Origin: Eledone cirrhosa
Lineage: Eukaryota
NCBI GenBank assembly: GCA_964016885.1
Contig: OZ024745.1
Span: 87,606,001 to 87,670,000, forward strand
Direction: 5' to 3'
Length of the DNA: 64,000 bases
Part shown: positions 1 through 64,000 of the stretch, piece after piece
Layout: every line of letters starts with the position of its first letter
Position numbering within the stretch: the first letter of the stretch is position 1
Position numbers and translations under genes: made by a program
The notes under the pieces: generated by a model
Seen by the model: the letters and a program-made list of their open reading frames with translations, nothing else
What the model was told of the DNA's origin: nothing
Database searches by the model: none

Positions 1-166
1 ATTTCTAGTTTTACAGTTAATATGGGGGCTTATTTTACAGGTTATACGTTTTTTATCTATACATGAGGGTCTTTGGAACGGGTGTGTCTTGCTAATAAGT
101 GTTTTTACGGAGGTACCTGGTCTTTCTACTATCTTAATATTGAGTTTATGTTTATTTAGGGCCCTT
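1..166 (-). mobile_element. Inverted copy of an internal 3' segment of the adjacent PLE (continues off the window edge)
   Basis: 1-166 is the reverse complement of 2902-3067 (atttctagttttacag... vs ...ctgtaaaactagaaat; the junction ends at gggccctt). An inverted segment abutting a 5'-truncated copy is typical of PLE insertions. Confidence 0.93.
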
Positions 167-1231
167 AAACAGGCAAAGCTAAATCAGGATACTATAGAGT
201 ATACCAATAGATATCCCGACAAAATTGACGGTATCAACATGGCCGACACCTCATTATCAGAAGAGTTCAACAACAAAAACACCAACATTTATGGGAACGC
301 AAAAATAGATAATGATGAAATGTCTGTGTTATGTTTGCCGCCGAAATTTGCGACATTCAAGAAGGTAAATATGATTAGTTGTCTGTCAGAAATAGAAAAA
401 TCATTTACAAAACTACGCTGGAGCATCAAAAACAAAAGCAACAATATACGCACACACATATACAACACACATCCCAACAACAACAGACACACAGACACAA
501 ACAACAATAACAACAACACACACATCAACAACAACAACAATAGCAACATAGCCAGAAACAACAACAACAGACACGCAGACACAAACAACAATAACAACAC
601 ACACAACAACGATAACACACACGGAGACAACAACACACATCAACAACAGCACACATCAACAACAACAACAACACACACGCATTCAATGCCTCTCACCACC
701 ACCACAATCTTAACAAACACACAGACACAGAAAACAAGTAATGACAGTAGCACAGAAATCAGAGAAATAAGGGAAAGTAATAAGATTAAAAGGAAAAGGA
801 GATGGGAGACTAAGGATAAAGAGAATAACCAAGACGAACACACAGACACACAAAATAGGGTAGATAACAACATTGAGCCAGTGGAAAGAGACAGGAGTAA
901 TTATGAGAGACATAGAAACAACCATGAGGCTGTTGGTGGAAATAGAAATAGAAACAACACAACTAACAATAACAATAGCACTAGTACACATAAAGCAGCA
1001 GCCTGGAACTCTCCGTTTTATAATCCCTCCGATAAATCATTCGACCTGCGACGAGTCCACACCAAGACTTTACCATTTAACAAACGCACGCAGTTGCCGT
1101 CGCAGGTCGATGAATAAACAGAAGCACAATTTAGTATAACTAAATCCGAATTTAGAAATATTATAGAACAGTATAGCAAGAAGCATAATAGAATAGAGGC
1201 CCAGCAACTGGGAGAAAAATCTGCAAATGGC
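167..1231 (+). pseudogene. N-terminal part of the PLE A polyprotein, separated from the RT by a single TAA at 1115-1117
   Basis: ORF 89..1117 and ORF 1232..3373 are in the same frame, with no other stop between 1118 and 1231. Contains the PLE N-terminal-like motif LCLPPKF...EKSFTKLRW. The first ~26 aa of the 89..1117 ORF derive from the inverted segment. Confidence 0.8.
430..730 (+). repeat. (AAC)n / AC-rich low-complexity tract encoding Asn/His/Thr runs
   Basis: Visible aacaacaac and acacac repeats; translation NNNRHTDTNNNNNN. Confidence 0.85.
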
Positions 1232-3373
1232 TTGCGTAAGCTCATGCAGCGCTCGCGTAATGGAGAGATAGCATGCTTTCCAACAGACAAGTCTGGCAGA
1301 ATGTCGGTTGACAGCCTGCCAAACTACATCCAGGCAATGCAACCCCACATCACTAACACAAGAGAGGTAACACCACAGGAGCATGAGGATAGAGAAAAAG
1401 CCCTCAATGCCCATATGGTGATGTGGACGAATATAATGCAGCCCAACAAAAGGACTGCCAACAACTTCCAGGCCTGGAACAATGACGTGCCGGCGTTGTA
1501 TGGGCTTCGAAAAGACCATAAAACGGGCTGTGACCCTGTCGCGGGACCACCAACACGGCCAGTCTGTGGAGCTAACATTGCTAGTAACTACAGACTGACC
1601 TACTTCCTCTCCCTGATCATACGCCCCATCATTGAGATGTCCCCAGATGTATGTGACAGCACGGAGGACATCCTCAGCAGAATCGGCATGAGTAACCGAT
1701 CTGGAAACCTAACAAAATGCATAATAGGCAGTATGGATGTTGTGTCCCTGTATCCATCTATTGACGTGGATTTTGCTGTGGAGAAATGCGTAGAAATGAT
1801 CAACGAGAGCAAGGTTGAGTTCCGTGGGATTGATACCAGTGAGCTGGGACTTCTACATAAGCTTACCCATAGTAATAGTTACCTAGACACTTATGACCTT
1901 AGCAACCTGTGCCCTACAAGACCAGCAAGAGGCAGACCACCTACCATTACCTCAATGGCCAAGAAAACCCACACAGATAGATGGAACGGGTGGACCAGAG
2001 CCATACGGACACCCGAAAACCACGATGAACTGAAGAAAATGATTGCACATGCGGTAGGGGCCAGCATAAAATTAACCCTTAAGGAACATATGTTCAAATT
2101 TAATGGAAAAACATATGCCCAAGAGGAAGGAGCAGCCATTGGTGTTAGCATTGCAGGCGACATAGCTAACTTATTCATGGTATGGTGGGACAGCAGACTT
2201 AAACTTAAACTTAAAGAACAATTAGAAGACAGCTTAAACCTGATAATGTACTCCCGCTACGTAGATGATATAAACATCGTAGTTAAGACACCCCCACTAG
2301 AGAACAGTCAGGAACTAGAGAAAAACAGAATGGAAAGCATCCAGCAAATAGCAAACTCCATCCACCAGAGTATTAGAGTTACTATAGACTACCCAAGTAG
2401 ACACCCCAACCATCGATTACCTGTACTAGACACAGAGCTCTGGTTAAATACCATTAACAACCAAAAACAAATCCTCCATTCCCATTATGCCAAACCCATG
2501 ACTTCCAAACATCTGATCCACCGAAACTCGGCCATTTCGGACCATACCAAATTCAACGTACTGATTGCGGATTTGGTACGGGTGATGAGAAATGTGTCGC
2601 GCATGTGCAACCCCGAAGAACTAGAGAGACACATACAACACTTCATCCACCGTATGCAGTTCTCTGGCTACAATCAGAGAGATAGAATCAGAGTGTATAG
2701 AGGAGCCAGAACCAAATGGGAAAAAATGGTAAATAATGACATAAATGGGACCTGCCCCTTGTATAGGAGCACATTTTGGAATAGAATAGAAAGAACTAGG
2801 AACAAGGCCAATAGAATAAACTCATGGTATGATAGCAATAAATACCAGAGTGTAATGTTCATCAATACAAACCCTAGACGCGAACTAGCCTACAAATTTA
2901 GAAGGGCCCTAAATAAACATAAACTCAATATTAAGATAGTAGAAAGACCAGGTACCTCCGTAAAAACACTTATTAGCAAGACACACCCGTTCCAAAGACC
3001 CTCATGTATAGATAAAAAACGTATAACCTGTAAAATAAGCCCCCATATTAACTGTAAAACTAGAAATGTAGTGTATAGCATAAAATGTACTGAAGGACAA
3101 TGTAGAAAAAAAAATGAGACAGCTCGTAGTATAGGGGAACGGATAAATGAACACTGGCGAGACCTTCAAGATAATAAAGAATCATCTGTACTCTACCAAC
3201 ATGCTAAGATAGAACACAAGGGTAAATTAGAGAACATAGAAATAAAAATAGAATCCACACACAGAAAAGATACAATGTTTAGGCAAATTACAGAGGCAGT
3301 AAGCATAAAAGAATTACAACCAAAATTAAATAGAAAATATGAGTGGAACAGCAACATCACAACTTACAATTAA
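1232..3373 (+). CDS. PLE reverse transcriptase / GIY-YIG endonuclease polyprotein (main ORF)
   Basis: RT motifs PTDKSG, LYGLRKDHK, RPVC, GSMDVVSLYPSI, QEEGAAIG, YSRYVDDI, LPVLD. C-terminal CKTRNVVYSIKC...ETARSIGERINEH...RQITEAVSI...LN resembles GIY-YIG. True start probably lies upstream in the same frame. Confidence 0.9.
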   Translation: MRKLMQRSRNGEIACFPTDKSGRMSVDSLPNYIQAMQPHITNTREVTPQEHEDREKALNAHMVMWTNIMQPNKRTANNFQAWNNDVPALYGLRKDHKTGCDPVAGPPTRPVCGANIASNYRLTYFLSLIIRPIIEMSPDVCDSTEDILSRIGMSNRSGNLTKCIIGSMDVVSLYPSIDVDFAVEKCVEMINESKVEFRGIDTSELGLLHKLTHSNSYLDTYDLSNLCPTRPARGRPPTITSMAKKTHTDRWNGWTRAIRTPENHDELKKMIAHAVGASIKLTLKEHMFKFNGKTYAQEEGAAIGVSIAGDIANLFMVWWDSRLKLKLKEQLEDSLNLIMYSRYVDDINIVVKTPPLENSQELEKNRMESIQQIANSIHQSIRVTIDYPSRHPNHRLPVLDTELWLNTINNQKQILHSHYAKPMTSKHLIHRNSAISDHTKFNVLIADLVRVMRNVSRMCNPEELERHIQHFIHRMQFSGYNQRDRIRVYRGARTKWEKMVNNDINGTCPLYRSTFWNRIERTRNKANRINSWYDSNKYQSVMFINTNPRRELAYKFRRALNKHKLNIKIVERPGTSVKTLISKTHPFQRPSCIDKKRITCKISPHINCKTRNVVYSIKCTEGQCRKKNETARSIGERINEHWRDLQDNKESSVLYQHAKIEHKGKLENIEIKIESTHRKDTMFRQITEAVSIKELQPKLNRKYEWNSNITTYN

Positions 3374-3577
3374 GGACAAAATGAAAACACACACACACAT
3401 AGAACAAACAACCAACCAACAACATGTAAATAAATAAACAAATAGATAAATGAACACAAACACACACAGACACCCGGATGTGGCGCATGCGCAAACTGAG
3501 CACACAACACACACACAGAAACAAAATGGCGTAGGACAGAAGAACGGAAAGGCACAGAAACAAAGAAAGGAATCCCC

Positions 3578-3622
3578 AGGCACTGAAGAGGTCACAGAGT
3601 GTGTGACGAAAGGACTATGACT
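3578..3622 (+). ncRNA. Minimal type I hammerhead-like motif in PLE A pLTR (copy 1, stem I mismatch)
   Basis: aggca-CTGAAGA-g-gtcaca(gagtg)tgtgac-GAAA-ggac-TA-tgact. Stem II is 6 bp, there is one extra G after A9, and stem III is minimal. Confidence 0.65.
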
Positions 3623-3844
3623 ATATATAAACAACTATCTGGTTGTGGAACCAACCAACCAACCAGAAATTTATAAGTTTGTAGATTTGTAAATTTATAA
3701 ATTTATAAATATATAATAAATTGAAGTGAAAGCAACTGGTGCGTGTGTTTCTTATTGGCAACATGACCCTCCCAAAGTATAACAATATCGGTTTCAACAC
3801 ACGATTTCAGATAAAGTATCTTGCTAAACAAATTCAGAAACGAA

Positions 3845-3925
3845 ATATATATATATATATATTCATATATATATATATTCATATATATATATATATATAT
3901 ATTCATATATATATATATATATATA

Positions 3926-3960
<35 letters not shown>
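3845..3960. repeat. (TA)n microsatellite with periodic TTCA interruptions
   Basis: Direct reading of the sequence. Confidence 0.95.
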
Positions 3961-3963
<3 letters not shown>

Positions 3964-4085
3964 GGAGGTGAGTTTTATTGTAGTACAATAAAGCAATGCA
4001 GATATCGGATAAGAAGCACTCTACAGTTTGTGGGACTGGAGTATGCATAATATAAGATCAAAAGATGGTTAAAGGAGTTCAATAT

Positions 4086-4154
4086 ATTTTATTATGCGCA
4101 TTTCAAAAACAAACATCATCAAACAATAATATTTGTGTTTTCATCAGATAAAAC
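4086..4154 (-). ncRNA. Type I hammerhead ribozyme in the inverted arm of PLE B
   Basis: Reverse complement reads gttttat-CTGATGA-aaacacaaatattatt(gttt)gatgatgtttgttttt-GAAA-tgcgca-TA-ataaaat. Confidence 0.75.
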
Positions 4155-4691
4155 AGGAGAACATGATATGAGGGCTAAAAAAACACTTGTTGATAGTGCA
4201 GTTTTAAATCAACATATGAAAAGTGGTTTTAGATTGATGTGTGATATTGGGAAAAATATTTTATTTAGAGAGGGGGGGGAGAGAAAAGGATGAAAAGGGA
4301 AGGAGATGAGAGGGAGAGATGGGTGATAGAGAGAAAGAGATAGTTTTTATAACTGAGAGGAGATATATTTTATATAGAGGGGTTGAAAGCCGTTGGAAGA
4401 TACTGTATAAATTAAAAATTTTGAAAATTAACGAAGGGAGGATATGTGCGAGGAAAAAATATATTATATTTAGGGAGGGGGGGGGGTGGAAAGGATGAAA
4501 AAAAGGGGAGGAGATGAGAGTGAAGGTGGAAAGGGAGAGATGGGTGATAGAGAGAAAGAGATAGTTTTTATAACTGAGAAAAAGATATAATGTTTTAATA
4601 TAGAGAGGTTGGGAACCGTTGGAAGATAATGTATAAATTAAAGGAATTTGAAAATTAACGAAGGGAAATTATGTATGAAGATAGAGAGAAA

Positions 4692-4953
4692 CAAACTTAA
4701 AAGAACTAACACTGCTCTCTCAGAACTCATATGGTCCTTAAAAGACAAAAACATTAAATATAACATCTTTTGGAAAAAGATTTCTTCTGCATCCTCGTAC
4801 TTGAACAGCTCTCTATCTAAAATCTGTAATCTCTGCCTAAATGAAAAATTTACCATTATCTCTAACCTAGAATCCATAATAAATAGACGCTCGGATTTGT
4901 TTTCCATCTGCCTGCATAAATTCCATAGAACTTTTCACAAAGTATACAGTTAA
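4692..4953 (+). pseudogene. C-terminal fragment of a PLE GIY-YIG endonuclease (family distinct from element A)
   Basis: TALSELIWSLKDKNIKYNIFWKKI...CNLCLNEKFTII...INRRSDLFSICLH matches, from memory, the T.LS..IW.LK...C.LCL.EK...N.RSE...C.H tail of invertebrate PLE endonucleases. Confidence 0.75.
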
Positions 4954-5008
4954 TATTCAATTCTTTATCAATTTAGAATATTTTCTCAAAGGCACATATA
5001 CATACACC

Positions 5009-5440
5009 TCTTTAAAATATACCCATCTACCTTACTTTAAAGGGCATTATACACTCTATAATACTCGTTTACTCATTACCCTCATTCTATCTTCTCGTAA
5101 AACAATAACATTTGTTTTTGACATTTTGAATATTCATCCGCAATCATTATTATTTTTTCTCTCTATCATAAATCTTTTTAATCTCAATTTCATCCTTAAT
5201 TTATTATTATATATTTTTTTTAATATATACTCATATATTCTTTAAAATATACCCATCTACCTTACTTTAAAGGGCATTATACACTCTATAATACTCGTTT
5301 ACTCATTACCCTCATTCTATCTCCTCGTAAAACAATAACATTTGTTTTTGACATTTTGAGTATTCATCCGCAATCATTATTATTTTTTCTCTCTATCATA
5401 AATCTTTTTAATCTCAATTTCATCCTTAATTTATTATTAT
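5009..5440 (+). repeat. Two ~200-bp direct repeats, period 230 bp, in the PLE B 3' UTR
   Basis: tctttaaaatatacccatctacc...ttattattat at 5009-5210 and 5239-5440; a partial diverged third copy near 5580-5630. Confidence 0.9.
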
Positions 5441-6150
5441 TTTCTTCTCCCCATCAACGAACTCATTATTAATACATATGAATTCAATATACAAACTTTA
5501 ACTTCACATTATTTTTCTCAAATCCTTCTACACATAAACTTTTTCTCTTTGCTAATTTTAAAATTCCTACATTTCTTCTTTTGACGTTAGAATATTCACC
5601 CACAATTATTATTTTTTTCTCTCTATCTTCATACATAATTTCCCTTCGTTAATTTTCAAATTCCTTTAATTTATATCTTCCAACGGTTCCCAACCTCTCT
5701 ATATTAAAACATTATATCTTTTTCTCAGTTATAAAAACTATCTCTTTCTCTCTATCACACATCTCTCCCTTTCCACCTTCACTCTCATCTCCTCCCCTTT
5801 TTTTCATCCTTTCCAACCCCCCCCCCCCTCCCTAAATATAATATATTTTTTCCTCGCACATATCCTCCCTTCGTTAATTTTCAAAATTTTTAATTTATAC
5901 AGTATCTTCCAACGGTTTTCAACCCCTCTATATAAAATATATCTCCTCTCAGTTATAAAAACTATCTCTTTCTCTCTATCACCCATCTCTCCCTCTCATC
6001 TCCTTCCCTTTTCATCCTTTTCTCTCCCCCTCCTCTCTAAATAAAATATTTTTCCCAATATCACACATCAATCTAAAACCACTTTTCATATGTTGATTTA
6101 AAACTGCACTATCAACAAGTGTTTTTTTAGCCCTCATATCATGTTCTCCT

Positions 6151-6219
6151 GTTTTATCTGATGACAACACAAATATTATTGTTTGATGATGTTTGTTTTT
6201 GAAATGCGCATAATAAAAT
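6151..6219 (+). ncRNA. Type I hammerhead ribozyme at the 3' end of PLE B
   Basis: Stem I ttttat/ataaaa, CTGATGA at 6158-6164, long G-U-rich stem II, GAAA at 6201-6204, palindromic stem III ATGCGCAT, AUA cleavage triplet. Confidence 0.75.
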
Positions 6220-6250
6220 ATATTGAACTCCTTTAACCATCTTTTGATCT

Positions 6251-6255
<5 letters not shown>

Positions 6256-6312
<57 letters not shown>
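6256..6312. repeat. (TA)n microsatellite
   Basis: Direct reading of the sequence. Confidence 0.95.
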
Positions 6313-6314
<2 letters not shown>

Positions 6315-7570
6315 TAAAACATGTCTATAGAATCACCAGATAAAATATATACCGTTTCTTCTCCCAATTAGCATAATTAACCATATAAAAAATCAATAAG
6401 ACCAAGCTATAAGAATAATGGCTCCGATGAAGAAATCTCCGACAAATAATCGAAAGAAGCCCCTTCGCGGCGGTTACGACGGATTATTTATCGAATATTT
6501 CGACAGCATGTATAACTCGATCAGATATACAGTCAACTAAACAGAATTAGGTTTAAAATAAACTACAAGAAAAGTGTACACATTTAATTACCTCTACCAT
6601 GGTTTCGTCCGCATTTTAAGACATCCGATAACATTGGATATCTAGAGCTTCGGATTCTTCAGGAGTTAGCTCAAATTTAGATAATTAATTTTCCAAAAGT
6701 GATCGCGCCAAGAATACATTCAAAAATGGCTAATTGGGAGAGGAAACGGTATATATTTTATCTGGTGATTCTATAGACATGTTTCATGATATATAGCTCT
6801 GATTATTTAATTTATTAATTCTTCATTGAGCCACAAAGTGACCCGTTGCAAAACACACATATATATATATATATGACTTTATATATATATATGTAAACCT
6901 TTATATATAATAATCTCCCGTTAGGTTGAGATACAATTTTGGCTGTATTGGGCTGCGCTTTCTAGCAAAAAGCCTACACGCCGTAAGCAACTAATCACAA
7001 CCTTTCAAACTTGACCGCTGCCACGTCACGATTCTTAGCCATTTTTGAATGTATTCTTGGCGTGATCACTTTGGAAAATTAATTGTCTAAATTTGAGCTA
7101 ACTTCTGAAGAATCCGAAGCTCTAGATATCCAATATTATCGGATGTCTTAAAATGCGGACGAAACCATGGTAGAGGTATTTAAATGTGTACACTTTTCTT
7201 CTAGTTTAATTTACACCTAATTCTGTTTAGTCGACTGTATATCTTGTAGATTTATACATGCTGTCGAAATATTCGATAAGTAATCCGTTGTAACCGCCGC
7301 TAAGGGGCTGCTTTCAGTTATTTGTCGGAGATTTCTTCATAGCGGCCTTTATTCTTAAAGCTTGGTCTAATTGATTTTTTATATGGTTAATTATGCTAAT
7401 TGGGAGAGGAAACGGTATATATTTTATCTGGTGATTCTATAGACATGTTTTATGATATATAGCTCTGATTATTTAATTTATTAATTCTTCATTGAGCCAC
7501 AAAGTGACCCGTTGCAAAACACATATATATCTATGACTTTATATATATATATATATATGTAAACCTTTAT
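6311..7570 (+). mobile_element. ORF-less PLE-type element: inverted arm plus partial tandem repeat (unit ~666 bp) with a degenerate hammerhead
   Basis: About 6311-6730 is a diverged reverse complement of about 7035-7460. About 6729-6905 is a direct repeat of about 7395-7570. No ORF; (TA)n on both sides. Confidence 0.7.
7099..7178 (+). ncRNA. Degenerate type I hammerhead (inverse copy at 6589-6668, minus strand)
   Basis: CTGAAGA-a-tccg...agatatcc/ggatgtct...cgga-c-GAAA-ccatgg-TA-gag. Palindromic stem III ACCATGGT; A10.1-C11.1 mismatch; stem I only ~3 bp (ctc/gag in the minus copy). Confidence 0.55.
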
Positions 7571-7584
7571 ATATATATATATAT

Positions 7585-8092
7585 ATATGAATGTATATAT
7601 AGTGTATTTTGCAATACACTGTATGCTTAATTAAAAGCATTTCAAAGACCTTACGCTATTGTTTTAGAGTAGTGACAGTCTCACTTACTTTAATTTTCAG
7701 TAAACAGGGGAGATAAAGCTGACAGTGCTCCGTTTCGCACTTTTTGGTGCTTATCAAATCTAACTACGCCGCCTGTTTGCCGAAAATTATGAATGTTTGA
7801 TTCTTATAGAATTCCAGTAATAATCAGGAACTGATTATACAGAGCGGTTGCCGGTCAAGTAGAAATTGAAAATTAGAATTGGTGCTCTGAAATAGCGGAA
7901 CAGGCGGAGTAGTTAGCTTTGATAAGCACCAAAAAGTGCGAAAGCGAGCTCTGTCAGATTTATCTCCCCTGTTTGCTGAAAATTTAAGTAAGTGAGACTG
8001 TTACTACACTAAAGCAATAGCGTAAGGTCTTCGAAATGCTTTTAATTAAACATAGTGTATTGCAAAATACACTATATATACATTCATATATA
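7585..8092. mobile_element. Fold-back element with ~190-bp imperfect inverted arms in TA-rich flanks
   Basis: About 7585-7778 is the reverse complement of about 7899-8092 (atgaatgtatatatagtgtattttgcaatacact... / ...agtgtattgcaaaatacactatatatacattcat). About 8097-8125 is an additional inverted copy of about 7870-7897. Confidence 0.8.
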
Positions 8093-8121
8093 TATATCGC
8101 TATTTCAGAGAACCAATTCTA

Positions 8122-8124
<3 letters not shown>

Positions 8125-8166
<42 letters not shown>
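8125..8166. repeat. (TA)n microsatellite
   Basis: Direct reading of the sequence. Confidence 0.95.
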
Positions 8167-8169
<3 letters not shown>

Positions 8170-9022
8170 TTTTCCGTAGTGTTGTAATATGAATATTACA
8201 CAGAGTAGATGGACAGCTCACGTAGGGTTTGCTCGACGGTGCCAGTTGTAGTTTCAAAAGTAATCCAGAGAAAATAGAAGGATTTAAATGGATACAGTTC
8301 AGTAAAAGGAATTTATTGACACGTATTTCAATAACAGTTATATAGCCTGAAAACAGCTGTTATCTACAAAGTATTAATTATGCAGACATTCAATATTTCA
8401 ATGTTATTTTCAACTATCATTTCATCAGAATTATCTCATTGAGAACTTGTTTGGTTTGTATAGAGAATATTAAGAGGGAGGAGTGAAGTTAGAAGAATAG
8501 TTAAGGGAGTGGATAGAAATGTTTGATAGCAGTGGGTAATTAGATTCCCATCTGTTGTTTTGACATTTTTATAGAATTCATTATTTGACGTTGGTTATTT
8601 TTCTAAATCTATAGAAGGATTAGAGATAGTAAAGATATGCATGGTTGGTTTTGTGTTTGCACTTAATTAACATACATACTTGAATTTTTCTTTCAAGTGT
8701 GTGTATCCGTTCGCCCACACATAGATATATGTGTAGATATACTTATTTAAAAAAAAAACCTTTTTTCCCACTACAAGCTGAATATTACATAAACGAGGGA
8801 CATCCTCCCAACTATACAAATCCTCAATCTAGTTAGAAAAATATAAAAACAATCACTTCTCAACTTATATATGTACTATTAATAACCTTAAATTATCACA
8901 CTAATAATGGATAAACATGCTGGTGAGAATAGGTGCGAATATGCTATAATGAATGTGTCTAAACACGACGATATGTATGTATATATGTGAAAATGTATAT
9001 ATATAAGTAAATAAGTGGGTGA

Positions 9023-9025
<3 letters not shown>

Positions 9026-9065
<40 letters not shown>
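9026..9065. repeat. (TA)n microsatellite at the centre of a short palindrome (gggtgagtgt...acactcaccc)
   Basis: Direct reading of the sequence. Confidence 0.9.
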
Positions 9066-9068
<3 letters not shown>

Positions 9069-9109
9069 TCACCCAAAGAAAGGAATCCAAATATATATAT
9101 ACACTCACC

Positions 9110-9286
9110 CAAAGAAAGGAATCCCCAGTCACTGAAGAGGTCACAGAGTGTGTGACGAAAGGACTATGACTATATATAAACAACTATCTGGTTGTGGAAC
9201 CAACCAACCAACCAGAAATTTATAAGTTTGTAGATTTGTAAATTTATAAATTTATAAATATATAATAAATTGAAGTGAAAGCAACT
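9110..9286 (+). mobile_element. Solo pLTR of PLE A (177 bp)
   Basis: Nearly identical to 3561-3737; I saw one difference (aggca vs agtca). Both copies end at ...gaaagcaact. Confidence 0.92.
9127..9171 (+). ncRNA. Minimal type I hammerhead-like motif (copy 2, perfect stem I)
   Basis: agtca-CTGAAGA-g-gtcaca(gagtg)tgtgac-GAAA-ggac-TA-tgact; agtca pairs with tgact. Confidence 0.72.
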
Positions 9287-10662
9287 AGTCCCTCTATACC
9301 GTCATCCCCCACGCCGACGGCCTTCGCGCCCTCAAACACTACCTCGACCTTCGCCCCTCCCCCATTCCCTCCACCCCCACCCTCCTTCGCCTCGCCGAGC
9401 TGGTCCTCACCCTAAATTGTTTCTCCTTCTCGGGTGAGTTTTACCAACAGGTCACGGGGGTAGCCATGGGCACAAGAATGGGCCCGAACTATGCCAACCT
9501 TTTTGAGGCCCAAATCTTTGCCCAGTACACCGGCCCCACGCCCGAACTGTACGGTCGTTACATTGACGACTGTATCGGGCCACGACCCTCACCCGAGTAC
9601 AGCTCGACTCCTTTCTCTCCTTCTTCTGCTCCTTCCACCCCTCCTTCCACTTCACCACCTCTAACTCCACCACCCACGTCCACTTCTTAGACATCTCCGT
9701 CGCCTTCGACCCCTCCCACCACTCCCTGGTCACCTCCGCCTTCTTCAAACCCACCGACTCCCACTCTTACCTCGACTTCACCTCTTCCCACCCCACCCAC
9801 ACTAAACTCTCCATTCCCTACTCCCAACTTCTCAGGATCCGCCGCCTCTGTAGCCGTGATGCTGACTTCGAGTCCCAGGCCCTTTCCCTAGTCAGCCATT
9901 TCATCCGCAGAGGTTACCCCCCCCCGCTCTCGTCTACACCGCTCTCACCCGCGCCCGTGCTATCCCCCGCTCCACCACCCTCACCCCACGCCACCGCACA
10001 CCCACCTACCGTCTCCCCTTCCCCTTCCCCATCACCTACCACCCCTCCACCTTACCCCTCCACCGCACCATCCGCCGCCTCTTCCGACGCCTCCAGTCCG
10101 ACCCCTCCACCTCCCACATCTTCCCAACCCCACCACTCCCCTCCTTCAAACGGGCACGCAATCTCCGCACCCTCCTCGTCCACAGCTCCCTACCCCCAAC
10201 CCACGCTCCGGCATCCCCCGGTTCCTTCCCCTGTTCTAGGCCCCGCTGCAACACCTGTCCCCACATCACCAACACCACCACCTTCCAGGGTCCCAACGGC
10301 CACTCTCTCTCGGTCCTGCATGCCTTCCGCTGCAACTCCTCCAACCTAGTCTACGGACTTCGTTGCACGGAGTGCAGCGCGACTTATGTCGGACAGACGG
10401 GACGTCGCCTGGCGGACCGAGTCACGGAGCACCTCTCGGGGGCAGTTCTCCCATCGCCCGCCACTTTGATGGCCCTGGACACTCCGCACGCCATCTCACA
10501 GTCTGTGGCCTACTCCAGTGCCACGGAACACCCGCCCATCGCCTTACGGTCGAACAACGCACTATCTTCATCTTACAGACCCACACTCCCCCCGGCCTGA
10601 ACTCCCACCCTTATTCCTTTAGCGTTCGACCGCCCCCTCCCCCCAGACTTATCTCCCACTAA
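9287..10662 (+). pseudogene. Frameshifted, 5'-truncated PLE C (Neptune-like: RT, Cys-rich linker, GIY-YIG), extremely C-rich
   Basis: Across frames: SLYTVIPH, FYQQVTGVAMGTRMGPNYANLF, YGRYIDDC, FLDI, KPTDSHSYL, SIPYSQLLRIRRLCS, RGYP, PCSRPRCNTCPHI, CNSSNLVYGLRCTEC...YVGQTGRRLADRVTEH, IARHF...EQRTIFILQTHTPPGLN. Confidence 0.88.
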
Positions 10663-11753
10663 CACCACTAACACACCCCTCCTTTTCACCGCCAACCCCA
10701 CACTAACAATACTAACACCTCCACTCCACCCCTCATCTGACCACCCTTCCCAACTAACATACTAACATCCCTTCCCTCCCCTCTTCTCTTCCTCCCCCTC
10801 CTTATCACACGCACACACGCACCCACTTACACCACCCACCCCGCACGCAACTAACATCACTAACACTCCCCAGCCCCACGCACACGTACCCGCACACCCT
10901 CGTACACCACCAACTCTACACACCCTACCACCACTAACCCCCACTCACACCTGCATTCCACCCCTCCCACCTCCCGTATACTAACACCCACTAACACCTC
11001 TTCACCAAACTACACACACACACCAGTACACCACACTCCCTCCATAGAACCACACACACCCTTCTCTCCCCGCTCCACACTCACTCATCCCACTAACACC
11101 CCTACTAATACAGACACACACACGCCCACACACACCCTCCTCACTCCAACTCTCACACCTACCCATCCTCGCCTCCCTACCAATCCGCCGACTGCTGCTA
11201 TGCCCTTCCGACCACCTCTCAGCACCAACTGGCCACAGCACTCCCACTGCTGACCACTTCCTGTTGCGCGCGCACCCCACATCTCTCCTCTTCCGACCAC
11301 CGCTTCTTGGATTACCCACACGCGAAATTGACTTCTAACCAAAGCTCCAAACATCCGTGGAACTTACCAACTTTTCAACCATCCTCTTACACCATCACCT
11401 ATATAACTCCCCCCCCCCAATTTTTTTTTATTTTTTGATCCACACGCCACCCACACCCACAACACGCTTAAAACACACACACGTGCTTCCAAAAAAATAT
11501 TTACACCCTCAGCCTCCTGATTCCTCTTCTCCCACCCCCTATCCACACACGCACAGACACTCCGACCCACAAAAACACCCCCCACACACACCTTCCTGAA
11601 CATGCAACCCCGTTCTTCCCCCAACCCTCACTTTCACATACACACACACACACACACGCACACCTAACCACACACACCACCTTCAGCCCTCCCCGCTTGG
11701 ATACCCCGTCTCCCTCTCCCCACTCCACCCGCCACCACCCCTTCCCACCCCAC
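10663..11753 (+). repeat. C/A-rich low-complexity tail (probable 3' UTR of PLE C) with recurrent ACTAAC motifs
   Basis: Very G-poor; repeated cactaacacc / actaacat motifs and (CA)n. Same strand skew as the PLE C coding remnant. Confidence 0.65.
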
Positions 11754-11797
11754 ACTAATTTTCATAGAAAAAGCATATAACGATATGTGCTTTTACG

Positions 11798-11893
11798 ATT
11801 CTCCAGAAAGGCCGGTAGATAGGTAAATATTGCTGATGAGTTGTAACAACAACGAAACTAGTTCAATATTCCTTGTCTGGCTTTCTGGAGAAT
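11798..11893 (+). ncRNA. Type I hammerhead ribozyme of the satellite monomer (first copy; repeats every ~467 bp)
   Basis: Stem I aatattg(11826-32)/caatatt(11864-70); CTGATGA 11833-39; stem II gttgt(aaca)acaac; GAAA 11854-57; palindromic stem III ACTAGT; GUU triplet, predicted cut after 11863. Stem I extends via agg/cct (ta bulge) to a perfect 13-bp attctccagaaag/ctttctggagaat helix. Confidence 0.9.
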
Positions 11894-14800
11894 AGAGGAA
11901 AGGTGTTTCCTCGAAAACCAGTATGACTCTAAAAACCGGTTTGTCTGTGTGTTTACATACAGAATAGCTGGGTTACTCACAGTAAAGTAACCAGTGAAAG
12001 ACTTGTTACATCTACATATGTATACGTGTGTGTATTCATATGCATACTAGTATTTCAGTATGCATATGTAGATGTACATTTTTAACTTAATTGTTTAAGC
12101 GTCAGTCATACAAAAGTGAGTTACAAACGAAACGAAATTTAATTTCGTTTCGTTATTTGTTTTTATCGTCTCCGCTGAACCGGTGCGTACTCACACTCTA
12201 TGCAAATTAGTCTGCCCACTACTAATTTTCATAGAAAAAGCATATAACGATATGTGCTTTTACGATTCTCCAGAAAGGCCGGTAGATAGGTAAATATTGC
12301 TGATGAGTTGTAACAACAACGAAACTAGTTCAATATTCCTTGTCTGGCTTTCTGGAGAATAGAGGAAAGGTGTTTCCTCGAAAACCAGTATGACTCTAAA
12401 AACCGGTTTGTCTGTGTGTTTACATACAGAATAGCTGGGTTACTCACAGTAAAGTAACCAGTGAAAGACTTGTTACATCTACATATGTATACGTGTGTGT
12501 ATTCATATGCATACTAGTATTTCAGTATGCATATGTAGATGTACATTTTTAACTTAATTGTTTAAGCGTCAGTCATACAAAAGTGAGTTACAAACGAAAC
12601 GAAATTTAATTTCGTTTCGTTATTTGTTTTTATCGTCTCCGCTGAACCGGTGCGTACTCACACTCTATGCAAATTAGTCTGCCCACTACTAATTTTCATA
12701 GAAAAAGCATATAACGATATGTGCTTTTACGATTCTCCAGAAAGGCCGATAGATAGGTAAATATTGCTGATGAGTTGTAACAACAACGAAACTAGTTCAA
12801 TATTCCTTGTCTGGCTTTCTGGAGAATAGAGGAAAGGTGTTTCCTCGAAAACCAGTATGACTCTAAAAACCGGTTTGTCTGTGTGTTTACATACAGAATA
12901 GCTGCGTTACTCACAGTAAAGTAATCAGTGAAAGACTTGTTACATCTACATATGTATACGTGTGTGTATTCATATGCATACTAGTATTTCAGTATGCATA
13001 TGTAGATGTACATTTTTAACTTAATTGTTTAAGCGTCAGTCATACAAAAGTGAGTTACAAACGAAACGAAATTTAATTTCGTTTCGTTATTTGTTTTTAT
13101 CGTCTCCGCTGAACCGGTGCGTACTCACACTCTATGCAAATTAGTCTGCCCACTACTAATTTTCATAGAAAAAGCATATAACGATATGTGCTTTTACGAT
13201 TCTCCAGAAAGGCCGATAGATAGGTAAATATTGCTGATGAGTTGTAACAACAACGAAACTAGTTCAATATTCATTGTCTGGCTTTCTGGAGAATAGAGGA
13301 AAGGTGTTTCCTCGAAAACCAGTATGACTCTAAAAACCGGTTTGTCTGTGTGTTTACATACAGAATAGCTGGGTTACTCACAGTAAAGTAATCAGTGAAA
13401 GACTTGTTACATCTACATATGTATACGTGTGTGTATTCATATGCATACTAGTATTTCAGTATGCATATGTAGATGTACATTTTTAACTTAATTGTTTAAG
13501 CGTCAGTCATACAAAAGTGAGTTACAAACGAAACGAAATTTAATTTCGTTTCGTTATTTGTTTTTATCGTCTCCGCTGAACCGGTGCGTACTCACACTCT
13601 ATGCAAATTAGTCTGCCCACTACTAATTTTCATAGAAAAAGCATATAACGATATGTGCTTTTACGATTCTCCAGAAAGGCCGGTAGATAGGTAAATATTG
13701 CTGATGAGTTGTAACAACAACGAAACTAGTTCAATATTCCTTGTCTGGCTTTCTGGAGAATAGAGGAAAGGTGTTTCCTCGAAAACCAGTATGACTCTAA
13801 AAACCGGTTTGTCTGTGTGTTTACATACAGAATAGCTGGGTTACTCACAGTAAAGTAATCAGTGAAAGACTTGTTACATCTACATATGTATACGTGTGTG
13901 TATTCATATGCATACTAGTATTTCAGTATGCATATGTAGATGTACATTTTTAACTTAATTGTTTAAGCGTCAGTCATACAAAAGTGAGTTACAAACGAAA
14001 CGAAATTTAATTTCGTTTCGTTATTTGTTTTTATCGTCTCCGCTGAACCGGTGCGTACTCACACTCTATGCAAATTAGTCTGCCCACTACTAATTTTCAT
14101 AGAAAAAGCATATAACGATATGTGCTTTTACGATTCTCCAGAAAGGCCGGTAGATAGGTAAATATTGCTGATGAGTTGTAACAACAACGAAACTAGTTCA
14201 ATATTCCTTGTCTGGCTTTCTGGAGAATAGAGGAAAGGTGTTTCCTCGAAAACCAGTATGACTCTAAAAACCGGTTTGTCTGTGTGTTTACATACAGAAT
14301 AGCTGGGTTACTCACAGTAAAGTAATCAGTGAAAGACTTGTTACATCTACATATGTATACGTGTGTGTATTCATATGCATACTAGTATTTCAGTATGCAT
14401 ATGTAGATGTACATTTTTAACTTAATTGTTTAAGCGTCAGTCATACAAAAGTGAGTTACAAACGAAACGAAATTTAATTTCGTTTCGTTATTTGTTTTTA
14501 TCGTCTCCGCTGAACCGGTGCGTACTCACACTCTATGCAAATTAATCTGCCCACTACTAATTTTCATAGAAAAAGCATATAACGATATGTGCTTTTACGA
14601 TTCTCCAGAAAGGCCGGTAGATAGGTAAATATTGCTGATGAGTTGTAACAACAACGAAACTAGTTCAATATTCCTTGTCTGGCTTTCTGGAGAATAGAGG
14701 AAAGGTGTTTCCTCGAAAACCAGTATGACTCTAAAAACCGGTTTGTCTGTGTGTTTACATACAGAATAGCTGGGTTACTCACAGTAAAGTAATCAGTGAA

Positions 14801-17800
14801 AGACTTGTTACATCTACATATGTATACGTGTGTGTATTCATATGCATACTAGTATTTCAGTATGCATATGTAGATGTACATTTTTAACTTAATTGCTTAA
14901 GCGTCAGTCATACAAAAGTGAGTTACAAACGAAACGAAATTTAATTTCGTTTCGTTATTTGTTTTTATCGTCTCCGCTGAACCGGTGCGTACTCACACTC
15001 TATGCAAATTAGTCTGCCCACTACTAATTTTCATAGAAAAAGCATATAACGATATGTGCTTTTACGATTCTCCAGAAAGGCCGGTAGATAGGTAAATATT
15101 GCTGATGAGTTGTAACAACAACGAAACTAGTTCAATATTCCTTGTCTGGCTTTCTGGAGAATAGAGGAAAGGTGTTTCCTCGAAAACCAGTATGACTCTA
15201 AAAACCGGTTTGTCTGTGTGTTTACATACAGAATAGCTGGGTTACTCACAGTAAAGTAACCAGTGAAAGACTTGTTACATCTACATATGTATACGTGTGT
15301 GTATTCATATGCATACTAGTATTTCAGTATGCATATGTAGATGTACATTTTTAACTTAATTGTTTAAGCGTCAGTCATACAAAAGTGAGTTACAAACGAA
15401 ACGAAATTTAATTTCGTTTCGTTATTTGTTTTTATCGTCTCCGCTGAACCGGTGCGTACTCACACTCTATGCAAATTAGTCTGCCCAATACTAATTTTCA
15501 TAGAAAAAGCATATAACGATATGTGCTTTTACGATTCTCCAGAAAGGCCGGTAGATAGGTAAATATTGCTGATGAGTTGTAACAACAACGAAACTAGTTC
15601 AATATTCCTTGTCTGGCTTTCTGGAGAATAGAGGAAAGGTGTTTCCTCGAAAACCAGTATGACTCTAAAAACCGGTTTCTCTGTGTGTTTACATACAGAA
15701 TAGCTGGGTTACTCACAGTAAAGTAATCAGTGAAAGACTTGTTACATCTACATATGTATACGTGTGTGTATTCATATGCATACTAGTATTTCAGTATGCA
15801 TATGTAGATGTACATTTTTAACTTAATTGTTTAAGCGTCAGTCATACAAAAGTGAGTTACAAACGAAACGAAATTTAATTTCGTTTCGTTATTTGTTTTT
15901 ATCGTCTCCGCTGAACCGGTGCGTACTCACACTCTATGCAAATTAGTCTGCCCACTACTAATTTTCATAGAAAAAGCATATAACGATATGTGCTTTTATG
16001 ATTCTCCAGAAAGGCCGGTAGATAGGTAAATATTGCTGATGAGTTGTAACAACAACGAAACTAGTTCAATATTCCTTGTCTGGCTTTCTGGTGAATAGAG
16101 GAAAGGTGTTTCCTCGAAAACCAGTATGACTCTAAAAACCGGTTTGTCTGTGTGTTTACATACAGAATAGCTGGGTTACTCACAGTAAAGTAATCAGTGA
16201 AAGACTTGTTACATCTACATATGTATACGTGTGTGTATTCATATGCATACTAGTATTTCAGTATGCATATGTAGATGTACATTTTTAACTTAATTGTTTT
16301 CAGTCATACAAAAGTGAGTTACAAACGAAACGAAATTTAATTTCGTTTCGTTATTTGTTTTTATCGTCTCCGCTGAACCGGTGCGTACTCACACTCTATG
16401 CAAATTAGTCTGCCCACTACTAATTTTCATAGAAAAAGCATATAACGATATGTGCTTTTACGATTCTCCAGAAAGGCCGGTAGATAGGTAAATATTGCTG
16501 ATGAGTTGTAACAACAACGAAACTAGTTCAATATTCCTTGTCTGGCTTTCTGGAGAATAGAGGAAAGGTGTTTCCTCGAAAACCAGTATGACTCTAAAAA
16601 CCGGTTTGTCTGTGTGTTTACATACAGAATAGCTGGGTTACTCACAGTAAAGTAACCAGTGAAAGACTTGTTACATCTACATATGTATACGTGTGTGTAT
16701 TCATATGCATACTAGTATTTCAGTATGCATATGTAGATGTACATTTTTAACTTAATTGCTTAAGCGTCAGTCATACAAAAGTGAGTTACAAACGAAACGA
16801 AATTTAATTTCGTTTCGTTATTTGTTTTTATCGTCTCCGCTGAACCGGTGCGTACTCACACTCTATGCAAATTAGTCTGCCCACTACTAATTTTCATAGA
16901 AAAAGCATATAACGATATGTGCTTTTACGATTCTCCAGAAAGGCCGGTAGATAGGTAAATATTGCTGATGAGTTGTAACAACAACGAAACTAGTTCAATA
17001 TTCCTTGTCTGGCTTTCTGGAGAATAGAGGAAAGGTGTTTCCTCGAAAACCAGTATGACTCTAAAAACCGGTTTGTCTGTGTGTTTACATACAGAATAGC
17101 TGGGTTACTCACAGTAAAGTAACCAGTGAAAGACTTGTTACATCTACATATGTATACGTGTGTGTATTCATATGCATACTAGTATTTCAGTATGCATATG
17201 TAGATGTACATTTTTAACTTAATTGTTTAAGCGTCAGTCATACAAAAGTGAGTTACAAACGAAACGAAATTTAATTTCGTTTCGTTATTTGTTTTTATCG
17301 TCTCCGCTGAACCGGTGCGTACTCACACTCTATGCAAATTAGTCTGCCCAATACTAATTTTCATAGAAAAAGCATATAACGATATGTGCTTTTACGATTC
17401 TCCAGAAAGGCCGGTAGATAGGTAAATATTGCTGATGAGTTGTAACAACAACGAAACTAGTTCAATATTCCTTGTCTGGCTTTCTGGAGAATAGAGGAAA
17501 GGTGTTTCCTCGAAAACCAGTATGACTCTAAAAACCGGTTTCTCTGTGTGTTTACATACAGAATAGCTGGGTTACTCACAGTAAAGTAATCAGTGAAAGA
17601 CTTGTTACATCTACATATGTATACGTGTGTGTATTCATATGCATACTAGTATTTCAGTATGCATATGTAGATGTACATTTTTAACTTAATTGTTTAAGCG
17701 TCAGTCATACAAAAGTGAGTTACAAACGAAACGAAATTTAATTTCGTTTCGTTATTTGTTTTTATCGTCTCCGCTGAACCGGTGCGTACTCACACTCTAT

Positions 17801-20800
17801 GCAAATTAGTCTGCCCACTACTAATTTTCATAGAAAAAGCATATAACGATATGTGCTTTTATGATTCTCCAGAAAGGCCGGTAGATAGGTAAATATTGCT
17901 GATGAGTTGTAACAACAACGAAACTAGTTCAATATTCCTTGTCTGGCTTTCTGGTGAATAGAGGAAAGGTGTTTCCTCGAAAACCAGTATGACTCTAAAA
18001 ACCGGTTTGTCTGTGTGTTTACATACAGAATAGCTGGGTTACTCACAGTAAAGTAATCAGTGAAAGACTTGTTACATCTACATATGTATACGTGTGTGTA
18101 TTCATATGCATACTAGTATTTCAGTATGCATATGTAGATGTACATTTTTAACTTAATTGTTTTCAGTCATACAAAAGTGAGTTACAAACGAAACGAAATT
18201 TAATTTCGTTTCGTTATTTGTTTTTATCGTCTCCGCTGAACCGGTGCGTACTCACACTCTATGCAAATTAGTCTGCCCACTACTAATTTTCATAGAAAAA
18301 GCATATAACGATATGTGCTTTTACGATTCTCCAGAAAGGCCGGTAGATAGGTAAATATTGCTGATGAGTTGTAACAACAACGAAACTAGTTCAATATTCC
18401 TTGTCTGGCTTTCTGGAGAATAGAGGAAAGGTGTTTCCTCGAAAACCAGTATGACTCTAAAAACCGGTTTGTCTGTGTGTTTACATACAGAATAGCTGGG
18501 TTACTCACAGTAAAGTAACCAGTGAAAGACTTGTTACATCTACATATGTATACGTGTGTGTATTCATATGCATACTAGTATTTCAGTATGCATATGTAGA
18601 TGTAAATTTTTAACTTAATTGTTTAAGCGTCAGTCATACAAAAGTGAGTTACAAACGAAACGAAATTTAATTTCGTTTCGTTATTTGTTTTTATCGTCTC
18701 CGCTGAACCGGTGCGTACTCACACTCTATGCAAATTAGTCTGCCCACTACTAATTTTCATAGAAAAAGCATATAACGATATGTGCTTTTACGATTCTCCA
18801 GAAAGGCCTGTAGATAGGTAAATATTGCTGATGAGTTGTAACAACAACGAAACTAGTTCAATATTCCTTGTCTGGCTTTCTGGAGAATAGAGGAAAGGTG
18901 TTTCCTCGAAAACCAGTATGACTCTAAAAACCGGTTTCTCTGTGTGTTTACATACAGAATAGCTGGGTTACTCACAGTAAAGTAATCAGTGAAAGACTTG
19001 TTACATCTACATATGTATACGTGTGTGTATTCATATGCATACTAGTATTTCAGTATGCATATGTAGATGTACATTTTTAACTTAATTGCTTAAGCGTCAG
19101 TCATACAAAAGTGAGTTACAAACGAAACGAAATTTAATTTCGTTTCGTTATTTGTTTTTATCGTCTCCGCTGAACCGGTGCGTACTCACACTCTATGCAA
19201 ATTAGTCTGCCCACTACTAATTTTCATAGAAAAAGCATATAACGATATGTGCTTTTACGATTCTCCAGAAAGGCCGGTAGATAGGTAAATATTGCTGATG
19301 AGTTGTAACAACAACGAAACTAGTTCAATATTCCTTGTCTGGCTTTCTGGACAATAGAGGAAAGGTGTTTCCTCGAAAACCAGTATGACTCTAAAAACCG
19401 GTTTGTCTGTGTGTTTACATACAGAATAGCTGGGTTACTCACAGTAAAGTAACCAGTGAAAGACTTGTTACATCTACATATGTATACGTGTGTGTATTCA
19501 TATGCATACTAGTATTTCAGTATGCATATGTAGATGTACATTTTTAACTTAATTGTTTAAGCGTCAGTCATACAAAAGTGAGTTACAAACGAAACGAAAT
19601 TTAATTTCGTTTCGTTATTTGTTTTTATCGTCTCCGCTGAACCGGTGCGTACTCACACTCTATGCAAATTAGTCTGCCCACTACTAATTTTCATAGAAAA
19701 AGCATATAACGATATGTGCTTTTATGATTCTCCAGAAAGGCCGGTAGATAGGTAAATATTGCTGATGAGTTGTAACAACAACGAAACTAGTTCAATATTC
19801 CTTGTCTGGCTTTCTGGAGAATAGAGGAAAGGTGTTTCCTCGAAAACCAGTATGACTCTAAAAACCGGTTTGTCTGTGTGTTTACATACAGAATAGCTGG
19901 GTTACTCACAGTAAAGTAATCAGTGAAAGACTTGTTACATCTACATATGTATACGTGTGTGTATTCATATGCATACTAGTATTTCAGTATGCATATGTAG
20001 ATGTACATTTTTAACTTAATTGCTTAAGCGTCAGTCATACAAAAGTGAGTTACAAACGAAACGAAATTTAATTTCGTTTCGTTATTTGTTTTTATCGTCT
20101 CCGCTGAACCGGTGCGTACTCACACTCTATGCAAATTAGTCTGCCCACTACTAATTTTCATAGAAAAAGCATATAACGATATGTGCTTTTACGATTCTCC
20201 AGAAAGGCCGGTAGATAGGTAAATATTGCTGATGAGTTGTAACAACAACGAAACTAGTTCAATATTCCTTGTCTGGCTTTCTGGAGAATAGAGGAAAGGT
20301 GTTTCCTCGAAAACCAGTATGACTCTAAAAACCGGTTTGTCTGTGTGTTTACATACAGAATAGCTGGGTTACTCACAGTAAAGTAACCAGTGAAAGACTT
20401 GTTACATCTACATATGTATACGTGTGTGTATTCATATGCATACTAGTATTTCAGTATGCATATGTAGATGTACATTTTTAACTTAATTGTTTAAGCGTCA
20501 GTCATACAAAAGTGAGTTACAAACGAAACGAAATTTAATTTCGTTTCGTTATTTGTTTTTATCGTCTCCGCTGAACCGGTGCGTACTCACACTCTATGCA
20601 AATTAGTCTGCCCACTACTAATTTTCATAGAAAAAGCATATAACGATATGTGCTTTTATGATTCTCCAGAAAGGCCGGTAGATAGGTAAATATTGCTGAT
20701 GAGTTGTAACAACAACGAAACTAGTTCAATATTCCTTGTCTGGCTTTCTGGAGAATAGAGGAAAGGTGTTTCCTCGAAAACCAGTATGACTCTAAAAACC

Positions 20801-23800
20801 GGTTTGTCTGTGTGTTTACATACAGAATAGCTGGGTTACTCACAGTAAAGTAATCAGTGAAAGACTTGTTACATCTACATATGTATACGTGTGTGTATTC
20901 ATATGCATACTAGTATTTCAGTATGCATATGTAGATGTACATTTTTAACTTAATTGTTTAAGCGTCAGTCATACAAAAGTGAGTTACAAACGAAACGAAA
21001 TTTAATTTCGTTTCGTTATTTGTTTTTATCTATCGTCTCCGCTGAACCGGTGCGTACTCACACTCTATGCAAATTAGTCTGCCCACTACTAATTTTCATA
21101 GAAAAAGCATATAACGATATGTGCTTTTACGATTCTCCAGAAAGGCCGGTAGATAGGTAAATATTGCTGATGAGTTGTAACAACAACGAAACTAGTTCAA
21201 TATTCCTTGTCTGGCTTTCTGGAGAATAGAGGAAATGTGTTTCCTCGAAAACCAGTATGACTCTAAAAACCGGTTTCTCTGTGTGTTTACATACAGAATA
21301 GCTGGGTTACTCACAGTAAAGTAATCAGTGAAAGACTTGTTACATCTACATATGTATACGTGTGTGTATTCATATGCATACTAGTATTTCAGTATGCATA
21401 TGTAGATGTACATTTTTAACTTAATTGCTTAAGCGTCAGTCATACAAAAGTGAGTTACAAACGAAACGAAATTTAATTTCGTTTCGTTATTTGTTTTTAT
21501 CGTCTCCGCTGAACCGGTGCGTACTCACACTCTATGCAAATTAGTCTGCCCACTACTAATTTTCATAGAAAAAGCATATAACGATATGTGCTTTTACGAT
21601 TCTCCAGAAAGGCCGGTAGATAGGTAAATATTGCTGATGAGTTGTAACAACAACGAAACTAGTTCAATATTCCTTGTCTGGCTTTCTGGAGAATAGAGGA
21701 AAGGTGTTTCCTCGAAAACCAGTATGACTCTAAAAACCGGTTTGTCTGTGTGTTTACATACAGAATAGCTGGGTTACTCACAGTAAAGTAACCAGTGAAA
21801 GACTTGTTACATCTACATATGTATACGTGTGTGTATTCATATGCATACTGGTATTTCAGTATGCATATGTAGATGTACATTTTTAACTTAATTGTTTAAG
21901 CGTCAGTCATACAAAAGTTAGTTACAAACGAAACGAAATTTAATTTCGTTTCGTTATTTGTTTTTATCGTCTCCGCTGAACCGGTGCGTACTCACACTCT
22001 ATGCAAATTAGTCTGCCCACTACTAATTTTCATAGAAAAAGCATATAACGATATGTGCTTTTACGATTCTCCAGAAAGGCCGGTAGATAGGTAAATATTG
22101 CTGATGAGTTGTAACAACAACGAAACTAGTTCAATATTCCTTGTCTGGCTTTCTGGAGAATAGAGGAAAGGTGTTTCCTCGAAAACCAGTATGACTCTAA
22201 AAACCGGTTTGTCTGTGTGTTTACATACAGAATAGCTGGGTTACTCACAGTAAAGTAATCAGTGAAAGACTTGTTACATCTACATATGTATACGTGTGTG
22301 TATTCATATGCATACTAGTATTTCAGTATGCATATGTAGATGTACATTTTTAACTTAATTGTTTAAGCGTCAGTCATACAAAAGTGAGTTACAAACGAAA
22401 CGAAATTTAATTTCGTTTCGTTATTTGTTTTTATCGTCTCCGCTGAACCGGTGCGTACTCACACTCTATGCAAATTAGTCTGCCCACTACTAATTTTCAT
22501 AGAAAAAGCATATAACGATATGTGCTTTTACGATTCTCCAGAAAGGCCGGTAGATAGGTAAATATTGCTGATGAGTTGTAACAACAACGAAACTAGTTCA
22601 ATATTCCTTGTCTGGCTTTCTGGAGAATAGAGGAAAGGTGTTTCCTCGAAAACCAGTATGACTCTAAAAACCGGTTTGTCTGTGTGTTTACATACAGAAT
22701 AGCTGGGTTACTCACAGTAAAGTAATCAGTGAAAAACTTGTTACATCTACATATGTATACGTGTGTGTATTCATATGCATACTAGTATTTCAGTATGCAT
22801 ATGTAGATGTACATTTTTAACTTAATTGTTTAAGCGTCAGTCATACAAAAGTGAGTTACAAACGAAACGAAATTTAATTTCGTTTCGTTATTTGTTTTTA
22901 TCGTCTCCGCTGAACCGGTGCGTACTCACACTCTATGCAAATTAGTCTGCCCACTACTAATTTTCATAGAAAAGGCATATAACGATATGTGCTTTTACGA
23001 TTCTCCAGAAAGGCCGGTAGATAGGTAAATATTGCTGATGAGTTGTAACAACAACGAAACTAGTTCAATATTCCTTGTCTGGCTTTCTGGAGAATAGAGG
23101 AAAGGTGTTTCCTCGAAAACCAGTATGACTCTAAAAACCGGTTTGTCTGTGTGTTTACATACAGAATAGCTGGGTTACTCACAGTAAAGTAATCAGTGAA
23201 AGACTTGTTACATCTACATATGTATACGTGTGTGTATTCATATGCATACTAGTATTTTAGTATGCATATGTAGATGTACATTTTTAACTTAATTGTTTAA
23301 GCGTCAGTCATACAAAAGTGAGTTACAAACGAAACGAAATTTAATTTCGTTTCGTTATTTGTTTTTATCGTCTCCGCTGAACCGGTGCGTACTCACACTC
23401 TATGCAAATTAGTCTGCCCACTACTAATTTTCATAGAAAAAGCATATAACGATATGTGCTTTTACGATTCTCCAGAAAGGCCGGTAGATAGGTAAATATT
23501 GCTGATGAGTTGTAACAACAACGAAACTAGTTCAATATTCCTTGTCTGGCTTTCTGGAGAATAGAGGAAAGGTGTTTCCTCGAAAACCAGTATGACTCTA
23601 AAAACCGGTTTGTCTGTGTGTTTACATACAGAATAGCTGGGTTACTCACAGTAAAGTAATCAGTGAAAGACTTGTTACATCTACATATGTATACGTGTGT
23701 GTATTCATATGCATACTAGTATTTCAGTATGCATATGTAGATGTACATTTTTAACTTAATTGTTTAAGCGTCAGTCATACAAAAGTGAGTTACAAACGAA

Positions 23801-24129
23801 ACGAAATTTAATTTCGTTTCGTTATTTGTTTTTATCGTCTCCGCTGAACCGGTGCGTACTCACACTCTATGCAAATTAGTCTGCCCACTACTAATTTTCA
23901 TAGAAAAAGCATATAACGATATGTGCTTTTACGATTCTCCAGAAAGGCCGGTAGATAGGTAAATATTGCTGATGAGTTGTAACAACAACGAAACTAGTTC
24001 AATATTCCTTGTCTGGCTTTCTGGAGAATAGAGGAAAGGTGTTTCCTCGAAAACCAGTATGACTCTAAAAACCGGTTTGTCTGTGTGTTTACATACAGAA
24101 TAGCTGGGTTACTCACAGTAAAGTAATCA

Positions 24130-27100
24130 GTGAAAAACTTGTTACATCTACATATGTATACGTGTGTGTATTCATATGCATACTAGTATTTCAGTATGCA
24201 TATGTAGATGTACATTTTTAACTTAATTGTTTAAGCGTCAGTCATACAAAAGTGAGTTACAAACGAAACGAAATTTAATTTCGTTTCGTTATTTGTTTTT
24301 ATCGTCTCCGCTGAACCGGTGCGTACTCACACTCTATGCAAATTAGTCTGCCCACTACTAATTTTCATAGAAAAGGCATATAACGATATGTGCTTTTACG
24401 ATTCTCCAGAAAGGCCGGTAGATAGGTAAATATTGCTGATGAGTTGTAACAACAACGAAACTAGTTCAATATTCCTTGTCTGGCTTTCTGGAGAATAGAG
24501 GAAAGGTGTTTCCTCGAAAACCAGTATGACTCTAAAAACCGGTTTGTCTGTGTGTTTACATACAGAATAGCTGGGTTACTCACAGTAAAGTAATCAGTGA
24601 AAGACTTGTTACATCTACATATGTATACGTGTGTGTATTCATATGCATACTAGTATTTTAGTATGCATATGTAGATGTACATTTTTAACTTAATTGTTTA
24701 AGCGTCAGTCATACAAAAGTGAGTTACAAACGAAACGAAATTTAATTTCGTTTCGTTATTTGTTTTTATCGTCTCCGCTGAACCGGTGCGTACTCACACT
24801 CTATGCAAATTAGTCTGCCCACTACTAATTTTCATAGAAAAAGCATATAACGATATGTGCTTTTACGATTCTCCAGAAAGGCCGGTAGATAGGTAAATAT
24901 TGCTGATGAGTTGTAACAACAACGAAACTAGTTCAATATTCCTTGTCTGGCTTTCTGTAGAATAGAGGAAAGGTGTTTCCTCGAAAACCAGTATGACTCT
25001 AAAAACCGGTTTGTCTGTGTGTTTACATACAGAATAGCTGGGTTACTCACAGTAAAGTAATCAGTGAAAGACTTGTTACATCTACATATGTATACGTGTG
25101 TGTATTCATATGCATACTAGTATTTCAGTATGCATATGTAGATGTACATTTTTAACTTAATTGTTTAAGCGTCAGTCATACAAAAGTGAGTTACAAACGA
25201 AACGAAATTTAATTTCGTTTCGTTATTTGTTTTTATCGTCTCCGCTGAACCGGTGCGTACTCACACTCTATGCAAATTAGTCTGCCCACTACTAATTTTC
25301 ATAGAAAAAGCATATAACGATATGTGCTTTTACGATTCTCCAGAAAGGCCTGTAGATAGGTAAATATTGCTGATGAGTTGTAACAACAACGAAACTAGTT
25401 CAATATTCCTTGTCTGGCTTTCTGGAGAATAGAGGAAAGGTGTTTCCTCGAAAACCAGTATGACTCTAAAAACCGGTTTGTCTGTGTGTTTACATACAGA
25501 ATAGCTGGGTTACTCACAGTAAAGTAACCAGTGAAAGACTTGTTACATCTACATATGTATACGTGTGTGTATTCATATGCATACTGGTATTTCAGTCTGC
25601 ATATGTAGATGTACATTTTTAACTTAATTGTTTAAGCGTCAGTCATACAAAAGTGAGTTACAAACGAAACGAAATTTAATTTCGTTTCGTTATTTGTTTT
25701 TATCGTCTCCGCTGAACCGGTGCGTACTCACACTCTATGCAAATTAGTCTGCCCACTACTAATTTTCATAGAAAAAGCATATAACGATATGTGCTTTTAC
25801 GATTCTCCAGAAAGGCCGGTAGATAGGTAAATATTGCTGATGAGTTGTAACAACAACGAAACTAGTTCAATATTCCTTGTCTGGCTTTCTGGAGAATAGA
25901 GGAAAGGTGTTTCCTCGAAAACCAGTATGACTCTAAAAACCGGTTTGTCTGTGTGTTTACATACAGAATAGCTGGGTTACTCACAGTAAAGTAATCAGTG
26001 AAAGACTTGTTACATCTACATATGTATACGTGTGTGTATTCATATGCATACTAGTATTTCAGTATGCATATGTAGATGTACATTTTTAACTTAATTGTTT
26101 AAGCGTCAGTCATACAAAAGTGAGTTACAAACGAAACGAAATTTAATTTCGTTTCGTTATTTGTTTTAATCGTCTCCGCTGAACCGGTGCGTACTCACAC
26201 TCTATGCAAATTAGTCTGCCCACTACTAATTTTCATAGAAAAAGCATATAACGATATGTGCTTTTACGATTCTCCAGAAAGGCCGGTAGATAGGTAAATA
26301 TTGCTGATGAGTTGTAACAACAACGAAACTAGTTCAATATTCCTTGTCTGGCTTTCTGGAGAATAGAGGAAAGGTGTTTCCTCGAAAACCAGTATGACTC
26401 TAAAAACCGGTTTGTCTGTGTGTTTACATACAGAATAGCTGGGTTACTCACAGTAAAGTAACCAGTGAAAGACTTGTTACATCTACATATGTATACGTGT
26501 GTGTATTCATATGCATACTAGTATTTCAGTATGCATATGTAGATGTACATTTTTAACTTAATTGTTTAAGCGTCAGTCATACAAAAGTGAGTTACAAACG
26601 AAACGAAATTTAATTTCGTTTCGTTATTTGTTTTTATCGTCTCCGCTGAACCGGTGCGTACTCACACTCTATGCAAATTAGTCTGCCCACTACTAATTTT
26701 CATAGAAAAAGCATATAACGATATGTGCTTTTACGATTCTCCAGAAAGGCCTGTAGATAGGTAAATATTGCTGATGAGTTGTAACAACAACGAAACTAGT
26801 TCAATATTCCTTGTCTGGCTTTCTGGAGAATAGAGGAAAGGTGTTTCCTCGAAAACCAGTATGACTCTAAAAACCGGTTTCTCTGTGTGTTTACATACAG
26901 AATAGCTGGGTTACTCACAGTAAAGTAATCAGTGAAAGACTTGTTACATCTACATATGTATACGTGTGTGTATTCATATGCATACTAGTATTTCAGTATG
27001 CATATGTAGATGTACATTTTTAACTTAATTGTTTAAGCGTCAGTCATACAAAAGTGAGTTACAAACGAAACGAAATTTAATTTCGTTTCGTTATTTGTTT

Positions 27101-30100
27101 TTATCGTCTCCGCTGAACCGGTGCGTACTCACACTCTATGCAAATTAGTCTGCCCACTACTAATTTTCATAGAAAAAGCATATAACGATATGTGCTTTTA
27201 CGATTCTCCAGAAAGGCCGGTAGATAGGTAAATATTGCTGATGAGTTGTAACAACAACGAAACTAGTTCAATATTCCTTGTCTGGCTTTCTGGAGAATAG
27301 AGGAAAGGTGTTTCCTCGAAAACCAGTATGACTCTAAAAACCGGTTTGTCTGTGTGTTTACATACAGAATAGCTGGGTTACTCACAGTAAAGTAACCAGT
27401 GAAAGACTTGTTACATCTACATATGTATACGTGTGTGTATTCATATGCATACTGGTATTTCAGTATGCATATGTAGATATACATTTTTAACTTAATTGTT
27501 TAAGCGTCAGTCATACAAAAGTGAGTTACAAACAAAACGAAATTTAATTTCGTTTCGTTATTTGTTTTTATCGTCTCCGCTGAACCGGTGCGTACTCACA
27601 CTCTATGCAAATTAGTCTGCCCACTACTAATTTTCATAGAAAAAGCATATAACGATATGTGCTTTTACGATTCTCCAGAAAGGCCGGTAGATAGGTAAAT
27701 ATTGCTGATGAGTTGTAACAACAACGAAACTAGTTCAATATTCCTTGTCTGGCTTTCTGGAGAATAGAGGAAAGGTGTTTCCTCGAAAACCAGTATGACT
27801 CTAAAAACCGGTGTGTCTGTGTGTTTACATACAGAATAGCTGGGTTACTCACAGTAAAGTAATCAGTGAAAGACTTGTTACATTTACATATGTATACGTG
27901 TGTGTATTCATATGCATACTAGTATTTCAGTATGCATATGTAGATGTACATTTTTAACTTAATTGTTTAAGCGTCAGTCATACAAAAGTGAGTTACAAAC
28001 GAAACGAAATTTAATTTCGTTTCGTTATTTGTTTTTATCGTCTCCGCTGAACCGGTGCGTACTCACACTCTATGCAAATTAGTCTGCCCACTACTAATTT
28101 TCATAGAAAAAGCATATAACGATATGTGCTTTTACGATTCTCCAGAAAGGCCGGTAGATAGGTAAATATTGCTGATGAGTTGTAACAACAACGAAACTAG
28201 TTCAATATTCCTTGTCTGGCTTTCTGGAGAATAGAGGAAAGGTGTTTCCTCGAAAACCAGTATGACTCTAAAAACCGGTTTCTCTGTGTGTTTACATACA
28301 GAATAGCTGGGTTACTCACAGTAAAGTAATCAGTGAAAGACTTGTTACATCTACATATGTATACGTGTGTGTATTCATATGCATACTAGTATTTCAGTAT
28401 GCATATGTAGATGTACATTTTTAACTTAATTGTTTAAGCGTCAGTCATACAAAAGTGAGTTACAAACGAAACGAAATTTAATTTCGTTTCGTTATTTGTT
28501 TTTATCGTCTCCGCTGAACCGGTGCGTACTCACACTCTATGCAAATTAGTCTGCCCACTACTAATTTTCATAGAAAAAGCATATAACGATATGTGCTTTT
28601 ACGATTCTCCAGAAAGGCCGGTAGATAGGTAAATATTGCTGATGAGTTGTAACAACAACGAAACTAGTTCAATATTCCTTGTCTGGCTTTCTGGAGAATA
28701 GAGGAAAGGTGTTTCCTCGAAAACCAGTATGACTCTAAAAACCGGTTTGTCTGTGTGTTTACATACAGAATAGCTGGGTTACTCACAGTAAAGTAACCAG
28801 TGAAAGACTTGTTACATCTACATATGTATACGTGTGTGTATTCATATGCATACTGGTATTTCAGTATGCATATGTAGATGTACATTTTTAACTTAATTGT
28901 TTAAGCGTCAGTCATACAAAAGTGAGTTACAAACAAAACGAAATTTAATTTCGTTTCGTTATTTGTTTTTATCGTCTCCGCTGAACCGGTGCGTACTCAC
29001 ACTCTATGCAAATTAGTCTGCCCACTACTAATTTTCATAGAAAAAGCATATAACGATATGTGCTTTTACGATTCTCCAGAAAGGCCGGTAGATAGGTAAA
29101 TATTGCTGATGAGTTGTAACAACAACGAAACTAGTTCAATATTCCTTGTCTGGCTTTCTGGGGAATAGAGGAAAGGTGTTTCCTCGAAAAACAGTATGAC
29201 TCTAAAAACCGGTTTGTCTGTGTGTTTACATACAGAATAGCTGGGTTACTCACAGTAAAGTAACCAGTGAAAGACTTGTTACATCTACATATGTATACCT
29301 GTGTGTATTCATATGCATACTAGTATTTCAGTATGCATATGTAGATGTACATTTTTAACTTAATTGTTTAAGCGTCAGTCATACAAAAGTGAGTTACAAA
29401 CGAAACGAAATTTAATTTCGTTTCGTTATTTGTTTTTATCGTCTCCGCTGAACCGGTGCGTACTCACACTCTATGCAAATTAGTCTGCCCAATACTAATT
29501 TTCATAGAAAAAGCATATAACGATATGTGCTTTTACGATTCTCCAGAAAGGCCGGTAGATAGGTAAATATTGCTGATGAGTTGTAACAACAACGAAACTA
29601 GTTCAATATTCCTTGTCTGGCTTTCTGGAGAATAGAGGAAAGGTGTTTCCTCGAAAACCAGTATGACTCTAAAAACCGGTGTGTCTGTGTGTTTACATAC
29701 AGAATAGCTGGGTTACTCACAGTAAAGTAATCAGTGAAAGACTTGTTACATTTACATATGTATACGTGTGTGTATTCATATGCATACTAGTATTTCAGTA
29801 TGCATATGTAGATGTACATTTTTAACTTAATTGTTTAAGCGTCAGTCATACAAAAGTGAGTTACAAACGAAACGAAATTTAATTTCGTTTCGTTATTTGT
29901 TTTTATCGTCTCCGCTGAACCGGTGCGTACTCACACTCTATGCAAATTAGTCTGCCCACTACTAATTTTCATAGAAAAGGCATATAACGATATGTGCTTT
30001 TACGATTCTCCAGAAAGGCCGGTAGATAGGTAAATATTGCTGATGAGTTGTAACAACAACGAAACTAGTTCAATATTCCTTGTCTGGCTTTCTGGAGAAT

Positions 30101-33100
30101 AGAGGAAAGGTGTTTCCTCGAAAACCAGTATGACTCTAAAAACCGGTTTGTCTGTGTGTTTACATACAGAATAGCTGGGTTACTCACAGTAAAGTAATCA
30201 GTGAAAGACTTGTTACATCTACATATGTATACGTGTGTGTATTCATATGCATACTAGTATTTCAGTATGCATATGTAGATGTACATTTTTAACTTAATTG
30301 CTTAAGCGTCAGTCATACAAAAGTGAGTTACAAACGAAACGAAATTTAATTTCGTTTCGTTATTTGTTTTTATCGTCTCCGCTGAACCGGTGCGTACTCA
30401 CACTCTATGCAAATTAGTCTGCCCACTACTAATTTTCATAGAAAAAGCATATAACGATATGTGCTTTTACGATTCTCCAGAAAGGCCGGTAGATAGGTAA
30501 ATATTGCTGATGAGTTGTAACAACAACGAAACTAGTTCAATATTCCTTGTCTGGCTTTCTGGAGAATAGAGGAAAGGTGTTTCCTCGAAAACCAGTATGA
30601 CTCTAAAAACCGGTTTGTCTGTGTGTTTACATACAGAATAGCTGGGTTACTCACAGTAAAGTAACCAGTGAAAGACTTGTTACATCTACATATGTATAAG
30701 TGTGTGTATTCATATGCATACTAGTATTTCAGTATGCATATGTAGATGTACATTTTTAACTTAATTGTTTAAGCGTCAGTCATACAAAAGTGAGTTACAA
30801 ACGAAACGAAATTTAATTTCGTTTCGTTATTTGTTTTTATCGTCTCCGCTGAACCGGTGCGTACTCACACTCTATGCAAATTAGTCTGCCCAATACTAAT
30901 TTTCATAGAAAAAGCATATAACGATATGTGCTTTTACGATTCTCCAGAAAGGCCGGTAGATAGGTAAATATTGCTGATGAGTTGTAACAACAACGAAACT
31001 AGTTCAATATTCCTTGTCTGGCTTTCTGGAGAATAGAGGAAAGGTGTTTCCTCGAAAACCAGTATGACTCTAAAAACCGGTTTGTCTGTGTGTTTACATA
31101 CAGAATAGCTGGGTTACTCACAGTAAAGTAATCAGTGAAAGACTTGTTACATCTACATATGTATACGTGTGTGTATTCATATGCATACTAGTATTTCAGT
31201 ATGCATATGTAGATGTACATTTTTAACTTAATTGTTTAAGCGTCAGTCATACAAAAGTGAGTTACAAACGAAACGAAATTTAATTTCGTTTCGTTATTTG
31301 TTTTTATCGTCTCCGCTGAACCGGTGCGTACTCACACTCTATGCAAATTAGTCTGCCCACTACTAATTTTCATAGAAAAAGCATATAACGATATGTGCTT
31401 TTATGATTCTCCAGAAAGGCCGGTAGATAGGTAAATATTGCTGATGAGTTGTAACAACAAGGAAACTAGTTCAATATTCCTTGTCTGGCTTTCTGGTGAA
31501 TAGAGGAAAGGTGTTTCCTCGAAAACCAGTATGACTCTAAAAACCGGTTTGTCTGTGTGTTTACATACAGAATAGCTGGGTTACTCACAGTAAAGTAATC
31601 AGTGAAAGACTTGTTACATCTACATATGTATACGTGTGTGTATTCATATGCATACTAGTATTTCAGTATGCATATGTAGATGTACATTTTTAACTTAATT
31701 GTTTTCAGTCATACAAAAGTGAGTTACAAACGAAACGAAATTTAATTTCGTTTCGTTATTTGTTTTTATCTATCGTCTCCGCTGAACCGGTGCGTACTCA
31801 CACTCTATGCAAATTAGTCTGCCCACTACTAATTTTCATAGAAAAAGCATATAACGATATGTGCTTTTACGATTCTCCAGAAAGGCCGGTAGATAGGTAA
31901 ATATTGCTGATGAGTTGTAACAACAACGAAACTAGTTCAATATTCCTTGTCTGGCTTTCTGGAGAATAGAGGAAAGGTGTTTCCTCGAAAACCAGTATGA
32001 CTCTAAAAACCGGTTTGTCTGTGTGTTTACATACAGAATAGCTGGGTTACTCACAGTAAAGTAACCAGTGAAAGACTTGTTACATCTACATATGTATACG
32101 TGTGTGTATTCATATGCATACTAGTATTTCAGTATGCATATGTAGATGTAAATTTTTAACTTAATTTTTTAAGCGTCAGTCATACAAAAGTGAGTTACAA
32201 ACGAAACGAAATTTAATTTCGTTTCGTTATTTGTTTTTATCGTCTCCGCTGAACCGGTGCGTACTCACACTCTATGCAAATTAGTCTGCCCACTACTAAT
32301 TTTCATAGAAAAAGCATATAACGATATGTGCTTTTACGATTCTCCAGAAAGGCCTGTAGATAGGTAAATATTGCTGATGAGTTGTAACAACAACGAAACT
32401 AGTTCAATATTCCTTGTCTGGCTTTCTGGAGAATAGAGGAAAGGTGTTTCCTCGAAAACCAGTATGACTCTAAAAACCGGTTTCTCTGTGTGTTTACATA
32501 CAGAATAGCTGGGTTACTCACAGTAAAGTAATCAGTGAAAGACTTGTTACATCTACATATGTATACGTGTGTGTATTCATATGCATACTAGTATTTCAGT
32601 ATGCATATGTAGATGTACATTTTTAACTTAATTGTTTAAGCGTCAGTCATACAAAAGTGAGTTACAAACGAAACGAAATTTAATTTCGTTTCGTTATTTG
32701 TTTTTATCGTCTCCGCTGAACCGGTGCGTACTCACACTCTATGCAAATTAGTCTGCCCACTACTAATTTTCATAGAAAAAGCATATAACGATATGTGCTT
32801 TTATGATTCTCCAGAAAGGCAGGTAGATAGGTAAATATTGCTGATGAGTTGTAACAACAACGAAACTAGTTCAATATTCCTTGTCTGGCTTTCTGGAGAA
32901 TAGAGGAAAGGTGTTTCCTCGAAAACCAGTATGACTCTAAAAACCGGTTTGTCTGTGTGTTTACATACAGAATAGCTGGGTTACTCACAGTAAAGTAATC
33001 AGTGAAAGACTTGTTACATCTACATATGTATACGTGTGTGTATTCATATGCATACTAGTATTTCAGTATGCATACGTAGATGTACATTTTTAACTTAATT

Positions 33101-36100
33101 GTTTAAGCGTCAGTCATACAAAAGTGAGTTACAAACGAAACGAAATTTAATTTCGTTTCGTTATTTGTTTTTATCTATCGTCTCCGCTGAACCGGTGCGT
33201 ACTCACACTCTATGCAAATTAGTCTGCCCACTACAAATTTTCATAGAAAAAGCATATAACGATATGTGCTTTTACGATTCTCCAGAAAGGCCGGTAGATA
33301 GGTAAATATTGCTGATGAGTTGTAACAACAACGAAACTAGTTCAATATTCCTTGTCTGGCTTTCTGGAGAATAGAGGAAATGTGTTTCCTCGAAAACCAG
33401 TATGACTCTAAAAACCGGTTTCTCTGTGTGTTTACATACAGAATAGCTGGGTTACTCACAGTAAAGTAATCAGTGAAAGACTTGTTACATCTACATATGT
33501 ATACGTGTGTGTATTCATATGCATACTAGTATTTCAGTATGCATATGTAGATGTACATTTTTAACTTAATTGCTTAAGCGTCAGTCATACAAAAGTGAGT
33601 TACAAACAAAACGAAATTTAATTTCGTTTCGTTATTTGTTTTTATCGTCTCCGCTGAACCGGTGCGTACTCACACTCTATGCAAATTAGTCTGCCCACTA
33701 AAAATTTTCATAGAAAAAGCATATAACGATATGTGCTTTTACGATTCTCCAGAAAGGCCGGTAGATAGGTAAATATTGCTGATGAGTTGTAACAACAACG
33801 AAACTAGTTCAATATTCCTTGTCTGGCTTTCTGGGGAATAGAGGAAAGGTGTTTCCTCGAAAACCAGTATGACTCTAAAAACCGGTTTGTCTGTGTGTTT
33901 ACATACAGAATAGCTGGGTTACTCACAGTAAAGTAACCAGTGAAAGACTTGTTACATCTACATATGTATACGTGTGTGTATTCATATGCATACTAGTATT
34001 TCAGTATGCATATGTAGATGTACATTTTTAACTTAATTGTTTAAGCGTCAGTCATACAAAAGTGAGTTACAAACGAAACGAAATTTAATTTCGTTTCGTT
34101 ATTTGTTTTTATCGTCTCCGCTGAACCGGTGCGTACTCACTCTCTATGCAAATTAGTCTGCCCAATACTAATTTTCATAGAAAAAGCATATAACGATATG
34201 TGCTTTTACGATTCTCCAGAAAGGCCGGTAGATAGGTAAATATTGCTGATGAGTTGTAACAACAACGAAACTAGTTCAATATTCCTTGTCTGGCTTTCTG
34301 GAGAATAGAGGAAAGGTGTTTCCTCGAAAACCAGTATGACTCTAAAAACCGGTTTGTCTGTGTGTTTACATACAGAATAGCTGGGTTACTCACAGTAAAG
34401 TAATCAGTGAAAGACTTGTTACATCTACATATGTATACGTGTGTGTATTCATATGCATACTAGTATTTCAGTATGCATATGTAGATGTACATTTTTAACT
34501 TAATTGCTTAAGCGTCAGTCATACAAAAGTGAGTTACAAACGAAACGAAATTTAATTTCGTTTCGTTATTTGTTTTTATCGTCTCCGCTGAACCGGTGCG
34601 TACTCACACTCTATGCAAATTAGTCTGCCCACTACTAATTTTCATAGAAAAAGCATATAACGATATGTGCTTTTACGATTCTCCAGAAAGGCCGGTAGAT
34701 AGGTAAATATTGCTGATGAGTTGTAACAACAACGAAACTAGTTCAATATTCCTTGTCTGGCTTTCTGGAGAATAGAGGAAAGGTGTTTCCTCGAAAACCA
34801 GTATGACTCTAAAAACCGGTTTGTCTGTGTGTTTACATACAGAATAGCTGGGTTACTCACAGTAAAGTAACCAGTGAAAGACTTGTTACATCTACATATG
34901 TATAAGTGTGTGTATTCATATGCATACTAGTATTTCAGTATGCATATGTAGATGTACATTTTTAACTTAATTGTTTAAGCGTCAGTCATACAAAAGTGAG
35001 TTACAAACGAAACGAAATTTAATTTCGTTTCGTTATTTGTTTTTATCGTCTCCGCTGAACCGGTGCGTACTCACACTCTATGCAAATTAGTCTGCCCAAT
35101 ACTAATTTTCATAGAAAAAGCATATAACGATATGTGCTTTTACGATTCTCCAGAAAGGCCGGTAGATAGGTAAATATTGCTGATGAGTTGTAACAACAAC
35201 GAAACTAGTTCAATATTCCTTGTCTGGCTTTCTGGAGAATAGAGGAAAGGTGTTTCCTCGAAAACCAGTATGACTCTAAAAACCGGTTTGTCTGTGTGTT
35301 TACATACAGAATAGCTGGGTTACTCACAGTAAAGTAATCAGTGAAAGACTTGTTACATCTACATATGTATACGTGTGTGTATTCATATGCATACTAGTAT
35401 TTCAGTATGCATATGTAGATGTACATTTTTAACTTAATTGTTTAAGCGTCAGTCATACAAAAGTGAGTTACAAACGAAACGAAATTTAATTTCGTTTCGT
35501 TATTTGTTTTTATCGTCTCCGCTGAACCGGTGCGTACTCACACTCTATGCAAATTAGTCTGCCCACTACTAATTTTCATAGAAAAAGCATATAACGATAT
35601 GTGCTTTTATGATTCTCCAGAAAGGCCGGTAGATAGGTAAATATTGCTGATGAGTTGTAACAACAACGAAACTAGTTCAATATTCCTTGTCTGGCTTTCT
35701 GGTGAATAGAGGAAAGGTGTTTCCTCGAAAACCAGTATGACTCTAAAAACCGGTTTGTCTGTGTGTTTACATACAGAATAGCTGGGTTACTCACAGTAAA
35801 GTAATCAGTGAAAAACTTGTTACATCTACATATGTATACGTGTGTGTATTCATATGCATACTAGTATTTCAGTATGCATATGTAGATGTACATTTTTAAC
35901 TTAATTGTTTAAGCGTCAGTCATACAAAAGTGAGTTACAAACGAAACGAAATTTAATTTCGTTTCGTTATTTGTTTTTATCGTCTCCGCTGAACCGGTGC
36001 GTACTCACACTCTATGCAAATTAGTCTGCCCACTACTAATTTTCATAGAAAAGGCATATAACGATATGTGCTTTTACGATTCTCCAGAAAGGCCGGTAGA

Positions 36101-39100
36101 TAGGTAAATATTGCTGATGAGTTGTAACAACAACGAAACTAGTTCAATATTCCTTGTCTGGCTTTCTGGAGAATAGAGGAAAGGTGTTTCCTCGAAAACC
36201 AGTATGACTCTAAAAACCGGTTTGTCTGTGTGTTTACATACAGAATAGCTGGGTTACTCACAGTAAAGTAATCAGTGAAAGACTTGTTACATCTACATAT
36301 GTATACGTGTGTGTATTCATATGCATACTAGTATTTTAGTATGCATATGTAGATGTACATTTTTAACTTAATTGTTTAAGCGTCAGTCATACAAAAGTGA
36401 GTTACAAACGAAACGAAATTTAATTTCGTTTCGTTATTTGTTTTTATCGTCTCCGCTGAACCGGTGCGTACTCACACTCTATGCAAATTAGTCTGCCCAC
36501 TACTAATTTTCATAGAAAAAGCATATAACGATATGTGCTTTTACGATTCTCCAGAAAGGCCGGTAGATAGGTAAATATTGCTGATGAGTTGTAACAACAA
36601 CGAAACTAGTTCAATATTCCTTGTCTGGCTTTCTGTAGAATAGAGGAAAGGTGTTTCCTCGAAAACCAGTATGACTCTAAAAACCGGTTTGTCTGTGTGT
36701 TTACATACAGAATAGCTGGGTTACTCACAGTAAAGTAATCAGTGAAAGACTTGTTACATCTACATATGTATACGTGTGTGTATTCATATGCATACTAGTA
36801 TTTCAGTATGCATATGTAGATGTACATTTTTAACTTAATTGTTTAAGCGTCAGTCATACAAAAGTGAGTTACAAACGAAACGAAATTTAATTTCGTTTCG
36901 TTATTTGTTTTTATCGTCTCCGCTGAACCGGTGCGTACTCACACTCTATGCAAATTAGTCTGCCCACTACTAATTTTCATAGAAAAAGCATATAACGATA
37001 TGTGCTTTTACGATTCTCCAGAAAGGCCTGTAGATAGGTAAATATTGCTGATGAGTTGTAACAACAACGAAACTAGTTCAATATTCCTTGTCTGGCTTTC
37101 TGGAGAATAGAGGAAAGGTGTTTCCTCGAAAACCAGTATGACTCTAAAAACCGGTTTGTCTGTGTGTTTACATACAGAATAGCTGGGTTACTCACAGTAA
37201 AGTAACCAGTGAAAGACTTGTTACATCTACATATGTATACGTGTGTGTATTCATATGCATACTAGTATTTCAGTCTGCATATGTAGATGTACATTTTTAA
37301 CTTAATTGTTTAAGCGTCAGTCATACAAAAGTGAGTTACAAACGAAACGAAATTTAATTTCGTTTCGTTATTTGTTTTTATCGTCTCCGCTGAACCGGTG
37401 CGTACTCACACTCTATGCAAATTAGTCTGCCCACTACTAATTTTCATAGAAAAAGCATATAACGATATGTGCTTTTACGATTCTCCAGAAAGGCCGGTAG
37501 ATAGGTAAATATTGCTGATGAGTTGTAACAACAACGAAACTAGTTCAATATTCCTTGTCTGGCTTTCTGGAGAATAGAGGAAAGGTGTTTCCTCGAAAAC
37601 CAGTATGACTCTAAAAACCGGTTTGTCTGTGTGTTTACATACAGAATAGCTGGGTTACTCACAGTAAAGTAATCAGTGAAAGACTTGTTACATCTACATA
37701 TGTATACGTGTGTGTATTCATATGCATACTAGTATTTCAGTATGCATATGTAGATGTACATTTTTAACTTAATTGTTTAAGCGTCAGTCATACAAAAGTG
37801 AGTTACAAACGAAACGAAATTTAATTTCGTTTCGTTATTTGTTTTAATCGTCTCCGCTGAACCGGTGCGTACTCACACTCTATGCAAATTAGTCTGCCCA
37901 CTACTAATTTTCATAGAAAAAGCATATAACGATATGTGCTTTTACGATTCTCCAGAAAGGCCGGTAGATAGGTAAATATTGCTGATGAGTTGTAACAACA
38001 ACGAAACTAGTTCAATATTCCTTGTCTGGCTTTCTGGAGAATAGAGGAAAGGTGTTTCCTCGAAAACCAGTATGACTCTAAAAACCGGTTTGTCTGTGTG
38101 TTTACATACAGAATAGCTGGGTTACTCACAGTAAAGTAACCAGTGAAAGACTTGTTACATCTACATATGTATACGTGTGTGTATTCATATGCATACTAGT
38201 ATTTCAGTATGCATATGTAGATGTACATTTTTAACTTAATTGTTTAAGCGTCAGTCATACAAAAGTGAGTTACAAACGAAACGAAATTTAATTTCGTTTC
38301 GTTATTTGTTTTTATCGTCTCCGCTGAACCGGTGCGTACTCACACTCTATGCAAATTAGTCTGCCCACTACTAATTTTCATAGAAAAAGCATATAACGAT
38401 ATGTGCTTTTACGATTCTCCAGAAAGGCCTGTAGATAGGTAAATATTGCTGATGAGTTGTAACAACAACGAAACTAGTTCAATATTCCTTGTCTGGCTTT
38501 CTGGAGAATAGAGGAAAGGTGTTTCCTCGAAAACCAGTATGACTCTAAAAACCGGTTTCTCTGTGTGTTTACATACAGAATAGCTGGGTTACTCACAGTA
38601 AAGTAATCAGTGAAAGACTTGTTACATCTACATATGTATACGTGTGTGTATTCATATGCATACTAGTATTTCAGTATGCATATGTAGATGTACATTTTTA
38701 ACTTAATTGTTTAAGCGTCAGTCATACAAAAGTGAGTTACAAACGAAACGAAATTTAATTTCGTTTCGTTATTTGTTTTTATCGTCTCCGCTGAACCGGT
38801 GCGTACTCACACTCTATGCAAATTAGTCTGCCCACTACTAATTTTCATAGAAAAAGCATATAACGATATGTGCTTTTACGATTCTCCAGAAAGGCCGGTA
38901 GATAGGTAAATATTGCTGATGAGTTGTAACAACAACGAAACTAGTTCAATATTCCTTGTCTGGCTTTCTGGAGAATAGAGGAAAGGTGTTTCCTCGAAAA
39001 CCAGTATGACTCTAAAAACCGGTTTGTCTGTGTGTTTACATACAGAATAGCTGGGTTACTCACAGTAAAGTAACCAGTGAAAGACTTGTTACATCTACAT

Positions 39101-42100
39101 ATGTATACGTGTGTGTATTCATATGCATACTGGTATTTCAGTATGCATATGTAGATATACATTTTTAACTTAATTGTTTAAGCGTCAGTCATACAAAAGT
39201 GAGTTACAAACAAAACGAAATTTAATTTCGTTTCGTTATTTGTTTTTATCGTCTCCGCTGAACCGGTGCGTACTCACACTCTATGCAAATTAGTCTGCCC
39301 ACTACTAATTTTCATAGAAAAAGCATATAACGATATGTGCTTTTACGATTCTCCAGAAAGGCCGGTAGATAGGTAAATATTGCTGATGAGTTGTAACAAC
39401 AACGAAACTAGTTCAATATTCCTTGTCTGGCTTTCTGGAGAATAGAGGAAAGGTGTTTCCTCGAAAACCAGTATGACTCTAAAAACCGGTGTGTCTGTGT
39501 GTTTACATACAGAATAGCTGGGTTACTCACAGTAAAGTAATCAGTGAAAGACTTGTTACATTTACATATGTATACGTGTGTGTATTCATATGCATACTAG
39601 TATTTCAGTATGCATATGTAGATGTACATTTTTAACTTAATTGTTTAAGCGTCAGTCATACAAAAGTGAGTTACAAACGAAACGAAATTTAATTTCGTTT
39701 CGTTATTTGTTTTTATCGTCTCCGCTGAACCGGTGCGTACTCACACTCTATGCAAATTAGTCTGCCCACTACTAATTTTCATAGAAAAAGCATATAACGA
39801 TATGTGCTTTTACGATTCTCCAGAAAGGCCGGTAGATAGGTAAATATTGCTGATGAGTTGTAACAACAACGAAACTAGTTCAATATTCCTTGTCTGGCTT
39901 TCTGGAGAATAGAGGAAAGGTGTTTCCTCGAAAACCAGTATGACTCTAAAAACCGGTTTCTCTGTGTGTTTACATACAGAATAGCTGGGTTACTCACAGT
40001 AAAGTAATCAGTGAAAGACTTGTTACATCTACATATGTATACGTGTGTGTATTCATATGCATACTAGTATTTCAGTATGCATATGTAGATGTACATTTTT
40101 AACTTAATTGTTTAAGCGTCAGTCATACAAAAGTGAGTTACAAACGAAACGAAATTTAATTTCGTTTCGTTATTTGTTTTTATCGTCTCCGCTGAACCGG
40201 TGCGTACTCACACTCTATGCAAATTAGTCTGCCCACTACTAATTTTCATAGAAAAAGCATATAACGATATGTGCTTTTACGATTCTCCAGAAAGGCCGGT
40301 AGATAGGTAAATATTGCTGATGAGTTGTAACAACAACGAAACTAGTTCAATATTCCTTGTCTGGCTTTCTGGAGAATAGAGGAAAGGTGTTTCCTCGAAA
40401 ACCAGTATGACTCTAAAAACCGGTTTGTCTGTGTGTTTACATACAGAATAGCTGGGTTACTCACAGTAAAGTAACCAGTGAAAGACTTGTTACATCTACA
40501 TATGTATACGTGTGTGTATTCATATGCATACTGGTATTTCAGTATGCATATGTAGATGTACATTTTTAACTTAATTGTTTAAGCGTCAGTCATACAAAAG
40601 TGAGTTACAAACAAAACGAAATTTAATTTCGTTTCGTTATTTGTTTTTATCGTCTCCGCTGAACCGGTGCGTACTCACACTCTATGCAAATTAGTCTGCC
40701 CACTACTAATTTTCATAGAAAAAGCATATAACGATATGTGCTTTTACGATTCTCCAGAAAGGCCGGTAGATAGGTAAATATTGCTGATGAGTTGTAACAA
40801 CAACGAAACTAGTTCAATATTCCTTGTCTGGCTTTCTGGGGAATAGAGGAAAGGTGTTTCCTCGAAAAACAGTATGACTCTAAAAACCGGTTTGTCTGTG
40901 TGTTTACATACAGAATAGCTGGGTTACTCACAGTAAAGTAACCAGTGAAAGACTTGTTACATCTACATATGTATACCTGTGTGTATTCATATGCATACTA
41001 GTATTTCAGTATGCATATGTAGATGTACATTTTTAACTTAATTGTTTAAGCGTCAGTCATACAAAAGTGAGTTACAAACGAAACGAAATTTAATTTCGTT
41101 TCGTTATTTGTTTTTATCGTCTCCGCTGAACCGGTGCGTACTCACACTCTATGCAAATTAGTCTGCCCAATACTAATTTTCATAGAAAAAGCATATAACG
41201 ATATGTGCTTTTACGATTCTCCAGAAAGGCCGGTAGATAGGTAAATATTGCTGATGAGTTGTAACAACAACGAAACTAGTTCAATATTCCTTGTCTGGCT
41301 TTCTGGAGAATAGAGGAAAGGTGTTTCCTCGAAAACCAGTATGACTCTAAAAACCGGTGTGTCTGTGTGTTTACATACAGAATAGCTGGGTTACTCACAG
41401 TAAAGTAATCAGTGAAAGACTTGTTACATTTACATATGTATACGTGTGTGTATTCATATGCATACTAGTATTTCAGTATGCATATGTAGATGTACATTTT
41501 TAACTTAATTGTTTAAGCGTCAGTCATACAAAAGTGAGTTACAAACGAAACGAAATTTAATTTCGTTTCGTTATTTGTTTTTATCGTCTCCGCTGAACCG
41601 GTGCGTACTCACACTCTATGCAAATTAGTCTGCCCACTACTAATTTTCATAGAAAAGGCATATAACGATATGTGCTTTTACGATTCTCCAGAAAGGCCGG
41701 TAGATAGGTAAATATTGCTGATGAGTTGTAACAACAACGAAACTAGTTCAATATTCCTTGTCTGGCTTTCTGGAGAATAGAGGAAAGGTGTTTCCTCGAA
41801 AACCAGTATGACTCTAAAAACCGGTTTGTCTGTGTGTTTACATACAGAATAGCTGGGTTACTCACAGTAAAGTAATCAGTGAAAGACTTGTTACATCTAC
41901 ATATGTATATGTGTGTGTATTCATATGCATACTAGTATTTCAGTATGCATATGTAGATGTACATTTTTAACTTAATTGCTTAAGCGTCAGTCATACAAAA
42001 GTGAGTTACAAACGAAACGAAATTTAATTTCGTTTCGTTATTTGTTTTTATCGTCTCCGCTGAACCGGTGCGTACTCACACTCTATGCAAATTAGTCTGC

Positions 42101-45100
42101 CCACTACTAATTTTCATAGAAAAAGCATATAACGATATGTGCTTTTACGATTCTCCAGAAAGGCCGGTAGATAGGTAAATATTGCTGATGAGTTGTAACA
42201 ACAACGAAACTAGTTCAATATTCCTTGTCTGGCTTTCTGGAGAATAGAGGAAAGGTGTTTCCTCGAAAACCAGTATGACTCTAAAAACCGGTTTGTCTGT
42301 GTGTTTACATACAGAATAGCTGGGTTACTCACAGTAAAGTAACCAGTGAAAGACTTGTTACATCTACATATGTATAAGTGTGTGTATTCATATGCATACT
42401 AGTATTTCAGTATGCATATGTAGATGTACATTTTTAACTTAATTGTTTAAGCGTCAGTCATACAAAAGTGAGTTACAAACGAAACGAAATTTAATTTCGT
42501 TTCGTTATTTGTTTTTATCGTCTCCGCTGAACCGGTGCGTACTCACACTCTATGCAAATTAGTCTGCCCAATACTAATTTTCATAGAAAAAGCATATAAC
42601 GATATGTGCTTTTACGATTCTCCAGAAAGGCCGGTAGATAGGTAAATATTGCTGATGAGTTGTAACAACAACGAAACTAGTTCAATATTCCTTGTCTGGC
42701 TTTCTGGAGAATAGAGGAAAGGTGTTTCCTCGAAAACCAGTATGACTCTAAAAACCGGTTTGTCTGTGTGTTTACATACAGAATAGCTGGGTTACTCACA
42801 GTAAAGTAATCAGTGAAAGACTTGTTACATCTACATATGTATACGTGTGTGTATTCATATGCATACTAGTATTTCAGTATGCATATGTAGATGTACATTT
42901 TTAACTTAATTGTTTAAGCGTCAGTCATACAAAAGTGAGTTACAAACGAAACGAAATTTAATTTCGTTTCGTTATTTGTTTTTATCGTCTCCGCTGAACC
43001 GGTGCGTACTCACACTCTATGCAAATTAGTCTGCCCACTACTAATTTTCATAGAAAAAGCATATAACGATATGTGCTTTTATGATTCTCCAGAAAGGCCG
43101 GTAGATAGGTAAATATTGCTGATGAGTTGTAACAACAAGGAAACTAGTTCAATATTCCTTGTCTGGCTTTCTGGTGAATAGAGGAAAGGTGTTTCCTCGA
43201 AAACCAGTATGACTCTAAAAACCGGTTTGTCTGTGTGTTTACATACAGAATAGCTGGGTTACTCACAGTAAAGTAATCAGTGAAAGACTTGTTACATCTA
43301 CATATGTATACGTGTGTGTATTCATATGCATACTAGTATTTCAGTATGCATATGTAGATGTACATTTTTAACTTAATTGTTTTCAGTCATACAAAAGTGA
43401 GTTACAAACGAAACGAAATTTAATTTCGTTTCGTTATTTGTTTTTATCTATCGTCTCCGCTGAACCGGTGCGTACTCACACTCTATGCAAATTAGTCTGC
43501 CCACTACTAATTTTCATAGAAAAAGCATATAACGATATGTGCTTTTACGATTCTCCAGAAAGGCCGGTAGATAGGTAAATATTGCTGATGAGTTGTAACA
43601 ACAACGAAACTAGTTCAATATTCCTTGTCTGGCTTTCTGGAGAATAGAGGAAAGGTGTTTCCTCGAAAACCAGTATGACTCTAAAAACCGGTTTGTCTGT
43701 GTGTTTACATACAGAATAGCTGGGTTACTCACAGTAAAGTAACCAGTGAAAGACTTGTTACATCTACATATGTATACGTGTGTGTATTCATATGCATACT
43801 AGTATTTCAGTATGCATATGTAGATGTAAATTTTTAACTTAATTTTTTAAGCGTCAGTCATACAAAAGTGAGTTACAAACGAAACGAAATTTAATTTCGT
43901 TTCGTTATTTGTTTTTATCGTCTCCGCTGAACCGGTGCGTACTCACACTCTATGCAAATTAGTCTGCCCACTACTAATTTTCATAGAAAAAGCATATAAC
44001 GATATGTGCTTTTACGATTCTCCAGAAAGGCCTGTAGATAGGTAAATATTGCTGATGAGTTGTAACAACAACGAAACTAGTTCAATATTCCTTGTCTGGC
44101 TTTCTGGAGAATAGAGGAAAGGTGTTTCCTCGAAAACCAGTATGACTCTAAAAACCGGTTTCTCTGTGTGTTTACATACAGAATAGCTGGGTTACTCACA
44201 GTAAAGTAATCAGTGAAAGACTTGTTACATCTACATATGTATACGTGTGTGTATTCATATGCATACTAGTATTTCAGTATGCATATGTAGATGTACATTT
44301 TTAACTTAATTGTTTAAGCGTCAGTCATACAAAAGTGAGTTACAAACGAAACGAAATTTAATTTCGTTTCGTTATTTGTTTTTATCGTCTCCGCTGAACC
44401 GGTGCGTACTCACACTCTATGCAAATTAGTCTGCCCACTACTAATTTTCATAGAAAAAGCATATAACGATATGTGCTTTTATGATTCTCCAGAAAGGCAG
44501 GTAGATAGGTAAATATTGCTGATGAGTTGTAACAACAACGAAACTAGTTCAATATTCCTTGTCTGGCTTTCTGGAGAATAGAGGAAAGGTGTTTCCTCGA
44601 AAACCAGTATGACTCTAAAAACCGGTTTGTCTGTGTGTTTACATACAGAATAGCTGGGTTACTCACAGTAAAGTAATCAGTGAAAGACTTGTTACATCTA
44701 CATATGTATACGTGTGTGTATTCATATGCATACTAGTATTTCAGTATGCATACGTAGATGTACATTTTTAACTTAATTGTTTAAGCGTCAGTCATACAAA
44801 AGTGAGTTACAAACGAAACGAAATTTAATTTCGTTTCGTTATTTGTTTTTATCTATCGTCTCCGCTGAACCGGTGCGTACTCACACTCTATGCAAATTAG
44901 TCTGCCCACTACAAATTTTCATAGAAAAAGCATATAACGATATGTGCTTTTACGATTCTCCAGAAAGGCCGGTAGATAGGTAAATATTGCTGATGAGTTG
45001 TAACAACAACGAAACTAGTTCAATATTCCTTGTCTGGCTTTCTGGAGAATAGAGGAAATGTGTTTCCTCGAAAACCAGTATGACTCTAAAAACCGGTTTC

Positions 45101-47490
45101 TCTGTGTGTTTACATACAGAATAGCTGGGTTACTCACAGTAAAGTAATCAGTGAAAGACTTGTTACATCTACATATGTATACGTGTGTGTATTCATATGC
45201 ATACTAGTATTTCAGTATGCATATGTAGATGTACATTTTTAACTTAATTGCTTAAGCGTCAGTCATACAAAAGTGAGTTACAAACAAAACGAAATTTAAT
45301 TTCGTTTCGTTATTTGTTTTTATCGTCTCCGCTGAACCGGTGCGTACTCACACTCTATGCAAATTAGTCTGCCCACTAAAAATTTTCATAGAAAAAGCAT
45401 ATAACGATATGTGCTTTTACGATTCTCCAGAAAGGCCGGTAGATAGGTAAATATTGCTGATGAGTTGTAACAACAACGAAACTAGTTCAATATTCCTTGT
45501 CTGGCTTTCTGGGGAATAGAGGAAAGGTGTTTCCTCGAAAACCAGTATGACTCTAAAAACCGGTTTGTCTGTGTGTTTACATACAGAATAGCTGGGTTAC
45601 TCACAGTAAAGTAACCAGTGAAAGACTTGTTACATCTACATATGTATACGTGTGTGTATTCATATGCATACTAGTATTTCAGTATGCATATGTAGATGTA
45701 CATTTTTAACTTAATTGTTTAAGCGTCAGTCATACAAAAGTGAGTTACAAACGAAACGAAATTTAATTTCGTTTCGTTATTTGTTTTTATCGTCTCCGCT
45801 GAACCGGTGCGTACTCACTCTCTATGCAAATTAGTCTGCCCAATACTAATTTTCATAGAAAAAGCATATAACGATATGTGCTTTTACGATTCTCCAGAAA
45901 GGCCGGTAGATAGGTAAATATTGCTGATGAGTTGTAACAACAACGAAACTAGTTCAATATTCCTTGTCTGGCTTTCTGGAGAATAGAGGAAAGGTGTTTC
46001 CTCGAAAACCAGTATGACTCTAAAAACCGGTTTGTCTGTGTGTTTACATACAGAATAGCTGGGTTACTCACAGTAAAGTAATCAGTGAAAGACTTGTTAC
46101 ATCTACATATGTATACGTGTGTGTATTCATATGCATACTAGTATTTCAGTATGCATATGTAGATGTACATTTTTAACTTAATTGCTTAAGCGTCAGTCAT
46201 ACAAAAGTGAGTTACAAACGAAACGAAATTTAATTTCGTTTCGTTATTTGTTTTTATCGTCTCCGCTGAACCGGTGCGTACTCACACTCTATGCAAATTA
46301 GTCTGCCCACTACTAATTTTCATAGAAAAAGCATATAACGATATGTGCTTTTACGATTCTCCAGAAAGGCCGGTAGATAGGTAAATATTGCTGATGAGTT
46401 GTAACAACAACGAAACTAGTTCAATATTCCTTGTCTGGCTTTCTGGAGAATAGAGGAAAGGTGTTTCCTCGAAAACCAGTATGACTCTAAAAACCGGTTT
46501 GTCTGTGTGTTTACATACAGAATAGCTGGGTTACTCACAGTAAAGTAACCAGTGAAAGACTTGTTACATCTACATATGTATAAGTGTGTGTATTCATATG
46601 CATACTAGTATTTCAGTATGCATATGTAGATGTACATTTTTAACTTAATTGTTTAAGCGTCAGTCATACAAAAGTGAGTTACAAACGAAACGAAATTTAA
46701 TTTCGTTTCGTTATTTGTTTTTATCGTCTCCGCTGAACCGGTGCGTACTCACACTCTATGCAAATTAGTCTGCCCAATACTAATTTTCATAGAAAAAGCA
46801 TATAACGATATGTGCTTTTACGATTCTCCAGAAAGGCCGGTAGATAGGTAAATATTGCTGATGAGTTGTAACAACAACGAAACTAGTTCAATATTCCTTG
46901 TCTGGCTTTCTGGAGAATAGAGGAAAGGTGTTTCCTCGAAAACCAGTATGACTCTAAAAACCGGTTTGTCTGTGTGTTTACATACAGAATAGCTGGGTTA
47001 CTCACAGTAAAGTAATCAGTGAAAGACTTGTTACATCTACATATGTATACGTGTGTGTATTCATATGCATACTAGTATTTCAGTATGCATATGTAGATGT
47101 ACATTTTTAACTTAATTGTTTAAGCGTCAGTCATACAAAAGTGAGTTACAAACGAAACGAAATTTAATTTCGTTTCGTTATTTGTTTTTATCGTCTCCGC
47201 TGAACCGGTGCGTACTCACACTCTATGCAAATTAGTCTGCCCACTACTAATTTTCATAGAAAAAGCATATAACGATATGTGCTTTTATGATTCTCCAGAA
47301 AGGCCGGTAGATAGGTAAATATTGCTGATGAGTTGTAACAACAACGAAACTAGTTCAATATTCCTTGTCTGGCTTTCTGGTGAATAGAGGAAAGGTGTTT
47401 CCTCGAAAACCAGTATGACTCTAAAAACCGGTTTGTCTGTGTGTTTACATACAGAATAGCTGGGTTACTCACAGTAAAGTAATCAGTGAA
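24130..47490 (+). repeat. Higher-order repeat: two tandem copies of a 25-monomer block (11,678 bp)
   Basis: Diagnostic variants recur at offset 11,678: 24133/35811, 31461/43139, 35703/47381; ORF-track pairs 27263/38941, 28664/40342, 33099/44777. 11,678 = 25x467+3. Boundaries approximate. Confidence 0.9.
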
Positions 47491-50400
47491 AGACTTGTTA
47501 CATCTACATATGTATACGTGTGTGTATTCATATGCATACTAGTATTTCAGTATGCATATGTAGATGTACATTTTTAACTTAATTGTTTTCAGTCATACAA
47601 AAGTGAGTTACAAACGAAACGAAATTTAATTTCGTTTCGTTATTTGTTTTTATCTATCGTCTCCGCTGAACCGGTGCGTACTCACACTCTATGCAAATTA
47701 GTCTGCCCACTACTAATTTTCATAGAAAAAGCATATAACGATATGTGCTTTTACGATTCTCCAGAAAGGCCGGTAGATAGGTAAATATTGCTGATGAGTT
47801 GTAACAACAACGAAACTAGTTCAATATTCCTTGTCTGGCTTTCTGGAGAATAGAGGAAAGGTGTTTCCTCGAAAACCAGTATGACTCTAAAAACCGGTTT
47901 GTCTGTGTGTTTACATACAGAATAGCTGGGTTACTCACAGTAAAGTAACCAGTGAAAGACTTGTTACATCTACATATGTATACGTGTGTGTATTCATATG
48001 CATACTAGTATTTCAGTATGCATATGTAGATGTAAATTTTTAACTTAATTTTTTAAGCGTCAGTCATACAAAAGTGAGTTACAAACGAAACGAAATTTAA
48101 TTTCGTTTCGTTATTTGTTTTTATCGTCTCCGCTGAACCGGTGCGTACTCACACTCTATGCAAATTAGTCTGCCCACTACTAATTTTCATAGAAAAAGCA
48201 TATAACGATATGTGCTTTTACGATTCTCCAGAAAGGCCTGTAGATAGGTAAATATTGCTGATGAGTTGTAACAACAACGAAACTAGTTCAATATTCCTTG
48301 TCTGGCTTTCTGGAGAATAGAGGAAAGGTGTTTCCTCGAAAACCAGTATGACTCTAAAAACCGGTTTCTCTGTGTGTTTACATACAGAATAGCTGGGTTA
48401 CTCACAGTAAAGTAATCAGTGAAAGACTTGTTACATCTACATATGTATACGTGTGTGTATTCATATGCATACTAGTATTTCAGTATGCATATGTAGATGT
48501 ACATTTTTAACTTAATTGTTTAAGCGTCAGTCATACAAAAGTGAGTTACAAACGAAACGAAATTTAATTTCGTTTCGTTATTTGTTTTTATCGTCTCCGC
48601 TGAACCGGTGCGTACTCACACTCTATGCAAATTAGTCTGCCCACTACTAATTTTCATAGAAAAAGCATATAACGATATGTGCTTTTATGATTCTCCAGAA
48701 AGGCCGGTAGATAGGTAAATATTGCTGATGAGTTGTAACAACAACGAAACTAGTTCAATATTCCTTGTCTGGCTTTCTGGAGAATAGAGGAAAGGTGTTT
48801 CCTCGAAAACCAGTATGACTCTAAAAACCGGTTTGTCTGTGTGTTTACATACAGAATAGCTGGGTTACTCACAGTAAAGTAATCAGTGAAAGACTTGTTA
48901 CATCTACATATGTATACGTGTGTGTATTCATATGCATACTAGTATTTCAGTATGCATACGTAGATGTACATTTTTAACTTAATTGTTTAAGCGTCAGTCA
49001 TACAAAAGTGAGTTACAAACGAAACGAAATTTAATTTCGTTTCGTTATTTGTTTTTATCTATCGTCTCCGCTGAACCGGTGCGTACTCACACTCTATGCA
49101 AATTAGTCTGCCCACTACTAATTTTCATAGAAAAAGCATATAACGATATGTGCTTTTACGATTCTCCAGAAAGGCCGGTAGATAGGTAAATATTGCTGAT
49201 GAGTTGTAACAACAACGAAACTAGTTCAATATTCCTTGTCTGGCTTTCTGGAGAATAGAGGAAATGTGTTTCCTCGAAAACCAGTATGACTCTAAAAACC
49301 GGTTTCTCTGTGTGTTTACATACAGAATAGCTGGGTTACTCACAGTAAAGTAATCAGTGAAAGACTTGTTACATCTACATATGTATACGTGTGTGTATTC
49401 ATATGCATACTAGTATTTCAGTATGCATATGTAGATGTACATTTTTAACTTAATTGCTTAAGCGTCAGTCATACAAAAGTGAGTTACAAACGAAACGAAA
49501 TTTAATTTCGTTTCGTTATTTGTTTTTATCGTCTCCGCTGAACCGGTGCGTACTCACACTCTATGCAAATTAGTCTGCCCACTACTAATTTTCATAGAAA
49601 AAGCATATAACGATATGTGCTTTTACGATTCTCCAGAAAGGCCGGTAGATAGGTAAATATTGCTGATGAGTTGTAACAACAACGAAACTAGTTCAATATT
49701 CCTTGTCTGGCTTTCTGGAGAATAGAGGAAAGGTGTTTCCTCGAAAACCAGTATGACTCTAAAAACCGGTTTGTCTGTGTGTTTACATACAGAATAGCTG
49801 GGTTACTCACAGTAAAGTAACCAGTGAAAGACTTGTTACATCTACATATGTATACGTGTGTGTATTCATATGCATACTGGTATTTCAGTATGCATATGTA
49901 GATGTACATTTTTAACTTAATTGTTTAAGCGTCAGTCATACAAAAGTTAGTTACAAACGAAACGAAATTTAATTTCGTTTCGTTATTTGTTTTTATCGTC
50001 TCCGCTGAACCGGTGCGTACTCACACTCTATGCAAATTAGTCTGCCCACTACTAATTTTCATAGAAAAAGCATATAACGATATGTGCTTTTACGATTCTC
50101 CAGAAAGGCCGGTAGATAGGTAAATATTGCTGATGAGTTGTAACAACAACGAAACTAGTTCAATATTCCTTGTCTGGCTTTCTGGAGAATAGAGGAAAGG
50201 TGTTTCCTCGAAAACCAGTATGACTCTAAAAACCGGTTTGTCTGTGTGTTTACATACAGAATAGCTGGGTTACTCACAGTAAAGTAATCAGTGAAAGACT
50301 TGTTACATCTACATATGTATACGTGTGTGTATTCATATGCATACTAGTATTTCAGTATGCATATGTAGATGTACATTTTTAACTTAATTGTTTAAGCGTC

Positions 50401-53400
50401 AGTCATACAAAAGTGAGTTACAAACGAAACGAAATTTAATTTCGTTTCGTTATTTGTTTTTATCGTCTCCGCTGAACCGGTGCGTACTCACACTCTATGC
50501 AAATTAGTCTGCCCACTACTAATTTTCATAGAAAAAGCATATAACGATATGTGCTTTTACGATTCTCCAGAAAGGCCGGTAGATAGGTAAATATTGCTGA
50601 TGAGTTGTAACAACAACGAAACTAGTTCAATATTCCTTGTCTGGCTTTCTGGAGAATAGAGGAAAGGTGTTTCCTCGAAAACCAGTATGACTCTAAAAAC
50701 CGGTTTGTCTGTGTGTTTACATACAGAATAGCTGGGTTACTCACAGTAAAGTAATCAGTGAAAAACTTGTTACATCTACATATGTATACGTGTGTGTATT
50801 CATATGCATACTAGTATTTCAGTATGCATATGTAGATGTACATTTTTAACTTAATTGTTTAAGCGTCAGTCATACAAAAGTGAGTTACAAACGAAACGAA
50901 ATTTAATTTCGTTTCGTTATTTGTTTTTATCGTCTCCGCTGAACCGGTGCGTACTCACACTCTATGCAAATTAGTCTGCCCACTACTAATTTTCATAGAA
51001 AAGGCATATAACGATATGTGCTTTTACGATTCTCCAGAAAGGCCGGTAGATAGGTAAATATTGCTGATGAGTTGTAACAACAACGAAACTAGTTCAATAT
51101 TCCTTGTCTGGCTTTCTGGAGAATAGAGGAAAGGTGTTTCCTCGAAAACCAGTATGACTCTAAAAACCGGTTTGTCTGTGTGTTTACATACAGAATAGCT
51201 GGGTTACTCACAGTAAAGTAATCAGTGAAAGACTTGTTACATCTACATATGTATACGTGTGTGTATTCATATGCATACTAGTATTTTAGTATGCATATGT
51301 AGATGTACATTTTTAACTTAATTGTTTAAGCGTCAGTCATACAAAAGTGAGTTACAAACGAAACGAAATTTAATTTCGTTTCGTTATTTGTTTTTATCGT
51401 CTCCGCTGAACCGGTGCGTACTCACACTCTATGCAAATTAGTCTGCCCACTACTAATTTTCATAGAAAAAGCATATAACGATATGTGCTTTTACGATTCT
51501 CCAGAAAGGCCGGTAGATAGGTAAATATTGCTGATGAGTTGTAACAACAACGAAACTAGTTCAATATTCCTTGTCTGGCTTTCTGGAGAATAGAGGAAAG
51601 GTGTTTCCTCGAAAACCAGTATGACTCTAAAAACCGGTTTGTCTGTGTGTTTACATACAGAATAGCTGGGTTACTCACAGTAAAGTAATCAGTGAAAGAC
51701 TTGTTACATCTACATATGTATACGTGTGTGTATTCATATGCATACTAGTATTTTAGTATGCATATGTAGATGTACATTTTTAACTTAATTGTTTAAGCGT
51801 CAGTCATACAAAAGTGAGTTACAAACGAAACGAAATTTAATTTCGTTTCGTTATTTGTTTTTATCGTCTCCGCTGAACCGGTGCGTACTCACACTCTATG
51901 CAAATTAGTCTGCCCACTACTAATTTTCATAGAAAAAGCATATAACGATATGTGCTTTTACGATTCTCCAGAAAGGCCGGTAGATAGGTAAATATTGCTG
52001 ATGAGTTGTAACAACAACGAAACTAGTTCAATATTCCTTGTCTGGCTTTCTGGAGAATAGAGGAAAGGTGTTTCCTCGAAAACCAGTATGACTCTAAAAA
52101 CCGGTTTGCCTGTGTGTTTACATACAGAATAGCTGGGTTACTCACAGTAAAGTAATCAGTGAAAGACTTGTTACATCTACATATGTATACGTGTGTGTAT
52201 TCATATGCATACTAGTATTTCAGTATGCATATGTAGATGTACATTTTTAACTTAATTGTTTAAGCGTCAGTCATACAAAAGTGAGTTACAAACGAAACGA
52301 AATTTAATTTCGTTTCGTTATTTGTTTTTATCTATCGTCTCCGCTGAACCGGTGCGTACTCACACTCTATGCAAATTAGTCTGCCCACTACTAATTTTCA
52401 TAGAAAAAGCATATAACGATATGTGCTTTTACGATTCTCCAGAAAGGCCGGTAGATAGGTAAATATTGCTGATGAGTTGTAACAACAACGAAACTAGTTC
52501 AATATTCCTTGTCTGGCTTTCTGGAGAATAGAGGAAAGGTGTTTCCTCGAAAACCAGTATGACTCTAAAAACCGGTTTGTCTGTGTGTTTACATACAGAA
52601 TAGCTGGGTTACTCACAGTAAAGTAACCAGTGAAAGACTTGTTACATCTACATATGTATACGTGTGTGTATTCATATGCATACTAGTATTTCAGTATGCA
52701 TATGTAGATGTACATTTTTAACTTAATTGTTTAAGCGTCAGTCATACAAAAGTGAGTTACAAACGAAACGAAATTTAATTTCGTTTCGTTATTTGTTTTT
52801 ATCGTCTCCGCTGAACCGGTGCGTACTCACACTCTATGCAAATTAGTCTGCCCACTACTAATTTTCATAGAAAAAGCATATAACGATATGTGCTTTTACG
52901 ATTCTCCAGAAAGGCCTGTAGATAGGTAAATATTGCTGATGAGTTGTAACAACAACGAAACTAGTTCAATATTCCTTGTCTGGCTTTCTAGAGAATAGAG
53001 GAAAGGTGTTTCCTCGAAAACCAGTATGACTCTAAAAACCGGTTTCTCTGTGTGTTTACATACAGAATAGCTGGGTTACTCACAGTAAAGTAATCAGTGA
53101 AAGACTTGTTACATCTACATATGTATACGTGTGTGTATTCATATGCATACTAGTATTTCAGTATGCATATGTAGATGTACATTTTTAACTTAATTGCTTA
53201 AGCGTCAGTCATACAAAAGTGAGTTACAAACGAAACGAAATTTAATTTCGTTTCGTTATTTGTTTTTATCGTCTCCGCTGAACCGGTGCGTACTCACACT
53301 CTATGCAAATTAGTCTGCCCACTACTAATTTTCATAGAAAAAGCATATAACGATATGTGCTTTTACGATTCTCCAGAAAGGCCGGTAGATAGGTAAATAT

Positions 53401-56400
53401 TGCTGATGAGTTGTAACAACAACGAAACTAGTTCAATATTCCTTGTCTGGCTTTCTGGAGAATAGAGGAAAGGTGTTTCCTCGAAAACCAGTATGACTCT
53501 AAAAACCGGTTTGTCTGTGTGTTTACATACAGAATAGCTGGGTTACTCACAGTAAAGTAACCAGTGAAAGACTTGTTACATCTACATATGTATACGTGTG
53601 TGTATTCATATGCATACTAGTATTTCAGTCTGCATATGTAGATGTACATTTTTAACTTAATTGTTTAAGCGTCAGTCATACAAAAGTGAGTTACAAACGA
53701 AACGAAATTTAATTTCGTTTCGTTATTTGTTTTTATCGTCTCCGCTGAACCGGTGCGTACTCACACTCTATGCAAATTAGTCTGCCCACTACTAATTTTC
53801 ATAGAAAAAGCATATAACGATATGTGCTTTTACGATTCTCCAGAAAGGCCGGTAGATAGGTAAATATTGCTGATGAGTTGTAACAACAACGAAACTAGTT
53901 CAATATTCCTTGTCTGGCTTTCTGGAGAATAGAGGAAAGGTGTTTCCTCGAAAACCAGTATGACTCTAAAAACCGGTTTGTCTGTGTGTTTACATACAGA
54001 ATAGCTGGGTTACTCACAGTAAAGTAATCAGTGAAAGACTTGTTACATCTACATATGTATACGTGTGTGTATTCATATGCATACTAGTATTTCAGTATGC
54101 ATATGTAGATGTACATTTTTAACTTAATTGTTTAAGCGTCAGTCATACAAAAGTGAGTTACAAACGAAACGAAATTTAATTTCGTTTCGTTATTTGTTTT
54201 AATCGTCTCCGCTGAACCGCTGCGTACTCACACTCTATGCAAATTAGTCTGCCCACTACTAATTTTCATAGAAAAAGCATATAACGATATGTGCTTTTAC
54301 GATTCTCCAGAAAGGCCGGTAGATAGGTAAATATTGCTGATGAGTTGTAACAACAACGAAACTAGTTCAATATTCCTTGTCTGGCTTTCTGGAGAATAGA
54401 GGAAAGGTGTTTCCTCGAAAACCAGTATGACTCTAAAAACCGGTTTGTCTGTGTGTTTACATACAGAATAGCTGGGTTACTCACAGTAAAGTAACCAGTG
54501 AAAGACTTGTTACATCTACATATGTATACGTGTGTGTATTCATATGCATACTAGTATTTCAGTATGCATATGTAGATGTACATTTTTAACTTAATTGTTT
54601 AAGCGTCAGTCATACAAAAGTGAGTTACAAACGAAACGAAATTTAATTTCGTTTCGTTATTTGTTTTTATCGTCTCCGCTGAACCGGTGCGTACTCACAC
54701 TCTATGCAAATTAGTCTGCCCACTACTAATTTTCATAGAAAAAGCATATAACGATATGTGCTTTTACGATTCTCCAGAAAGGCCTGTAGATAGGTAAATA
54801 TTGCTGATGAGTTGTAACAACAACGAAACTAGTTCAATATTCCTTGTCTGGCTTTCTGGAGAATAGAGGAAAGGTGTTTCATCGAAAACCAGTATGACTC
54901 TAAAAACCGGTTTCTCTGTGTGTTTACATACAGAATAGCTGGGTTACTCACAGTAAAGTAATCAGTGAAAGACTTGTTACATCTACATATGTATACGTGT
55001 GTGTATTCATATGCATACTAGTATTTCAGTATGCATATGTAGATGTACATTTTTAACTTAATTGTTTAAGCGTCAGTCATACAAAAGTGAGTTACAAACG
55101 AAACGAAATTTAATTTCGTTTCGTTATTTGTTTTTATCGTCTCCGCTGAACCGGTGCGTACTCACACTCTATGCAAATTAGTCTGCCCACTACTAATTTT
55201 CATAGAAAAAGCATATAACGATATGTGCTTTTACGATTCTCCAGAAAGGCCGGTAGATAGGTAAATATTGCTGATGAGTTGTAACAACAACGAAACTAGT
55301 TCAATATTCCTTGTCTGGCTTTCTGGAGAATAGAGGAAAGGTGTTTCCTCGAAAACCAGTATGACTCTAAAAACCGGTTTGTCTGTGTGTTTACATACAG
55401 AATAGCTGGGTTACTCACAGTAAAGTAACCAGTGAAAGACTTGTTACATCTACATATGTATACGTGTGTGTATTCATATGCATACTGGTATTTCAGTATG
55501 CATATGTAGATGTACATTTTTAACTTAATTGTTTAAGCGTCAGTCATACAAAAGTGAGTTACAAACAAAACGAAATTTAATTTCGTTTCGTTATTTGTTT
55601 TTATCGTCTCCGCTGAACCGGTGCGTACTCACACTCTATGCAAATTAGTCTGCCCACTACTAATTTTCATAGAAAAAGCATATAACGATATGTGCTTTTA
55701 CGATTCTCCAGAAAGGCCGGTAGATAGGTAAATATTGCTGATGAGTTGTAACAACAACGAAACTAGTTCAATATTCCTTGTCTGGCTTTCTGGAGAATAG
55801 AGGAAAGGTGTTTCCTCGAAAACCAGTATGACTCTAAAAACCGGTTTGTCTGTGTGTTTACATACAGAATAGCTGGGTTACTCACAGTAAAGTAACCAGT
55901 GAAAGACTTGTTACATCTACATATGTATACGTGTGTGTATTCATATGCATACTAGTATTTCAGTATGCATATGTAGATGTACATTTTTAACTTAATTGTT
56001 TAAGCGTCAGTCATACAAAAGTGAGTTACAAACGAAACGAAATTTAATTTCGTTTCGTTATTTGTTTTTATCGTCTCCGCTGAACCGGTGCGTACTCACA
56101 CTCTATGCAAATTAGTCTGCCCAATACTAATTTTCATAGAAAAAGCATATAACGATATGTGCTTTTACGATTCTCCAGAAAGGCCGGTAGATAGGTAAAT
56201 ATTGCTGATGAGTTGTAACAACAACGAAACTAGTTCAATATTCCTTGTCTGGCTTTCTGGAGAATAGAGGAAAGGTGTTTCCTCGAAAACCAGTATGACT
56301 CTAAAAACCGGTGTGTCTGTGTGTTTACATACAGAATAGCTGGGTTACTCACAGTAAAGTAATCAGTGAAAGACTTGTTACATTTACATATGTATACGTG

Positions 56401-59400
56401 TGTGTATTCATATGCATACTAGTATTTCAGTATGCATATGTAGATGTACATTTTTAACTTAATTGTTTAAGCGTCAGTCATACAAAAGTGAGTTACAAAC
56501 GAAACGAAATTTAATTTCGTTTCGTTATTTGTTTTTATCGTCTCCGCTGAACCGGTGCGTACTCACACTCTATGCAAATTAGTCTGCCCACTACTAATTT
56601 TCATAGAAAAAGCATATAACGATATGTGCTTTTACGATTCTCCAGAAAGGCGGGTAGATAGGTAAATATTGCTGATGAGTTGTAACAACAACGAAACTAG
56701 TTCAATATTCCTTGTCTGGCTTTCTGGAGAATAGAGGAAAGGTGTTTCCTCGAAAACCAGTATGACTCTAAAAACCGGTTTGTCTGTGTGTTTACATACA
56801 GAATAGCTGGGTTACTCACAGTAAAGTAATCAGTGAAAGACTTGTTACATCTACATATGTATACGTGTGTGTATTCATATGCATACTAGTATTTCAGTAT
56901 GCATATGTAGATGTACATTTTTAACTTAATTGTTTAAGCGTCAGTCATACAAAAGTGAGTTACAAACGAAACGAAATTTAATTTCGTTTCGTTATTTGTT
57001 TTTATCGTCTCCGCTGAACCGGTGCGTACTCACACTCTATGCAAATTAGTCTGCCCACTACTAATTTTCATAGAAAAAGCATATAACGATATGTGCTTTT
57101 ACGATTCTCCAGAAAGGCCGGTAGATAGGTAAATATTGCTGATGAGTTGTAACAACAACGAAACTAGTTCAATATTCCTTGTCTGGCTTTCTGGAGAATA
57201 GAGGAAAGGTGTTTCCTCGAAAACCAGTATGACTCTAAAAACCGGTTTGTCTGTGTGTTTACATACAGAATAGCTGGGTTACTCACAGTAAAGTAATCAG
57301 TGAAAAACTTGTTACATCTACATATGTATACGTGTGTGTATTCATATGCATACTAGTATTTCAGTATGCATATGTAGATGTACATTTTTAACTTAATTGT
57401 TTAAGCGGCAGTCATACAAAAGTGAGTTACAAACGAAACGAAATTTAATTTCGTTTCGTTATTTGTTTTTATCGTCTCCGCTGAACCGGTGCGTACTCAC
57501 ACTCTATGCAAATTAGTCTGCCCACTACTAATTTTCATAGAAAAGGCATATAACGATATGTGCTTTTACGATTCTCCAGAAAGGCCGGTAGATAGGTAAA
57601 TATTGCTGATGAGTTGTAACAACAACGAAACTAGTTCAATATTCCTTGTCTGGCTTTCTGGAGAATAGAGGAAAGGTGTTTCCTCGAAAACCAGTATGAC
57701 TCTAAAAACCGGTTTGTCTGTGTGTTTACATACAGAATAGCTGGGTTACTCACAGTAAAGTAATCAGTGAAAGACTTGTTACATCTACATATGTATACGT
57801 GTGTGTATTCATATGCATACTAGTATTTCAGTATGCATATGTAGATGTACATTTTTAACTTAATTGTTTAAGCGTCAGTCATACAAAAGTGAGTTACAAA
57901 CGAAACGAAATTTAATTTCGTTTCGTTATTTGTTTTTATCGTCTCCGCTGAACCGGTGCGTACTCACACTCTATGCAAATTAGTCTGCCCACTACTAATT
58001 TTCATAGAAAAAGCATATAACGATATGTGCTTTTACGATTCTCCAGAAAGGCCGGTAGATAGGTAAATATTGCTGATGAGTTGTAACAACAACGAAACTA
58101 GTTCAATATTCCTTTCTGGCTTTCTGGAGAATAGAGGAAAGGTGTTTCCTCGAAAATCAGTATGACTCTAAAAACCGGTTTGTCTGTGTGTTTACATACA
58201 GAATAGCTGGGTTACTCACAGTAAAGTAATCAGTGAAAGACTTGTTACATCTACATATGTATACGTGTGTGTATTCATATGCATACTAGTATTTCAGTAT
58301 GCATATGTAGATGTACATTTTTAACTTAATTGTTTAAGCGTCAGTCATACAAAAGTGAGTTACAAACGAAACGAAATTTAATTTCGTTTCGTTATTTGTT
58401 TTTATCTATCGTCTCCGCTGAACCGGTGCGTACTCACACTCTATGCAAATTAGTCTGCCCACTACTAATTTTCATAGAAAAAGCATATAACGATATGTGC
58501 TTTTACGATTCTCCAGAAAGGCCGGTAGATAGGTAAATATTGCTGATGAGTTGTAACAACAACGAAACTAGTTCAATATTCCTTGTCTGGCTTTCTGGAG
58601 AATAGAGGAAAGGTGTTTCCTCGAAAACCAGTATGACTCTAAAAACCGGTTTGTCTGTGTGTTTACATACAGAATAGCTGGGTTACTCACAGTAAAGTAA
58701 CCAGTGAAAGACTTGTTACATCTACATATGTATACGTGTGTGTATTCATATGCATACTAGTATTTCAGTATGCATATGTAGATGTACATTTTTAACTTAA
58801 TTGTTTAAGCGTCAGTCATACAAAAGTGAGTTACAAACGAAACGAAATCTAATTTCGTTTCGTTATTTGTTTTTATCGTCTCCGCTGAACCGGTGCGTAC
58901 TCACACTCTATGCAAATTAGTCTGCCCACTACTAATTTTCATAGAAAAAGCATATAACGATATGTGCTTTTACGATTCTCCAGAAAGGCCTGTAGATAGG
59001 TAAATATTGCTGATGAGTTGTAACAACAACGAAACTAGTTCAATATTCCTTGTCTGGCTTTCTGGAGAATAGAGGAAAGGTGTTTCCTCGAAAACCAGTA
59101 TGACTCTAAAAACCGGTTTCTCTGTGTGTTTACATACAGAATAGCTGGGTTACTCACAGTAAAGTAATCAGTGAAAGACTTGTTACATCTACATATGTAT
59201 ACGTGTGTGTATTCATATGCATACTAGTATTTCAGTATGCATATGTAGATGTACATTTTTAACTTAATTGCTTAAGCGTCAGTCATACAAAAGTGAGTTA
59301 CAAACGAAACGAAATTTAATTTCGTTTCGTTATTTGTTTTTATCGTCTCCGCTGAACCGGTGCGTACTCACACTCTATGCAAATTAGTCTGCCCACTACT

Positions 59401-62400
59401 AATTTTCATAGAAAAAGCATATAACGATATGTGCTTTTACGATTCTCCAGAAAGGCCGGTAGATAGGTAAATATTGCTGATGAGTTGTAACAACAACGAA
59501 ACTAGTTCAATATTCCTTGTCTGGCTTTCTGAAGAATAGAGGAAAGGTGTTTCCTCGAAAACCAGTATGACTCTAAAAACCGGTTTGTCTGTGTGTTTAC
59601 ATACAGAATAGCTGGGTTACTCACAGTAAAGTAACCAGTGAAAGACTTGTTACATCTACATATGTATACGTGTGTGTATTCATATGCATACTAGTATTTC
59701 AGTATGCATATGTAGATGTACATTTTTAACTTAATTGTTTAAGCGTCAGTCATACAAAAGTGAGTTACAAACGAAACGAAATTTAATTTCGTTTCGTTAT
59801 TTGTTTTAATCGTCTCCGCTGAACCGGTGCGTACTCACACTCTATGCAAATTAGTCTGCCCACTACTAATTTTCATAGAAAAAGCATATAACGATATGTG
59901 CTTTTACGATTCTCCAGAAAGGCCGGTAGATAGGTAAATATTGCTGATGAGTTGTAACAACAACGAAACTAGTTCAATATTCCTTGTCTGGCTTTCTGGA
60001 GAATAGAGGAAAGGTGTTTCCTCGAAAACCAGTATGACTCTAAAAACCGGTTTGTCTGTGTGTTTACATACAGAATAGCTGGGTTACTCACAGTAAAGTA
60101 ACCAGTGAAAGACTTGTTACATCTACATATGTATACGTGTGTGTATTCATATGCATACTAGTATTTCAGTATGCATATGTAGATGTACATTTTTAACTTA
60201 ATTGTTTAAGCGTCAGTCATACAAAAGTGAGTTACAAACAAAATGAAATTTAATTTCGTTTCGTTATTTGTTTTTATCGTCTCCGCTGAACCGGTGCGTA
60301 CTCACACTCTATGCAAATTAGTCTGCCCACTACTAATTTTCATAGAAAAAGCATATAACGATATGTGCTTTTACGATTCTCCAGAAAGGCCGGTAGATAG
60401 GTAAATATTGCTGATGAGTTGTAACAACAACGAAACTAGTTCAATATTCCTTGTCTGGCTTTCTGGAGAATAGAGGAAAGGTGTTTCCTCGAAAACCAGT
60501 ATGACTCTAAAAACCGGTTTGTCTGTGTGTTTACATACAGAATAGCTGGGTTACTCACAGTAAAGTAACCAGTGAAAGACTTGTTACATCTACATATGTA
60601 TACGTGTGTGTATTCATATGCATACTAGTATTTCAGTATGCATATGTAGATGTACATTTTTAACTTAATTGTTTAAGCGTCAGTCATACAAAAGTGAGTT
60701 ACAAACGAAACGAAATTTAATTTCGTTTCGTTATTTGTTTTTATCGTCTCCGCTGAACCGGTGCGTACTCACACTCTATGCAAATTAGTCTGCCCAATAC
60801 TAATTTTCATAGAAAAAGCATATAACGATATGTGCTTTTACGATTCTCCAGAAAGGCCGGTAGATAGGTAAATATTGCTGATGAGTTGTAACAACAACGA
60901 AACTAGTTCAATATTCCTTGTCTGGCTTTCTGGAGAATAGAGGAAAGGTGTTTCCTCGAAAACCAGTATGACTCTAAAAACCGGTGTGTCTGTGTGTTTA
61001 CATACAGAATAGCTGGGTTACTCACAGTAAAGTAATCAGTGAAAGACTTGTTACATTTACATATGTATACGTGTGTGTATTCATATGCATACTAGTATTT
61101 CAGTATGCATATGTAGATGTACATTTTTAACTTAATTGTTTAAGCGTCAGTCATACAAAAGTGAGTTACAAACGAAACGAAATTTAATTTCGTTTCGTTA
61201 TTTGTTTTTATCGTCTCCGCTGAACCGGTGCGTACTCACACTCTATGCAAATTAGTCTGCCCACTACTAATTTTCATAGAAAAAGCATATAACGATATGT
61301 GCTTTTACGATTCTCCAGAAAGGCCGGTAGATAGGTAAATATTGCTGATGAGTTGTAACAACAACGAAACTAGTTCAATATTCCTTGTCTGGCTTTCTGG
61401 AGAATAGAGGAAAGGTGTTTCCTCGAAAACCAGTATGACTCTAAAAACCGGTTTGTCTGTGTGTTTACATACAGAATAGCTGGGTTACTCACAGTAAAGT
61501 AATCAGTGAAAGACTTGTTACATCTACATATGTATACGTGTGTGTATTCATATGCATACTAGTATTTCAGTATGCATATGTAGATGTACATTTTTAACTT
61601 AATTGTTTAAGCGTCAGTCATACAAAAGTGAGTTACAAACGAAACGAAATTTAATTTCGTTTCGTTATTTGTTTTTATCGTCTCCGCTGAACCGGTGCGT
61701 ACTCACACTCTATGCAAATTAGTCTGCCCACTACTAATTTTCATAGAAAAAGCATATAACGATATGTGCTTTTACGATTCTCCAGAAAGGCCGGTAGATA
61801 GGTAAATATTGCTGATGAGTTGTAACAACAACGAAACTAGTTCAATATTCCTTGTCTGGCTTTCTGGAGAATAGAGGAAAGGTGTTTCCTCGAAAACCAG
61901 TATGACTCTAAAAACCGGTTTGTCTGTGTGTTTACATACAGAATAGCTGGGTTACTCACAGTAAAGTAATCAGTGAAAAACTTGTTACATCTACATATGT
62001 ATACGTGTGTGTATTCATATGCATACTAGTATTTCAGTATGCATATGTAGATGTACATTTTTAACTTAATTGTTTAAGCGGCAGTCATACAAAAGTGAGT
62101 TACAAACGAAACGAAATTTAATTTCGTTTCGTTATTTGTTTTTATCGTCTCCGCTGAACCGGTGCGTACTCACACTCTATGCAAATTAGTCTGCCCACTA
62201 CTAATTTTCATAGAAAAAGCATATAACGATATGTGCTTTTACGATTCTCCAGAAAGGCCGGTAGATAGGTAAATATTGCTGATGAGTTGTAACAACAACG
62301 AAACTAGTTCAATATTCCTTGTCTGGCTTTCTGGAGAATAGAGGAAAGGTGTTTCCACGAAAATCAGTATGACTCTAAAAACCGGTTTGTCTGTGTGTTT

Positions 62401-64000
62401 ACATACAGAATAGCTGGGTTACTCACAGTAAAGTAATCAGTGAAAGACTTGTTACATCTACATATGTATACGTGTGTGTATTCATATGCATACTAGTATT
62501 TCAGTATGCATATGTAGATGTACATTTTTAACTTAATTGTTTAAGCGTCAGTCATACAAAAGTGAGTTACAAACGAAACGAAATTTAATTTCGTTTCGTT
62601 ATTTGTTTTTATCTATCGTCTCCGCTGAACCGGTGCGTACTCACACTCTATGCAAATTAGTCTGCCCACTACTAATTTTCATAGAAAAAGCATATAACGA
62701 TATGTGCTTTTACGATTCTCCAGAAAGGCCGGTAGATAGGTAAATATTGCTGATGAGTTGTAACAACAACGAAACTAGTTCAATATTCCTTGTCTGGCTT
62801 TCTGGAGAATAGAGGAAAGGTGTTTCCTCGAAAACCAGTATGACTCTAAAAACCGGTTTGTCTGTGTGTTTACATACAGAATAGCTGGGTTACTCACAGT
62901 AAAGTAACCAGTGAAAGACTTGTTACATCTACATATGTATACGTGTGTGTATTCATATGCATACTAGTATTTCAGTATGCATATGAAGATGTACATTTTT
63001 AACTTAATTGTTTAAGCGTCAGTCATACAAAAGTGAGTTACAAACGAAACGAAATTTAATTTCGTTTCGTTATTTGTTTTTATCGTCTCCGCTGAACCGG
63101 TGCGTACTCACACTCTATGCAAATTAGTCTGCAAACTACTAATTTTCATAGAAAAAGCATATAACGATATGTGCTTTTACGATTCTCCAGAAAGGCCTGT
63201 AGATAGGTAAATATTGCTGATGAGTTGTAACAACAACGAAACTAGTTCAATATTCCTTGTCTGGCTTTCTGGAGAATAGAGGAAAGGTGTTTCCTCGAAA
63301 ACCAGTATGACTCTAAAAACCGGTTTCTCTGTGTGTTTACATACAGAATAGCTGGGTTACTCACAGTAAAGTAATCAGTGAAAGACTTGTTACATCTACA
63401 TATGTATACGTGTGTGTATTCATATGCATACTAGTATTTCAGTATGCATATGTAGATGTACATTTTTAACTTAATTGCTTAAGCGTCAGTCATACAAAAG
63501 TGAGTTACAAACGAAACGAAATTTAATTTCGTTTCGTTATTTGTTTTTATCGTCTCCGCTGAACCGGTGCGTACTCACACTCTATGCAAATTAGTCTGCC
63601 CACTACTAATTTTCATAGAAAAAGCATATAACGATATGTGCTTTTACGATTCTAGAGAAAGGCCGGTAGATAGGTAAATATTGCTGATGAGTTGTAACAA
63701 CAACGAAACTAGTTCAATATTCCTTGTCTGGCTTTCTGAAGAATAGAGGAAAGGTGTTTCCTCGAAAACCAGTATGACTCTAAAAACCGGTTTGTCTGTG
63801 TGTTTACATACAGAATAGCTGGGTTACTCACAGTAAAGTAACCAGTGAAAGACTTGTTACATCTACATATGTATACGTGTGTGTATTCATATGCATACTA
63901 GTATTTCAGTATGCATATGTAGATGTACATTTTTAACTTAATTGTTTAAGCGTCAGTCATACAAAAGTGAGTTACAAACAAAACGAAATTTAATTTCGTT

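Follow-up and report, generated by a model that had tools for sequence, protein, structure and literature searches.

Non-LTR retrozymes are tandem, AT-rich and highly self-paired repeats for which cleavage and RNA circles have been shown in coral, mussel and axolotl (PMC7229834). As described there, the elements of these three animals (i) consist of tandem non-coding units with <50% GC and one type I hammerhead each; (ii) occur in thousands of copies; (iii) are predicted to form a self-paired circle in which the ribozyme is free to fold; and (iv) reside together with Penelope-like elements (PLEs), which were proposed as their mobiliser. The axolotl element has a short palindromic helix III, and RNA editing is raised in the accessible text only as a possible cause of heterogeneity among the mussel circular RNAs (PMC7229834). 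The PLE-derived retrozymes of Li, Clavereau and Pollet 2026 (bioRxiv 10.64898/2026.07.22.740005) have units of 51–972 bp in arrays of up to 300 units, co-occur with PLEs and were later amplified locally into satellites. Long tandem arrays of units of a few hundred bases, each with a hammerhead, are described for newt satellite 2 (PMC7229834), and reference titles indicate the same tandem layout for Schistosoma satellite DNA and Dolichopoda pDo500 (PMC7761336).

According to the available descriptions, insertions of EN+ PLEs are truncated at the 5' end, carry one arm that is inverted and 5'-truncated, and have a tail at a single end (PMC11167929, PMC8557442). Two RT start sites bounding the tail, and AT-rich or (TA)n targets, are reported for Anolis PAc (PMC11167929) and Naiad/Chlamys (PMC8557442); in vitro, two internal RT start sites flank the tail of the anole PLE, and cutting and extension take place on both strands of the DNA (PMC11167929). 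Non-autonomous multicopy head-to-tail insertions, including MRC1, are described in Chlamys (PMC8557442).

We analysed a 64,000-nt stretch of Eledone cirrhosa DNA (the window), most of which is a tandem array. On its features, the family to which the array belongs is a non-coding metazoan non-LTR retrozyme, and it appears to work like a Penelope-mobilised non-autonomous element. With retrozymes it shares a 467-bp unit repeated ~147 times, ~35% GC, no ORF of ≥80 aa, one hammerhead per unit with a short palindromic stem III, a highly self-paired predicted monomer with modest covariation, thousands of dispersed copies and PLE-like frames in the window; with non-autonomous PLEs it shares two 3' ends bounding a one-end tail, 5' truncation, an inverted arm and a microsatellite target.

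The family differs from the described systems in several respects. Its unit is 467 nt, compared with 170–400 nt (repeats of 150–450) for the retrozymes in PMC7229834, for which cleavage and circles have been shown, whereas the present family is known from sequence alone; PLEs were a proposed mobiliser there, and here the copies carry a two-site tail and inverted arms. In the preprint of Li, Clavereau and Pollet, the available part of which contains no analysis of insertion ends or covariation, the PLE link is pLTR homology in Xenopus, whereas here it is a shared insertion footprint with no homology found to the two neighbouring PLEs. Unlike the EN+ PLEs of the cited descriptions, the family has no ORF, a tail of ~70 nt rather than 30–40 nt (58 nt in the neighbouring PLE-1), a hammerhead with an extended stem I, and insertions that are whole-unit multimers. 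In contrast to the hammerhead satellites as described, a Penelope-type 3' end survives here, and a marker shows that the array does not act as a source of new copies.

Avsunviroidae and viroid-like satellite RNAs are likewise small, non-coding, branched and hammerhead-bearing (PMC7761336), whereas this family is DNA-encoded, retrotransposed and carries its ribozyme on one strand only. A first reading of the sequence alone (the sequence-only reading) had called the monomer viroid-like; the resemblance holds for the fold and fails for the life cycle, since no minus-strand ribozyme is present and the copies are encoded in the genome by the thousand, with retrotransposition ends. The ribozymes in both polarities that characterise the Avsunviroidae, and their absence of a DNA stage, are not found here. 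The tight fold itself is what is expected of the retrozyme class, and the added value is mechanistic: searches of the open-access literature, supplements apart, listed no paper whose title or abstract deals with A-to-I marks, tails or insertions with two arms in a retrozyme, a negative on which model figure S9 of PMC7229834 and the bioRxiv supplements may bear.

The explanation that we consider probable is that a folded, cut, likely circular and likely edited retrozyme RNA was copied into (TA)n by a Penelope-like RT. The plus-strand RNA would fold into a branched, mostly paired structure; the transcript would be cut into 467-nt monomers, likely closed into circles; A-to-I editing would likely occur in stems of the folded RNA; the RT would copy the RNA into (TA)n from two fixed internal sites, with priming at nicks in the two DNA strands and one monomer copied repeatedly; and the window insertion would later have been expanded to ~147 units by DNA-level duplication. 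This explanation is built on helices, a hammerhead per unit, compensatory and G-U-biased changes, paired 3' ends and shared haplotypes read from the sequence, from which we infer transcription, cleavage, ligation, editing, nick priming and one-monomer copying.

The array, its hammerhead and the neighbouring PLEs

The window contains the following features, all on the plus strand; monomer numbering starts at the predicted cut, so that positions 1–467 correspond to 11864..12330.

167..3845, +: PLE-1, a Penelope-like element (context, outside the array)
1118-3373, +: PLE-1 RT and GIY-YIG-like reading frame, N-terminal part interrupted; RVT_1 E 9e-4, below cut-off
~3575-3622, +: minimal hammerhead of PLE-1
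9109-9287, +: PLE-1 pLTR piece directly preceding the C-rich fragment, with (TA)n upstream
9288-11753, +: broken C-rich Penelope-like RT/GIY-YIG fragment; PLE identity from motifs, no Pfam match
11754..64000, +: tandem array of 467-bp units, 112 units in the window and 147 hammerhead cores overall
11815..11886, +: type I hammerhead (Rfam HH9, 38.6 bits, E 5e-8; gathering score 52)
11833-39, +: hammerhead CUGAUGA
11840-44/11849-53, +: hammerhead stem II, 5 bp
11854-57, +: hammerhead GAAA
11857-62, +: hammerhead stem III, minimal and palindromic
After U11863, +: predicted cut, at a GUU triplet in the window unit and GUC in sister subfamilies
11864..12330, +: predicted unit-length RNA from cut site to cut site, ~35% GC

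From 11754 onwards the window consists of the period-467 array (111.9 copies, 98% matches), and the 482 bases of the sequence-only reading (11754..12235) are its first unit. The array extends 16.4 kb past the window to a 3' end at G000:C5:87686376, monomer position 303, which is followed by (TA)n. Its 5' end is a truncation at monomer position ~358, joined to the C-rich Penelope-like fragment; the PLE pieces at 9109..11753 thus lie immediately 5' of the array and in the same sense. The array is single-armed, and its terminus is site A (described below) plus (TA)n.

PLE-1 is itself inserted in (TA)n as two arms, whose ends (3787/3845) are separated by 58 nt, and its family shows the two-armed tail layout at 5 places (the window and four others). 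Comparison of the retrozyme with the two window PLEs gave a best match of 21 nt (E 0.39) on the opposite strand, and PLE-1 as a partner by homology is not supported. The tail region of PLE-1 folds no better than shuffles (z 0.6).

The hammerhead core is present in 112/112 window units, and its full context is identical in 110/112. A stem II pair covaries (U-A/A-U); genome copies with a different stem II base comprise 9 mutated copies and no new family. The variant counts do not include these 9 loci, although one of them (L084) entered alignment A1, and all entered the comparison of arm haplotypes. At Rfam gathering thresholds the whole window gave 0 matches; miRNA and snoRNA matches at loose E-values were discarded as AT-rich hairpin noise, and a sigma-70 promoter scan was set aside because the host is an animal. 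The minus strand of the array has neither a CUGANGA core nor a ribozyme match, and no ORF of ≥80 aa was found in any frame of the first two units. The score below the gathering threshold, the GUU triplet and the minimal stem III suggest that hammerhead activity may be weak; in the published account available, 8 of 9 predicted Xenopus retrozymes showed no cleavage in vitro. If active, the ribozyme would cut the plus-strand RNA into 467-nt monomers, and ligation of such a monomer into a circle is plausible.

Fold of the plus-strand RNA and the origin of its G-U pairs

The branched fold comprises the following elements.

11769-79/11784-94, +: helix, 10 WC and 1 G-U
11798-810/11881-93, +: helix, 13 WC
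11895-901/11906-12, +: helix, 7 WC
11921-28/12104-11, +: long-range helix, 8 WC
12007-25/12058-76, +: 19-bp stem, 18 WC and 1 G-U
12126-39/12141-54, +: helix, 14 WC
12197-211/12221-35, +: helix, 14 WC and 1 C-U mismatch
11798..11893 (11798-11832 with 11864-11893), +: extended stem I, predicted to close the monomer after cutting
11921..12111, +: branched domain closed by 11921-28/12104-11 and containing the stem 12007-25/12058-76
11968..11994, +: hairpin with two compensated pairs, 11974/11989 and 11975/11988
12197..12235, +: stem with the octamer motif ATGCAAAT at 12200-07

All seven helices for which the sequence-only reading gave coordinates lie exactly where it had placed them, and its three helices given as motifs are all in the MFE structure. 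The plus strand folds at -164.1 kcal/mol (z -10.95; 0/100 shuffles as good), and circular folding of the cut-to-cut monomer gave z -11.1 for the plus strand and -9.6 for the minus strand (60 shuffles), with 68% of bases paired. A z of about -11 against shuffles places the structure far beyond chance. The ends of the cut monomer had been expected to be brought together by an extended stem I, and the first 30 bases do pair with ~402-436, just before the core.

The strand asymmetry claimed for this fold is real but modest, since the minus strand of the same 482 bases also folds (-142.6 kcal/mol, z -9.13). The plus strand folded better than the minus strand in 48/48 units (one per locus), and its MFE structure has 11 G-U pairs of 159 compared with 4 of 159; about a third of the strand gap (~7 of ~21 kcal/mol) is already present in shuffles. 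G-U pairs are thus present, although "several" imperfections of this kind was a generous count, with just 2 in the seven checked helices.

An alignment of 24 units shows two-sided changes at 5 of its 146 pairs, and 99.5% of its cells are paired, values to be read with the 146-pair structure having been fitted on the same 24 sequences, and with homologues being 88–100% identical so that most pairs never vary. The two-sided changes comprise one in stem II, two in extended stem I (one of them in a single unit) and two in the hairpin 11968-94; in extended stem I the pair 11808/11883 is compensated through U-A > U-G > C-G. Sliding the partners by 1–3 columns gave 0–2 two-sided pairs as a control, and 26/500 shuffles reached the count of 5. 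The long-range helix 11921-28/12104-11 is uninformative here because it is invariant in 24/24 units. Columns variable in ≥3 loci are rarer among paired positions (26/248) than unpaired ones (29/149; p 0.016), whereas singleton control columns show no difference (48/248 and 29/149; p 1.0).

A first comparison of G-U with A-C states, based on the structure predicted for the window unit itself, gave a null result (9:7). The main comparison covered 88 strand-neutral internal pairs that are WC in the family majority, across 111 loci, and its counts are of states rather than of events placed independently on a tree. Among the states that had become fixed within a multi-copy insertion, 22 were G-U, 8 A-C, 6 other mismatches and 4 compensated, whereas sporadic states were 20, 29, 63 and 4, respectively (pairs kept or broken, p 4e-5; G-U:A-C, p 0.036). 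After removal of the loci fetched for A>G variants, the fixed states were 15/6/5/3, and 15:6 alone gives p 0.078. A G-U intermediate exists for 3/4 compensated pairs, and lineages that went on spreading show a depletion of changes that break pairs. Selection at the RNA level on the ribozyme strand, as the sequence-only reading proposed, thus finds support at the family level in the compensatory pairs, the fewer changes at paired sites and the G-U excess; it does not extend to the window array, whose own variants mostly break pairs. These data place the constraint in the ancestral RNA lineage and outside the window array.

The G-U pairs alone do not prove selection for G-U. Of the 22 heritable G-U states, 19 arose by A>G (p 0.03 against the A-U share), and such changes recur in the stem 12197-12235 at monomer positions 337, 341-343, 346, 361 and 370. 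A370G, which lies in a UAG context, has 43 matches at 14 places on at least 4 lineage backgrounds and is fixed in every unit of several insertions. Its partner T336C, which serves as a strand control (the two positions form a U-A pair whose context is identical on either strand), was matched 5 times, once at each of 5 places (p 0.064 for 14 against 5 places). A337G and A342G each occur on two backgrounds, the L110 group and L143. A triple A>G in L110 was considered as a private mark of one edited circle and rejected, being a small subfamily at 7 places; counts of "private" variants are therefore upper bounds.

Because G-U pairs arise mostly through A>G and recur at identical sites in different lineages, A-to-I editing may create them without selection. 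It is possible, and has an appreciable chance, that A-to-I editing or RT bias produced the G-U excess as a mutational by-product, with selection acting on the hammerhead and a few stems only and the remaining fold being palindromic sequence that was inherited; this alternative overlaps our explanation and bears only on the cause of the G-U pairs. The A>G origin of 19/22 states, the UAG context and recurrence of A370G across backgrounds, and the two backgrounds each of A337G and A342G all speak for it, whereas the depletion of other mismatches (5/29 heritable vs 63/116 sporadic), the G-U to G-C completions at three pairs and the U-A/A-U swap in stem II speak against it. Under editing or selection alike, the RNA must be folded and plus-strand, which supports the strand assigned by the earlier reading. 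Editing by ADAR shows site preference, and RNA editing is abundant in cephalopods. The A>G marks and the G-U intermediates are the trace that A-to-I editing of a folded plus-strand RNA, followed by reverse transcription, would be expected to leave. More tentatively, and at somewhat less than an even chance, the family may be a circular RNA parasite that evolves its fold through host editing, in which A-U becomes G-U and a later U>C gives G-C.

Insertion ends and the copied template

The 3.0-Gb genome contains 9,474 exact matches to the hammerhead core pattern, and sister subfamilies have periods of 463–470 and 88–100% identity to the window unit. Insertion ends were examined at 91 loci, a non-random set of best matches and first-listed places; leads to variants came from contigs of 6 sequencing runs of unknown kind, and one variant motif from these contigs had 0 matches in the genome. 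The ends define three features.

12092..12097 (monomer 229-234), +: site B, fixed 3' end of dispersed copies, 67/153 arm ends (class 218-238)
12166 (monomer 303), +: site A, 77/153 arm ends (class 290-306)
12098..12166, +: Penelope-type "tail" of ~70 nt between sites B and A, containing the 14-bp hairpin 12126-12154

Of 153 arm 3' ends, 144 lie at site A or B, and 140 of those run into (TA)n. Among 53 two-armed head-to-head insertions, 48 combine A with B, none A with A, none B with B, and 5 have one end elsewhere. The 5' ends are scattered and truncated, one arm is inverted, and the target is the microsatellite (TA)n; because the ends lie in (TA)n, a target-site duplication (>4 bp criterion) is not readable. 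The two fixed ends and their A/B pairing match the Penelope "tail" footprint, and site B probably marks a start of reverse transcription. A seeming concentration of 5' ends around the cut (20/186) proved to be an alignment edge artefact; recomputed, 7/184 lie within 458-3 (p 0.25), and 0/184 fall exactly at the cut site, positions 1–3. A bump of 11 5' ends at monomer 456-467 was noticed post hoc.

Within insertions, the arms carry the same haplotype at 59/70 two-armed loci, compared with 210/2903 random arm pairs, and 80 of 123 arms of ≥1.3 units show no variation at diagnostic sites. A very young haplotype gave insertions of up to 25 identical units. One variant has 20 genome matches, 18 of them in a single insertion (L022), where it occurs in every unit of both arms; a variant fixed in 18 units of one insertion and nearly absent elsewhere requires a one-unit bottleneck. 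Together with the absence of 5' ends exactly at the cut, these haplotypes are consistent with a single monomer having been copied over and over, for which a circle would be the simplest template.

Several insertions count against a pure single-circle model. Mosaic or period-2 insertions are L137, L047, L043, L138, L030 and L034: in L137 the lineage switches between monomer 467 and 90, an interval that spans the cut site, and L138, L030 and L034 have period-2 or mixed unit patterns. L028 has different haplotypes in its two arms, and in L021 unit-specific variants recur in mirror order across both arms. L137, L138, L030, L034, L028 and L021 count against the model.

We think it unlikely, though worth weighing, that the same enzyme used a linear template, either long multimers left uncut, transcribed from source arrays of homogeneous units, or cleaved monomers whose ends stem I holds together and which the enzyme jumps across; neither form would need a covalent circle. 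The L137 switch across the cut site and the L021 variants, in the same order in both arms, are as such a template would leave them; uncut RNA is the main anole PLE substrate in vitro in the account available (PMC11167929), the hammerhead may be weak, and the DNA data are compatible with jumping across a nicked, stem-closed monomer. The young insertions of 5–25 identical units without variation, and the one-unit bottleneck, are harder to reconcile with it, as are the lack of run-off at the cut site and the fact that the largest array examined, that of the window, seeded almost nothing.

Growth of the window array and implications

Units of the window array differ on average at 4.9 positions, and a 25-unit higher-order period is present (at lag 25, 22/86 unit pairs are identical). 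The variants that arose within the array at internal pairs (12 other mismatches, 6 A-C and 4 G-U) resemble sporadic mutation, and of the 90 exact genome matches to the array's majority marker C128T, 89 lie within the array. The higher-order period, the sporadic-like variants and the confinement of C128T indicate that the array grew after insertion by DNA-level duplication. The array appears to be no notable source of new copies, with a fold inherited from the active lineage; this giant array behaves as a dead end, as satellite DNA that is now drifting.

It is very improbable that this is an ordinary satellite whose inverted repeats are features of the DNA (fold-back or MITE-like palindromes), with RNA structure irrelevant: both strands do fold far better than shuffles and the array does show DNA-level higher-order duplication, but the hammerhead lies on one strand only with a covarying stem II, the 3' ends are fixed and the 5' truncation variable, and the heritable changes are strand-specific, so that this idea is largely refuted for the family and apt for the post-insertion growth of the window array. 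Equally hard to credit is an endogenised viroid-like or satellite RNA replicon with additional RNA-to-RNA replication, which would agree with the viroid-like size and branched fold and with a ATGCAAAT-less haplotype that gave at least 6 insertions with identical units, as if amplified without the motif, but which is opposed by a minus strand with no CUGANGA core or ribozyme match in the array, by every examined copy fitting retrotransposition and by a single active source locus also accounting for the burst.

The explanation by a Penelope-copied retrozyme RNA bears on a step that the available literature proposes and does not show, namely PLE copying of circular retrozyme RNA, for which this family offers genomic evidence. 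The exact start sites (229-234 and 303), the one-of-each rule and the A>G marks make this step testable in vitro with a PLE assay that already exists. In elements with an RNA stage, editing can confound the strand asymmetry of G-U pairs, which is often taken as proof of selection on RNA structure. If the editing-driven scenario is true, a PLE RT rolling round one edited circle, starting from both strands of a DNA cut, would write its edits into every unit of a new array, and the genome would preserve rolling-circle reverse transcription, and structural evolution driven by edits, as a fossil record. The window array shows that a retrozyme can finish as inert satellite DNA.

PLE-1 end and the retrozyme tail hairpin

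The outer end of PLE-1, the Penelope-like element at window 167–3845 (+), matches the opposite strand of the 14-bp hairpin in the retrozyme tail at 18 of 21 positions over 21 nt (window 3826–3846 and 12142–12162, respectively; E 0.39), and a motif matching the same outer end is also present in sense on the 5' arm of this hairpin. The 21-nt match may be due to chance or may represent a common recognition element. Three further elements in the window, each with long inverted repeats and flanked by (TA)n, are possibly additional two-armed insertions.

Long inverted-repeat elements in the window
4042–6263, arms of 445 nt, (TA)n-flanked
6306–7461, arms of 392 nt, (TA)n-flanked
7579–8097, arms of 199 nt, (TA)n-flanked

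Junction and surroundings of retrozyme insertions

Window 9026–11754 holds (TA)n, a piece of the PLE-1 pLTR and a C-rich, broken PLE fragment, which are joined to one another and to the retrozyme array in a single common orientation. Where the array meets the PLE fragment (window 11754), there is a microhomology of ~6 nt. This series may have arisen from a single reverse transcriptase run with two template switches or from nested insertions.

Several further hammerhead-like motifs of unrelated families share (TA)n-rich neighbourhoods with the retrozyme loci. At locus L005 (1279–2136), the same ~30 nt opens both outer flanks beyond (TA)n in inverted orientation, and at L060 (~440–750) a long perfect fold-back element follows (TA)n just past the array 3' end.

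Loci with such hammerhead-like motifs in their flanks
L008, L021, L024, L031, L035, L069, L077, L094, L099, L101, L103, L110, L111, L117

Lineages and a young haplotype

One array (L137:1–6800) changes in register between two lineages, the switch point lying between monomer positions 467 and 90. A very young haplotype, in which the stem motif ATGCAAAT is altered by three A>G changes, was observed at L110 and L131–L137 (G000, contigs C1, C6, C18, C410, and C744). It is now found at 7 places, in six of which the units are invariant. Because the haplotype carrying these changes reached 7 places, ATGCAAAT seems to be dispensable for spread.

What the first reader, a model, noticed from the sequence alone, without database searches (positions are those of the whole stretch)
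11854..11864. Palindromic 2-bp stem III implies cleavage as a double hammerhead between neighbouring monomers
Seen: stem III is ACUAGU, only 2 bp with a 2-nt loop as a monomer but self-complementary, so two copies form a 6-bp intermolecular helix. Established: newt satellite 2, ASBVd and PLE minimal hammerheads cleave as dimers through palindromic stem III. Inference: tandem arrangement is functionally required, linking catalysis to array architecture. The triplet is GUU, usually slower than GUC/GUA, which could leave a ladder of multimeric RNAs.
Basis: partly seen in the sequence, partly recalled or inferred. Interest (0 to 1): 0.75.

Follow-up and report, generated by a model that had tools for sequence, protein, structure and literature searches.

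The report
Retrozyme hammerhead built for paired cutting
Each 467-base unit of this jumping repeat carries a self-cutting RNA motif whose third stem is a six-letter palindrome, kept self-complementary across related families in this genome, so two neighbouring copies likely have to pair up to cut efficiently, which is a mechanism already known from newt and viroid RNAs.

Summary
Observation confirmed. 11854-11864 reads GAAACTAGTTC: stem III ACUAGU, triplet GUU, in 112 of 112 window cores. It belongs to a canonical (not minimal) type I hammerhead in a 467-bp non-LTR retrozyme with at least 5,081 cores in this genome. The palindrome alone is a 1-in-4 coincidence, but the genome supports it. Of 39,207 cores with a 2-nt loop, 38,066 have UA. 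Doubly changed loops number 483 (about 3 expected), and 95 of the first 100 listed are AU or GC, forming separate families. Single-change loops are mostly scattered mutants. ViennaRNA puts the double hammerhead 3-5.5 kcal/mol below one single fold for this family. Dimer-favoured cleavage is likely (0.72) but already described for newt, axolotl and ASBVd. 'Tandem array required' is too strong: the 147-unit array is one Penelope-type insertion expanded by local duplication, and one insertion has a broken palindrome on both arms. Multimeric templates appear as DNA fossils, but also with GUA, so GUU is not shown to cause them. No cleavage or expression data.

The parts
11754..64000 (+). Tandem array of a 467-bp non-LTR retrozyme (112 hammerhead cores in the window; 147 in the whole 68.6-kb array, which runs on to about G000:C5:87,686,380 and ends at unit position 303 followed by (TA)n)
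11864..12330 (+). One unit, cut site to cut site; predicted branched fold closed by stem I (-162.4 kcal/mol, z = -11.1; circular MFE -158.1)
11798..11832 (+). 5' arm of extended stem I, with the UA bulge (11824-11825) of the canonical loop 1/loop 2 contact
11833..11839 (+). Catalytic core CUGAUGA
11840..11853 (+). Stem II GUUG/CAAC with loop UAACAA; the sister subfamily has the compensated GAUG/CAUC
11854..11862 (+). GAA plus palindromic stem III ACUAGU (11857-11862), the given finding
11863..11864 (+). H17 = U (GUU triplet); predicted cleavage between 11863 and 11864
   Evidence: sequence and hammerhead consensus
11864..11893 (+). 3' arm of extended stem I; pairs either with its own 5' arm (local fold) or with the next unit's 5' arm (swapped fold that closes the unit)
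12265..12360 (+). Second hammerhead copy (core at 12300), nearest partner for a double hammerhead
12089..12097 (+). Unit positions 226-234: one of two fixed outer ends of dispersed insertions (inferred reverse-transcription start)
12162..12167 (+). Unit positions 299-304: the other fixed outer end; also the end of this array

Best explanation
This is the stem III of a canonical type I hammerhead in a 467-nt non-LTR retrozyme, and it likely cuts efficiently only as a double hammerhead, in which two copies swap stem I partners and join their ACUAGU hexamers into one 6-bp helix. SHOWN: the anatomy; at least 5,081 cores of this family; palindrome-preserving covariation across hammerhead families of this genome; Penelope-type insertion ends. 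PREDICTED by folding: a lone copy or a monomer circle pays about 8.5 kcal/mol to reach the active secondary structure, while in a dimer the local and swapped folds of the 29-bp stem I are equal in energy and the swapped one carries the 6-bp stem III. INFERRED: read-through transcripts of two or more units are cut by paired ribozymes. The released unit is already closed by its own stem I and is ligated to a circle (RtcB-type ligase, by analogy with PMC7229834). The circle is stable because its single ribozyme is weak. A Penelope-like RT/endonuclease copies circles or uncut multimers into (TA)n sites from two fixed start points. Cleavage is incomplete, so multimers are also copied. The dependence on a partner is probably strong but not absolute, and needs two copies, not a long array.
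For: Pattern CTGANGA-N13-15-GAAAC-xy-GT-H-N6-TCC in the own genome, with four searches covering all 16 loops: TA 38,066, VA 286 (46), TB 372 (47), VB 483 (44); reversed-pattern controls 0. Independent double mutation predicts 2.8 VB copies. Of the first 100 of 483 VB rows listed, 72 are AT, 23 GC and 5 non-palindromic (hand tally); they belong to an old AT family, a 310-bp GC family and two smaller AT cases. The first 100 of 173 rows with another 15.2-16.2 pair include two recurring ATGCAT groups. Recurring groups with longer loops among the first 100 of 201 rows are self-complementary apart from a central base or G-U pairs (ACGTCGT, ACAGACTGT, ACAGATCTGT, ACATTAGTGT, read by eye). In 10 hand-picked representatives all three stem III positions are complementary in 30 of 30 cells, including the loop pair (UA 6, AU 2, GC 2), against 85% for stems I and II. 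Single-change loops are mostly lone copies. Of 9 mutant-loop loci fetched for a closer look (L100, L103-L108, L117, L118), the two with all units UG can still wobble-pair (L104 6 of 6, L118 2 of 2), and six mix mutant and normal units. ViennaRNA on a window dimer at 37 C: double -210.8, one single -205.2, two singles -196.7 kcal/mol; with looser constraints the double is 3.2 below one single. Axolotl HHR_Amex1, with one pair capped by a palindromic tetraloop, cleaves 6% in 1 h as a monomer and much better as a dimer (PMC7229834). Insertions: 40 of 58 loci are head-to-head two-armed, 37 of 40 with one end at 299-304 and the other at 226-235; 96 of 98 outer ends abut AT-rich repeat, matching the two-start 'tail' of PLEs (PMC11167929; PMC8557442). 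Uniform arms of up to 14 units (L031/32, L059) and periodic or arm-shared variants (L011, L014, L015, L033) point to both monomer-circle and multimer templates.
Against: No cleavage assay and no expression evidence. ViennaRNA cannot form a 2-nt loop and ignores core and tertiary contacts, so it overstates the monomer penalty. For sister and other families the double fold is only 0.7-0.9 kcal/mol better than one single fold, or up to 4.1 worse. The direct refolding path from local to swapped has a predicted barrier of 20.6 kcal/mol, and the local stem I forms first during transcription. [quoted passage not shown] L103 has ACAAGT on both arms (2 of 2 cores) and L106 has ACTCGT in 3 of 4 units. 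One recurring group reads ATTATT at this place and was not examined. The families are related, so the loop states are about four to five independent changes, not hundreds. A predicted excess of wobble UG over its mirror CA was not significant (about 29 vs 22 loci, hand tally).
Confidence: 0.72

Rival explanations
1. The ribozyme cleaves adequately as a single hammerhead, held by its long stem I and loop 1/loop 2 contact (or by a protein); the palindrome only adds an optional dimer route or is inherited from a PLE ancestor.
For: The canonical tertiary motif is intact. The 29-bp local stem I forms first and the predicted swap barrier is 20.6 kcal/mol. Coral and mussel monomers cleave (PMC7229834). 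The anole PLE hammerhead is protein-assisted (PMC11167929). L103 carries a broken palindrome on both arms.
Against: Loop changes that founded families are double and complementary, while 658 single-change copies founded no large family in the rows listed (200 of 658 seen). No recurring family with a stable non-palindromic loop was seen among the first 100 of 201 longer-loop rows. The closest published geometry (axolotl Amex1) needs a dimer.
Confidence: 0.17
2. Strict version of the first reader's claim: cleavage happens only between neighbouring units, so selection on catalysis builds and keeps the tandem array, and the slow GUU site sets a multimer ladder.
For: The dimer MFE is the neighbour-swapped fold. 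L100 alternates ACATGT and ACTAGT units with strict period 2 in one arm, as expected if incompatible neighbours are left uncut. Multimer-templated insertions exist in the GUU family.
Against: Most insertions hold few units. The long array is one insertion expanded by DNA-level block duplications of 9 and 25 units. Periodic insertions also occur with GUA (L100, L108). H17 is U, C or A in lineages with thousands of copies. The L100 pattern could equally be a later duplication.
Confidence: 0.08
3. The hammerhead is not needed for mobility: Penelope machinery copies uncut multimeric read-through transcripts, and the motif is a passenger.
For: Arms read through the cut site many times, and 5' ends do not pile up at it: 7 of 98 lie within -16..+1 (3.6 expected, p 0.07), and 0 of 33 in the position-ordered set. 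Anole PLE insertion in vitro does not need cleavage (PMC11167929). Only 1 of 9 Xenopus dimers cleaved in vitro (10.64898/2026.07.22.740005).
Against: Core invariance with covariation in all three stems across families (88.5% paired, 37 cells with change on both sides, 0 of 500 shuffles as high; relatedness not controlled). Uniform arms of 13-14 identical units fit a monomer circle.
Confidence: 0.03

Closest known systems
Axolotl HHR_Amex1 / newt satellite 2 hammerhead (PMC7229834, parts 2-4 of 6 read; Forster et al. 1988 seen as a reference title only)
   Same: Canonical type I hammerhead in a tandem unit; one pair capped by a palindromic tetraloop; tertiary motif present; multimers expected.
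   Different: Unit of 467 nt rather than about 330; 29-bp extended stem I; GUU triplet; activity untested here. If the host is an invertebrate (an earlier scan note calls it an octopus; not tested here), it departs from the statement in PMC7761336 (passages) that most invertebrate motifs have a stable helix III.
Metazoan non-LTR retrozymes (coral, mussel, axolotl; PMC7229834; 10.64898/2026.07.22.740005, parts 1-3 of 5 read)
   Same: Protein-free AT-rich tandem unit, one type I hammerhead per unit, highly self-paired predicted RNA, thousands of copies, coexisting with PLEs.
   Different: Unit slightly above the 150-450 bp first described, but inside the 51-972 bp range of the 2026 preprint. Two-armed (TA)n insertions with two fixed ends are not described in the parts read. 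Circular RNA not shown here.
Double hammerhead of ASBVd(+) and other viroid-like RNAs (PMC6466107, passages)
   Same: 2-bp stem III merged between two copies; proposed to allow cleavage in multimers and spare the monomer circle (PMC4209133).
   Different: Genomic retroelement copied through DNA; ribozyme on one strand only (no match on the reverse strand).
PLE minimal hammerheads and PLE insertions (PMC4209133, parts 1-2 of 4; PMC11167929, parts 1-2 of 4; PMC8557442, passages)
   Same: Palindromic positions 15.2-16.2 and loop 3; inverted 5'-truncated arm; two RT start sites; (TA)n targets.
   Different: This ribozyme is canonical (4-bp stem II, no extra base after A9, loop 1 motif); no ORF; the two ends are about 70 nt apart rather than the 30-40 nt tail.

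Membership tests
Canonical type I hammerhead ribozyme | Core CUGANGA, GAAA and NUH flanked by three helices, open at stem I | tested here: met
   covariation
Canonical type I hammerhead ribozyme | Loop 1/loop 2 tertiary-contact motif | tested here: met
   Aligned to the HH9 consensus (UA bulge, 6-nt loop 2 ending in A); sequence level only
Rfam hammerhead families | Score at or above the gathering threshold | tested here: not met
   HH9 38.6 bits vs 52; no match at gathering
Canonical type I hammerhead ribozyme | Site-specific self-cleavage | not testable with these tools
   needs an in vitro assay
Double-hammerhead (dimer-dependent) ribozymes | Stem III of 1-2 bp with a self-complementary loop | tested here: met
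   ACUAGU in 146 of 147 array cores
Double-hammerhead (dimer-dependent) ribozymes | Self-complementarity kept through compensatory change | tested here: met
   exceptions L103, L106 and one unexamined ATTATT group
Double-hammerhead (dimer-dependent) ribozymes | Dimer fold favoured over single fold | tested here: inconclusive
   Favoured by 3.2-5.5 kcal/mol for this family, by -0.9 to +4.1 for others; model lacks 2-nt loops and tertiary terms; 20.6 kcal/mol path barrier
Double-hammerhead (dimer-dependent) ribozymes | Dimer cleaves much faster than monomer | not testable with these tools
   needs kinetics
Non-LTR retrozyme | Short non-coding tandem unit, GC below 50%, one type I HHR per unit | tested here: met
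   467 bp, 35% GC, no ORF of 100 aa or more inside the first unit
Non-LTR retrozyme | Dispersed multi-copy insertions | tested here: met
   5,081 cores; 58 loci mapped
Non-LTR retrozyme | Expressed as linear and circular RNA | tested here: inconclusive
   no RNA holder listed; only indirect DNA evidence of circular templates
PLE minimal hammerhead | Long helix II (6-8 bp), extra base after position 9, short helix I without loop 1 motif | tested here: not met
   4-5 bp stem II directly after A9; 29-bp stem I
PLE-mobilised element | Inverted 5'-truncated arm, two fixed start sites, microsatellite target | tested here: met
   37 of 40 two-armed loci with one end of each kind; 96 of 98 ends at AT-rich repeat
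PLE-mobilised element | Identified autonomous partner | not tested
   A PLE-like ORF ending at (TA)n lies at 1118-3843, but no link to the retrozyme was tested

The most novel reading that the evidence does not exclude
The weak palindromic stem III and the unusually long stem I together act as a folding checkpoint. Single-hammerhead cuts would leave units chained by a 29-bp helix (predicted nicked duplex -36.6 kcal/mol). The double hammerhead can form only after neighbouring units have exchanged stem I partners, which closes the unit between them into its circle-ready fold. The ribozyme would therefore fire only when a ligatable circle is already formed, and stay off in the finished circle. 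The genome's roughly 39,000 copies record this as a natural mutagenesis: only self-complementary loops found families, and units with incompatible loops are carried along uncut in multimeric templates (L100).
Probability: 0.3. Interest if true: 0.6.

Novelty: new member of a known kind. Interest (0 to 1): 0.36.

Why it matters
The mechanism is old (double hammerhead, 1988) and palindromic helix III is the described norm in animal repeat hammerheads, so the finding as stated would not surprise a specialist. What this genome adds is scale: about 39,000 canonical cores in several related families whose loop changed only between self-complementary states, which is evolutionary evidence that pairing between copies is under selection. 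It also supplies natural variants (UA, AU, GC, UG and AA loops; GUU, GUC and GUA triplets) for a clean test of how animal retrozyme circles are made and kept from cutting themselves, a point PMC7229834 leaves open.

Tried and rejected
RNA evidence: the look-up of sequencing runs listed 6 holders, none on record as RNA ('no RNA holder listed'). Contigs of 4 of the 6 were laid: no joints, no change listed in the core or stem III among the rows shown; kind unknown, so not used as evidence. Pile-up of 5' ends at the cut site as a fossil of cleavage: 7 of 98, p 0.07, window chosen after looking, 0 of 33 in the position-ordered set; rejected. Excess of wobble UG over mirror-image CA loops: not significant (hand tally). 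L105 first looked like a period-2 insertion of a broken loop, but the spacing is 3, 2, 2 with no co-varying site; dropped as evidence. Family C (ACATGT) looked like solo copies, which would have argued against tandem use; it is an old decayed retrozyme with tandem remnants. GUU versus GUC multimer frequency: too few multi-unit GUC loci; not tested. Within-array conservation of stem III has no power at 99% identity. A second ribozyme copy on the reverse strand: none. microRNA matches are AT-repeat hairpins. Papers not held: two newt papers by Epstein, Pabon-Pena and co-workers, so their single-hammerhead results rest on one title and recall. The supplement of PMC7229834, which shows the coral, mussel and axolotl ribozyme structures, could not be read; a text search of the PMC3088659 supplements gave nothing, and bioRxiv supplements are closed. 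These may already show the same helix III types. Literature searches listed no paper on retrozymes of this lineage or on stem I exchange as a circularisation checkpoint; the library lacks most subscription papers. PMC1636495, PMC3138052, PMC11875169 and PMC2837043 (passages) added no GUU rate or direct test.

Full report
OBSERVATION. Window 11854-11864 reads GAAACTAGTTC. It is the GAAA-stem III-cleavage segment of a type I hammerhead on the + strand: core CUGAUGA at 11833-11839, stem II GUUG/CAAC with loop UAACAA, stem III A11857-U11862 and C11858-G11861 around a UA loop, H17 = U11863, and stem I AAUAUUG/CAAUAUU, which extends to 29 pairs between 11798 and 11893. Rfam HH9 aligns over the whole motif, including the UA bulge and 6-nt loop 2 of the canonical tertiary contact, at 38.6 bits, below the family cut-off of 52. 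So this is a canonical ribozyme with a very weak helix III, not a PLE minimal one.

WHAT IT SITS IN. The motif recurs every 467 bp from about 11754 to the window end: 112 cores, 98.96% mean identity, ACTAGTT in 112 of 112. The unit folds far better than shuffles (z = -11.1). The array continues to about G000:C5:87,686,380, has 147 cores (146 with ACTAGTT), shows block duplications of 9 and 25 units, and ends at unit position 303 followed by (TA)n. The genome holds 5,081 cores of this family by exact pattern and 4,070 of sister subfamilies (88-95% identical where compared) with a compensated stem II and GUU or GUC. I mapped 58 dispersed loci: 37 from the top-scoring hits, 20 taken in order of position, and 1 beside the window. 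Forty are head-to-head two-armed, and 37 of these 40 have one outer end at 299-304 and the other at 226-235. All 58 have at least one such end, and 96 of 98 outer ends abut AT-rich repeat. Inverted 5'-truncated arms, two start sites and (TA)n targets are hallmarks of Penelope-like elements (PMC8557442, passages; PMC11167929, parts 1-2 of 4). The element is a non-LTR retrozyme (PMC7229834, parts 2-4 of 6; 10.64898/2026.07.22.740005, parts 1-3 of 5). Earlier scan notes on other DNA of this genome already report these Penelope-type ends; I had reached that reading before the look-up.

IS THE PALINDROME MORE THAN CHANCE? In one sequence, no: with a 2-bp stem, 4 of 16 loops are palindromic. Across the genome, yes. 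Four searches that together cover all 16 loops in the frame CTGANGA-N13-15-GAAAC-xy-GT-H-N6-TCC gave TA 38,066, VA 286, TB 372 and VB 483, with 0 control matches. Independent double mutation would give 2.8 VB copies. Of the first 100 of the 483 VB rows, 72 are AT, 23 GC and 5 not palindromic (hand tally). They resolve into an old AT family, a 310-bp GC family, an AT variant inside the large GUA family and one solo AT copy. The 200 of 658 single-change rows that were listed are mostly lone mutants of the big families. With another pair at 15.2-16.2, two recurring groups read ATGCAT; one group reads ATTATT and was not examined; much of that list is noise (first 100 of 173, control 21). Recurring groups with longer loops are self-complementary apart from a central base or wobble pairs, and none has a stable non-palindromic loop (first 100 of 201, control 23, by eye). 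In an alignment of 10 hand-picked representatives (odd-loop and ATTATT groups left out), the three stem III positions are complementary in 30 of 30 cells, and the loop pair, which cannot form in a hairpin, is UA 6, AU 2, GC 2; stems I and II are 85% paired. The families are related, so this is about four or five independent changes. Against strict necessity: L103 has ACAAGT on both arms and L106 has ACTCGT in 3 of 4 units. The two other all-mutant loci among the 9 fetched have UG, which can wobble-pair. A first-generation mutant circle made with a normal partner would explain L103, but that is inference.

FOLDING. In a window dimer the MFE is the partner-swapped fold with the 6-bp ACUAGU helix. 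Constrained ensembles at 37 C are -210.8 (double), -205.2 (one single) and -196.7 kcal/mol (two singles); a lone copy or a monomer circle pays 8.5 kcal/mol to reach the active fold. With looser constraints the advantage is 3.2 for this family, 0.7-0.9 for three others, and -4 for two loci of the GUA family. Mismatched natural pairs are about 4-7 kcal/mol worse than matched ones of the same family. The model cannot form 2-nt loops and has no tertiary terms, so these figures are indicative only. Fully local and fully swapped stem I folds are equal in energy (-209.3 and -209.4), and the direct path between them has a 20.6 kcal/mol barrier. The swapped fold is the one that closes the unit on itself, whereas single cuts would leave units chained by a -36.6 kcal/mol duplex. 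That is the basis of the checkpoint idea in the section on the most novel reading; it is predicted, not shown.

GUU AND THE LADDER. A published ranking places GUU below GUC and GUA (PMC8879150, passage); I saw no rate for GUU in a natural, tertiary-stabilised hammerhead. Here H17 is U, C or A in lineages of thousands of copies, and the nearly identical family of this window has U. DNA fossils support both templates: arms of up to 13-14 identical units (L031/32, L059) fit a monomer circle read round and round, and variants in the same order on both arms (L011) or with period 2 or 4 (L014, L015, L033) fit uncut multimers. Later duplication can mimic the single-arm cases. Periodic insertions also occur with GUA (L100, L108), and axolotl RNA shows multimers too, so GUU is not shown to be the cause. 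5' ends do not pile up at the cut site (7 of 98; p 0.07).

COMPARISON. PMC4209133 (parts 1-2 of 4) states that most metazoan type I hammerheads have a 1-2 bp helix III capped by a small palindromic loop, cleave as dimers, and that this is thought to spare the monomer circle. PMC3088659 (Fig S8 legend) reports the palindromic character across repeats. Axolotl HHR_Amex1 has the same geometry and needs a dimer, while coral and mussel monomers cleave alone (PMC7761336, passages). ASBVd is reviewed in PMC6466107 (passages). It works like the newt/axolotl double hammerhead, and it is a member of the non-LTR retrozymes by every DNA-level feature tested; cleavage and circular RNA could not be tested (no RNA holder listed).

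VERDICT. Observation confirmed; interpretation partly supported. Dimer-favoured cleavage is likely (0.72); an adequately active monomer 0.17; strict neighbour-only cleavage that shapes the array 0.08; passenger ribozyme 0.03. New member of a known kind, interest 0.36. The added value is the within-genome covariation and a ready set of natural variants for testing.

Noticed in passing
window 1118-3843 (+), 3578-3625 and 9127-9174: Penelope-like ORF of 751 aa after an in-frame stop (weak RVT_1, E 0.00088; Cys-rich linker before the C-terminal part), followed by a terminal repeat with a long-stem-II hammerhead whose stem III reads AGGACU (by eye), ending at (TA)n 3845. A candidate mobiliser type.
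   Followed up: partly
   Followed up: no
window 9289-11754: C-rich, frameshifted PLE-like remnant whose tail of CACTAAC-like words abuts the truncated 5' end of the array at a shared ACTAAT; the array has only one arm.
   Followed up: no
window 12079-12083 and 12160-12164 (unit 216-220, 297-301): Both fixed insertion ends lie just 3' of U5 runs in largely unpaired regions; the 303 end could be a Pol III-type stop as well as an internal RT start.
   Followed up: no
L100 (G000:C1:319892000-319898500): Two-armed insertion whose minus arm alternates ACATGT and ACTAGT units with strict period 2, and whose plus-arm unit is a mosaic of both types.
   Followed up: partly
L011, L014, L015, L033: Variants shared in the same order by both arms (L011) or repeating every 2 or 4 units suggest multimeric RNA templates with uncut ribozymes.
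   Followed up: partly
own genome: At least eight other hammerhead groups; the largest (30,742 pattern matches, mostly GUA) has a U-U mismatch at the base of stem II, like axolotl HHR_Amex2.
   Followed up: partly
window 12045-12061, run X4 record 12: One low-depth contig (3.2) with T>C at most T positions of a long hairpin, which looks like A-to-I hyper-editing of the antisense strand; run type unknown.
   Followed up: no
window 11833-11835 with 11859-11861: In the predicted monomer and circle folds the core CUG pairs with the UAG of stem III, an inactive alternative that could further silence the lone ribozyme; it is not available to the AU- or GC-loop families.
   Followed up: no
window array, units about 37-80 and 95-119: Block duplications of 25 and 9 units show DNA-level expansion after insertion.
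   Followed up: yes
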